A DNA stretch of 60,724 nt, filler included, from Dugesia japonica (Eukaryota): the NCBI GenBank assembly GCA_001938525.1. It is 5 parts of 5 records of this genome, joined end to end, with 100 filler letters (N's around TTAATTAATTAA, not from the genome) between each part and the next. Parts side by side here need not be neighbours in the genome. Positions count along the whole stretch, not along the records: positions 1 to 18,516 come from MQRL01566300.1; 4 more parts are not named here. One strand, written 5' to 3'. Both the position numbers and the translations under genes were made by a program. Positions 1-60,724 of the stretch are shown piece after piece. Below the pieces are notes generated by a model. It was not told the origin of the DNA. It ran no database searches and saw only the letters and a list, made by a program, of their open reading frames with translations. Every line of letters starts with the position of its first letter. The first letter of the stretch is position 1.

Positions 1-2393
1 ATCATTTTAATTTTCATGATTTATTTTATTTAAGTAAAATAAATTATTTATTTTACTTTCGATGTTCATCTTAACTAATTGCTCATTTCTTTGTTCTTTC
101 CAATTTTAATTTCATTGTTTTTCTTCTATTAATTAATCAATTTTATTAATTCTTTCTTTCTTCCAGCATGATTCAATGTGATTTTCTTTATTTTTCCAAA
201 TTAATTGCTGGTNNNNNNNNNNNNNNNNNNNNNNNNNNNNNNNNNNNNNNNNNNNNNNNNNNNNNNNNNNNNNNNNNNNNNNNNNNNNNNNNNNNNNNNN
301 NNNNNNNNNNNNNNNNNNNNNNNNNNNNNNNNNNNNNNNNNNNNNNNNNNNNNNNNNNNNNNNNNNNNNNNNNNNNNNNNNNNNNNNNNNNNNNNNNNNN
401 NNNNNNNNNNNNNNNNNNNNNNNNNNNNNNNNNNNNNNNNNNNNNNNNNNNNNNNNNNNNNNNNNNNNNNNNNNNNNNNNNNNNNNNNNNCCTTATACAA
501 GTTTTGACCTTTTAATCCCATTTTGGTTTTCATAATTCTTCTCTCTGACTTGGCTATGCCCTTCAGGGGTCCGAATTCTTCATTTCCTTTTCTAATGTAG
601 ATCTTTCAAATTTAGTGTCTACCTACGCCATTATATTTGTCTTGATCTGGTGTTTCACCCCAACAATAGTATGATGGAATATATAATTATTAATGATTCA
701 ATTTCAAAGGAATCAGTTCAAGAAGTTGACTTGGCTGATATTCTACGTAAAAAATAATTGATTCATGACAATACACTTGATCAAACGAATAAAATTATAC
801 AAGTATATTATTTAATTTTTTACAATAATTTAATGTGTTTTCAGACTATTAATGCAAACCATCTCAAATGCGACCAAGAAAAATATGTATAATATAGAAA
901 ATTTATTTGTTTTGAAATATATCTTATAATTAAAATCATGTTATTATTTTGTATTTCAATTTTATTTATTGTTGGTTACTATTTTATAAATTTGAATTTG
1001 AATTGGAAGTGTTATTGTTACCAATAATGATATTTTAATATTTAATATTTTTATCAATGTAACTTTATTGTTATTCTAGGTTTTTCAGTGTAAACAGCTT
1101 GTAAAATATTTAACTATTTATATTATAAATACATATAAATACATATTATGAAATCTAATTAAAATTCGAAATTTTACTGTAAAATCTAGAACTTAAATTA
1201 AAATGTACAATTTAGAAATTCAAAGTTAACACCTGAATTTTTAAGCTAAACACGTGTGAAATCAAATTATGAGGAAGCATTTTAGCTATAAATCCATTAG
1301 ACTCTGTATACGTAGTTATTTTATTTTGGACTTGATATTGAATTTTTTACTATTGTCTTCTTCAGGAATATCATATCAGGAATATCATATCAAATTCAAA
1401 GCCATTTGTTCATTTTTACTGAGAAAATTTTAAAACAAAGTTAAAGTATTATGATGCACTACCCCATTTTTCTTACAATAGATATATAAACCCTACATGA
1501 AGGAAGTATTTTCAGAAAAAAAGCGTGCATATCTTCCTAACCTACTTNNNNNNNNNNNNNNNNNNNNNNNNNNNNTTGATCAAAAATTTTGATGCCGCAA
1601 GGGATAGGGTTTTCTGATGCGCTACCTATATTCCAGTGAGAATGAATCATTTTTACAAGTCAGTCTTTTGTACCAATGTATACAGTTTTTATTTTCAGCT
1701 GAATGATATAAAACTATTTTATAAATTATTATTATTTTAATTATAAATATAATTTATAAAAAAAAACGTAATTATATATTATCTTCTCAATGAAACATTT
1801 TTCACAATAAGTTCGTTTGTTATTTTTTGTTATAATTTGTTATTTTGAATTTAATGAATTAATAAATTTAATTTAATTTTATAACTATACGATTATCATT
1901 GACTGTAAAATTTTAAAACTTATTTTAATCCTGCTAACTTATTTTTTAATTCAGTAGTTGATTATTTTTCGTTGTTTCTTTTAAAGAATTAAAAATAGAG
2001 AAGTTATGTGACTATTCTTCTTGTTCTTCAAGTTTAAGACATAATCTTTTGTTTCTATCATCAAGAGGCGTCTTTGGATAACTTTTATTCTTATTCTGGA
2101 AGTTGATTTTGTTTACAATTATTTGAGCGAAAACAGCAATGTTGTTCATCATCAACTTCTAAAACAATAACTAAAATTATAAGAAAAAAAGCACAAACCC
2201 TACAAAGTAATAAAATCGTAAATTTTTTAGGTATCTTTAATATAAAAAACGAATTTGCGAGAACTTACGTGGATATTTTTAAAAAAAATATTCTTAAAAC
2301 TAAAAAATATATAAATTCTGCACTAAAATCGTCGTGTGTTACAAGTGTTTTTGAATAATAGTTTTTGAATTTTTTTTATGGCTATTACTTATG

Positions 2394-3090
2394 TTTTGGT
2401 TGTGGAATAAGTTCTGCATTATTTACATCAAAATCATCACAGTACTTCTCTGTATTGATAGTCTGACCACTTCAAAACAGCTAGTAATAAATAATCCCTT
2501 TCTAATCCCACTAAATGCATAACATCATCTTCTCGGAATGCAAATCTGGTATTGCTGTTGACCCTCACTCACAGGGATCGCACCATGACTGTTGACACTT
2601 AATGTTGTTCTAGACAACCCATTTGTTGTCCCTGGTTATCATCCGCTTCAGAAATGGGTCCAATGATTTCAATTTTAAGAGAGATTCACTAATCGCAATC
2701 GAATCAGAAATGTTCTTTTTGGACAATTCATGCAGGACTATCTTGGAGACTAAAATCTCCAGAATGGAAACCTGCAAACCATCTCTGGCAGGTAACAGAG
2801 TTTATGACTGAGTCACCATAAAAACTGCATATTTCGCGCTTATGCACCATTTACCTTTTTTTTGATTAAAATAAGTAAAACATGCATAAAATACGACTTT
2901 AAATATTCAGTTTGATTTGCTTCATTCATTCTGAAATTACGAATATTATAAAAAAAATTGTTATACAAATAAATTAGCGACAAACATATCCAGATATTAT
3001 TGAAACGATTTGGGATTGATAATTATTTCAATAACATTTGTATTTGAATTTAGTAATTGAAAATATTGTCGAACTTATTCCCCATCCCAA
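2394..3090 (-). mobile_element. Internally deleted mariner transposon remnant
   Basis: Minus strand 2440-2660 reads DPFLKRMITRDNKWVV..KMMLCI*WD*KGIIYY*LF*SGQTINTEKYC, a decayed mariner catalytic region. Imperfect TIRs: ttttggttgtggaataagttc at 2394 and gaacttattccccatcccaa ending at 3090, followed by TA. Confidence 0.85.
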
Positions 3091-3601
3091 TATATGATCA
3101 TTTCTATTAAATACTCAAAAGATTTTTTTCACTGTTTTTAAGTAAATTTAACTCCACTGTTTATAAATGAGAATTACAATAAGATAAAACATATTATTTA
3201 AAGTATCAATTTTTGTTTCATTTATTTCCTAAAATCTGAAATAAATGAAAAAATAATAAAAAAATCTTTTTTTTTTGAATTTTAAAACACTAAAAAATTA
3301 TTGTTTTACTTCTTAAACAAAATCATTTACTTAAACATATATAAAACATATGTATCAATACCCATAATTGATTAAATTTTAATTCAAAAAATGACTTTTG
3401 GTCACTTTTTTAGCATTTCTGCCTACTGTGCGCCGATTACAGCGAAGAACTTCGTGATCCCGTTATTCATCAACTCTTTTATCACCCTTACCTTTATCTT
3501 GAATCCAACATGTTAATTGTCCATATTCTTTTTTATATGCATGTGAAGTTAATACAAAATTTAACATAGTTTAAATTAATAATTGACAACCATTTTTTTT
3601 T

Positions 3602-3646
3602 ATTTGCTATCAATTTCGACGGAATAACCGTCATCGTCAGGCAATT
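3602..3646 (-). ncRNA. Minimal type I hammerhead ribozyme (Penelope-associated)
   Basis: Reverse complement reads ttgc CTGACGA t gacgg-ttatt-ccgtc GAAA ttga TA gcaa. This gives the core boxes, a perfect 5-bp stem II, a 4-bp stem I and the very short stem III typical of Penelope hammerheads. Confidence 0.75.
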
Positions 3647-3720
3647 AAACAAAATTAAAACAAACTTTTTTCAAAGTTTAAATGATTATATAATTTCAAT
3701 TGTGCAATCTCAATAAAAAT

Positions 3721-3990
3721 TCAATAAAATAATTTTAAGAGCGATGGGGAATCCGTCAACTGAACATTCATTTTAGGATTCAATGCTAAAGGTAAAACAA
3801 TTTTAGGATCTGTTTCTACAATCTCAGATGTATCAACACGTGACAAGTCACTATTAAGTTTATTCAAGGTTTCATAAACTAATTTGTCCGTAAACAATTT
3901 AGAATACCCATTATTATGAAGTAAGTCAATTAATTTTTTGAGGCACGACTGTAGTGCCTCATGTAGTCCAACATTTACAATTATTGGCAT
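3721..3990 (-). mobile_element. Penelope-like retroelement C-terminal remnant
   Basis: ORF contains LKKLIDLLHNNGYSKLF (NGYP-type motif after the RT thumb) and IVLP. A hammerhead lies directly downstream on the same strand. Confidence 0.6.
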
Positions 3991-4130
3991 TATTGTTAAA
4001 AATATTAGATTTAATTAAAATTATTATTTCAAAAAATTGAAATAACAGAATACGTTTTGTTTACTCGAGATAGTATTATTCTTATCATACATTAAATACG
4101 ATATACTATTTGTAAAATAATAATAATTAC

Positions 4131-4223
4131 CTCACATCTACTATCTCTGCACATATCAAACAATGCGACAATCATTTTTGGTTCTTTTTTCACTAGAGGT
4201 TCTAATACTTCTTTAATTGACAT
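4131..4223 (-). CDS. Possible exon of a caspase-fold (MALT1/paracaspase-like) gene
   Basis: 93-nt phase-0 segment flanked by ttttag and gtaatt. It encodes MSIKEVLEPLVKKEPKMIVALFDMCRDSRCE, resembling the paracaspase catalytic FLLDMCR motif. Other exons were not resolved. Confidence 0.4.
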
Positions 4224-5841
4224 CTAAAATCCAAAAAAATAAATATATATTTAAAGGATATATATTTTAAGTTATTAAAAATCAGAAATATATCATTCAC
4301 ATAGTGTAGGAGCAAAAGGTGAACTCAAAGCAACTTCATAAACTTGTTTGTACCATTCATTTTTAAACGAAAGATGTATATAAGACATAACAATTTTGGT
4401 AAGACATTTCCTCGGTATGATTGGTTTCAGATGATTTAGTTGATAATTTCCTCTGTGTGGTCAATTTTTGGATAATTTTAGTAAAAGTTGGCTCAACATA
4501 GTAAATTTTGGTCAAATTTAGGTGATTTTGTCTAAGTTGTCAAGTTTTTAAATTTCAGGAAATTTGAGGGGGAACTCTATTTTGTTTAACTATTTAAAAT
4601 TTTTTAAAAATAATTATAATATTTATGGGAATCTGGATGACGAATTCAAATTTAGAAAATTTTTTGGAAACTTTTTATCGAGATTTTTACATCATTCGAT
4701 GCAGAATTTTAATATTTTAATATTTTGTACTACATAAACACTTAAGTTTAAAATTCCTCGAATGGTTCAAAAGAATTCTGGCAAATGCTTAATACTTCTC
4801 GTGACGATTATTGTGCAATTCTTCTGATTTTATCCATTTTACGAAATTATTTTGGTATTTTATATTTAAAATGAGTTTTTTTCCAATTTCGGGATATTTA
4901 ATTGTTTGTGCGAGATTGTCCCGCGCATTTGCATCAATAACTGTAACTGATAAATCAAGACTTTCCTTATTTTCTTAAAATGCAAAGATTCAAAAATCTT
5001 TTTTTTACTAAATTGTTCGTTATTTCAACAAAGTCTTCATCAGTAACGATTGTTCAATTCATTCTAGACATAAAATCATAAATATAAACCCAATTCAAAT
5101 TAATTCTTATATTAATTAACATAATACATAGATATTCATCTTATTTATACTATTTTTGGAACAAAACAAGCTGACAGTTATTTTAGTAAAATTAAACATT
5201 ACATGAAAGTTATGTGAAGAATTTAAAAAAAAAGAATAATACAAAAAAATGAGACTATTAATTATTAATTAATAGTACTTTTAAAGTTAAATGCGAAAGA
5301 TTTCAACAGAAATAATATTATTAGAATAATCTTATTAGAAATGAGTTTATATTTAGTATTGAAATCTGAATAATTATTTAAGGTTTTCAGAAAATTATGT
5401 ATTTAAGAACTTCATAAACAGATGAGATCGATCTATTAACTAATTATGTTAAAATATATAAAGTACATTACAATATATCAACAAAAAATAACGTTTTCAT
5501 CAATCAATTCTAAATTATCTCCCATTTCCTTTCGAAATCCATGTCCAGCAAAATAAAAAAATATNNNNNNNNNNNNNNNNNNNNNNNNNNNNNNNNNNNN
5601 NNNNNNNNNNNNNNNNNNNNNNTTCTTGTACAGATCTCCAAAGCAAAATACCTAAATATGTTAATTTATAAATAATTAATTAAGAACCATTTAAGTTATA
5701 ATTCTTCATTATATCTTTATTAAATTAATGCTAAATTTATAAATATTTACTATTTGGTAGTAGGTAGATTGGTAAATTCAACCCCTCCCCACTTATCGAT
5801 ATATTGATTTACGTTCTGATTGATTATTGATTTTTGAAGTG

Positions 5842-6620
5842 ATTATTATTGATAGGCTAGTTTATTTTGAGTGCTGTGGGAAGGATAGGAAAGGAGGGTT
5901 TGAATTGATCAATCAAAAAGGTGAAGTCATGCTGAACAATTTATCGTATATTTGTTTTAATTAAGTTTAGTTACAGGGAATTTCAAATTTTTCTTTGTCA
6001 GAAAATTTAAAAAATAACAAAAAAAAATAAATAAAAGAAAAAGGAAAGAAAAGAAAAAAAGGAAAAAAACATAAATAAAATTTTAAATTTCCCGCCAAAT
6101 AAATTCCAGTCTGGCATTTCAAATTTTTCTTTGGCGCGAAATTTAAAATTTTGTTAATTTTTTCCCTGTTTTCTTTTTTTATCCTTTTCCTTTTATTTAT
6201 TTTTTTTCTTTGTCTTTCTTTATATTTTAAATTTTTTTAGGTTTCGATGATGTATTTGAATGGATCTTGTAAATCTGTATAGAATGTTTTTGAATAACTA
6301 TTTACAAAAATGTTGTTGTTAGTTACTGTGACAAGTTATCGGTTTTCAGTTTAAAAGGTCTAGTGTTGGAAGTTTTTGGTATTTTCTATGTGATGGTGCG
6401 TGTGTGTAAGTATATATTTTAAAAATGAAAATCGCGACAGAATGGGTGTCGGTTGATGATTTTTGTGTTTAGATAGTAGATTTTACTTGGCCATCGAAAT
6501 CGATCTATAGGTTGCCAAAAGTAACTATGAGCTAAAATGTTTGTGTGTTGTATGTATGCAGCTTCTGTGTTACAAAAATGAGTTTCAAGTATATTTTTAA
6601 GGTTTTATGAGATTGAACAA
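5842..6620. repeat. Left long inverted repeat
   Basis: For example gaaaatcgcgacagaatgggtgtcggttgatgatttttgtg (~6428-6468) is mirrored by cacaaaaatcatcaaccgacacccattctgtcgcgattttc (~8484-8524). Near identity extends over hundreds of bp. Confidence 0.95.
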
Positions 6621-7086
6621 TTATTAAACATGTTATCCACATATCCCTGAGAATATAAATTTTTAAGTCCAAGTATTACTAGTTTTCCTGTTAAGAACAC
6701 ATTTACACATAAAAGGTCATATTTTACCAGTCTTAGAGCAGGAAATAACTCTGATTCAAACCAACAGTTAACTATTCTTGCTAATTTATACAAATTAATT
6801 GAAGCGCAAATTTTAACGACAATTGTTAATGATTATAATTGTAAATTCTTTATATCACAGGGGTTAAAAGCATATGGTTCAAATGGTTTCTTACAACCCA
6901 TTATTCTACATTTTAATGATCTGAAGAATATAATTGTAAACTTATCATTTTGACTTGGAATTTTGGTTTAACTAAAGGAAAACTCATTTTCTTTGTTACT
7001 TCTTGTGATACTTCACCTGTATAGTTAATATTGATTATCATAATTAATGAATTAATAGGGAACATTGAAGTTTTGAGAGAATTCAT
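6605..7086 (-). pseudogene. Divergent TATA-binding-protein (TBP)-like gene; one frameshift (~6950), one internal stop (~6834)
   Basis: Reconstructed as IININYTGEV..FTIIFFRSLKCRIMGCK..IKNLQL*SLTIVVKICASINLYKLA..WFESELFPALRLVKYDLLCVNVFLTGKLVILGLK. This is colinear with the TBP motifs TALIFSSGKMVCTGAK, FKIQNMV..IRLEGL and YEPELFPGL..LIFVSGKVVLTGAK. Confidence 0.7.
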
Positions 7087-7151
7087 TTAATTGATTAGTT
7101 AAAACAAATATAAACAATGTACTAAATTAAAAAAATTAAAGATAAAACAAG

Positions 7152-7703
7152 ATGGAGGAATTAAGAAACAATGCAGTCTATCGAATTGTTAAACCAACTG
7201 GTAGTGGTCTGACTAAATCTGAGTTTTGTAATATTAAAATGAAAATTATAAATGATTTTGATACGAATTGAAGCAAAAAATTGAGACCAGGTGATGTTAT
7301 TGTTGTTGATGATCTGTATCAAGAGGCAAATAAAGAAAGCGATTTCAATAATTTATTCACAAAGATATCGAGACATCATAATGTTACTGTTATATTTATT
7401 ACTCAAAATCTATTTCATCAAGGAGGTAGTCACAAAACCCGCAATTGAAACGTACAAAATTTGGTTCTATTCAAAAATCATTGAGATCAGACTGTTGTTG
7501 ATTTTCTAGCAAGACAAGCATATCCAAATAACAGACAATTTCTTATTGAATAATTTCAAAATGCAACAAAAAATCCTCATGAATATTTATTTCTCGACTT
7601 TACTCAACAATGTCCAATTGACTATAGAGTGATAACTGATATATTTAGTCCAAATGTTATAACAGTGTATAAACAAATAGGAAATTTTCTTAATATTATA
7701 TAA
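7152..7703 (+). pseudogene. Polinton/Maverick-type (poxvirus A32-like, FtsK/HerA) DNA-packaging ATPase
   Basis: One frame with stops at 7269, 7446, 7482 and 7551. Motifs: Walker A-like KPTGSGLT, Walker B VIVVDDL, FTKISRHHNVTVIFITQNLF, LFKNH*D, LARQAYP and ATKNPHEYLFLDF. Confidence 0.9.
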
Positions 7704-7704
7704 A

Positions 7705-7902
7705 ATGGCAAAGTTTAAGAAAATTGTAGTTGATTCAGTTACTGATTGTGATGTTAAACAACGAAAAAAGTCTTTTGTTAAGAAAAAGACACGTTCGTAT
7801 AAGAAAAAATCCCATAAGAAGCAATTCCGTAAGAAAACATTTGCAAATAAAAAAATGCAATTGAATAAGTTTAAAAACCTTACAAAAAGAAGTGGAAAGT
7901 AA
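7705..7902 (+). CDS. Small Lys/Arg-rich basic protein (possible viral core/DNA-condensing protein)
   Basis: ATG lies 1 nt after the ATPase stop codon. The protein is very basic (KKKTRSYKKKSHKKQFRKK). Function is inferred only. Confidence 0.5.
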   Translation: MAKFKKIVVDSVTDCDVKQRKKSFVKKKTRSYKKKSHKKQFRKKTFANKKMQLNKFKNLTKRSGK

Positions 7903-8331
7903 CTAAAAAATAGAAAATGGATATCATTATAAACAATTCATTGCTATCTGTGCTTTATTGAAATAAAAATGAAATTAGAATTAGATTGTTTCAATTTTTT
8001 ATTTGTAATTTTCCTTGTAATCTTCATTGTCTTTTTTGCATATCTCAATTTTATTCAACATTTCATATTGCCGGAACGAGGTTTTCTTCAAGTCTGTCAT
8101 ATTTTTAACAAAATGAAATATAATTTAAATTTTCTCCTTATATACTTTTGATTTGTGTGTATGTGTTTAAAAAATATTAAAATGTTGTAATAAAAAATGT
8201 TTATTATTGTAAATAGTTTTTTCTTTTTTATAAGTGGTAAATATGTAAAAATATTAATCAATGCAATAAGGATGCAACACAGATGCAACACAGATGCAAC
8301 ACGCAATCACCCAAAATCATATCTATAATAA

Positions 8332-8953
8332 TGTTCAATTTCATAAAACCTTAAAAATATACTTGAAACTCATTTTTGTAACACAGAAGCTGCATGCATA
8401 CAACACACAAACATTTTAGCTCATAGTTACTTTTGGCAACCTATAGATCGATTTCGATGACCAAGTAAAATCTACTATTTAAACACAAAAATCATCAACC
8501 GACACCCATTCTGTCGCGATTTTCATTTTTAAAATATATACTTACACACACGCACCATCACATAGAAAATACCAAAAACTTCCAACACTAGACCTTTTAA
8601 ACTGAAAACCGATAACTTGTCACAGTAACTAACAACAACATTTTTGTAAATAGTTATTCAAAAACATTCTATACAGATTTACAAGATCCATTCAAATACA
8701 TCATCGAAACCTAAAAAAATTTAAAAAATAAAAAAAGACAAAGAATAAAATAAATAACAGAAAAAGAAAAAAGGGAAAAAATAAAATAAAATTGTAAATT
8801 TCGCGCCAAAGAAAAATTTGAAATTTCCCGTAACTAGGCTTAATTAAAACAAATATACGATAGATTGGTCAACATGACCTCACTTTTTTGATTGATCAAT
8901 TCAAACCCTCCTCTTACCCCAGCACTCAAAACAAACTAGTCTATCAATAATAA
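8332..8953. repeat. Right long inverted repeat
   Basis: Reverse complement of 5842-6620, lacking a ~135-bp segment present in the left copy. Confidence 0.95.
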
Positions 8954-9739
8954 TTTATATAAGTAAATATACTTTTTTAAAACAAAAAGATGCGTCATGA
9001 ATTTTCACACAACCTAATATCTGATAATACATCTTTTAATCTGGCATGTATAAATAGAAAACAAGAAAAATGTTAAAAATTATGTACCGTAAATCCTAAT
9101 TGGCGTAAAACACGTTCCAAATCGAATATATCAGTTTCCGGTGCTTTCAATTTTTGATTCTTTCGATAATTCATGATACCAACCAGTAACGCTATACGCT
9201 TCACTCCATCTAAAAAATTTGGACTACATTTTAGTCTAATAATCTAAAGATCACAATTTTAAATTTATAATTTATATATCGAATAATGTAACATTTATAA
9301 AAAAGATGTCTTACATTTTTTATGTGCAGGAATGATTTCTGGTATAAATAATGTCAATTAAAATCTCTGTGGAAAAATAAAGCAGATGGGAAAAATAATT
9401 GGTTGAAAATAAAGATCTAGTGTGTATAAACTTATAGAATGTAATATATAGCACAATAAGAAGTTATTTAAAACAAATTTTGATTAAAAATTTAAAGACG
9501 GTCACTAATCAAAATTTTAAAATGAGTCCTCATATCCTTATATTTAAGAATTTAACTGTATGTTTCTCATTATCACATCATTTTTTGGAGAACGCTGTAA
9601 CAATCAAGTTTAATATTTAAATCATAACGATTAAATTAAAAATTTCATATAAATAAAAGCTGGAAAATTTAGTTATCTTTGAACGAAGTGAAACACCGTG
9701 AAACAAATATAACAAAAAAGTACATTACAAAAAGCACTT

Positions 9740-10640
9740 GCAATCTTCTTCTCAGCTTTGAGGATAATTTTAGAAGATACATCTATGGTTCAGATATATA
9801 GACGATATTTTCTTTGTTACTGATTCTCCTTACGAAAATATTTTAGAACTAGCCAATAGAATTTAATGATAACATCAAATTCACTTTAGAGAAGTCAATC
9901 GACTTTCAGATTCCTTTTCAGGACACCTTAATCCAAAAGAAATCTGGTAAATTAATAATTAACCACTTATATATGAAACAATTTCACAGTGCACATATAT
10001 TACACTGGAGTAGTAATCCTACCATCAGACAAATAATTGGAATAATCAAGGGAGAAAGAATAAGAGCTGAAAGACTATTCAAATGAAGAAATAAGATTAA
10101 CTTCTCTCAAGTTGATAAAAAATAAATTTCTAAATAATGGCTATCCAAATAGAATTGTATCTAAATATCTATCCTCGAATACAAAATTTAATAAAATCAA
10201 ACAAAAGACAAACACTAATGAGTAATGTAGCCAAATCATGCAAAATATAATTAAAAAATCGAAACTAAAACACAATCCAAGAATTATATTTAAAACGCAA
10301 GCACCTTTGGGTATCCTATTACAGAAACCAAGGCAGACTTTTTGTGGTCTCAAATGCATTTGTGATTGTAGAAATATATGCAATAAAAAAAATATCACTT
10401 ACAAAATAACATGCACCTCATGTAAAGATACATATATAGGAGAAACAAGCAGAACCATCCGTACAAAAATGTGAAGTCTTCAAACACTTTTAAAACAAAC
10501 ATAATATTTTAACAGAAAATCATCATATTACAAAAACATTAGGAACAAGCTACATTTCTACACTTAACAGAAAAAAACATGAACAAATATTAATTAAAGA
10601 GGAGAAACCTAAGATTAACGTGATTCTCAATAATTACAAT
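9740..10640 (+). mobile_element. 5'-truncated Penelope-like retroelement (RT + GIY-YIG), decayed
   Basis: RT motifs WFRYIDDIFF (~9786), IKFTLE, IPFQD, LHWSS and FLNNGYP. GIY-YIG region CNKKNITYKITCTSCKDTYIGETSRT (ORF 10238-10474). Confidence 0.9.
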
Positions 10641-13600
10641 AATTAAAAGTTTTCAATAAATAAAATTTTTTTTTAAAGATTCTCAATAATAAAAAAAATT
10701 AATTAAATAAAATTAGTAAAAAATTAAAGTTTTAATATTGTAATATTTTAATCTTAATAAAAAAGATTTTTTGAGATTTTTAGATTATCAATAATTAAAA
10801 TAATTAATAAATTTTAAAAAAAATTAGTAAAAAATTAGAGTTTAAATATTGTAATATTTTAATCTTAATAAAAAACGAATTTTTGAGATTTAATTTTAAA
10901 ATAAAAAATTATACTTTAAATAAACCAATAAAATTTCGATAAAAGAGAAATAATTTTGTAGCAGAGATCTATTGTCCTATTGAATAAATCGAAAAGTCAT
11001 CATTCCTGAACGAAGACAAGTGTCAAAAATTTGAAATTATTTACAAATACATTTAATTTTGATCGAAGCCTTTTCTTTATTTTAATAAAATCTCAAATGC
11101 GATCAATGGTTAAGTCCAACAATTATTCCCGCAATAATTGTAATTATAAAAAAATTATAATCATTATTTAAGTAACAACATTAACCAGAACAAAAAATCC
11201 AGAGGTATCCTAGTATAGAAAGTTCAGAACTGATATCTAAAAGTTTAGAAAATCAATAAGATTCAAATTAAATTAATACAAAACATTGTCCATTCCGAAT
11301 TCATCCCGAAAAGAAAAAATACCGCAATGGAACTAAATTGCTTAATTCACAAAAATAATTTTTTTAAATGAAAAATAAATTAATAAAAATATCCTTTCTT
11401 TTTGCAAAAAAAAGAAAATAATTGAAAATAAACTATTTTGAAAATATGAAAACTACGGTTTAAATAAATACGGAGAATATAGACAGAACTCAAAAAACCT
11501 TCACGAAGTAAATTAAAAAATCAACCAATCTGAATATTCCACAATAATAGACCAATCTGAATTCCTAACGAGCTTAAAAATTCAAGATACCTAAAAAATT
11601 GAAAATGCCAAATTAAAAATTGTATTTTTCAATTTCACACTAATAGAGAAGTTGTAATTCAATAAATTTTGGTGAGTAAAAATATTCAACTGCAAAATAT
11701 TTTCACTTCAGCAAAAGTATTTCGATATAAGAGGTTATTAATGAACAAAATCCCAAGGGGGATTACGAAGAAGAAAATTCAACAAGAACCACAAATATTT
11801 AGAATAATTCTGTAGTAACAACAATGAGGAGGGGCCAACAAAAAGATAAATTACGAATTGATCAAATAGAAGAAATTTAAATATTTGTGACAATCTGCTA
11901 AAAGTACAAAAAAGAATAAATAAATTAATTGAACACAAAGGAGAACATTTTTGGTTCAAAAATTTAAACAAAGAATTTAAATAAAAAGCAACCAACATAG
12001 TAATGCAACTTAAAAGAAATATGAAGCAGATAATTCACGAAAAGATAAGAATTGAAAATTTGAAATATTTTGCTGTTTGTGCTGCCATCATTCTTATGCC
12101 CATTAATGATGAATGATAATGAATATTGCTAAAACATAAATAATGCAAGATATCTGTTCTTACAATATATGTTTTATTACCCAAGATTGTATAAACTTTT
12201 TAATGTCTCATTATAAATAATGCAAGTAAAGATTTGGGATAATGAAGGTTTAAGTCACGAAGTATAGTAAAGTATATTTTAGTAAGCAAAAAAATCTACA
12301 GTCTCTAATTAGAAATGTTGATAATTCAAATTTTTTCAGTATCTCAAATTTTTTAATTAAAATTTTATAAAGTAATTACTATTATAATTTTTTTATGTAT
12401 AGAATTTTTTGAAAAATCGAGTTAATAAAAATAACGTATTTTCATTAATTCGTATTTCTTGACTCCTTTAAAAATATTTTTATGAAAAATGGATCAAGAA
12501 TGCTAATAATTTTATTTTAAGCTTATCCGATGTAAATAATGATATTTATGAATCTATTAAACGGCTAAAAAAATTGTTTATATGAATTAAAGGGTAAGAA
12601 TTATAAGCAGGAAAGAATCAAAGAATATTTTCAATAAATATATTGTGGTTTTTATTCGTTAATTTGAAATTTTTGATAATTCGACATGATTTTCTAATCC
12701 CCAAGAAATACGAATTAAAAAGGTTCGATTGTATTAAATAATGATCTTTAATAACTGTTTGTTAAAAGTTTTTTGCTGCTAAATCTTTTTTTAGCAAATT
12801 TTATTTTGATTTATCATTTTTTTTACACGTGAACTTAAATATATTTTATTTTTCTTGCAAATATCACCATTACAATTCGGACAATAATAATTATACCATA
12901 GTTTTTGTAATGAAAAGTCTAAAGGTGATTGTGTTATGTATTAAATCTGTGTTTATATTTTCCAACAGTTTTGATCGGCTTAACTATCTGATAATTAATT
13001 AATGGTAATATGAATTACTATATTAGTTTATTATTTTGTTCTGTTTATATTCAGGTTAAAAGAGAAAGATATTTGGTAACAAAATAATACATATTGAGAC
13101 TGTGAGTATAGATTCATGAATTTCGGATGTCTGAGATTTTTTAATTTTTATATTTAATATTAAGATGGGTTTTTTTTGAAATTTTTAAAATATAAAATTT
13201 TAAAAATAATAAGGTTGAAAAATAAATAAATATATATGTAAAACAAAGATATTTTAAATAAAAGTTAAAATTTTACATGGTGTTAAATAATAAAATTTTA
13301 AAAAATTATTTTCTAAAATGAGTTTTAAAAATAATTATTTTGGAATTGAAAAAACCAAAAAAAAAATATTTTATTAAGATTTCTCAGATTATTTGTTTGA
13401 AATTTGTGAATTGTTATTTCATATTTTCATTTTTTAAGAAAAGATTTGTAATAATCAATAAACAATTTATGGAGATTTGTGAGACTTTAAATTTAACTAA
13501 TAGAGACATTATCAAAATGCGATACTTTTTAAAAATCTCTGCTACTGAGTATCGTTTGTTTTGCAAAAGTTCTAATATTCATTAGTAACCTTAAAATAGT

Positions 13601-13977
13601 AATAGTAAAATTTTCTACTAAAATATAAATATTGTTGTTTTTAATATCTCACTCCCTTATTAAAAATTCATGGATCCGTCACTGTAAAAAAGTACAATTT
13701 ATCTCAAAGGTTTGATAATTTAATTAAATAATAGTTTCATTTGTTGATTATTATATTTTAAATATCTATCAGAGGTAGAATTACCTGGTTTCTCTGCAGG
13801 TACCGGAGGGATTTCTGAAGAAATTAATTTGTTCGGCTGCAAAATAAATAAATTTATAATATATCAAAGTTATTATTAATTTAAGGATTCATTTATAATT
13901 TATCTTCTCTCATCCTTAACATATACGAAACCAGATTCTACTTTTAAATTATACATTTCTAAATAATTCAAGTCCAC

Positions 13978-14672
13978 CGTGACCCGACAATTGGGCACAA
14001 AAAATATTTTTAGTAAAATAATAAAATAAAAAAATTATTAACAGAAGAATTCAAGATTATGTTGATCTCAAATAATCAAACAAAACAATCTAATCAATTT
14101 TAAACAATTGCAAATTAGCCACGTGACGCAAATATCGTAACATATCATCTTCCTCGCGATATCCTTGAACAACTATTGATACCTAGAACAACATATAATA
14201 TGTCATATTTTTTCTTAGTTTCGGTCGGCCTTATCGTACTTTGATCAATATGTTTTCGTTTTGCTATGTCAATTGCAAGACCATCAAACAAAGTCTATAC
14301 ATTTGGATGGCTGTGATGAAAAATGGCATTCAGTGAGTTATGAATTCCTTCACAGCAATTGATTGTTCTTGGAGACTTCTCAATTGCAGCCGTATAGTCA
14401 TTCCACATTCCCATTGGAAACTGTGACTCTCTTTCTGCAGCACCTTTAATATGTCAAAAAAAAGGATGTTAAAATACTGTTGTACCTATCTTCATCTAGA
14501 AAATTAATTGCAAGGGTATCAAAGACTTTATAATTTTTTTTAATATTCTTTAAATCGCTGTGATTATTTAATATAATAATATAATATAAACTCAATACTA
14601 CCTTATTACTAAAAATATTTATTGCCCAAATATCTTGTGCCTAATTATCCTGTGCCCAATTATCATACAAAC
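13978..14672 (-). mobile_element. Internally deleted MULE transposon with 9-bp TSD
   Basis: TSD caagtccac at 13969-13977 and 14673-14681. Inverted termini contain aattgggcaca / tgtgcccaatt. The minus strand reads ERESQFPMGMWND..SPRTINCCEGIHNSLNAIFHHSHP, homologous to ORF 36644-37144. Confidence 0.85.
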
Positions 14673-16379
14673 CAAGTCCACATATCGAACAATAAAAAAA
14701 CGTTTATTAATAAATGATAGAATATAGACAAAAATTCATGTTTCAATAAAATCTAAAATATCACAAGAAAAATACAAGAAAAAAAATATATATCACAGCA
14801 TTAATAACAATAAATTCTATATCAATTTTCTTCCAATTCTTTCTTTCTTTTACTGTGAATTTTCTAAATAAATTTAACACCAATTTTGAGATTCTAATTG
14901 TCGCTTCATCTTGAACAATTCAGTTTAATAGGACTGTATTATAAAGCTGTATAATTCACATTATCAAAATGAATTTTATTTTATATATTAATGCTTAATA
15001 ATTCCTTCATATTTTTCTTGTTTTGCATCATTGCGTTGAAATCTAGAAATCAAATCGCAAAGCAAACAGATGGACAGAGTCTATAAACAATTACAGTCTT
15101 TCAGTTAATTATCGCTTCAAAATGAAAATATTTAGAGACTTGGAACAAGATTCAAAGCCCATAATTTCAAATATGTTAAGTTTATAGTTTTGATTTTAGA
15201 CTAAAATTCATTTAGAAAAAGGCGTAGTAGACGGAGGAAATCTCTATACTGATTCTCAAGAACAACAGCTGAAATTCTTAATACGCATTAAATTTTAAAA
15301 ATTGAATTAAACATTAAATCTTGATTATCAAATAATAAATAGCACACTTGAGGTATACAAGTACTGATCTGCAGAGAAAGTGATGAAGACGATCGATCCA
15401 TAGATGGATTTCCAAATTCGCACATTGCAATGGTATGCAACTGTTACTGTATGTATAAAAGTAATATTTCTTTAGAATACTTGTTTCCAGTAAATAAAAT
15501 TTTATGATGTATTCATTAAATTTCCTACTTAACAATATTATACTTTCATTTTGATATCGCCCCCTCCCTTGAAAAATTCCTGGATCCGTCACTGTCAGTG
15601 TACATTGTAAGATACCTGTAATTGTTGGCAACGGTTCTTTAATAAGTCTATAAAAACTGAAAGTTTATTAAACGATTTAAAATAAAAAAAATTCACGAAA
15701 AAGTATGTTACAATCCAATAAAATAGTAGACTAAAAATAGATTCAGAAAAATTTTTTATAATTAAATCTTAATAACTTGATCTTCGTAATTTATTTGAAA
15801 TCAATGATTCAGTCAGTTTTAAGTGAACTGCTGTTAACTTTTTATATTAAATTATGCTAATTATATTTGTGTATCGGCGATTGTTTAACTTTTTCTATGC
15901 AAGCTATGCAAAGTTATTTGAATTATAGAATTCATCGAATAGTTTGATTAATTTTTAGTTAATAATTAAATTACTAAGTCTTATTTTTTCGATTTATGCT
16001 CCAATGGGTCAATTTAATAATGTAAACATGTTATAATTATGAAAATATTTTAATACAAAAATAAAACTACAGTAAATGAGTGAAAACTTTAGTTACAAAA
16101 TCGTTATAAGTGATCCAACGTTCCATATATTAGCTTTCAACTTTTTAATGTAGATCGCTAATATTCTAGATCAATTAAATCATTATATCATAAGATATTG
16201 AACAAAAGAAATAAACAGTATCGATCTTCGATACATTTAATATAAGATTTCATAAAATTTATTAAGTAACATGTTCGGTACAGTGTGGGTCACTGATGAA
16301 AAAGTCGAAAATTAAATTTGTAATAATGAAACAAGTTTTGGAGACAACTTGAAAGGGAGATCAAATGACAAGGGCCTTA

Positions 16380-17210
16380 AATACTCTGAAGATTAAAGAT
16401 GATCAACGGTTATTAAAAATAATTGGAAATAATGAAGTTTTATTCATGATAGATATATGTGATGCAGGATGCACACATTTGATAAAACTCAAAATAATCA
16501 CAAGTGGTGAACCAATCAATGTAAAACTCTACAAGTAACCACTGATTTTAAAAGTTAAAATTGAAGAGGCAATCCAAAACCGTTTTGAAAATAATATTAT
16601 CCATAAATGAAAATCTACATGGAATACAGCACTGATTTGTGTTTGGAAAAGGAAAATAAGGACATAAGAATATGTTTGGATCTCAAACAATTGGATGCTG
16701 TAACAAAAAAACAAAACTTTTGTATGCTTAACGTCTATGAAATGCTGAACAAGTTGGATAGAATAATATATTTCGGTTCAATAGATTTTGAAAATTTGTA
16801 CTATCAGGTAGAGCTCGCAAAATCTCTGGAAAAAACGGCGTTTTCAACGAAACATGGACAGTATTATCCAAAAGAATACCATTTAGCATAACGACAGCAA
16901 CTAAAGAAAAGACAAAGATATTAGAAACTACCAATTTGTTTGAAGTTATATTCACAAATATATGTGAGCCAATGCAAGAAAATAGTTGACGGAAAATACA
17001 CATTCTTGGAATAATATCCTAGTTCAATAAATATCTAATTCTTAAAGCATTATCTAAACAAGATGAGGAAACAGTCCATAAAGTTATTTTTAAGAAGTGG
17101 ATATTGAGATTGGTATCCCAAAGAGAGATAAGACTAGATTGTGAAAAAACCTTTGAATCCAGAAAGTTTGCACAAAAGCTAGATATTAAACTTTGTTTTT
17201 CGAGTCAAAC
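16380..17210 (+). mobile_element. Ty3/Gypsy remnant (RT and integrase fragments)
   Basis: WNTALICVWK..KDIRICLDLKQL..SIDFENLYYQVEL..KTAFSTKHGQY, followed by integrase-like KWIL../GIPKEIRLDC. Related to the element at 22.2-27.3 kb. Confidence 0.85.
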
Positions 17211-18516
17211 AAAAGTTTCTAAAATTTATAAATAAACAAATAAGATTCAATCAATTGCATACTGATAAAAAATAAAAGCACTTAAAACATTCAAGAATCA
17301 TACATTTCCTCACAGTAGTATTTTAATATATTTTACATCGCGATGTTATAATATTTATTATATACACATATAAATAAATAAAGGTACATAAAATTATAAC
17401 ACACACAATACAAAAGTTAGTTACATTCAAAATTTTGTCCCAATTTCCTATAAACAATGTCTGAAAAGCGACAAATTACTCTCAACTACAAAGTAAATTT
17501 TATAAAAAAATTTTGATTATTTTAAAATTTATAATTTTAGAAAATAAACAATATTTTTGATACAATGATTAACAATAACTAAATTTTGAAAAAGAAGATT
17601 AATAATGTAAATTTATTAAACTTATGAAATAAGAAGGCATAACCGAAATATTGAACAATCGATGAAAATAGAGGAACATCTTATTTAATCTTTGCTTGTG
17701 AAAAAAATTTCTATCAAACAAATTTTAGTTATTATAAGAATTTAAATTTTTTCTTTTAAGAATTATGATGCTTATATTGACGATGCTTTTTGATAATATT
17801 CTTGTTGGTGATGATAACCGTTAGTTGTTATTAATTTTTAATTAATGTTTTGTAATAAAAAAATGAATTAGATTAATTAATGAAAAAGATGTTAACTTTG
17901 TTTAAATAACATCAAATTAAATTTTTATTAACACTTTAAATAAATTTTACTTAGTAATTCTGATTTAAATACTCAAGTGTATACAAAAGATTCCCTTAAC
18001 ATAATTAGCGGTATAACATGACAAGTCAACTTTGGAAGAATTGATCATATATTTGAACTTCTCATTATTCAACAAAGAACCGATATACTTAGCTTGGTAA
18101 TTAACACTCTCGAGGATTTCAAGATTATTGAAAGTTATTAAGAAACTTAGTTTAATAGTGCATGTTTTATAATATGTTTTTATATATTATAAAATATTAC
18201 TGTATAATATTCAGTATTTGGCGGTTATTTATTTGACTAATTGAGTGAAATTCCTATGACAGAACTATAATTGCTAAAAACTATACACAAGATTTTAATT
18301 AATTATTTTTTACTCTTAAATCTTAATATCAAAAAAGTTCGATTATCAATTTTAATCAACTTAAACTTTACAGATAAATATACATTAAATTTCAGTTACA
18401 TCTCCATTATCATCTGAGAAATTATGGAATATGGAGCTGGTAGCTAATATTAATCCGAAGGATAAAATCAAAATATGTATTATCAATATAACCATAATTT
18501 CAAAGATGGAAATTGC

Positions 18517-18616
18517 NNNNNNNNNNNNNNNNNNNNNNNNNNNNNNNNNNNNNNNNNNNNTTAATTAATTAANNNNNNNNNNNNNNNNNNNNNNNNNNNN
18601 NNNNNNNNNNNNNNNN
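18517..18616. other. Assembly spacer N44-TTAATTAATTAA-N44 (also at ~27583, ~41692, ~51197)
   Basis: An identical 12-mer with stop codons in all six frames is centred in ~100-nt N runs four times. Confidence 0.9.
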
Positions 18617-18787
18617 AATAATTGCAATTGTAAAACAATTATTATTTTGTTTAATTGAAAATTTTAAATTATCGACCTAATCAAACTCAACAATGAAAAC
18701 AAAGTATTTTCGTTTGCAAGATTTATTTTCACAGAAAATTTAATTATTGTTTACATAGTTTTTTTTTGTCATCAGTCAAATCAAATT

Positions 18788-20222
18788 TTATTCGGGATTT
18801 TTGGGAAGAAAACTATTAATAGACGATTCTCGTGAATGTTTTGCTTCCAAGGCAAATAGTAAACAAGAAAATATACGATACAGCAGTATAAACGGGGAAA
18901 TAGTAGCAGACAAATCCAGTAGTAATATCCGGATATCAAATCGATAATTTTTCACATTCCGAAATTCATGGTTGAATAAATCACTGATAAAAGTTATTCC
19001 ATTAAATAAACTAAGTATAAGTAATAAATTATGAATTTTTTGATTTCTACTTTCAAATTTATATTGTATATTGATTAATATTAAAATCGATTGGAAAAAT
19101 GTCGCAATGAAAAGTAATCCACTACAAATAAAATCCAGAATCAATGACACCAGATTTTCATCACGAGAATAATAAAATGAACATGTTAAATGTATCATAT
19201 TTACCATTATAAATACAAATTTACTGATAGAACCAATCGATATTAATAAATGTCTCATAATGATTTCATTGTATTTCTTTCTGTGAGTATATTGAACATT
19301 TGTTAGAAATATTATAGAAACATATAATGCAAAAATTATCTGAAAAATATCTACAAACGATTGAATATAATACGGATTTTTGATAAATTTACGAACAGCT
19401 AATAATATAAAATTCGAAATAAATAAAATAACACCAAAAAAATATTTTCTATAAGATTTATCAACTGAATTTTCATTTGTTAAACAATTAAAACGTATTT
19501 CGATTTTTTGATAAATAAAATGAAAATGCGTTTGTAATGGGTTTATAATGTATGGAATCATAGAAATTCCAAGAATTATTATTGCGATTTTAATATTATT
19601 TGAAAGACTCGCATATAAATGAGTAGCCCAAGTAAATTCGGCAGTAATATTAATTGAACATACACTTTTAAAACGATTATCATTGAATTTTCTTTGAAAG
19701 GCCGATTGAAATTCTTTAGTCAAAAAAAGAACAGCATTAAAAGTAGCTAAATTCAACAAAGAAGACAACGAAATGAGTAAAGTTTGTGAATTTATCAAAT
19801 TGATTATTGGTAATTCACCAGTATCATTTGAATTTAAAATATTGACAATAAGAAAAATCATAGATAAAAAAAGTAAAGAAATTGACAAGTTAAATGATAA
19901 ATTAATATAACTATCACACGTGATAATGTAATATGTGAATACAGCTGAAAAAATAAATGAAGGAATGAGAAATGTGATTATCGGAAAACAAATCAAAAAT
20001 ACAACTTTTGGATTTTCTGTTGGATTTTTTTGAAAGAAATTTCGATGATTATAATTGATTTTTGCACTAATAAAAACTAGAATCGTGTTAAAAAGAAATA
20101 TTACCGTTGTCAATGATATAATAATTTGCCAATATCCGATTTCTTCAACGACGTAAGGAACTATTCTCACAGAGTAAATCATATAGTTAAAAACAACTCC
20201 AACACTAATTGAACATAGGAAA
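18788..20222 (-). CDS. Divergent otopetrin-family multi-pass membrane protein (5' end in gap)
   Basis: Uninterrupted ORF of at least 464 aa, open into the N gap, with ~10 hydrophobic segments. Motif order matches otopetrins: LNLATFN, SVD....YFFGVILF, FQSILI, LLILSLFNGI and PFILLYRIFSCLL..E. Confidence 0.6.
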
Positions 20223-20442
20223 NNNNNNNNNNNNNNNNNNNNNNNNNNNNNNNNNNNNNNNNNNNNNNNNNNNNNNNNNNNNNNNNNNNNNNNNNNNNNN
20301 NNNNATAGATTTCAATTTATATTAAAGTATTGAAATAATAAAAATTTAATCACCAATTATTCCAATTGAATCGAAACGAACAAAGATGGAAGGATGTGTG
20401 CATATTTACAAACATTTGTAGTTATGCAGATTTGTTAATCTT

Positions 20443-20598
20443 ATTAATTAACGGTTAACTCCAAATAGTATGACTCATACTATTAAATAGTATGACCAAA
20501 AAAAGTTCTTTTAATTTTCATTAAATTTAGTCATACTATTTATTAGTATGACTATTGAAAAAAATAGTCATACTATTAGGAGTTATTCGTTAATTAAT
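20443..20598. mobile_element. MITE-like ~155-bp inverted-repeat element
   Basis: Termini attaattaacggttaactccaaatagtatgact and agtcatactattaggagttattcgttaattaat. Internal copies of atagtatgac occur in both orientations. Confidence 0.65.
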
Positions 20599-20875
20599 TA
20601 TTGTCGGGTCTTAACATTATAAAAAGCGGTTAAAAATGAAAAAAAATTGTATTTATAAATCAGATAACTAATTCATGTAACTACTCGACACTACTGGATA
20701 AGGATGCTAAATANNNNNNNNNNNNNNNNNNNNNNNNNNNNNNNNNNNNNNNNNNNNNNNNNNNNNNNNNNNNNNNNNNNNNNNNNNNNNNNNNNNNNNN
20801 NNNNNNNNNNNNNNNNNNNNNNNNNNNNNNNNNNNNNNNNNNNNNNNNNNNNNNNNNNNNNNNNNNNNNNNNNNN

Positions 20876-22030
20876 TCTCAGGAGCTTATCGATTTTAATA
20901 TAAGAAAATTTGATGGAAAAGATGCTTCAGAAGCTACAGCATGGCTGAAAGAAATCGAAGAATGGCTCATTTTGAATTATTTAAGCTTAATGGGAATTTT
21001 CAATTTCTTGTTATAAAAGGAAGGAGGAGTTTTATGGTAAAACTTGAAGTGGGGTGGATTAATGAAAGAAGATGCAATAAAGTGTTTTGTAGAGACTACA
21101 TTAAAAATGATTCTTACATTTAAATGATCATGGAACTCGCAACAGTTAGACAAGAATCGAAAGAGAGATTTGCATCGTTCGACGTACGAGTAAGGAATTT
21201 AGTTAACTGTGTATTGAATTCAGGATTGAATAATGACGAATTCGCAAATGATTTGCTGTAAAAGGCCAGGAATCAAAATTCATGAGAGATGCTTATAACG
21301 AGACCAGATTGCAACGTCATATTAAGTGGGGAGTATTTTCGAGCAGTGGAAAGAGGCTGTGAGAAGTGTAGAACTGAGTGCTAAATGAAAGAAAAAAATA
21401 AAAGTTATCAAAATTATAATAGTTAAAAAGATACGGCCGTAGTTTATTGGTGGGATAGATGCAATGAAAAGTTTCGAAATAAAACTGACGAAAGTTAGCA
21501 TTGAAAATGGATGTTTGGGAAGAAACCACTCAAACGATGATAGAAAAAATTATACATTAAAGTTTCGTGAAATATTCATGGTGTCTAAGTTGGATAAATG
21601 ACACATAAAACAAGTTGTACATGAAATAAAGGTATTTGGAGATCCGATTGTTCAACATCCCTGAAGACAACCAATGCACTTAAAAAAGAAGATTGACGAA
21701 ATGATACAGAATTTAATAAGTATTGGAGTAATTAACAACTCTAATAGACCGCGGAGTTCACCTTTCGTAATTGTGTGAAAAAATAATGATTCGATAAGAA
21801 TGAGTGTAGATTATCGACAACTGAATATGATCACCGAAAAAATTTCATTTTCAATACCAGATAGATTGCTTAGCAATTGCAAAAGTATTCTCTTCAATCG
21901 ATATAGGACAAGCTTACTACCAGATAGAATTAGCAGAAAGCTCGAAATATGTTACGGTGTTTAGTAAAAAATAGCGTCAATTTAGGACCAAGCTGATCCC
22001 ATTCAGGTTAGCAACGACACCAGTAACGGT
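20876..22030 (+). mobile_element. Ty3/Gypsy remnant (gag and RT fragments)
   Basis: Gag-like KFDGKDASEATAWLKEIE. RT-like HEIKVFGDPIVQHP*RQP..SSPFVIV..IRMSVDYRQLN..SIDIGQAYYQIEL. Confidence 0.8.
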
Positions 22031-22230
22031 TTAAAAGTTAATATTTTGTTTACCTCTCTTATTTATTTATACCAACTCCTTTTTCATAAAATTAAATACC
22101 TACTCTTCAATCTCATTCACATCTGCTCACTTCTCGTCTCCCTGAGAATTTACCATCAAACTTCCAGTTAATAAGTTGATAATAAAGTTGAAAATTGAAA
22201 ATTCATAGAAAGATGATCCAATAATACAAA

Positions 22231-25200
22231 TGTTATTTGAGTTTGGTAAACTCATCGTATCGTCAATATCAAAATTCGAATTCATTACAATACTTTATTA
22301 AAATCAAAACTATGACATCATTAGTTAANNNNNNNNNNNNNNNNNNNNNNNNNNNNNNNNNNNNNNNNNNNNNNNNNNNNNNNNNNNNNNNNNNNNNNTA
22401 TTTAAATTATATTTGATTTTAAAAAAATACGTTACAATAGAAATTTAATTTTATATTTTATTCTTTTTAAAATATATTTGATTTATATGATTTAAAAATA
22501 TATTTGATTTTAAAAAAATAAATTACAATAAAAATCTTTTATTCATTTCATTTTATATTTTAAAAAATGCTTAAATTTTTGTAATTTATTTTATAGTTTA
22601 TTTTCTTGATATAATTTTAAATATACTTTTGATTTTACTAAATTCCGTTTTTAAAGATAAAAANTTTTAAATCTTTTCTTTTTAAAAACTATCTTATCCC
22701 CCTTTTTAAGAAATTTTTTGATATTCTCTACGTTTCTTTCAAGACTTTTTCCGTTTGTATCTTCTGTCCGAATGTAACGTCTGTCATGAATGTTCCACTT
22801 GATATTATAGGGTCCTTCATAACTATCTTGGCTCTTGTTTCTTGTTTCAGCTTTCACGAAGACATCATCACCGATCTCGAATTGTCTTTTTGTTAATATT
22901 TCTTCTTGTTCTTTACGCACTCTTTGATTATCTTTTTCATACCATTTTATTTAATTTTAAAAAATACCTTACAATAGAAATTGAATTTTATATTTTATTA
23001 TTTTTAAAATATATTTGATTGAAAAAAATACATTAAAATAAAATGCTTTTATTCATTTCATTTTATATTTTAAAAAATCCTTAAATTTTAGTAATTTATT
23101 TTAAAGTTTATTTTCTTGATATAATTTTAAATATACTTTTGATTTTACTAAATTCCGCTTTTAAAGACAAAAATTTTTAAATCTTTTCTTTTAAAAAACT
23201 ATCTTATATCCCCTTTTTTTAAGAATTTTTTTGATCTTCTCTACGTTTCCTTCGAGACTTTTTTGGTTTGTATGATCATAACCGATCTCGATTTGTCTTT
23301 TGGTTAATATTTATTCTTTTTATCTGTGCACTCTTTGGGCATTAGTGTCATACCATTTTTCTCTGCTTATTCTCTTCCCAAATATTATTTCAGCAGGGCT
23401 TTTCCCAATAGTTTTCTATTTTGTAGCTTTTAAAGTAAATTCTACCTCTGGCAACACATCTGCTCAATCTAACGTTTTGCTTTCTTTAAGCGTTGCATTA
23501 ATCAGATCCCGCATAGTTCGAAAATGTCTCTCGATTTGTCCATTTGTGTTATGATGATATGGACTCGAAAACCTGAAGGTAATGCCATATTCATCTGCAA
23601 AATCTTTCATTGATTTAGACTAAAAAGCTCTTCCACAGTCAACTCGAATTTCTCTCGGAGACCCGAATTTTAATATCCACTGCTTCAATATTGCTTTCTG
23701 TATGATATTTTCATCTTGTCTTGTCATTGCTATCTAGGCTACATACTTACTGCATTGGTCTATTATACCGAGAACATATTTTTCCGACCTTTTGTCTCCG
23801 GCCGTGGTTTACACACAATTATAAATAAAAGTTCAAACATTTCGGCTGGCTGCGTCTTTTTCGTTTCTTCCTTCGTTTTTTTGTCAACACTTTAGCTTTT
23901 TGACATATTATACAACTTCGGAACAACTCTTGTACTTTGCTCCTAAATGTTTTGCGTTATATTTATGCTTCATATACGCTGGTACATTTTCTGCTCCAGC
24001 ATGACATAAAAGATGGTGTATCCTTTTTATAACTTCTTCTACTTTATCATCAGGTATCCATGTTCCTTCATCATTCTCACCAAAATTGACTTGTTTATCT
24101 TGAAAATCTACTGTATTTAACATCCTTGTCTTTAATTTTCCATTTTTGGGATCCTCATGTGATATAAGACATTTTTTACACGTACCGCATTCATTCCTTG
24201 ACAACATATCCGCATTGGTATGAAGCGATTCTTTTCTATATTCCAATTTTATATCTAAACTGCTCAAATAATTAATCCAAGTTTAAAACTGTGATGTGAT
24301 CGGCTTCTTGGTATTTAGCATAAAAGTGATGGCTTTATGGTCTGTTCTGAGAATAAATCTCTTTCCTTATAAGTAATGTTTGACATGAAAACAAAAGTAG
24401 TAAATTGCGAGCAATTCTTTCCGTGTAGTACAATATCCTTTCTAATGACTCGTCATTGCGTGTGACCCATATGCAATTACTCTTTCTTGCCCGTTGTTGT
24501 CATTTTGAGATAGGACTGCCCCAATCGTATTGAAACTCGCATCCGTGTCTAAAATAAATCCTCTATTTATATCTGGAAAACATAATATTGGAGACATCAT
24601 TAGTGTTTCTTTCATTCCATTAAAAACTTCTTCTAATTCTTTCGCCCATTCAATTTTCTTGTTACTTGACCCACTAAACAGCAGTTCCAGTAATCTAGCT
24701 TTCTTTGAATAATCTTTAATAAACTTGCGATAGAATTGCAAATTCCTGAAAAGCTTCTCATTTTCTTAACGCAGTTTGGTTTACCAAAGTTCTTAATTGC
24801 TTCTATTTTAGTTGGATCTGTTTTGACACCTTCTTTACTAATAACGTGTCCTAAACTTTTGATCTCCTTTCTCATGAATTGGCATTTTCCGGATTAACTC
24901 TAAGACCAGCCTTCTTAATTTCTGTTAATACTCTATTTATTATTTCATATTGTTACTCCTTTGTTTCGGTAAATATGAGAATATCATCTAGATAAAACAT
25001 TGCTCCTTTTATTTTTTCGATTACTTTATTCATCATTTCCTGGAACGTACCTGGTGCTGCTGCAATTCCAAAAGGCATTCTATTGAAACAAAATTGCTCT
25101 TGTTTGATCGAAAATGCCGTCTTTTCTTGAGAAATTTTACTGAGTTTCACTTGGTAGTATGCATTTCCCAAGTCTATGGAGCTAAAATACTACGTACCTT

Positions 25201-27310
25201 CCAAAGCATCTAGCATTACGTCCAAATTTGGCATAGGAAAAGCTCGTCTTTCTGTTATTGCATTAAGATGTCTAAAGTCTAAACATAATCGTATATTCTT
25301 TTTTTCCTTTTTCCAAACACAGATTAATGGCGTATTCCATTGCAAATTACACTTCCAGATGATACCATTATCATATAGATTCTTGATGACCTCTTCAATC
25401 TTCTCCTCTAGATTCATTGGTTGGCGATACGGTTTTATGTTGATTGGATCNCCTTTAGTGATTATTCGATGCTTCGTTAAGTGTGTACATCCAATGTCCC
25501 ATTTATATGCCATAGAAATATCCTCATTATTCTGAATAATCGCATTTAATTTATGATCTTTTTTTATATCTAGAATTTCCATTGCATGTCTCAATCGTTC
25601 ACCCGTCGGTATCTGCCTTCCAAATTTTGCCTCAATGTTGCAAANNNNNNNNNNNNNNNNNNNNNNNNNNNNNNNNNNNNNNNNNNNNNNNNNNNNNNNN
25701 NNNNNNNNNNNNNNNNNNNNNNNNNNNNNNNNNNNNNNNNNNNNNNNNNNNNNNNNNNNNNNNNNNNNNNNNNNNNNNNNNNNNNNNNNNNNNNNNNNNN
25801 NNNNNNNNNNNNNNNNNNNNNNNNNNNNNNNNNNNNNNNNNNCTCGCTTTTCTCTAACATTGTTTTTCCGAGTCTATTAAATCCTTTCATGCTCATCACA
25901 TTTATTCTTGCTCCTGCATCCAACAAACAATCAAACTGTTCACCCTTGATCATCACTGAAATGCTGGGTCTCCCTTGCATTTTATCATATGAAATTTTTG
26001 CATTCTGTTTTTCTTCAATTATTCCTATCACTTCTGCTTTGTTAACTTCCGCATCATCGAAACTTTCTCTTTTTAGGAATCTGTAGACTTTTTCTCTCAC
26101 TTTACTAGTCTCATCCCATTTTTCAACCTCAAAGAGGATATTCAAACGGTATCTCGTTTAATGAATTGCTCCGACCAACTCCTCTACTGATGGAGCCCTG
26201 CCTTTTGGGTATTCTCTTCTTGGATCATCATTTTCTATGATGCTTTCAGAAAATCTTTCTTCATTCTCGTCATCAAATTCTTTACGAATGGCATGAATTG
26301 GTTTTGTCCGACTCCAATCTTTTGTTTGGTGTCCGCTTTTAACATTGTATCTTCTCACTTCTAGTCTAGGCTTACTAATGTTCGAAAAANATTCTTCTGC
26401 TCTGTGGCCTGGTCTTTTACATCTACCGCATACAATTTCTGTGCACATCCTTCTAACATGACCAATTTTACCACACCCAAAACATTTTGATGGTTTCTTG
26501 TCTGGACTATTTCTACCTAAATACCCTTTTTTGTGACAAGTCCAACATTCCACATGAAAATATTTTGGACACTCNNNNNNNNNNNNNNNNNNNNNNNNNN
26601 NNNNNNNNNNNNNNNNNNNNNNNNNNNNNNNNNNNNNNNNNNNNNNNNNNNNNNNNNNNNNNNNNNNNNNNNNNNNNNNNNNNNNNNNNNNNNNNNNNNN
26701 NNNNNNNNNNNNNNNNNNNNNNNTTTCACTTTTTTCAACCAAAGATAACGTCTCTTTTATATCTTCTACTTTCTCCAATTTTTGCATGATAATCTCTTCT
26801 GCTTTTTTACTATTTGCACCAATTATTAGCATTTTTGATAAGAGTTTTTCTTTCTTCAACTCTCCATTTGCTAAAAATTTATCAACCAAATCTTCCACTT
26901 TTTAAAAACACCTCAAGTTCTTCATCACCACGTTGATAGCTAACAAGATTCTGTAAATCTTTTATTAAGTCTCTCTTGCTTTCAAATGCCAATCGCAATC
27001 TCTCTCAAAATCCATCAGCTTATAACAATGTCTTTACATACGCTTCCATGAAATCTTCATGAAGCATACATGTTACCCAACGTTCCAGATCTTTCTTAGC
27101 AACCATNTTCTTTGCCTCAAAGTATATATCACATCGTTTGATAAACTTTTCTAAATCATCGCCTCTACAAAATACTTTTGTTAACAACCTTTCTGTGATT
27201 TCATCGGTATTTACCGCTGCCAGCATGTTAGTTGAGTTTGGAACACTCGTCGTATTATCAATATCAAAATCCGAATTCATAAGAAATACTTTATTAAAAT
27301 CAAAACTATA
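22231..27310 (-). mobile_element. Ty3/Gypsy LTR retrotransposon, near full length, frameshifted
   Basis: Gag with CCHC knuckles (CFGCGKIGHVRRMC), protease LLDAGA, RT RLCLDFRHLN/MPFG/YLDD, RNase H FILDTDAS and integrase (23350-24000). 3' LTR ~22231-22696 after a PPT. 5' LTR remnant at 27226-27310. Confidence 0.95.
27213..27225 (-). promoter_or_regulatory. Primer-binding site (tRNA-Leu type)
   Basis: TGCTGGCAGCGGT directly follows the LTR end ..taaca, one mismatch from TGGTGGCAGCGGT. Confidence 0.65.
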
Positions 27311-27776
27311 ACAAATATTATTCGTTGAACAAACAAAATAAAATTCCGTGTTTTAATTGGTGATCTTTTTTCTAAAATTAAAAATTGAAAGTTTTATTAA
27401 TTAAGATTAATTTTTAAAAATTTGCGATAAAATTTTAACTACTTTAAAATTTTATTTATTAAAAAGTTAAACTTATATTCAATAATTTTATTTTATCCTT
27501 AAATAAAATTGTTGAGATGCTTTGGGGATTGTTGCCAAAGCAAATCAGCAATAGCGTGAGTTTAGTAGTATTCAAATAAGTANNNNNNNNNNNNNNNNNN
27601 NNNNNNNNNNNNNNNNNNNNNNNNNNTTAATTAATTAANNNNNNNNNNNNNNNNNNNNNNNNNNNNNNNNNNNNNNNNNNNNATGAGGAAATTTCTACTA
27701 GCAAAACCATGATTCGAGAAGTTCATGAAATAATTTTAAAATCTAAAATTGAAAATACAAATTTTGATAAAAAAAA

Positions 27777-30700
27777 TTAACAGTCCAATCTGCCCCATAA
27801 AAGATCTAATCTAAAATGCCACGTTTCACATCTAAAACACCAAAATTGATTTCCATGTGGCCAAGTTATAATTCTGTTTATTTCAATCAAAACTTTATCA
27901 TCAACAGCAGTTAATGCAATTTTATCTTGACAATCCAATCTAACTTCATGACACTCTGATTTTAATCTATAATTCTTTCCATAAACTATTTTGTTTGGAT
28001 TTTTTAAAACTTCGTCATACTGCATCATTTTTAATTTGCTGGATAAAGAAATTCCTTTATGCACCGGTTTTAATTATGTTCTTCCACTTGCATATACAAA
28101 TTCTACTCCATAAGTTTTTGACTTTATAAAATCACAATGCAAAATTACACTATTCGGCATTTCGTCTTTCATTTGAAAGAGTTCGGGTCCTAAAAGAGTT
28201 TCCAATTTTTCTAAATTTTTTCGCCCCTTGATTACTACAAATAATGAATCAGTGAATAAGTGAATCAGTGTCTGTGTAGTGAATTTTATAATTTTCCATT
28301 CCAATTGCTGGTGCCATCTTTTCATATACAAAATCATACATTTGTTCTTTCGCATATTCCAATACAGTGAAACCAATAAATGGAAATTTATTATATTTTA
28401 CACAAGTTTGTAACATGTGCATTTAGCATGTATTTTCTGAAAAAGTTTTTGAAGAAACATAAGTTGGTTTAGATACAAACTTTTGAAAGTCTTTGTCAGA
28501 TCCCACCATGTGTAACTTTCTATATTTTCTAGGGTTTTTCCATAAATGCATTATTTGTCATTTTAAATGCATAGTATTTATTTTTATCTTTATTTTTTTT
28601 GCCTCATTTCTTTTCTCTACATTGAAAAGAATATAATCTTTTAACCATGGTCTCATTGGCACTTTATATTTTACATGAATTTTTTTCAACACCATTCCAA
28701 GTTTAATATACAAGTCTAAAGTACTGCCCAGAACAATGTAATTTTTTTATCAAATTGGTTTAGTGTTAATTTTAAGTTATCTTTGGGAAGTTTTTTATTT
28801 AAACATTCTTTTTGGTATGGTGTTAGCATATTCTCTGTGATATTTAACCTTTCAGGTGCTAATGGGAAATATCTCGTTTTCTCGTGTATTTCTGTTGGAT
28901 AATCTAAATCCACTTTATATACAAAATTACACTCTGGTGTCGCTTTTTCATATGTTAGTTCTTTACATTCTGTAAACTCTCCCCATGGAAGTGGTCTTGT
29001 CATGCAAGCTGAATATAAACTGTTTTGATCAATATATTTAATAAATCTTTCCTCGAAAAAATCTTCTGGGATAGTTTCTTCGCGTTCTAATACTTTTATT
29101 AAATAATAATTTTCAACTTGTGTTATTCTTTTAAAGGGATCCTCTTTAGTATAACTGAATACTTGTCTCTCACCGGTTTCGGCAGATACTCCTCCACGAA
29201 TTCCTGCTTCATTCATTAGAAAATAATCAAAGGTTTCAGGTTTTGCATATAATAACTCAACTAATGTAAATTTCATTCCTGCCGTCCATGTAACTCCTGG
29301 TAAAGAATAATTATAACATGGGTCGATTTCATAATTATCCATAGAAGTCTTTCTAAAATCTTCAAAAAAATCTGCAAGAATTATTACATCAAGTTTCATA
29401 TAGTGCAGCATGTATTCCCAGAGATTAGGAAATTTACTAAGATCTTCTAGAAATTGATTATAATCTTCCACAGATATTTCTTGCTGTTTTAATGTGTTGT
29501 AACATTCTACCATTGTTGGTATTATATTACTTTTTAACAATTCCATCGCTACACTCACATTTCTGCCTTTAGTATATTCAAAATGGAAAAACAACTTTTT
29601 TAGGTTTTAAATTAAAAGATTTTAAATGGGGATATACTCCAAGATCTTATAAATTTTCCCCCATTTTTTGAATTGTTATTAATGGGCATAATCTGCATGA
29701 GTCAAGAAATTTTATTTTTTTTAATCTAAAAGAAATATAAACTTCTTCATTGTGAGGAATTATATCTGTAATATTTGATGGGTATTTTTCTAATAATTCT
29801 CTAAAGAAAAGATAATTATCATAACCACCCGCATTATGAAAAAAAAGTGGTACAGAGAAATTTCTCTTTATTTTTTTATATTTTCTATTACAAATTTCAT
29901 GTGCAGGACCAATAAATTTTCCATTGAAAAAGTTGTAAACTTCTTCTGGATTTTCATTTAATTTTTTTTACAGTAATAACATTTATCTTTTAAAATTCTC
30001 GGTTTTTGTTGAATTTGTGTTCTAGATCTTAAATCTAAAATCTCATATAATTTTTTATTTAATAAATTTAAATATCTTATAAATTTTATTATTACATTTT
30101 CACCAAAAAATTTTACATATCCAGTTTTTTTAATTCTTGATGGTGGCTATAAATATAAATTCCCACAGCTAATGGCATTTGTATATTTGTTTCTGAATTG
30201 ATACCCGCCTCAAAATCTGCATAAACTACAAATGGTGCTTTTATCATAAATTCATAATCATCAAATTTATAAGAATCTTTTGTTTCAAATATTATTTCTT
30301 GAGGTTCGAAATAAATACATTGCCTTTGATGTTTTGTAAATAAATTTAAGCTTGTTTAACAATTCATACAATTTAAACATATTTTTTTTCTATTACCATC
30401 AGAAATAAATCCATATACATCTCTGCATAAAATATAATGATTTTTATGAAATAATAAATTACATTTATTTTCTTCAGGTTTTGGATTTGCATCATGATGT
30501 GCAATTTTTATTGCTTGTAATATTTTTNCTCCATTTATAATTTTTAATTCTAAAATATTAATTTTCCATTTATTTAATCTTTCAAACATTTGTACATGTC
30601 GAAGTTTTGTAGGAAATTCTATACCTTTTAAATTTAATTCATCAATGTGTTGTATATAATGACTTTGTCTTGTTTGGTCTGTGTAAATATATCTGTGTGC

Positions 30701-31552
30701 TAAAACAGAATATAGAAAACATCTATTATCATTATTAATTATATTTACTACTCCCTTTTTAATAAATGGTAACTTGATATAAGTCCCTGTGGCCACTACT
30801 GATTTATAACGTTCAAGAGTAAATGTAAAATTTAAAATAAATTCTACACTCTACCCACTTTCTGATTTTGCAACATTAGTTGTATATTTATCTATATCTT
30901 CAATTAATTTTGCTATGGCCGGATCAATTTCTATAAACATTATTATTTTTTTATTATCAGCATAAGATCTAAATTCTCTTTTCACTTCTTTTCCCTCTTC
31001 AGTTTTTGTATATAAAGCTTATGAAGAAAGTCTAGTATTTATTTGTGCTCTTAAATTAAAAAACCTTATTGTTATTTCTTTTAACTCATCATGGTAAGAA
31101 GTCAATACTTTAACTTCCTCGTCAGAAATGTCTTTTGTAGACTCAACTTTACTTTCTTTAAAATATTGTATTTTATAACATTTGTATGAATTAATTCCAA
31201 AAACAGTCATAAGTTCTGCAGTCTCTTGTGCTATTTCTAAATTTGGAAGTGCTCTTTTATGATTTCTACTTGCATAATGTGTTTTTGCTGCACCCTGATT
31301 TGAAAATATTGTATTACAAATTTCGCATGTTAAATTTACATCCTCAGGATTCCAACATACTGATGACATTTTATGTTTTCGATAATGCATTGGTGATCTA
31401 AAAATTGTATGACACTTTGGACATGAGGTTGGATTATAAACATGCATATTTTTTATATGCGTTTTCAGTGCTCCTTTTCTTTTTAATATTTTACTACAGT
31501 GTGGACATGTGAATCTTTCTACTACCATTTTATAAAGATAAACTTTAATCAT
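27777..31552 (-). pseudogene. Polinton/adintovirus-type protein-primed family B DNA polymerase with N-terminal C2H2 zinc fingers
   Basis: Colinear motifs: YIKLP..VVNI.NNDNRCFLYSVLA, APFVVYADFE, GPAHEICN, FHNAGGYD, DVIILADFFEDFR, GIRGGVS, YIDQNSLY..M..PLPWG, FPLAPE, KMTNNAF, MKDE, KGI and DDK. Several stops and frameshifts. Confidence 0.92.
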
Positions 31553-31609
31553 ATTTATAAAATAATGGTGGTAATATTTTTTCCTAGAATGAGAGGATCC
31601 TCTTTAAGA

Positions 31610-32120
31610 GGTTTTTTTATTTTATAGAGGAATTTTTTCATAGAGGAATTTTTTATATCAAATTTTCCGATTTTCTAAGAGGATTTTTTTATATCAAATT
31701 TTCCGATTTTCTATGAGGAATTTTTTATGTCGAATTTTTTATGTCGAATTTTTTTGTTGAATTTTTTATGTTGGATTTTTCATAGTGGATTTTTCTATGT
31801 TGAATTTTTCATGTCGAATTTTTTATGTCGAATTTTTTGTTGAATTTTTTATAGAAAATTTTTATCGCGCATTTTTCATGTCGAATTTTTCATAGGGAAT
31901 TTTTCATAGTGGATTTTTCATAGTGGATTTTTTATAGTGGATTTTTCTATGTCGAATTTTCTATGTCGAATTTTTCATGTCGAATTTTTCCTAGTGGATT
32001 TTTTATAGAAAATTTTTATCGCGCATTTTTTATGTCGAATTTTTCATAGGGAATTTTTCATAGTGGATTTTTTATAGTGGATTTTTCATGTCGAATTTTT
32101 CATGTGAAATTTTTCAATTT
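31610..32120. repeat. Complex minisatellite array of ~13-14-bp units upstream of pPolB
   Basis: Interleaved variants ttttt(c)atgtcgaa, tttttcatagtgga and gaggaatttttt, with higher-order duplication (e.g. agaaaatttttatcgcgcatttt twice). Confidence 0.9.
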
Positions 32121-32399
32121 TCTATTTTTTATCTAAATTAGCTATTTTTCATAAAAAATCTGAAATATTGCAATTTTTCTATGAAAAAAACATTATTTTT
32201 CATGGAAAAAAGATCATTTTTCTGTTAACATAGAAAATGGGTGATATTCTATAATAGGTAGTGCTAAAGAATGGTAGTTATACCTATACTATTAATATCT
32301 TACATTTTTATTGTTTTGATTTAATAGTATGTTTTACCTTATATAAATATGCTATTTTCTTTAGCAACATGCACACAATATAAACATTATTGGGCGAAT

Positions 32400-33740
32400 T
32401 ACGTCCAAAAAGGAGAATGCCATAAGACTATGGAGAAATATTATGGTGAAAAATTCTCTGGGACAAAGTATTAAATATGCCTACATGCAAAACATTAGAT
32501 GTAAGTGCATATGCAAGTTTTTATAAGGAGCATGCAGACCACGTTAAGAAATTTGAAACAACTAAAAATGAGTATTATTAAGGGATATGCTTTTAGAAAC
32601 CAATACAGAAGCTTCTTCAACTTAGAGAGCAAGACAAGAACCATCAGTAATTGATGAATCAATAGTTAATATTGTGGGAAATGTTGAAAATAATGCTATA
32701 GTAGAAATGGATGATAAAGAAAATATAGTTTTTAAGAATTATTTGGATGAAAACGGATGGAATTTTGATGAAATAGATGAAGATGATAAAATTTTCAAAA
32801 AATAATTTAAAGAAGAGGAAGAGTTTTAAACCAAGTCAGTGGATTATAAGATGAACCTACTATTGAAACGGCTTTGTATAGGTGTCATTAGATACTTAAG
32901 TTAGATGTATCTCATCATAATAGTAGGGAAATAGTATTGATAGGAAAATTGTTTAAAATAATTAAAGAATTAAAGGAAGTAAAAATTCAATTTTGAATCA
33001 GTGTAGAATGTATTAAAGGTGTGGATATTAAAACCGGCATGATATCAAATCGAGCTGACCCTCTTAGCGATACATTTTTCAAGGAAGGTATAAGAAATTT
33101 AAATGAGAAGATTGTAGTAAGGTAGTAGTTGGATTCTTAGCCGTATTTTAAAAATTAACTTTAAAATTACAAAAGTTAGTGAAATAAGTAGACTTTCTGA
33201 AAGGAGCCATATTTCTACTTCTAAAAATTTAGAAAAGAAGAAAGTCATAGTTAATGTACAAAATAGTGATTATTTATGCTTTATTTATAGCATTCTTGCA
33301 GTTATTAAGAAAGATGAAATTAGAGAAAACCGACATCGAGTCGCAAAATATAAAAATTATATGACATAGTTAGTATTTGATAAGTTAGACATACCCATGA
33401 AACTGATAAATATCCCAAAATTTGAGAAGCAAAATCCAAGATATGCCATCAATATCTTCTGTACAACCAGTTCGTGACCATTATCATTTTACCGGGAAAT
33501 ATATGGGTCCAGCATGTAGTATGTGTAATATAAGCAGAGAAATAAGATATGAATTACCTGTTGTATTCCACAATCTGAAAGGATATAATCTAAATCATAT
33601 TCTCAAGTATGATCTCAATCAATTCTCAGAATGGAATATCTCATGTATTCCCATAACTGAGAAATTCTTATGTCTTACTGCGATTGAATCGAAAACAACA
33701 ATAAAATTTATTGACTCGTACCAGTTTATAAAAATTATTA
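32400..33740 (+). pseudogene. Second Polinton-type pPolB, N-terminal remnant
   Basis: GSSWILSRI, KKVIVNVQNSDYLCFIYSILA and VRDHYHFTGKYMGPACSMCN..LPVVFHNLKGY..IKFIDSYQF (endonuclease VII-like insert plus exonuclease). Confidence 0.85.
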
Positions 33741-33781
33741 TAAATTTAATTATAATTATAATTATTATAATTATAATAGAC

Positions 33782-34408
33782 AGCCACTGATTGTTACGAT
33801 GTGGATTGAAAAATGAGATCCATTTTTCATCAACTGTCACGATATTGTTCAAGAATTTACAACGCTGGCCACGCTTCAAATGAAGGCGTGCAATCCAAAC
33901 TCTGATTTTCCTTTGTGAGTCGGTCAAAAAATGAGGGACTCAATTACCTTTGTGCCAACGCTTGCCCGCTGACTTCAAAATTTTTGCAATTTCCATGTGA
34001 CTGCATTTGAAAGTATTGCCCAAGTTACGGGTTGTCAACGTTGGATCCAAATCAATAGCTTCAATCACAGTCTCTCGATCAACTACAGATGGGCGTTCGA
34101 ATCTTGGGTTATCATTCAAATCGGTTTTGCCATGCCGAAATTTTTAAACCAATAGTATGCTGTTCTCTTAGACACAATTTGTTGACCTTTGGCCCTGTTG
34201 ATATTTGCAGCAGCCGTTTCAGCACTATTTTTNNNNNNNNNNNNNNTATAATAACAAGTTCCTAATAATCTCTCTTGAAAAAGCCATATTGTACCGGATA
34301 AATTCACGTGATAAACTAAAATATATATTATAATATATTTACAAATATATAAATAGAATATATTAAATATTTCTTGTCTTACTGCAAAAACTTAGTTTAC
34401 AACCTAAT
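33782..34408 (-). mobile_element. Mariner transposon 5' half
   Basis: Reads SKRTAYYWFKNF..RPS..VPHFLT..FLNNIVTVDEKWISFFN. TIR tattaggttgtaaactaagtt at ~34385-34408. Confidence 0.88.
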
Positions 34409-34419
34409 AATTATATAGT

Positions 34420-35035
34420 TATATAATTATATATTATTTCTTGAACAAAGCATCTTCATACAGCAAACTCTAAATTAAATATGTTCAGTTTTAATTCTGA
34501 GTTTAACGATATCAAATTTGTTTGCTTATCATAAGTATTTCCAGAGTAAATAATTTCTTTTATCCAAGGTGCGACATTGTACCGGGTAATTTTCTATCTT
34601 TTAAACAAAGCATATTTATAAAACAAACCCTAAACAAAATATGTTTGGAATTTTATTCAAAATCGAATGCTATCATTTTCAGAGTCATACAAAAAGTTTT
34701 GATCGAGAAATCTATAAAACAAGTCGAACTGTTCAAGTCCGCTAGTACCTTTTCCAGAGAACCGAGAATATTTTTACAGCAAACCCTATACAAAAATTGT
34801 TCACCTTTCAATTCTAAGACGATTAATACCAAATTAAAATCCATACGGTAAATTTTGACCGAAATATTTAAAAAACAAATTCTTGACATTCGATCTTTCC
34901 GAGTAAAGATTCGAGAGTTCCAACTCAAATTTGAAAACTCTTTACATGTATTCGTAACTTACAATCAAAACACCGATATTAGTAAAACAATCGGTGGTAG
35001 GGGGAGGGGGTACTGTTTCAGTGTGCTAGTATCTA
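34420..35035. repeat. Non-coding dispersed repeat with internal subrepeats
   Basis: Inverse homology to 54365-54930, e.g. gcaaaccctatacaaaaattgttcacctttcaattctaagac versus gtcttagaattgaaacgtgaacattttttgtatagggtttgc. Confidence 0.75.
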
Positions 35036-35429
35036 TCTACTTATTTTACCATTAAATATTTTCTTTGATTCATTATCCAGAATTGATTATTTTAATCAAT
35101 ATTAATGGTTACGGCTTTTATCTTTGATTTTAAAAATTTGATTTTTAGGTTTTCCTGTTGAATGAATTTTCTTTAGTGATAACAATATATAGTGTTTCTG
35201 ATTTTCTCTAGTAGTTGTGCAATTGATTTTTTCCGGATTCTAATGTTATAATATTATAGCGGTTGTTAAATCAAATTAGAAATTTTGTTTTTTGATTTAA
35301 AATATTTTCAATTTCGGCGTCAATAAAAAATATTAATATTTAAATATACAATTATTGGGGACCAGACAGAGCGACACAAAGACAGACAAATTGACACATA
35401 TTTTTTTTAAATTTATAATGTTTTAATAT

Positions 35430-37470
35430 TTTTTATTATTTTTAATAACTTTTACTGGTAATTATTATAAGTCGTTTGGTATAATTTTAATAATGTATTT
35501 TTTGGAATAACTTTTACTGCAATTTTTTGTATTTTTCATTTATAATCATCGACAATAATAATTTGGAATAATTTTTAATAATGAATATTTTTGGTATAAT
35601 AAGAAAATTATAAGAACACAGTAGAAAATAGAGACATTTGTTTAAATGATTTTTATAACTTCAAAATATTTTTTTCAATCCAGTGGGCTTATATTTAAAT
35701 GAAATTATATTTAATTAATTTCTTTTTAATAATTTACACTAATAATTGTATAATAAAATTTTTTTATATTCCTTAATCAAAAGTTATTCACAAATGAAAA
35801 CTTTTTATTTGTCTATGTTTTATTAAAAAAGGCTCCCAATCGAATTTTAAACAACTCAGCGAGGAAACCTAATTTTAATTTGTCTTGGTTTTGAACATTC
35901 CAAATTTTGAGAAAATACAGACTATGATGTGATAACTTAGGGGTACAGACAACATCATTATGTCAAGTGCAAGGCTTTCATATTAACAAAAGTGGAAATC
36001 ATTCAAGGAGTAGTTCCGAAACATTGTCATGACTCATGTCCACAAGCTGCACAAGCCAAAATCGCAAAAAGTTAAATGAAATGTGAGATTAACGCAGTTG
36101 TTGCTACTACAAGAAATGTTATGGAAACTATCCTGTTACAAGGGAACAGTGATGTCTTAGCTTATTTGCTAAACAGTCTTCTATTTCTAGATATCTGTTA
36201 CGTCACGAAAAAGGAGTTCCCCTGCTTAATAGAACAAATCAGGAATTTATGATTGTTGATACATATAAATCTTTTATTCTTCATAACTCTGGAGAGCATG
36301 ACCCTGACAGAATTTTGGCAATAGGAGACAGAGATTTGCTAAATAAACTGGTTAAAGATACTATCTTTGGTGATGGTACATTTGATAAAGTTCCCAATAT
36401 GTTTTACCATTTCTAAACCTGGCATGCTCGAGTTAGTTATTCATATCCACCGTAAATTTACTTTCTTTTGCAGCAAAAGGGTCAGCGTGTTTACAGCAGA
36501 ATGTTTCAAATTTTTAAAAAGCTACTTCAGATATTTCACCGCAGAATATCCTGGCGGATTTTGAGAAGGCCTGCATGACAGTAGCTGGAATTGACTTTCC
36601 ACATGCCGAGGTCAAAGGATGTTATTTTCATTTGTGTTAGAGCTTGGCCAGGAAAATAAATAATGTTGGTCTCAAAAGTGATTTTGAAACTAACATCGAC
36701 ATTAGATTGAAGTTGAAGTCTTTGGCAGCTTTAGCGTTTGTTCCAATCGATGATGTTAGGAACTTTTTTGATCAGTTGGCAACTGCATTATCTGATGCAA
36801 ATTATTGTAATGATGTACTGACCGACTGTTTCTTAGCATACATTGAATATTCAGAAGGTAGAGATTCTCAGTTTCCAATCAGGGTTTGGAATCATCACGA
36901 GACAGTAGCGGGATGGTCACCTAAGACTACAAAATGTTACGAAGACTTCCATAATGTGCTCAATTCTTTATTTCACTGTAGTCATCCTGGTATTTGGTAT
37001 TGGTTTAATAGTCTTCAAAAAGACATTGTTTGCCGATGCACAAACAGATTGTTCAGAGGTAAAAATACAGAAATATCAATATATGCAAGAGATAGTTTTA
37101 CAAAATATTACAGTAAAAAATATACCAAAAAAATTCATTATTAAATATTATACCAAATTATTACTGTGCCGATTACTAAAAATGAAAAATATTACAGTAA
37201 AAGTTATACCAAATTATTATTGTGTCGATTATTAAAAATACAAAATATTACAGTTAGAGTTATACCAAAAATAATTCACTATTAAAAATTATACCAAAAA
37301 AATTCATTATTAAAAATTATACCAAAAACATTCATCATTAAAACTTATACCAAATTATTTTTGTGTCGATTATTAAAAATGAAAAATACAAAAAATTGCA
37401 GTAAAAGTTATGCCAAATGATTCATTATTAAAAATTATACCAAATTATTATTGTGTCAATTATTAAAAAT
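35430..37470 (+). mobile_element. MULE (Mutator-like) transposon, decayed, with repeat-built long TIRs
   Basis: Motifs IFGDGTFDKVP, ILADFEKA, FPHAEVKGCYFHL, LAALAFVP and WN...PKTT..E.FHN. The flanks 35430-35600 and 37080-37470 are inverted arrays of tataccaaa/tttggtata units. Confidence 0.9.
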
Positions 37471-38518
37471 AAAATATATAATTATTATATATTTGATTTC
37501 TGTTCTACTTATCGATTTTCCCCTCATCTTTTAATATTATGGTGTTCTACATTTCCATTAAATAATTTATTTACTATTTTATAAAAAATATAATCTTCAA
37601 TATCTCATTTCATCAATATAATCTTCAATACATTAGAAATAATGTGAATTTTTTCAGTATGATTTCTAATATTCTCATACGTTTATCATTTACTACGTGT
37701 AGGTTCAACATTCTAAGTTTAATTTTATGTTTTTTATGTAATACTACTGAATCAAGCCCAAGTCTAGTGATTCTTATATTANNNNNNNNNNNGAATTGAA
37801 ATATTATGTTTTATCCTATTTTTGAGGTCCTAATGTATTGTTATTTTTACTACAAAGGATGTAATTTAAAAAATCAGAAAATATTATGTAACCTTAAATT
37901 CATACGGAAACTATAATGAGAGAAAGCTGAAAAATGGTTTTATTTCTAAGACAATCACTATTGTTAAAGTGCATATTTTAGTTAGTTGAATCTACCTTTT
38001 AACTTAATTTATTAAAACAAGGGACTATTTCCGCATTTATTATTCCAATACTTTGACAAACTTGCACCATGGTTCAACAATGATAGTGTTTGTACGAGCT
38101 AATTTCTGNNNNNNNNNNNNNNNNNNNNNNNNNNNNNNNNNNNNNNNNNNNNNNNNNNNNNNNNNNNNNNNNNNNNNNNNNNNNNNNNNNNNNNNNNNNN
38201 NNNNNNNNNNNNNNNNNNTATTACATCGGTGACAATATTTATAACGAATTTACTTTTAAAAATTTTTAAAAACGGAATATTTACATTAACTAATTTACTA
38301 TTTAACAAATTCTTGTATTTTTTCTGTGATCAAGAATCTTACTTTTAAATATGCCTAAATACGCAGTAAATTTATAATAAAATTCAAATTTATCACTTTA
38401 TTTTCAGCATATTTCTATACATTTATGAAAAAATAGTTGAAAGTTTTTCAGTAAAATTTTGTTTTAATTGTTATTATTTTTATAATTTAAAATTGAAAGT
38501 AATATCTAATTAGCTTTT

Positions 38519-41691
<3,173 letters not shown>

Positions 41692-41917
41692 NNNNNNNNN
41701 NNNNNNNNNNNNNNNNNNNNNNNNNNNNNNNNNNNTTAATTAATTAANNNNNNNNNNNNNNNNNNNNNNNNNNNNNNNNNNNNNNNNNNNNTATTATTAA
41801 AACCTAAACTAATAATACCTAAACTAGTTGGTTCAATTTTGTTTCACGATAATATTATTTAATTATTTAATAATTATTTAAGAATTATTAAGAATTATTT
41901 AATAATGAAAACCTACT

Positions 41918-42503
41918 TGATTATCTTTAATTATAATTTTCTCTTCAAATTCTTTCGGAAAACCATTCGGTTTTTTAGTAAACTTAATAGTTGGAGTGGC
42001 AATCTAGACAGATTTAAATCAGCAACTAAGATGTGTTATGAAGATTTTCACTAACTTTTTCATTACTGTCTAATTGAAAATCAGGTTTTTCAAAAGAAAT
42101 TAAATCCGAATTTTTCGGTGATATCAATGAACGACCTGGGATTGTTTGACTTACAAATTCATTTATTTGACAATTATTATCGACATCCGATTGGTTCTTG
42201 TTATCTTCATCGAAATTAATGGGAATTTCAGATTCATTATCAAGGAATATACTACTATGTTTTGAATTATCTTTCAAAGTTATACTGTCACTATTGCTAT
42301 TATTATCAATATCGTGTATTTTATCATTATTCTGAGAAATTTTATTAAGAAAATCTTCCATGTTTCTTTCAAGTTTAGAATCGTGTATTCTACCTGAGTT
42401 TGGTAAAGATGAATGTTTATTAACTTCACTTGCTGGTGAAGAAAAACTGTGATTAACAGTGACATAATTATCTGGTAAACTCATATTCAATTTTCAAATA
42501 TAT
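41918..42503 (-). CDS. Exons of an unidentified host gene (Asn/Ser-rich)
   Basis: 154-aa ORF at 42026-42490 preceded by an acceptor (tattcag). A probable short intron (~42004-42055) and a further small exon ending at the donor gtaggt (~41917) follow. Confidence 0.4.
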
Positions 42504-43390
42504 CTGAATACAAATTATTAAAAAAAATTTTTATTTCAAATTTACAATAAATTTTAAATGATGTTGTAAACCAGGTTAATTAACAATTTAATTACAAAAA
42601 TTGTTTAACCTTCAATATTTGTAAAAAATTTAAATATTACGTAGAGTAAATAAAANNNNNNNNNNNNNNNNNNNNNNNNNNNNNNNNNNNNNNNNNNNNN
42701 NNNNNNNNNNNNNNNNNNNNNNNNNNNNNNNNNNNNNNNNNNNNNNNNNNNNNNNNNNNNNNNGTAAATTTCTGAAAAATATTATAATCAAATATTCGGA
42801 TATATAACACGAAATTAAAGAAAACTTTTTTATCTACGCTTTCTTAATTCATTGATATTTTAAAAATGATTCAGTTGATCAAGTTGAACTGTAAATTGTA
42901 AAATAGAAAAGAATTTTTGTTTTTTTTTATTCTTTAAAGTTTTTGAATTTTATAAATGATTTATATAATATTGCGAAAATATTAAAAAAAGATTCTTATT
43001 TATTGTTAAATTCTTCGTAACTTACATTAAATTTTAAATTAAAGAACATGGAACTCTAAATATGATGGAATTCTTAAATATAAAGTGTTGGGTACATCTT
43101 CTAACAATAAGTGATTGTGAAATCACAACAATTAATTTCAGTTATTTTATTTCAAATTACAATCATGAAAATGTATCATAAACCTTTCTGAAATAGAAAC
43201 TAAAAAATTATTTAACATACTGTTGGGATTCTAGTCTTTTAAATTTGAGTTGCTTATAAATTTCCAAAAACTTTCATCCAATTTAGATTTTACCACTCAT
43301 TTATGTTACGAAACAAATCTTTACCAATGCTGCCTCGATCTAATACTTAAAATCCACAAGTAACTTAGTGGTATCACGTCTTACTCTATT

Positions 43391-43932
43391 TATAAGATAG
43401 TCTTTTAAAAACAGATTAAAATTTTTTGTTTTTTTTAAACAGAATTTATTAAAATCAAAAGTATGTTTAAATTTGTATCAGGAAAATAAGTTATAAAATA
43501 AATTCCTAAAATATAAATATTTTTAAGTAAAATAAATATAGATTAAATGAATGAAATATGTTAAGTGTTGAAAATGCAATATTAATAAAATTTAAAATTC
43601 CAAATAGATTTTTAAATAAAATAAAGTATCAGTTTAATGAATGAAATATGTTGCGTGTTTAAAATGTAATATTAATAAAATTTAAAAATCCAAATAGATT
43701 TTAAATAAAATAAAATATAAAATTTCAGGAATGGATTATGTTTAGTGTTTTTAAAAATTTAAGAAATAATAAAATTTTAAGAATTTAAATATTTTATATT
43801 TTCCGTTTTAAATATGAATTTTTAAATTTGTTTGGTAAAAGCAGATTTATGTTTAGAGTTTTGATTTTAATAAAGTCATGAAGTTGAATTCTGATGTTAA
43901 TGATTCGATGAGTTTTCCAAACTCACCTCACA
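43391..43932 (+). mobile_element. Solo LTR of the Gypsy family at 22.2-27.3 kb
   Basis: Starts tataagatag and ends ccaaactcacctcaca, like the LTR copies at 23208 and 22231. 5-bp TSD ctatt at 43386-43390 and 43933-43937. Confidence 0.85.
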
Positions 43933-45699
43933 CTATTGGCGTTAAGACATCACCGGCATTTACTTGCTCAGTTATTCTATTTGATAGTAATAAAGTCAAC
44001 TAATCCACCCAATTTTTTAAACAGCAAACTTATGTATTCAGTGGACTAAATATTATTTAAATAATGTTTCTTCGGCCTGTGGCCTAGCATTTCGATCCCA
44101 CCGCTCCTAGATTATAAACATTGTAAGATAGCAGCTGTAACTTCCTATCTTTCTTAGTTCACTATCGTTCAGAGTTTTCTCACGAATTTCTTCATAATTC
44201 TTATTGAAATATCAGGTTTAAAACAAACTATTCAATTAATGATCTTGCACAACAAAAAGAATTATTTTTACTATGACATCAAATTGCATAAAATAAATTT
44301 GGAATCATTGATTAAATATTGCAAAACAAAAATGATTGGTTATAATAGTTGTATTTTACATTTGCCAAAAGAATTTGATTTTAACACGGAACATATCAGC
44401 GGAGAAGGAAATTATTTTTTAAAAACATTGACTCATATACGATTTTTGAACTCTCATCATCTATTCAACTATTCATCTATTCTCCCTTGCCACAAAATTC
44501 TGTATTCGGATTCATCAACTAACACTTTAACTCTATACGGAATCCACCCATTACATCTCCTAGTTATTTTTTTATCACNTTCTCGATCTCATTTACTCAT
44601 TTTTAGACATTTGCGTTTCCCGTTTTAGATATAAGTTACTCGATCTTATTCAGTTCATTTTAAACTTATTTCGTTTCAAGATTATGGACTTAATTTACTT
44701 GGTTTCGTTCAAATCAATTTTAACCAGTTTAATTTCTCCTTTGTGGTATAATTTAATCAATCTCGTTTCTTGCATTTTTTGCCAATTTCATTTCATGACG
44801 GTTGACATAATTATCTCAATCTCGTTTTTGCGTTGATTGCTATACTTTTCTCATTTTTATTTCATATTAACCGACATAATTTTCTCAATTTCATGTTGCT
44901 CATTTATAACAACTTTTCATTTCACGAGAATTTTTATTATTTGTTATATTTCACGTAGTAACACGATTGTGTGTTGATCGGGCACTCGGAACACACAAAG
45001 AATTTTTCAAAAATCTTTTTATTAAAAGTTTGAAATAATAATCAAAAAATTTACTTTTGACTGTTCTGTGAGACTGCTTTTAATTGCTAAGCAAAACCTT
45101 TGTTATATAGAATCAACCGAATGTTCAAAATCTTAAAATTAAACTTAATAATGGAAATGGTGTTTCAAAATAGAATTAAAATTGTAGTTAAATTATCTCA
45201 AAACATTTTTCCAAAAATTATGAAAATTTTTTATTATTATTTTATTTTTTTGTTTGCAACTATGTTTTATATATTGAATGGAGTAGAACTTGGTGTAAAC
45301 TCATTTGCCCATCAATCATCAACTAAAATTCGGAAATCCGTTGATTCTATTAATGGACTAGCCTTCTATAATTCAATGTGCATCCCTATTCTCTAACGGG
45401 TGCAATTGTTTTTGTGCATACAAACTCGTTAGTCAGATTTTAAATCAGTCACCTCGAATGACCTCTGAATTATTTTGGTTAGTTGCTGATGTAAGTCTTT
45501 GTCTGGCTAAACGTGATTCACTGGTTTGATTACTATTTTTGTGTTCAACAGACAAAGCACTGGGACCAAAATTAATTAACATATTATTAATATTATCGAA
45601 CGCTAAATAGCTCGATTATAGGGTCATAGAGACCACTTTAATATAATATTATAGTATTTTAAATATTGTTTATTATTTGTCTAAACATTTTCTTCATAA

Positions 45700-46860
45700 T
45701 TATCAAAAAAAAACATTTCTTTCTTCCAAATTTGGGTCCGCTAAGCCTAATTTTCATTTTTCGGTTTTTTATACTAATTCCATAATAATTATAACCATAA
45801 TAATTATAATATAATAATGATAATAATAATTATAATTGTCAAATTTTCTGGTCCAGTTTAGTAAATTTCTTAATTTCGGCTCCTTTTATTCACTTGTCCG
45901 GACACTTTTTTAACTCTTTAATACTCCGTTATTCAGGCTTTCTAACCCAACAATACTTTCAATAATTTCTATGGGTTGAAATATTTTAAATATTATTTTT
46001 TGTACATTCCTCTTCTTACGAAACGTTGCTTTTTATTGGGCTAGATTAATTGAAAATTGAATTTTAGGAAATATCTTGCCTCTATATGTCTGTATGGATA
46101 TAGGTTACACGAATCTATATATTCAATTTTTACTTATTTATTTAACAACAGATGTTTTGTCTTGTTTTATAGGCTAACAAGCTTACTGTGTCGATATATT
46201 ATTACTAAAACCTATTTCTTTTAAAACTTTGATTCATCAGAATGAACTATATTAATGACAATCTGTTTTAACGCTCCAAATTTGGTTCGAAGTTGTTAAG
46301 ATTCTTTCGTTTCACCTGTATGTATTTCATTTATTTGAAATTAAACATTTTTTAATTTATGTTAAATTATTCAAAAAAAAGATGATTGTATAAAGTAAGT
46401 TAGTTTCTTCATTCCCAAGTGACACAATTCTTCATAAATGTAATTCATTAAATCAACCACTGATTTGCATGCTTGAACAATTTTCTTTGTATTTTTATAT
46501 CAACAAACAGTAATATATTTTCTTCCATAACGAATGTATTAATATATCTGAAGTAATTACTTTTATTTAATTTTTTTTAATTTGAAAACGTTTATCTTTA
46601 ATATATTCAATAATCTCTTGGGTCATTACTAACTCTAGATTTTCTACCTTTTATATCGTGACAAGTCATCAAACATTGGGTGTATACACTTTCTCCTATT
46701 CTTGATAATCCATCAGCATTCCGATTGAAGATCAAAATCAAATTCTTATAATAATTCGTCTATCTTGCATATAAATGTACGGGTTGTCTTCTTGGATTTA
46801 TTAATGAGTTCTCTATTTAGTTTTAAAGTAAATAGTCATATTTTTTAAGCTACATCAAAT
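45700..46860 (-). mobile_element. Highly decayed Gypsy pol-like remnant
   Basis: Minus strand NRNADGLSR (~46700-46730), the end-of-RNase H motif. The rest is poorly readable. Confidence 0.35.
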
Positions 46861-46931
46861 TTTGAATTCATAAAAATGTGGTCATATTTATAAAGTAATT
46901 CAATTATTCTGAGTAGATGGATCCTAGCGCA

Positions 46932-49900
46932 TGTAGTCACCCCCCACGGGAGAATTTATTTTTCAAATTGGCTACGTATATATCGATTTTATTGGTCGAA
47001 AATTACAAGTGGCTACGAATACTCGATTCTAATTGGCCGAGAGTTTGTTACTATTTATACTCGATTGGGATTGGTTAAAATTTGTAAATGAAAATAAATG
47101 CGCGGTAATTCAAATTTTCATATTGACTTTCCTTCGCAATACTTCATGGTATCATTGGGTGCGTGATGATGCAACGATTTTCGAGATGCAATCCTCAGTT
47201 CAATCAAACGTGACGGTGAAAAGTTTAAGGATGAAAGAATTAAAACTTGCTCAGCCTCCATTTTTGTTCGGATCAAGGTAATCGTAGTAACAAATAACAA
47301 AGAATAAAAAATAATAACATTACATAAAACTTCCCCTTTTAAGACTGGAGGTTAATACAACAATTGAAAAATAAATATAATCAAAAATTTACAATTAAAT
47401 ATTTACATCTGGACATTCTTAAATAATATATTTGACGTAAGATATAATAAAAAAATGTACAGGGGAACATATCTGACGTAAAATTTATAAAACATTTACA
47501 ACACAATATGTTTGATATTTTATTTTGTTATTTGTTAGTATTGCTTGTGTTTTTATGAAGAGTTTTGTGTGATTTTATGTACTGAATGTAACGCGTTTTG
47601 TTTTTTGGGTATATAGTATGGTTTGGTTCTTCTGACTTTTATTTTCATTTCTTTGTCATTTATGATTAGGGTTGCAACATTTTTGTCGACTTTTAAGAGT
47701 CTATATGGGCCTCAATATTTTGATTCAAAGCTTTTTGTGAAAGTTTTATTTACTAATGCATAGTCAGTTGTAAGCACTGTTTAATACTAAGGTTGTATTT
47801 TTTGCTCTTTTAAGATGCTCTTTAGTTTATTTCTTATTGTTTAATTATCGTTATTTTCTATTTTTTCTTTTGTTTTCGATTTTGTTGTTTTGTTTTCTTT
47901 CAAGTTAAGAATGATTGTTGGTTTTTCCCATACCATTTGGCTTAGGCTTTGATTCTTTATTGAGCTTGGATTATTGCGTAGTCCTATCAATGTCTGTAGC
48001 AATTTTTCGAGTCATGTTCTGTCGTTTGCAATTGTTTGCAGAGTTTGTTTTAGTGTTGTGTGCAATCTTTCTATCTTTCCGTTACATTGCGGTTTGTATG
48101 CAGTAGTTCTGCTCTTTTTTGTGTTTTATTTGGAGCACATTTGTTTGAATATTTCGAACACGAATTGTCTACCTTGATCGGTTATTAATATTTTTGGTTG
48201 TCCGTACCTGGCAAACCAGTTTAATTCTATATTTTTGCAGATAATAGTTGCGGAGATTTCTTTCAATGGGATAACTTCGAACCAGTTTGTTTATCTATCA
48301 ATCATTGTTAGCAAGTATTTATATCCATCTTTTAGAGTTAATGGTCCTACTATATCCACATGTATGACTTCGAATGTTTCACTGCTGGGAAAGTTAACTT
48401 TATCAGTTTTGAGATTTTTTGTTATTTTGTTTTTCTGGCAGTTTGTGCAAGTTTTAACAATTTCCTTAATTTCTTATCTCATATTTGGCCAGATGTATTA
48501 GTTATGAATCATGTTGCTTTGTTTCCGGGGTGGTGGTTGTTGTGGATTCGAGTTATATATGCATTTCTATATTCATTTGGTAGAAGTATTCTTATGTTTC
48601 TTTCGTTTTGCATATCACACCACATATTGTTTATTTTTGATAGTTTTAATGAGTGTTTTGTTGGCAATTCAATAATTCTTTCGAATTGTTTTTGTCTAAT
48701 TTCCTTGATGTCAAAACAGTCACCAAATTCGATCTGATTGACCTCACTTTGGACTCTTGAAAGTACATCGGCTGCTACATTTGATGCCCTGGCTATGTGA
48801 TTTATTTTGCAATCGAATTACGAAATAAAATTCAATTGACGTATTTGTCTTGGTGAAGGTGTTATCATAACCATTGCGTTTTCTCAATGCTTGTGATCCG
48901 TATATATTTCAAATCTTTTACCTTCCAAAAAGTATTTAAAGTGTTTTATTGCCTCCTGTATTGCGAGTAGTTCTCTATCAAACATTGAGTAGCGTGTTTC
49001 ATGCTTTTTCAATTTCTTGGAAAAGAATCCTAATGGTTGTTTTCCGTGTTTGTTTTCCTGAAATAGTGTAGCTCCCATTGCGATTCCTAAACAGTCAGTT
49101 GTTAGAATGTATTCTTTGTTTGAATCAGCGTATTTCAGTAGTGTTTTTTTATAGGCTGTTCTTAGCATTTTCAAAAGCTTCAGTATTTTCTTTTGTCCAG
49201 TTTATTTTAACATTCTTTTTAATTTTGTTTAGGTCGTCCAATGGTGCTAAGATTTTCTGCATTTTGGGATATAGGAATGGTAAAAGTTTACCATGCCTAA
49301 AAATCTCCTAGTTCTCTTGTTGTTTTGCGTAGTTCATAATTTTTTATATTTTAAGCTTTTTTTCAATTGGTCTTGTTCCTAAGTTATTTAATGTATGTCC
49401 TAGGAATTCAATTTCTTCCTTAAGAAATTCACATTTCTTTACATTTAATTTTAAATTGTTGTCGTCCAATGTTTAAAAAATTCTTTCTATGTCCGTTAGA
49501 TGTTTTTGTTTTGTCGGTCTTGCAATTAAAATATCATCTAAATATGATTTTGCATTTTTATTTTCTTTTAGTATCTGGTCCATAAATCTTTGACGCTGCG
49601 TTTCTAAGTCCGAAAGGCATCATATTTTATTCAAACATTCCTATTGGTGTGACGATAGCTGTTTTTGCTACGTCTTCTTTTCTGATTGGGATGTGGTTAG
49701 AAGCATTTTGCAAGTCGGTTTTTGAGAAGAACTTAGCTCCGTTTACCCTGTTTATTATGTCTTTGATAATGGCTAAAGAGTAACTGTCTGGAACTGTGGT
49801 TTTATTTAACATCCTGTAATCACCGCAAGCTCTCCATTTGCCATTTGATTTTTGTTTGAGCATTAGTGCGAATGACCAGTTTGATTTTGACTGGTTGACA

Positions 49901-51050
49901 ATGTTACTTTTTTCTAAATTTTCGAATAATTTCGTTGTTATTTCCGTTTTGTTAGGATCTAGTTGCCTAACTTTAGCATGCACCGGGTTACCATTGATAA
50001 TGATGGCATGTTCTGTTATACACGAAGAATTTCCTGTTATTTGTAATTCTTTTGTGATAGGCTTATATTTCTTTAATAAGTTTTTTATTTCGTTGGGGAT
50101 TGTTTTGATACTGTAGCGTGGGTTAGTGCAGTCTATTGGGTTAGTATTTATCACTCCAATTTCTATTTTGGGTTTGTAGTTCTGTTAGACTGTGTTGTAT
50201 TTATTGGGGGTGCTATTGTTTAAATTTTCAATTAATTTTCTATTTCGACAATCTAACAGCAATTTGTGGGATGTCAGGAAATCCGCTCCTATTATAGCCT
50301 GTTGAACTTCAGCAATTGTGAAAGTCCATTTGTAGGTTCTGTTATTGACGGTGATTTCTATTTGTTTTTCAGCAAATGCGTAAATTTTTTAACCGTTTTC
50401 GGCAGTTAATGTTTTGTTTGTTTTCGGGCATTTTTTGTATAGAGAGTGTGGAGTAAGAAAATTGTTGAACGAGTATCTATTAAAAATTCAGTTTGATTTG
50501 AATGCACGATAAAAGTGCGATTGTTGTCACCGAATGTAGGTGCTACCACTGGTGACTTTTTCAGTTTCCCTGGTTGGGATTTAAATGAAATTTAAATGTT
50601 ATTTAATAAATGTTATTTAATAAATTTTGTTTTATAAATCTTGTTTTTATTTTATGTAATATTAATTAATTATACATATTATACAATTATACAATTAACT
50701 ATTACCTTGACTATTTTTTACAAATTTTTTGTCGATTTTTGTATGAATTAGCGATTTCATTAAATTCAATCATGTCGTCTATAATCAAATCTAAATCCAT
50801 AATTATTAATAAAAAGAAAATTAAATTTGTTTATAGTATGTTACTGTATTGCAATGTCTTTGTTGATTTTGACTCCATATTTTCTTTTTCTTTGTTTATT
50901 GTTGCCGCTAAGCTGTATTAGTCTTTGCTAAACTTACATCTGAATTTCTTTGTAAAATCTGAATCCGATTTGCATTATTCCTTGTTTATTTGCAATCATG
51001 TTGCATTTCTTTGTTCAATCAATAATTTTAGTCCTAAAGAGAACTGGTAT
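46932..51050 (-). mobile_element. Ty3/Gypsy LTR retrotransposon (second family), decayed
   Basis: Protease FLIDT../IIGADFL, RT WRACGDYRMLN/KTAIVTPIGMFE/YLDD, RNase H RELLAI..IYTDHK and integrase. PPT aaaaggggaag precedes a 3' LTR at 46932-47324 with TG..CA ends. Confidence 0.92.
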
Positions 51051-52049
51051 ACGTTCTCATACATATATATATTTTATCTGGTTCAATTTATTTTTTTTTC
51101 AATAAAGACGAACTAAAAAAAGAAATTGACTTTAATAATATAAATAATAATAATAATAATAATAACTTTACTTTTTCATTTATTAACTAAATAAATNNNN
51201 NNNNNNNNNNNNNNNNNNNNNNNNNNNNNNNNNNNNNNNNTTAATTAATTAANNNNNNNNNNNNNNNNNNNNNNNNNNNNNNNNNNNNNNNNNNNNTAAC
51301 TTAAAAAATTTTTAAATTTCCTCAAAAAATTTTTATAAGGTTTTTTACACTTGTCAAGAAATTCAGTTCTATCTTATTTTGCTCCTAATTTTCATTTGAT
51401 AAAAATAAATTTTTATAAAAGATTTTAAAATACCAAATTCTCTACTCAATGGAAAATCAGATCTTAGTTTCAATTGGTTTTCGATTTTATTATAATTAGA
51501 ATTTAATAATGAAATAACAATAAATTATAATTCCACGTGGATTTATTAAATAAAAATAATGAATATTAAATTTAAAAATTAAAAAAAAATATTTTTTATT
51601 TTACATAAAACCAAAATTGTCTAAAAAATACATACTTGAATTTTACAGAAACTGTTTTTCTTGCTGCTTTAAATAAATTCAATTTTTCAATATTTATTTG
51701 TCAGTAATATATGATAAANNNNNNNNNNNNNNNNNNNNNNNNNNNNNNNNNNNNNNNNNNNNATTAAAATAACTAAACAAATTAACAGCTTCGTTTAGTC
51801 AATGTCAATTAAAAAATTTTCAATATTTTTGTGGTGAACATTTAAAATTTATCGGAAAAATATTTCGTTGATTTTTAATTGTTATTTTTTTATCTGTATT
51901 TTAGAAACTTTATTTGGCTGGGAAAAATATAATTCTTGTCAAGATTAATTCATTTGGTATAATACAAAATTGCGGACTTTTTGTTTTATTTTTGTAGAAC
52001 GTTTACAGTTTTTAACGAAAAGAAATTAATACAGTTAACAAAATAAATG

Positions 52050-53030
52050 TTCAGAACATGTTAAAGAAAATAATATATATATGTATATACAATACGCAAA
52101 AAATTAAAATAGTTTACTGGACACAGTTAGATGAAATTATATCAATAACAAAATTAAATTATTTTCCAAAAGAACAAATTGTGGAATATCTGGGATACAA
52201 ATCACAAAGAAAATTATCAGATCTCAATCGGCAGTCACTAAATTTCTTCAAGATTACAAGTCGACTTCGAACTATGAACGTAAAGTTGTTGGTGGAAGAA
52301 AAAGAAAAACAACCAATACTGATGATCAAAATATTGTGTCTGTGGCAATAAATGCTCTTACCATTTTAGTGAGACAAATCAAATGGGGTCCAAATATGAA
52401 TCTATCGACAAAAAATTACACAAAAGGGGGATATTATTTGCATTTTTAAGTGAGAAAACCGTTTGTATCCATTATTAATCAACAAAGACGATTGAAATNN
52501 NNNNNNNNNNNNNNNNNNNNNNNNNNNNNNNNNNNNNNNNNNNNNNNNGGCAAAAGAGCAACTAAGTTGAAGTATAGAAGAATGGAAAATGTTAATATGG
52601 TCAGATGAATCACCATACGTGTTACAGTTTCAGCACTCAAAACACGTTTGTAGACTTCAAAATGAGCGTTATTCCAAATCATGCATGACAGGAACAGTCA
52701 TTAAAGATAAAACAATAATGATCTTGGGATACTTTACCTCACATGGTGTTGGAAGCCTATGTAGATTAAAAGAAACTGCGGAAAAAGAACACTATCATCA
52801 AATAATAATTAAACAAATGGTACCTTCAACAAATTTTTTCTCTGAGGATAATTACATTTTCCAGCATGACAACGATCCGAAACACAAAGCGAAAATTATT
52901 CAAAAATATTTGGAGAGGAAAAATATTTAAACTTTGGACTGGCCATATCAAAGTTCAGATTTAAATCATATTGAAAACGTATGGATTTTTCTGTATAAAC
53001 AACTTTCAGATAGAAATCCACGACATAAAA
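52050..53030 (+). mobile_element. Tc1-like transposon remnant
   Basis: IWSDES, IFQHDNDPKHKAK and LDWPYQSSDLNHIENVW (DD34E). Confidence 0.9.
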
Positions 53031-53034
53031 ATTA

Positions 53035-54302
53035 ATTATAAGTTGCCGAATTTTTTTAACTAAGAAGAGATAACTAAAATAAAAAAACTTTATTATAAAA
53101 ATTCATTCTTGGAAATATTCTACATTGCTTGTCAATACTTTCTTCCATCTTTACCGATTCCGTGTTTTAAAAAATCCTCACTTTTTGAGGCGATCCCAGA
53201 TGCGAGCCAGTTTTTAGTATNNNNNNNNNNNNNNNNNNNNNNNNNNNNNNNNNNNNNNNNNNNNNNNNNGAACATGTGGTAATCTGTAGGGGCAATATCA
53301 GGCGAATACGGCGGATGGGATAGAACTTCCCATCTGAGCGTTTCCAAGAATGTTTTAACCGTTTGCGAAACATGTGGCCGAGCATTGTCAGGTAGCAAAA
53401 TGACTTTATCATGCCTATCGGCATAATATGGCTGTTTATCCTTTAATGCTCGGCTTAAATGCATCAATTGAACTCAATACTAATCCCCTGTGATTGTTTC
53501 ATTCGGTTGCTGCAGCTCATAATATATGATACCAAGCTGATTTCATTAAATACACAATATGAGTTTTGAACATGAATATTTGGTTTGCTTGTCGATGTAG
53601 ATACATGGCCCGGCTGTCCCCATGATCTTTTTCGTTTCGAATTACTATAATGAATTCATTTTTTATCGCTTGTAATAATGCGATGTAAAAACCTTTTCCG
53701 TCTTTGCCGTTAAAGCAATTGTTCACACGTACACAAACGTCTCTCAACGTCTCTGGGCTTTAAATTGCACGGTACCCAAGTTCCCTGCTTTTGGATCATT
53801 CAAAGTGCATGTAAACGTTTGGCAATGGCAGAACGATCAACTTTCAATGATTTTGCAATTTGTTCTTTCGTTTGGCATGAATCTTCACGGAGTAAGGCTA
53901 TAAGATCTTCATCATCAAACTTTTTTGGCCGTCCAGATCGGCCTTTGTCAGTTATGACATATTCTTCATTCTTCAAGCGATTTTACCATTCAAAACTCTG
54001 CGTTCTTGACAAGGCATATTTCTCATGTTTGTAATAACAAATTATGAATTTCATCAGCTGTTTTGTTAGATAAAAAGTAGCCTAACAAAACTTCCCGCAA
54101 GTGCTGTTTATTCCGCCAATTTTCAAATATTTCCATGTTGGGTTATAAAATAATCAATATTTAAAAAAGACATTTTCATACTGGAATTAATAGATATTTG
54201 TTGACAGTTTCAAATAACACATATATCATTAATGTATTTTAATTGCATATTTCAATTGTGAAGTCTTTTATCTGAATCCGGAAACTTATTTATACACCTA
54301 AT
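53035..54302 (-). mobile_element. Mariner transposon, near full length, decayed
   Basis: DRSGRPKKF, GTWVP, LLPDNARPH and HPPYSPDIAPTDYHMF (DD34D). TIR tattaggtgtataaataagtttccg at the right end. Confidence 0.92.
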
Positions 54303-54364
54303 ATATTTATGAGGATCAATAGATGAGGTTGTAATTTTTATTTAAACTTTAACTTTAATTTCAG

Positions 54365-55500
54365 TGGAAGGATAGTAGCACATTGGAACATTACCCCTCA
54401 ACCTGCATAATGCTTTTCAAATTTTGGTGTTTTGACTGTTTTTTTGAATTCGGGTTGGAACTGGCAAATCTTTGCTCGGGAAGGTCGAATGTCAATTTTT
54501 CAATTAATTTTTATCGTATGGTTTCGAATTCGGTATTGATTGTCTTAGAATTGAAACGTGAACATTTTTTGTATAGGGTTTGCTACAAATATATTCTTGG
54601 TTTTATATGAAAATGNAANNGTNATACTGGGACAGTTTGATTTGTTTTATAGATTTCTCGGTCAGTACTTATTGTATCGCTTTGTAAATGAAACTATTCG
54701 ATTCAGAATAAAATCCTGAACATTTATTGTATAGAATTTGTTGTATAGAAATGTTTCATTCATGAAATAATATATAATTATATAATTAATTATGTAATTA
54801 TAATTATAATTAAATTAATAATAACGTTTAAAATATTTTATACTATTCAACTCAGAATAGACAGTTGGACATGTTTTGTATAGGGTTTGTTACATGAAAA
54901 TCCTTCGTTCAGAAAATAATATATATAATTAATTATAAATTATAATTATAATTAAGATAATAATAATTTTTAAAATNNNNNNNNNNNNNNNNNNNNNNNN
55001 NNNNNNNNNNNNNNNNNNNNNNNNNNNNNNNNNNNNNNNNNNNNNNNNNNNNNNNNNNNNNNNNNNNNNNNNNNNNNNNNNNNNNNNNNNNNNNNNNNNN
55101 NNNNNNNNNNNNNNNNNNNNNNNNNNNNNNNNNNNNTAGGTCGAAAACATATTCATGCAAAACTTCTGAAAATGCTTCCTTCCATATGAAAATCAAGGTC
55201 AAAGTTTTTAATTAAAAATTTCAATAAATTATTACTCGGTGAAAAATTATCGTATGAGGTTAAATTTACTATCAATATTCTTAGATTTAAAAGTTCTTTA
55301 TTTGCTATATAAGGTTTGTTATAAGAATATTATTGGTTTTCTTGGAAATGGTAGTAGCGCATTGGAACAGTTCAACTTTAGTTTATAAATTTCTTAGTCT
55401 ATATTAATCGTATGAGCTCAAAATAAGTGTCATTAAACTCCGAAAAAAAGCTGAACATTTTATGTTTACGGTTTGCTGTATAAAAATGCTTTTGTCTAAT
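54365..55500. repeat. Copies of the dispersed repeat seen at 34420-35035
   Basis: Shared terminus tagtagc(a/g)cattggaaca at ~54372 and ~55352, and shared gtatagggtttg subrepeats. Confidence 0.7.
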
Positions 55501-55912
55501 AATTTTATTTCATGTGTTAATTTTAATTCATTGTCATTAAATTTCAAAATTTTACATTTTATTTTAAATTCATGATTTTTCNNNTATATGTCAAATTTTA
55601 AGAATTTTTATAATATAAATTTTTATTTACTTTTAAAAATAAGCGTTAAAATTTTTAAAAGCTATTTACATTGAAAAACTAAAAACTGAAAAATAATAAA
55701 ATTACATTGTTAAAAAATTAAAACTATTAAAATATTGTTATTGGTAACACATGTAAAATTTAAATTTTCAAAATTTACAAAATTTACAAAATAAATCTAT
55801 TGACAACAATAAAAAAATACAAATTTAAATTACAAGACTTATTAATTACACATAATTTTTTCTAATAGTACATATTTTTCTAAACATAATGTGGTTAGAT
55901 TACATTAATTGT

Positions 55913-56029
55913 GATTTCATTAAAATAAGANAAGGCTTCGATCGAAGCCTTATCTTATTTTAATGAAATCTCAAATCCGATCAATGGTTAAGTCCAACAA
56001 TTATTCTCACAATAATTGTAATTATAAAA
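55913..56029. mobile_element. 117-bp insertion with 58-bp palindrome and 12-bp TSD
   Basis: Direct repeat tacattaattgt at 55901-55912 and 56030-56041. Palindrome at 55913-55970. The body matches ~11062-11148. Confidence 0.8.
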
Positions 56030-56149
56030 TACATTAATTGTCTAAAATTAAATTAAATTATTGTAATAAATTAAATAATTTACTGATTCGATTAAGCACG
56101 TGATAAAATACTAAATGTAATGTAAGGTGTAGTATTCATTTGCTTACTC

Positions 56150-56850
56150 TATTCATTAGTTTACTAAAACACTTGGGCTTACTTTGTCACATTGGTTTTA
56201 TTGAAATACATCGGTTTACTGTGTCAAATTGATTTTACTGTGTTACATTAACTTACTATATCACATTGGTTTACTGTGATAATTGATTTTAATGAAAATC
56301 ATGAGCTTTACTGTGTCACTCGGGTTTTGTGAATCCAATTTGTCTACTCTAACCATCGGTTTTACGGTCTCACTCATTGTTTTCTACTAATTTACTATAA
56401 CCCTTAAGCTACTGTGTAAATACAACCACTGAACTCTATGAAACAAATACAACAAAGTACACCTAATGAACACTATAAATCTATTAAACCTATTATATTC
56501 GATACTTAGCATAGATTTATTATAATTTCTGAAAATTTATAGACATTTTACAAAATCAAGTTATTCAAATAAAGTTTAGACTTAAAACATTTCAAACTAA
56601 TGTCTCAATGTACAATAGATGGGGACAATTTACACATAGTTGGTTACAATTTCCTTATATTTGATTATAATTTATACATAGGTGATTATAATTTATACAT
56701 AACTTGCAATAATTTGTTCATAGTTTACTATATTTGACACATAAGTTGAGATAATTTGCTCATATGTGACTACAATTTGTGCATAAGTGTCAGTAAATGA
56801 AACATCGATGGTCGTAATTCGTACATAAGTGATTACATTGTGTACATAGC
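56150..56850. repeat. Two degenerate tandem arrays (~20-bp and ~22-bp units)
   Basis: ttggtttactgtgtcaca-like units at 56150-56400 and acaattt(g/a)tacatagttgatt-like units at 56620-56850. Confidence 0.65.
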
Positions 56851-57001
56851 TTTAATAATAAGTTCTAAACGTTTTTTTACACCGTCTGATTTAAAAGAGT
56901 TGACGGAATCCTTATATAATAAAATCTTAGAATTTTAATTATATATATATATTGACCCATATATATTAAAAAAAACATTTAACTTAACAATGAGTAAATC
57001 A

Positions 57002-60000
57002 TTAGTGTGAACTGTGTTTTTGCTTCATTTCCTCGCAAATCCTTCTTATATTTGGTGTTATTGCTGATAGTTGGATGTGCATGTCTGCTGAACAATTTAA
57101 TCTCTTACGATATTTTATTTTCGTAGAAGTATAATAGAAAAATCTAATTTCGCACAGATATGTAGTAGAAAATGGCAAAAGCACCTGTATTGGAAGTTTG
57201 GCCAAAACTTAATGCTCCGAAATTAGATTTCCCCAAAAAGTTATTAGATGGACAGTGTTGAAATTGTATTTTAATTGTGCGTTTCAATCAAGTTTTCATA
57301 TTCCTAAATTGATAAACAATTGGGTTTTTCTTTTATGATAAAAGGATTGTCAACCCACATGAGATCATTATTCAAAGCAGGAAAATATTTTTAAAGGTTA
57401 TATTATAATAAACGTAAATTTTTTATAATATCAATACGTATATCTTCATTAAGTAGGTAATCATTATCTATTACAAAATCAGAAAGTGTTGAAAAGCAAC
57501 TCACATTGTTGTTTTCAATGCAATTGATCCAAAACTCTAATTTTCCTGACAATGTCAATATTTTATTTTTAATGATAAACACTGTTATACTTTTTCCTTG
57601 TAGAGAAAGGTTCACTTCATTTAATTTTGATGATATTTTAGTAATATACGCAGGTTGCATCAGCCAGCAAGAATTTGTCAATACAGCAAATATTTCATGT
57701 TTTTGTTCTGGTAAAAGCATAGAAAGCTTTGGCCATAATTTAAAACCTCGGGATAATACTTTACTTCGCAAGAAGCACCTTAGTTCTGAATATAAAAAAA
57801 GAACTGTGTTAACTTATCATGTCTTTACAAATAATTTTGAAAAGCTTCGACTGAAGTGTTCATGTTTTAATAAAATTTACTTCATTTGGCTTCATTCAAA
57901 TTTTCTTACATACAAGAGCGCGCTTATAAAGGACACAATTACTGATGCTTCAATTTGGTACAATATTTTTAATTCTCGATTTAACGCCTAAAGTATTTCT
58001 AACCATTGATTTTGCTCTATCACTACAAACACGAATACATTTTTGCCAATTACTATCATGTTTTTCAATACAATTGTTAATAATGTTGAAATTTTCTTCG
58101 CCAGTATTTTTGCTAAGAAATTACATAAAAGTACACCCAACTCGTTTTACACGGTTTTGAAATAACACGGTCCCAATTGTTATGTGCGATTACATAACAT
58201 TTGCTCGTATTTTTTGTGTGCCTAGTACAAATTCTTTTTCCGCAAAATACCGCGCACGTTATATGTATACAAAAAATATAAAAATCGAGCAAATGTAACA
58301 ATGGGCATTTTACACAGGAAAAAATTGTATTTAAAAGCGAACGTTTATTAAAAACGAAGTGTTTATTTTATCAATTCGATAAAATCATTTATTAAATTAA
58401 ATTATTATTATTATTAAATTATTTATTATTCAATAAAATTATACATACCAAAATAAGGAAAATCGGTTAGTGATTTCAAAGCAGATAAAGACCGGGTTTC
58501 ATTCTTCTTTTGTAGTAACGTATCTGGTGATAAAATTTTACAACCTATATTAATCAATAAAGCCCTCGTGCCATGTTCTTTGAGAGGCAAGAAAATTAAA
58601 CAGCTTCCAGTTCATTTTATGGCGAGTNAAAAAGCATGGATGTCGGCTGATCTGTTTACAAATTGGTTCAACAACTGCTTTGTTCCTGAAGTCCTGAAAT
58701 ATATGGAGAAAAAGGTTTGATATTCAAAATACTTTTGCTTATTGATAATGCTCCAAGCCACCTTGTGCTAAATCATCCAAACATCTAATTGCTGTTTTTG
58801 CCGCCTAGTACTACTTCACTGATTCAGCTACTGGATCATTGTATCATAGCAACATTCAAAATGTATTACATAAATATATATTATTTAAATATATTTTGGA
58901 CTTAGAAGAAGAAAAAATTTGAAGGTTGCGGAAGCATGGAAAAAGTTTACGATTATGGATTTTATTCACACATTTCTTTTGTCATTAAATAGTTGCAGAC
59001 AAAGACTTTAAATACTTGTTGGTCAGAAATGTGTCAAACATGCAAATTCTGTAGTACAAAAATCAAGTTTGAGTTCAGAAATNATAACTATAGCAAATAC
59101 AATTGGTGGCGAAAGCTTTAAAGACATTCAAACTTCTGACATTGATGAGCGAAAATCCTTTGCATGATGACGATTTGATTGAAGTTAAGAAAGTTAATGA
59201 TTATAAAAAAGTTCATGTTGGCGAAGGCAAAGATGAAGTTGAAGTTCAGATTCTAACAGTTGGTGTAATTCGCGAAGGCTAGAAATCAGCTACAAATATG
59301 AAACAACATTTTTTTACTTGTGATCCTGACATGGAGGGAACATTAAAATTTCAACGTAATCTTCAGTTTTGTGAAGCTGGATATCAAGATCTATATAAGA
59401 AAAGTGAGAAACCAAAAAAACAGAAGCTAATAACAGACTTTATAACCAAAAAAATGCAGATATCAGAGGAAGTTAATAATGAGTAATAAACGCGCAATCT
59501 TGTTATCAAGTAACGATAAATAGCTGTGAAATAATTTTATTTCTAATTTAATTTTCTATATTATATTTATAGACTGAATTTACACTAATACTAATTTCAT
59601 TTTGCAATAAGAATGATTGGGTTTATACATATAATATAGGTTCCATTATTATATTAGTTAAATGGTTTTTTGGAAAAATATGTAAAGTTTTTTCAAGTTG
59701 TGGGACACATCTCCAAATTTAAAATGTGTACATGTATTTTTTACACGGTTTTTTGGGGAAAGTGTCAACTGTGTAAAAAAAGAATGGAGTGTCAATTTTC
59801 TTCTATTGACTTACCAAAATTATAACGTGCAAAAACAAGCAAAACGACAAGCCCCGCTACATTAGTTGATTTATCCAGTTGTAACAAATAAGCGTCACAT
59901 AAACGCAGGCGAGAAATAAGCTTTTTCTCAATATTATCCGCAAGATCTTGAATACGGCGGGTAACTATATAGCTTAATAATGACTCTATATCAATCTTTT

Positions 60001-60400
60001 CTACAGCTTTATCATCGGCAAACATGCACAATACAATATTTTCACACCGGGCATAATAAGTGTTTATGTTATGTTGTGTGATTTACTACCAAGCAATATA
60101 CGATAGCTTACTTTGTAGGAAACTTCATTTGCTTTTTTTGTTTCTTTTTAAAATTTTTACTATGAATAACTTGGTATTTTACAATTCCGCAAGTTTAAAA
60201 ATCTAACGGTTTGTCTTTATAGTCGGGATGATTTGTTGCCAAATGTCTTTTAAGTTTAGTTGGTGCAAGAGAAACATCCGACAATAATCTTTTGCAAATT
60301 ACACATTGTGCTTTAGGTATGTCTTCATTTCCTATACTTGTAAATCCATACGATAAATAGCTGATGTCATATTTTTGTTTTCTTATACACAATATTGAAT
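57002..60400 (-). mobile_element. hAT (Buster/Charlie, ZBED5-like) transposase pseudogene, split by a pogo insertion
   Basis: BED finger KYDISYLSYGF..QCVIC..LKRHLATNH, LQLDKSTNVAG..LLVFARY, LNEVNLSLQG and PFSTTYLCE. Confidence 0.92.
58134..59791 (+). mobile_element. Pogo/Tigger DNA transposon nested in the hAT element
   Basis: FKADKDRVS, KAWMSADLFTNWF..FVPEV, LLLIDNAPSH and FLPPSTTSLIQLLD. Imperfect TIRs cacccaactcgttttacacgg / ctgtgtaaaaaaagaatggagtg at a TA site. Confidence 0.9.
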
Positions 60401-60724
60401 TATTTGTTGATCTTTTTAAATGACAATGATCACTTTTTGTAGTAGTAGGCTGCTGTTCTTCAGAAATATATTAGGTAGTCTCATTGTCAACAGTCGTGCA
60501 CTTATTGAACTGTTTTTATTTTTCAAAACCCCTTATTTTAACCAATGTTTCATAATCACAAAAATTGGGGATAACTATTCACAAAATTAATCGATAATAA
60601 AAAAAATACTCATACGACTATTTTTAAAATTTGAAAAAACTATTTATCTTTTTATCAAATATTATTTTAAAAAATTCTAAATTCGTATTTTTAATGCGAA
60701 TTTTAAAACAATATAATTGTTGGG

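What the first reader, a model, noticed from the sequence alone, without database searches (positions are those of the whole stretch)
5759..8953. Compact long-TIR element combining a TBP-like gene, a Polinton packaging ATPase and a basic protein
Seen: 620-780 bp inverted repeats enclose a tightly packed cassette. The TBP-like gene (-) and the A32-like ATPase (+) are head-to-head with a 65-bp spacer, a basic ORF starts 1 nt after the ATPase stop, and the TBP-like stop falls inside the repeat. Known: Polintons are usually 15-20 kb and carry pPolB, integrase, protease and capsids, none of which is present here. Inference: this is a satellite or genome segment of a polinton-like virus carrying its own basal transcription factor, or a deletion derivative of an unusual Polinton lineage.
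Basis: partly seen in the sequence, partly recalled or inferred. Interest (0 to 1): 0.88.

Follow-up and report, generated by a model that had tools for sequence, protein, structure and literature searches.

The report
Deleted Polinton carrying its own TBP
This is a broken 3.2-kb remnant, likely left by internal deletion, of a virus-like Polinton transposon whose lineage carries its own shortened TATA-binding protein, and that protein likely switches on the packaging and capsid genes through a TATAAAC box found about 35 bases before them.

Summary
Inverted arms (5842-6626 / 8326-8954) enclose a TBP-like gene head-to-head with a Polinton packaging ATPase and a basic ORF. All three genes are broken, the right end lacks its outer 83 bp and no target-site duplication is found, so this copy is dead. 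Intact relatives of the TBP-like gene lie in ordinary Polintons (38 metagenome loci; 9 also show integrase, capsid, protease or pPolB), where ATPase and the same basic ORF are followed by the rest of the virion cassette. The window keeps that order up to the next gene's promoter box and then loses similarity: most likely a deletion derivative, not a satellite. Whether the compact form itself spread is untested. The lasting interest is the lineage: a 150-aa two-lobed TBP under purifying selection, with a remodelled first lobe, and a TATAAAC box 28-55 nt before gene starts in 59 of 107 cases (background 4%), never before the TBP or integrase genes. The window has three such boxes, each before a plus-strand start. 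No paper searched describes this; earlier notes of this scan already do. Binding is inferred, and no TBP-less Polinton control was available.

The parts
5759..6626 (.). Left terminal repeat; begins AGTAGG (Polinton-like AG start, recalled); 5842-6626 is mirrored on the right, 5759-5841 is not
   Evidence: contig of run X3 matches 5657-6404
5980..6115 (.). 136-bp segment present only in the left arm, between two short direct repeats
6088..6099 (+). E2F-site-like palindrome TTTCCCGCCAAA (label recalled)
6130..6141 (-). E2F-site-like TTTCGCGCCAAA (label recalled)
   Evidence: 5 matches (3 places) in the window against a shuffle mean of 0.29
6605..7041 (-). Broken short TBP-like gene (frameshift near 6946-6985, internal stop at 6833-6835); frame ends inside the left arm
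7109..7115 (+). TATAAAC box 43 nt before the ATPase ATG, in the divergent spacer
7152..7703 (+). Broken Polinton packaging ATPase (33 codons missing near 7205, four internal stops)
7668..7674 (+). TATAAAC box 37 nt before the basic ORF, overlapping the end of the ATPase as in relatives
7705..7932 (+). Small Lys/Arg-rich ORF conserved after the ATPase in relatives; interrupted by a stop at 7900-7902
7928..7934 (+). TATAAAC box 41 nt before ATG 7969; in relatives this box leads the PW/cupiennin-like gene
7969..8151 (+). 60-codon hydrophobic ORF starting MK like the PW genes but not similar to them further on; likely spans the deletion junction
8271..8302 (.). 11-bp tandem repeat just inside the right arm; the same junction is seen in diverged RNA reads
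8326..8954 (.). Right terminal repeat, lacking the outer 83 bp
8799..8810 (+). Mirror copy of the E2F-site-like TTTCGCGCCAAA

Best explanation
This is a broken remnant, likely made by internal deletion, of a Polinton-type virus-like transposon whose lineage encodes a shortened TATA-binding protein that likely turns on the element's packaging and capsid genes through a TATAAAC box. Shown: the arms, the three broken genes, intact relatives inside full Polintons, the TBP fold of the relatives' model, and the box at a fixed distance before virion-module genes but not before TBP or integrase. Inferred mechanism of the intact parent: genes without the box (TBP, integrase, the C2 neighbour) are read first by host factors, possibly helped by the E2F-like sites in the arms; the element's TBP, whose first lobe is remodelled, then binds TATAAAC (a word that is enriched here while TATAAAA is not), recruits host TFIIB and RNA polymerase II through its conserved second-lobe stirrup, and drives the late genes. 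Inferred history of this copy: a deletion starting just after the promoter and start codon of the gene that follows the basic ORF removed integrase, capsids, protease and pPolB; the copy then decayed in place and lost its right tip.
For: Parent: 38 metagenome loci hold the TBP-like gene; 13 of 38 also hold the ATPase and 9 of 38 integrase, capsid, protease or pPolB (Pfam rve and Peptidase_C5; double jelly-roll capsid by fold, E 1e-13). 17 of 120 TBP-like database proteins share source and exact longest-contig length with one of 120 ATPases, five of them 10-20 kb, against 1.4 by chance. The window ATPase falls in a 91-row clade (SH-aLRT 99, quick tree) with 12 of the 13 TBP-locus ATPases. The same basic ORF follows the ATPase in 8 of 13 loci (4 end at the contig edge, 1 lacks it). 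TBP: model pLDDT 93, Z 12.8 over 146 residues to human TBP, dN/dS 0.13-0.35 in 10 of 11 pairs; first-lobe V.T replaced by R.M in 110 of 114 members. Box: TATAAAC and ATAAACA are the top 2 of 5198 seven-mers; 59 of 107 lie 28-55 nt before an ORF start against 4.1% background, TATAAAA 6 of 145; ATPase 12 of 13, PW 8 of 9, TBP 0 of 38, integrase 0 of 8; distance to the next ATG SD 7.9 against 35.7 to the previous stop. The window's three boxes all precede plus-strand starts. Many other internal deletions of the family appear as joints in the contigs.
Against: No host assembly, so no full-length copy with these very arms was seen; none of 8 relatives scanned had long inverted repeats. The bare head-to-head pair is not found in the relatives: 2 of 13 are divergent, both with genes between; 10 are tandem and 1 has the ATPase far upstream. 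Summed depth never falls to flank level between the basic ORF and the right arm (200-410 at 8080-8170 against 26-46), which would also fit several copies sharing the compact form. The inner 381 bp of the arms are 99% identical while the outer parts are about 90%, not what plain decay gives. No TBP-less Polinton could be fetched as a control. The box is incomplete over late genes (major capsid 2 of 4, minor capsid 1 of 5, protease 0 of 3 within 60 nt), 23 of 69 boxes near a stop sit at -5 or 0 from it, and 19 of 99 have a stop but no start nearby. One related ATPase fragment has TATAAAA instead (L039). Similarity of ORF 7969 to PW is only the first residues.
Confidence: 0.66

Rival explanations
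1. The compact arm-TBP-ATPase-basic-arm unit is a non-autonomous family: one deletion product was replicated and integrated in trans by full Polintons, and this is one decayed member.
For: Every one of 30 bins has depth in all three contig runs; the lowest core bin (8080-8170, 200-410) is like the terminal bin (5714-5804, 280-360) and about ten times the flank; variant contigs cover 8111-8113. Inner arms are 99% identical although the genes are badly decayed. The nearest intact TBP and ATPase (P0010, P0014) share a longest-contig length of 3793.
Against: Summed depth is not a copy number and no listed contig bridges the core-to-right-arm region. Gene bins are 100-1000 times deeper than 7989-8170, so most family members do not share that stretch at 85% identity. 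No TSD and no right tip. The 3793-base contig could not be read.
Confidence: 0.2
2. The unit is, or descends from, a satellite or genome segment that supplies TBP and the packaging ATPase in trans to a helper Polinton or multipartite virus.
For: Tight packing, both arms present, a self-contained regulatory pair (TBP plus a gene with its box); the divergent spacer itself is very deeply covered (about 2e4), so head-to-head packing is a family trait in this host.
Against: All genes are broken; relatives carry the same genes inside full elements; the promoter box and start of the next cassette gene are still there; no free linear form could be tested.
Confidence: 0.08
3. The TATAAAC box is read by host TBP (or is partly a by-product of overlapping stop codons and Y-K-Q codons), and the element's TBP is a decoy that sequesters TFIIB or other host factors.
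For: The box often overlaps a TAA stop or the YKQ codons that end the ATPase; host TBP can bind a C variant of the adenovirus major late TATA box (PDB 1qn3 title); the first lobe has lost 23 residues.
Against: Canonical TATAAAA is at background before starts (6 of 145) while TATAAAC is at 59 of 107; 11 boxes have a start but no stop nearby, as has window box 7109; family-invariant changes fall on the concave strands and are conserved.
Confidence: 0.25
4. The inverted repeat is an assembly artefact of a high-copy repeat.
For: Gapped short-read style scaffold (37 N runs, one 137 bp left of the element); inner arms nearly identical; many window bases are not seen in the laid contigs (table 3) and the best runs hold only about half of the sampled words.
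Against: Arms differ by substitutions and indels; opposite-strand joints at the right inner boundary occur in three runs of three studies; in X1 and X2 a contig starts where the arms become identical and has about twice the depth of neighbouring single variants; diverged RNA reads show the same junction.
Confidence: 0.05

Closest known systems
Polintons/Mavericks, adintoviruses (Starrett et al. 2021, PMC8502044; Arkhipova and Yushenova review PMC6431247)
   Same: Long terminal inverted repeats, A32/FtsK packaging ATPase; relatives have rve integrase, double jelly-roll capsid, adenain-type protease, pPolB and a cupiennin-like gene.
   Different: This copy has 3.2 kb instead of 15-25 kb and no integrase, pPolB, capsid or protease. 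The lineage has a TBP gene; in PMC8502044 TBP appears only as a label in the legend of Fig. 5 and not in the machine-read text of the adintovirus maps of Suppl. Fig. S2; which virus carries it could not be seen.
Cellular and archaeal TBP (Pfam PF00352; PDB 1cdw, 1mp9, 2z8u)
   Same: Two-lobed saddle over the whole length (Z 12.6-13.0, rmsd 2.6-2.8); second lobe keeps YEPELFP and F..GK.
   Different: About 150 aa; first lobe is 10 residues shorter before its last strands and 13 shorter in the following helix, lacks the first stirrup motif, and has R.M for V.T; second lobe has C-V-N for V-L-L.
Viral TBP-like late-gene factors: herpesvirus BcRF1/ORF24/UL87 (TATT box, recalled), poxvirus and giant-virus TBP-like factors, mirusvirus TBP (PMC10132985)
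   Same: A virus-borne TBP fold; BcRF1, elephant herpesvirus U58 and many giant-virus TBPs are among the fold matches. Works like these if the box is its target (inferred).
   Different: Those are large viruses, and the herpesvirus factors are much longer multi-domain proteins; here a 150-aa protein sits in a 15-20 kb integrating element without its own RNA polymerase. Identity to them is 7-18%: no membership claimed.
Non-autonomous internally deleted DNA transposons
   Same: Ends kept, coding middle lost.
   Different: Spread of this deleted form is not shown; one tip and the TSD are missing. PMC3014272 notes an apparent absence of non-autonomous Polintons in the anole (passage read).

Membership tests
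Polinton/Maverick (this copy) | Long terminal inverted repeats | tested here: met
   785/629-bp arms; right tip missing
Polinton/Maverick (this copy) | 6-bp target-site duplication | tested here: inconclusive
   None for 12 candidate left ends, but the right terminus is lost, so none is expected
Polinton/Maverick (this copy) | pPolB and rve integrase between the repeats | tested here: not met
   No match of the relatives' pPolB, integrase, capsid or protease profiles inside 5759-8954; hence a remnant, not an autonomous member
Polinton/Maverick (this copy) | Polinton-type packaging ATPase | tested here: met
   65% identity, E 3e-79, to intact A32-type ATPases; same clade as ATPases of full elements; broken here
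Polinton/Maverick (parent lineage, loci L003, L011, L031, L032) | Integrase, pPolB, major capsid, protease in one element | tested here: met
   rve in L003, L011, L032; Peptidase_C5 in L032; L032 capsid folds as double jelly-roll; the L003/L011 polymerase has only an Endonuclease_7 Pfam hit but aligns with the window relic that hits DNA_pol_B_2
Polinton/Maverick (parent lineage) | Complete element bounded by TIRs and TSD | tested here: inconclusive
   No long inverted repeat in the 8 of 38 loci scanned; contigs are partial, at most 12.8 kb held
Adintovirus Alpha/Beta class | PolB class and OTU domain; cupiennin/GasderminX module | not tested
   A cupiennin-like C-terminus is seen by eye in cluster C6 (label taken from PMC8502044); PolB class was not placed in a tree
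TBP fold (PF00352) | Two-repeat saddle | tested here: met
   Pfam above cut-off; model aligns over residues 1-150 to solved TBPs, Z 12.8
TBP fold (PF00352) | Second-repeat acidic stirrup (TFIIB contact, role recalled) | tested here: met
   P97, E98, F100 invariant and E96, L99 nearly invariant in 35 sequences
TBP fold (PF00352) | Binds a TATA-type box and supports initiation | not testable with these tools
   Only the positional correlation with TATAAAC
Non-autonomous Polinton family | Several insertions sharing one deletion junction, each with own TSD | tested here: inconclusive
   Contigs are too short to bridge the junction; depth allows one or several copies
Satellite or genome segment | Intact genes | tested here: not met
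   All three ORFs broken
Satellite or genome segment | Free linear or encapsidated form | not testable with these tools
   Only contigs for the DNA runs; no ends can be read

The most novel reading that the evidence does not exclude
The 3.2-kb arm-TBP-ATPase-basic-arm unit is a fossil of a replicating mini-Polinton: a helper-dependent satellite or segment that spread in this host and supplied an altered-specificity TBP in trans, switching on TATAAAC-led virion genes of full-length Polintons.
Probability: 0.1. Interest if true: 0.87.

Novelty: new variant of a known kind. Interest (0 to 1): 0.6.

Why it matters
How Polintons, the likely ancestors of many eukaryotic DNA viruses, order early and late gene expression is essentially undescribed in the papers searched. 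A minimal TBP paired with a private seven-base box gives a direct, simple test (binding, start-site mapping, reporter) and would put a herpesvirus/poxvirus-like late switch into a 15-20 kb integrating element. It would also be a natural altered-specificity TBP, useful for understanding how TBP reads its box. The box is a practical marker for finding gene starts in these elements. The compact copy itself matters less: it is dead, and the lineage feature has already been noted several times in this scan.

Tried and rejected
No whole genome is held, so the arm could not be searched against the assembly. IMG/VR scans with TBP, two ATPase and one capsid alignments found nothing; a motif-plus-start pattern gave 13 loci, none matching any of 11 Polinton profiles. 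GTDB: nothing for TBP, one rearranged ATPase fragment (L039). Phage collection: no match. So no TBP-less Polinton control was obtained; a search for motif words in the nematode Polinton supplement gave 0 hits, also for TATAAAA, so it holds no usable DNA text. Cluster look-ups gave no accessions, so shared contigs are inferred from lengths only. No RNA holder listed in the run index. No coding remnant found in the arms or in 7700-8330 beyond the basic ORF (best blastp E 0.03-0.04). The capsid had no sequence match in PDB and needed a fold search on a modest model (pLDDT 63). The careful ATPase tree did not finish; the quick tree has no starred set around the window row. E2F-like sites were not found as a shared feature of the 38 loci, whose ends are mostly missing. 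No complex prediction was sent: TBP-TFIIB needs DNA and only a stand-in partner was available. Two recalled papers (TBP on variant boxes; EBV BcRF1) are not held. The two pPolB relics at 28-34 kb were considered as the missing middle and rejected: 19 kb away, no arm sequence near them.
Full report
1. Observation. The arms are real sequence: 6116-6626 pairs with 8326-8824 (512 bp, 94.9%) and 5842-6012 with 8792-8954 (84.8%), and the element matches nothing else in the window at E 1e-5. The left arm has a 136-bp extra segment and runs on for 83 bp to an AGTAGG start at 5759 that has no partner; none of 12 candidate left ends gave a 6-bp duplication on the right. The minus-strand gene matches Pfam TBP above the cut-off (E 2.2e-6) and eight intact 149-153 aa proteins at 54-67%. 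The plus-strand gene matches 194 proteins, the best at 65%, with Pox_A32 on most. The basic ORF starts 1 nt after the ATPase stop. The finding omits that all three genes are broken: TBP by a frameshift near 6946-6985 and a stop, the ATPase by a 33-codon gap through the end of Walker A and four stops, the basic ORF by a stop nine codons before the family-type end. The TBP start shared with relatives is 7041, so the spacer is 110 bp, not 65.

2. Assembly and copy status. No host assembly is held. Ten listed runs of one organism hold part of the stretch, five of them half of its words or more. I laid four of the 24 listed runs on 5623-8325, which holds one arm. A 748-base contig of X3 matches 5657-6404 without other letters. 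Contigs of X1, X2 and X3 join 8316-8322 to 6596-6600 on the opposite strand, which is the right inner boundary, and diverged RNA reads show the same junction. In X1 and X2 a contig begins at 6232-6233, where the arms become identical, with depth 25.6 against 7-17 for neighbouring variants. A misassembly is therefore unlikely, though the window's own bases are missing from the contigs at many places. About 9000 contigs per run were laid, most at 90-95% identity; summed depth is 1e5-3e5 over both genes, about 2e4 over the spacer, 200-410 at 8080-8170 and 26-46 at the flank. The tool warns that this is no copy number; it shows a very large, diverged family, with many different internal skips (15 joints shown, 213 not shown). 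No listed contig bridges the basic ORF to the right arm, so whether the compact form occurs once or many times is open. In one poly(A) run (a quarter read) 756 reads lay here, 2 of them at 99% or more.

3. The parent lineage. The TBP alignment found 38 metagenome loci. Most contigs are short; 13 of 38 also hold the ATPase, 9 of 38 integrase, capsid, protease or polymerase, and 24 show no core gene. L003, L011, L031 and L032 read ATPase, PW/cupiennin-like, integrase, minor-capsid-like, small core-like gene, major capsid; L003 and L011 end in a polymerase and L032 has the protease. The labels PW, minor capsid and small core gene are by position and recall; integrase and protease are Pfam hits; the major capsid was confirmed by fold (Sputnik, iridovirus and PBCV-1 capsids, E 1e-13) and by the Atlas (DJR-like, 0.97). 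In the protein database 17 of 120 TBP-like proteins share source and exact longest-contig length with one of 120 ATPases (shifted control mean 1.4, maximum 5), five of them at 10-20 kb. The window ATPase lies in a 91-row clade with 12 of the 13 TBP-locus ATPases (quick tree). The basic ORF is a lineage gene: an M..FKK...KW..L type ORF follows the ATPase by 9-24 nt in 8 of 13 loci, 4 end at the contig edge and L032 lacks it. TBP and ATPase are tandem in 10 loci, divergent with genes between in 2, and far apart in 1, so the bare head-to-head pair is this host family's arrangement.

4. The TBP-like protein. A profile finds 541 proteins at E 1e-10 or better and 186 clusters at 50% identity (some are cellular TBPs). 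The model of an intact relative has pLDDT 93 and aligns over residues 1-150 to human, yeast and archaeal TBP (Z 12.6-13.0, rmsd about 2.7). Against a canonical eukaryotic TBP, the second lobe keeps its spacing and YEPELFP, while the first lobe is 10 residues shorter, lacks the first stirrup motif and is 13 residues shorter in the next helix. The strand F..G..V.TG reads R.M in 110 of 114 members and the second-lobe V-L-L reads C-V-N in 109 of 114. From recall, these strands line the DNA-binding face, the first lobe reads the 3' half of the box, two of these positions are those of the altered-specificity yeast TBP mutants, and the stirrup binds TFIIB. dN/dS is 0.13-0.35 in 10 of 11 pairs (1.1 in the closest pair).

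5. The promoter box. Looking upstream of the ATPases showed TATAAAC in 12 of 13. It also precedes PW 8 of 9, C7 5 of 5, C11 5 of 5, major capsid 2 of 4, minor capsid 1 of 5, protease 0 of 3, and never TBP (0 of 38), integrase (0 of 8), C2 (0 of 20) or C4 (0 of 9). Without annotation, TATAAAC and ATAAACA rank first of 5198 seven-mers; 59 of 107 occurrences lie 28-55 nt before an ORF start against 4.1% background, while TATAAAA gives 6 of 145; after dropping 10 near-duplicate loci it is 50 of 91 (the loci remain related, so the P values are too small). The box is tied to the next ATG (46 of 61 at 32-39 nt, SD 7.9) more than to the previous stop (SD 35.7), but 23 of 69 sit at -5 or 0 from a stop and 19 of 99 have a stop and no start. 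The window element has exactly three boxes, all on the plus strand: 43 nt before the ATPase, 37 before the basic ORF, and 41 before ATG 7969. The third overlaps the natural end of the basic ORF, as the PW box does in relatives; the ORF behind it starts MK like PW and then shows no similarity. I read this as the deletion junction. One related ATPase fragment, L039, has TATAAAA. No TBP-less Polinton could be fetched as a control.

6. Mechanism and history. Shown: anatomy, lesions, parent gene content, fold, selection, box position. Inferred: box-less genes are early; the element's TBP binds TATAAAC and recruits host TFIIB and polymerase II for late genes, working like the herpesvirus TATT factors (recalled) without being a member of that family; this copy lost its middle by deletion and decayed. 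Rivals: a mobilised non-autonomous family (0.2), a satellite or segment (0.08), a host-read box with a decoy TBP (0.25, concerns the mechanism only), misassembly (0.05). The inward rise of arm identity to 99% is unexplained.

7. What is known. Ten full-text searches: polinton with TATA-binding protein 5 papers, with TBP 6, with TATA-box 4, with TATA binding 2; adintovirus with TBP 2; none of the 30 listed of 251 holds TATAAAC. By listing and abstract start none describes a Polinton TBP. [quoted passage not shown] Term searches of the main text gave no TBP or TATA in PMC11161782, 10.64898/2026.10.13.758929, 10.64898/2026.06.19.733378, PMC11131425, 10.1101/2023.08.22.554363 and 10.1101/2025.02.07.637071. 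Passages only were read of PMC6431247 (Polinton size and genes), PMC3014272 (6-bp TSD), PMC10132985 (mirusvirus TBP) and PMC8532177 (no TBP); of PMC10748475 only a supplement term search. Subscription papers, Repbase annotations, figures, slide files and preprint supplements were not seen and may already name this gene. Earlier AI notes of this scan (seen after my) report the same short TBP and box in other genomes, one with the head-to-head ATPase, and some a TBP-TFIIB pair; they are leads, not support, but they mean the lineage feature is not new to the scan.

8. Verdict. Observation confirmed with corrections; interpretation partly supported. A dead, most likely internally deleted copy of an abundant TBP-carrying Polinton family; new variant of a known kind. 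Interest 0.6, carried by the TBP and its candidate box, not by the compact form.

Noticed in passing
window 6088-6141 and 8799-8810: Adjacent G+C-rich palindromes in the arms match E2F-type sites (label recalled from the DHFR and adenovirus E2 promoters); two such 12-mers in the left arm arose in 0 of 5000 resamples. Would suggest S-phase-linked early transcription.
   Followed up: partly
window 5842-6626 vs 8326-8954: Identity between the arms falls outward: 377 of 381 inner columns, about 92% in the middle, about 90% outside. Unexplained; in-place gene conversion is my guess.
   Followed up: partly
window 28231-31603 (-) and 32967-33790 (+): Two divergent pPolB relics head to head around 14- and 36-bp tandem repeats, with a C2H2 zinc-finger ORF; the plus-strand one is 53-55% identical over about 92 aa to the polymerase of TBP-carrying loci L003 and L011.
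   Followed up: partly
window 5623-8325, runs X1, X2, X3: About 9000 contigs per run lie on this stretch at 85% identity or more, with summed depth 1e5-3e5 over both genes against 26-46 at the flank: the TBP-Polinton family is extremely abundant in this host.
   Followed up: partly
window 5623-8325, run X12: 756 poly(A) RNA reads laid, only 2 at 99% or more; they fall on both genes and both strands, so related copies are transcribed at a low level, not this one.
   Followed up: partly
L003:1788-2138 and 19 more ORFs (cluster C2): A roughly 110-aa gene without Pfam match sits next to TBP in 19 of 38 loci and never has the TATAAAC box; a candidate early partner of the TBP.
   Followed up: no
L011:5616-7687: Two tandem copies of the minor-capsid-like gene in one element.
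   Followed up: no
window 38647-41743 (+): Exons of a host Sir2-family gene.
   Followed up: no
window 18788-20221 (-): Long multi-membrane-spanning ORF without Pfam match; looks otopetrin-like by recall.
   Followed up: no
window 9853-10646, 23.3-26.9 kb, 47.8-50.2 kb: Penelope/GIY-YIG-like relic (motif recalled) and LTR-retrotransposon relics with RT and integrase matches.
   Followed up: no

Follow-up and report, generated by a model that had tools for sequence, protein, structure and literature searches.

A conserved miniature TBP gene of Polintons, represented by a decayed copy in Dugesia japonica, and its likely role in late-gene transcription

The DNA analyzed here (the window) is a 60,724-nt stretch of the Dugesia japonica assembly GCA_001938525.1, made up of five parts joined by fillers of 100 N, with positions 1–18,516 corresponding to MQRL01566300.1. 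The host genome is that of an AT-rich eukaryote with introns. A TBP-like gene lies within a ∼3.1-kb, inverted-repeat-bounded unit of Polinton/adintovirus type, with the following features:

5649–9084, minus strand: host intron holding the whole element (RNA joint 5648–9085, CT..AC ends)
5759–6626, no strand assigned: left terminal-inverted-repeat arm, from its pairing with the right arm
6605–7041, minus strand: TBP-like pseudogene (Polinton-family TBP), from Pfam TBP, relatives, tree and residues
6833–6835, minus strand: in-frame stop in the second repeat, from six-frame translation
6950–6963, minus strand: frameshift region of the first repeat, placed only roughly, the 5′ and 3′ parts being in different frames
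7100–7106, minus strand: TGTTTTA motif upstream of the TBP gene, from the window sequence and a 7-mer scan
7110–7116, plus strand: ATAAACA box, 42 nt before the ATPase ATG, from the motif scan
7152–7703, plus strand: broken Polinton packaging ATPase, from similarity to the ATPase of locus L008
7669–7675, plus strand: ATAAACA box in the 3′ end of the ATPase, 36 nt before the basic ORF, from the motif scan
7705–7902, plus strand: small Lys-rich ORF, in the position taken after the ATPase by a basic ORF in relatives
7929–7935, plus strand: ATAAACA box where relatives have the next (core-like) gene ahead, from the motif scan
8326–8954, no strand assigned: right terminal-inverted-repeat arm, from its pairing with the left arm

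The terminal inverted repeats have arms of about 630–780 nt that are 85–95% alike, with 6116–6626 pairing with 8326–8824 at 95% and 5842–6012 with 8792–8954 at 85%; the outer portion of the left arm has no partner on the right. On the left, AGTAG at 5759 is a possible terminus; the right end is missing. No clean high-copy terminus was found for the window element, and no credible target-site duplication, only AT-rich chance matches. Between the arms there are just the TBP-like gene, the broken ATPase and the basic ORF, with no pPolB, integrase or capsid gene, and the unit is therefore a deletion remnant rather than an autonomous element. The ATPase shares 65% identity with residues 31–208 of the L008 ATPase (E = 7e-70), has four internal stops, and has lost its Walker A motif; it stands head-to-head with the TBP gene, a layout matched in L060. 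Basic ORFs resembling the one at 7705–7902, for which no Pfam family was found, occupy the equivalent place in L015, L050, and L060.

The RNA joint is backed by 49 reads of RNA run X22, in which splicing of the intron removes the element too, and the exon at 9085–9210 scores 27.7 bits against Pfam Peptidase_C14 (cut-off 21.4). The surrounding host gene (window 5481–9210, minus strand) has a caspase-family domain and a FYFAGHG motif, and is presumably a MALT1-like paracaspase. E2F-like sites (TTTCCCGCCAAA, TTTCGCGCCAAA) occur in the repeat arms at window positions 6088–6099, 6117–6141, and 8799–8824, one of them followed by a CHR-like TTTGAAAT, an order that we take to be a DREAM-type arrangement. 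Elsewhere the window holds decayed Polinton-type pPolB fragments at 27777–31603 (minus strand, with an upstream zinc-finger region) and 33121–33790 (plus strand); decayed LTR-retrotransposon gag-pol remnants at 23282–27352 and 48039–50184 (both minus strand), with integrase-like matches and, in the second, a reverse transcriptase match; the exons of a host sirtuin (SIR2) gene at 38647–42493 (plus strand); and, at 18788–20311 (minus strand), a long hydrophobic ORF (≥470 aa) for which many membrane spans are predicted and no Pfam family passes the cut-off.

Both TBP half-repeats claimed in an earlier note on this DNA are present, on the minus strand and in two frames, and the stop and frameshift it had placed at ∼6834 and ∼6950 were located at 6833–6835 and about 6950–6963. 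With the stop read as X, the 3′ piece scores 27.8 bits against Pfam TBP (PF00352; cut-off 22.9); its best solved-structure match is the TBP 1mp9 (E = 8.8e-05), and of the 34 matches to solved structures at E ≤ 1, all but one are TBP-containing chains. The intronless frame of ∼160 codons that the note had drawn to 7086 gives way to a pseudogene. Its start was probably the ATG at 7041, since this is where the closest intact relatives have their first residue; position 7086 would be an upstream in-frame Met, and the gene would thus span 437 nt, or about 145 codons. Outside the break the copy has family-type residues at its DNA-facing positions and retains both of the TFIIB glutamates, E186 and E188. 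It is a decayed, non-autonomous fossil, and the gene is dead. Contigs of related copies numbered 9,111 and 10,974 in two host DNA runs, and summed contig depth over the TBP/ATPase region was about 10,000× that of the flanks, which is not a copy number and is taken to mean very many copies.

A search with the window piece returned 46 relatives at 37–67% identity, most of ∼145–200 aa. Intact family proteins have ∼145–175 aa and score 57–65 bits against Pfam TBP. A profile of 43 sequences retrieved 59 representatives at E ≤ 1e-30 among 50%-identity clusters, and the family profile search yielded 74 metagenome loci; L001 (giant-virus-like, from the viral collection) and L071–L075 (weak, judged cellular) were left out of the synteny and motif counts. 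A Polinton core gene (ATPase, integrase, capsid, protease, or pPolB) lies beside the TBP gene in 33 of the 69 kept loci, a share that becomes 24 of 30 among loci of at least 3 kb and 13 of 15 among those of at least 5 kb. The earlier note did not know TBP homologues as standard Polinton cargo; the gene proves to be a conserved part of a wide set of Polintons. Three loci (L008, L015, and L076) carry pPolB, rve integrase, ATPase, capsid, and protease together with the TBP gene, and two more (L051 and L058) have, with the TBP gene, all the core genes except a detected protease. There are at least three gene orders among the TBP loci. Pfam confirmed the ATPase, rve integrase, C5 protease, pPolB, and PLA2 in these loci, the capsid match being weak; penton, pX, core, Exo-like, and SSB-like, as used below, are presumptive names that we assigned from position and general knowledge. 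An ATPase-only search of genome_contigs gave three loci, two of them with a TBP gene. TBP-less Polintons were found neither in viral_contigs, where the queries were one capsid protein and alignments of the capsid and of the ATPase, nor in phage records. Two TBP-bearing loci also carry what is possibly element cargo, a ubiquitin-conjugating (E2) gene at L008:225–719 (minus strand) and a dual-specificity phosphatase gene at L011:4008–4316 (plus strand). The Polinton contigs L076, L077, and L078 were binned in bacterial MAGs, most likely through contamination.

Across 28 pairs of intact genes more than 70% identical, taken from metagenome loci rather than from host copies as the note had envisaged, dN/dS had a median of 0.20 and a maximum of 0.51, and on these values the family is under purifying selection. 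A quick maximum-likelihood tree of 65 rows, comprising 52 family members and 13 cellular/giant-virus TBPs (the host's own TBP not among them; L071, L072, L075, L008, and L063 also missing), separated the family from the other TBPs with an SH-aLRT of 100 on a long stem. The window copy falls among close members of this element-borne family (SH-aLRT 98–99), away from the cellular TBPs.

The TBP fold suspected by the note was recovered by both Foldseek and VIA-align in a model of an intact relative, P0003 (AF2, pLDDT 94.5). Foldseek gave 44 PDB matches at E ≤ 0.001, and the first 39 PDB matches listed are all TBP; VIA-align of the model with TBP gave Z = 13.6 and an rmsd of 2.6 over 148 aligned residues. 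Viral TBPs match the model less well than TBP does. P0003 is thus modeled as the two-lobed, pseudo-symmetric TBP saddle.

We mapped 213 non-redundant relatives (from 234 of 135–200 aa) onto canonical TBP, with residue numbers that we take to be those of yeast TBP and that are consistent with the mapping. The list of 16 DNA-contact positions is that of Table 1 in PMC12529657, and E186 and E188 contact TFIIB according to PMC7221094, in the portions of these papers covered. N69, F116, F190, P191, and F207 are retained in 185–211 of the 213 relatives. Among the intercalating phenylalanines, F116 is kept in 208, F190 and F207 in 211 each, and F99 in only 1. The canonical residue is left in at most one relative at seven positions, F99, A101, V122, T124, N159, V161, and L205 (in none at V122, T124, N159, and L205), and V71 and T215 are mostly altered; 12 outgroup TBPs have the canonical residue in 8–12 of 12 at the seven replaced positions. 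The replacements are near-fixed, with R122 in 207/213, M124 and N205 in 211/213, and P99 in 200/213, as are the TFIIB glutamates (E186 in 197/213, E188 in 211/213). Judged from these residues, the family does not carry the four-Phe plus canonical minor-groove signature of a TATA-binding TBP. Lys or Arg at the basic N-lobe patch occurs in just 9, 11, and 4 of the 213 relatives at positions 133, 138, and 145, respectively, and the patch for TFIIA, Mot1, TAF1, and Brf1 is gone from the family. Less than half of N-lobe helix region H1 is filled in 174 relatives, and less than half of H2 in 173; the first repeat is therefore short, as the note had seen, but as a family trait and not through decay of the window copy.

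Relative to known systems, the family shares with cellular TBP, TRF, and archaeal TBP the saddle, N69, F116, F190, P191, F207, and E186/E188, and differs from them in its identity of about 20%, its mostly deleted N-lobe H1/H2, the lost basic patch, and the seven replaced DNA-facing residues, including F99. With Polintons, Mavericks, and adintoviruses, the related TBP loci share the ATPase, rve integrase, capsid, C5 protease, pPolB, and PLA2. In the portion covered, PMC12529657 describes the vTBP of beta- and gammaherpesviruses (KSHV ORF24), which serves late genes through host Pol II at a TATT late box. This late-gene vTBP would be the nearest working analogue of the Polinton protein, the likeness being that of a viral TBP whose DNA face is more polar and which goes with a non-canonical TATA-like box (PMC12529657, same portion), and it does not imply kinship between the two. 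As far as that portion goes, ORF24 is a multidomain protein of 752 aa that acts in a viral complex and has all four phenylalanines, whereas the Polinton TBP is a bare core of ∼150 aa; ORF24 is also predicted, according to a heading in the same paper, to be incompatible with TFIIB binding, whereas the Polinton TBP retains the TFIIB glutamates. The TBPs of giant viruses (NCLDV), according to the part of PMC7221094 covered, retain the DNA-binding signature, diverge at the TFIIB signature, and are accompanied by their own TFIIB. They have lost the N-lobe regulator signature, as has the Polinton family, but show the opposite pattern at the DNA and TFIIB signatures. No TFIIB or RNA polymerase gene was seen in the scanned ORFs of the TBP loci. 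In Starrett et al. (2021; PMC8502044), "TBP" appears as a figure-legend label for MELD viruses, and as a label only, with no family, residue, or promoter analysis in the portion of the text and supplement covered. Beyond this label we found no published account of the TBP family or of the box described below, though figures, subscription journals, and preprint supplements may hold one.

Upstream of the genes linked to TBP lies a box, ATAAAC(A/G), with a peak 30–40 nt before the ATG. The base ahead of it is T in 67% and C in 27% of cases, and its last base is G in 17%. Its core came out on top in an unbiased 6-mer scan of the upstream regions (58/81). Counted at −70 to −15 of the ATG after removal of near-duplicates, against a background of 2.7% of 9,104 windows, the box precedes the ATPase in 12 of 15 cases, the core gene in 15 of 15, the MCP in 6 of 9, PLA2 in 7 of 8, and the Exo-like gene in 8 of 12. 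It is less frequent before the penton (5/12), integrase (4/11), and SSB-like (4/14) genes, and least so before pX (1/6), the protease (1/4), and the polymerase (1/4). Antisense boxes in the same interval numbered zero in every gene class. The TBP gene itself has the box upstream in 1 of 47 cases and TATAWAW in 26 of 47 (background 6.7%); TGTTTTA is the top 7-mer upstream of the TBP genes of L002–L070 (12/47) and marks a subset of TBP genes that includes the window copy. These elements thus have two promoter classes, with an imperfect split of the box between gene classes. The loci are related, so the counts are not independent and P values overstate their independence.

In the window element the three boxes are at the expected places, and no core-like gene was found there after the box at 7929–7935. 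In two held-out loci, L076 and L077, 12 of the 15 other genes have the box no more than 100 nt away, compared with neither TBP gene (0/2) and not the polymerase gene (0/1). In L078, a different Polinton with no TBP gene detected, none of five genes has the box; as one partial locus of 5.5 kb this TBP-less control is weak. L065, with a TBP fragment and a different ATPase, has no box in 5.6 kb. The box is often embedded in the end of the preceding gene, as in 20 of 20 related ATPase ends (two of these loci with an altered peptide) and in 6 of 6 pX ends, vs. 28 of 290 occurrences of the same dipeptide in gene bodies, and more weakly at MCP (3/6) and protease (4/8) ends. In gene bodies the ATPase-type peptide Y/H-K-Q/R, used as a control, contains the motif in 14 of 22 cases. 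By these counts, the embedded box is conserved at the DNA level in coding ends.

We put a probability of roughly 0.6 on the reading that this is a conserved Polinton miniature TBP gene whose protein is a likely late-gene switch, acting at the ATAAAC(A/G) box through host Pol II. The TBP-like gene would be transcribed first, from a host-type promoter, and its protein would then bind the elements' box through the rewired saddle, with the retained glutamates bringing in host TFIIB and Pol II at the genes for packaging and capsid; the two promoter classes would correspond to early and late in time. Loss of the basic N-lobe patch may free the protein from control by Mot1/BTAF1, TFIIA, and TAF1. Position 7 of the box, a C, belongs to the half of the site that the N lobe of TBP reads, and this lobe has the largest changes; of these, V122R, F99P, T124M, and V71N may accommodate the invariant base. 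In the part of PMC1636458 covered, TBPm3 is described as discriminating against a C in the box's downstream half. The loss of one intercalating Phe could weaken DNA binding. RNA reads of run X22 over the TBP/ATPase region, which are mostly 85–95% alike with 6 of 910 at ≥99%, come from both strands, and such both-strand reads over related host copies count against the late-gene-switch reading. Between the two roles that the earlier note had offered, redirection of host Pol II to element promoters and action as a decoy, the first gains indirect support from the box and the TFIIB glutamates, and the second is less favored.

A host factor could also read the box, which looks like a TATA variant as well as a Forkhead site; 1qn3, among the listed Foldseek matches, is a structure of wild-type TBP on a C(−25) variant DNA. 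The box might be recognized by host TBP or by a factor such as a Forkhead protein, with the element protein having another function on element DNA, for example repression of early promoters or help with replication or packaging. TATAAAC is one base off canonical TATA, T is the first base in 67% of boxes, ATAAACA fits the core of a Forkhead site, and the weakness of the TBP-less control leaves room for this explanation. We consider it unlikely, as CATAAAC makes up 27% of the boxes, G is the last base in 17%, the box lies strictly in sense orientation with its peak 30–40 nt before the ATG, the TBP gene's own promoter is without it, and the TFIIB glutamates are nearly invariant. A protein with no site of its own, which ties up host TFIIB or sits on host TATA boxes and so damps host transcription, would fit the TFIIB stirrup being the best-conserved surface and the loss of one intercalating Phe and several canonical contacts. 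Yet R122, M124, and N205 are fixed at 97–99% on the DNA face, a pattern that points to selection for a new interface and not to decay, and a matching new box exists; such a decoy is accordingly improbable. Although the window copy is intronless and broken, we reject as exceedingly improbable the reading that it derives from host TBP/TRF2, as a neutral retrocopy or a captured fragment, and lies by chance in a repeat, given its 66% identity to intact family members, its place apart from the cellular TBPs in a tree with 13 cellular/giant-virus TBPs, and a family that is under purifying selection and syntenic with Polinton genes.

The Polinton TBP family is thus a viral TBP variant with a concrete, testable promoter partner. 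On the late-gene-switch reading, a broad animal Polinton branch would run a two-step program in which one altered-specificity TBP of ∼150 residues reads (T/C)ATAAAC(A/G), uses host TFIIB, and escapes the TBP regulators, a wider proposal that we hold at even odds. How Polinton capsid genes are expressed, and whether the elements make particles in animals, is, to our knowledge, largely an open question, and a dedicated TBP with a matching box makes the matter of capsid expression directly testable. The box and TBP pair would serve as a marker for the late phase and predicts which promoters respond. If the reading is true, no smaller viral late-transcription system would be known; it would also be a natural orthogonal TBP–promoter pair working on host TFIIB, the reverse of the giant-virus TBP pattern, and a sign of a regulated virion-making phase in these elements.
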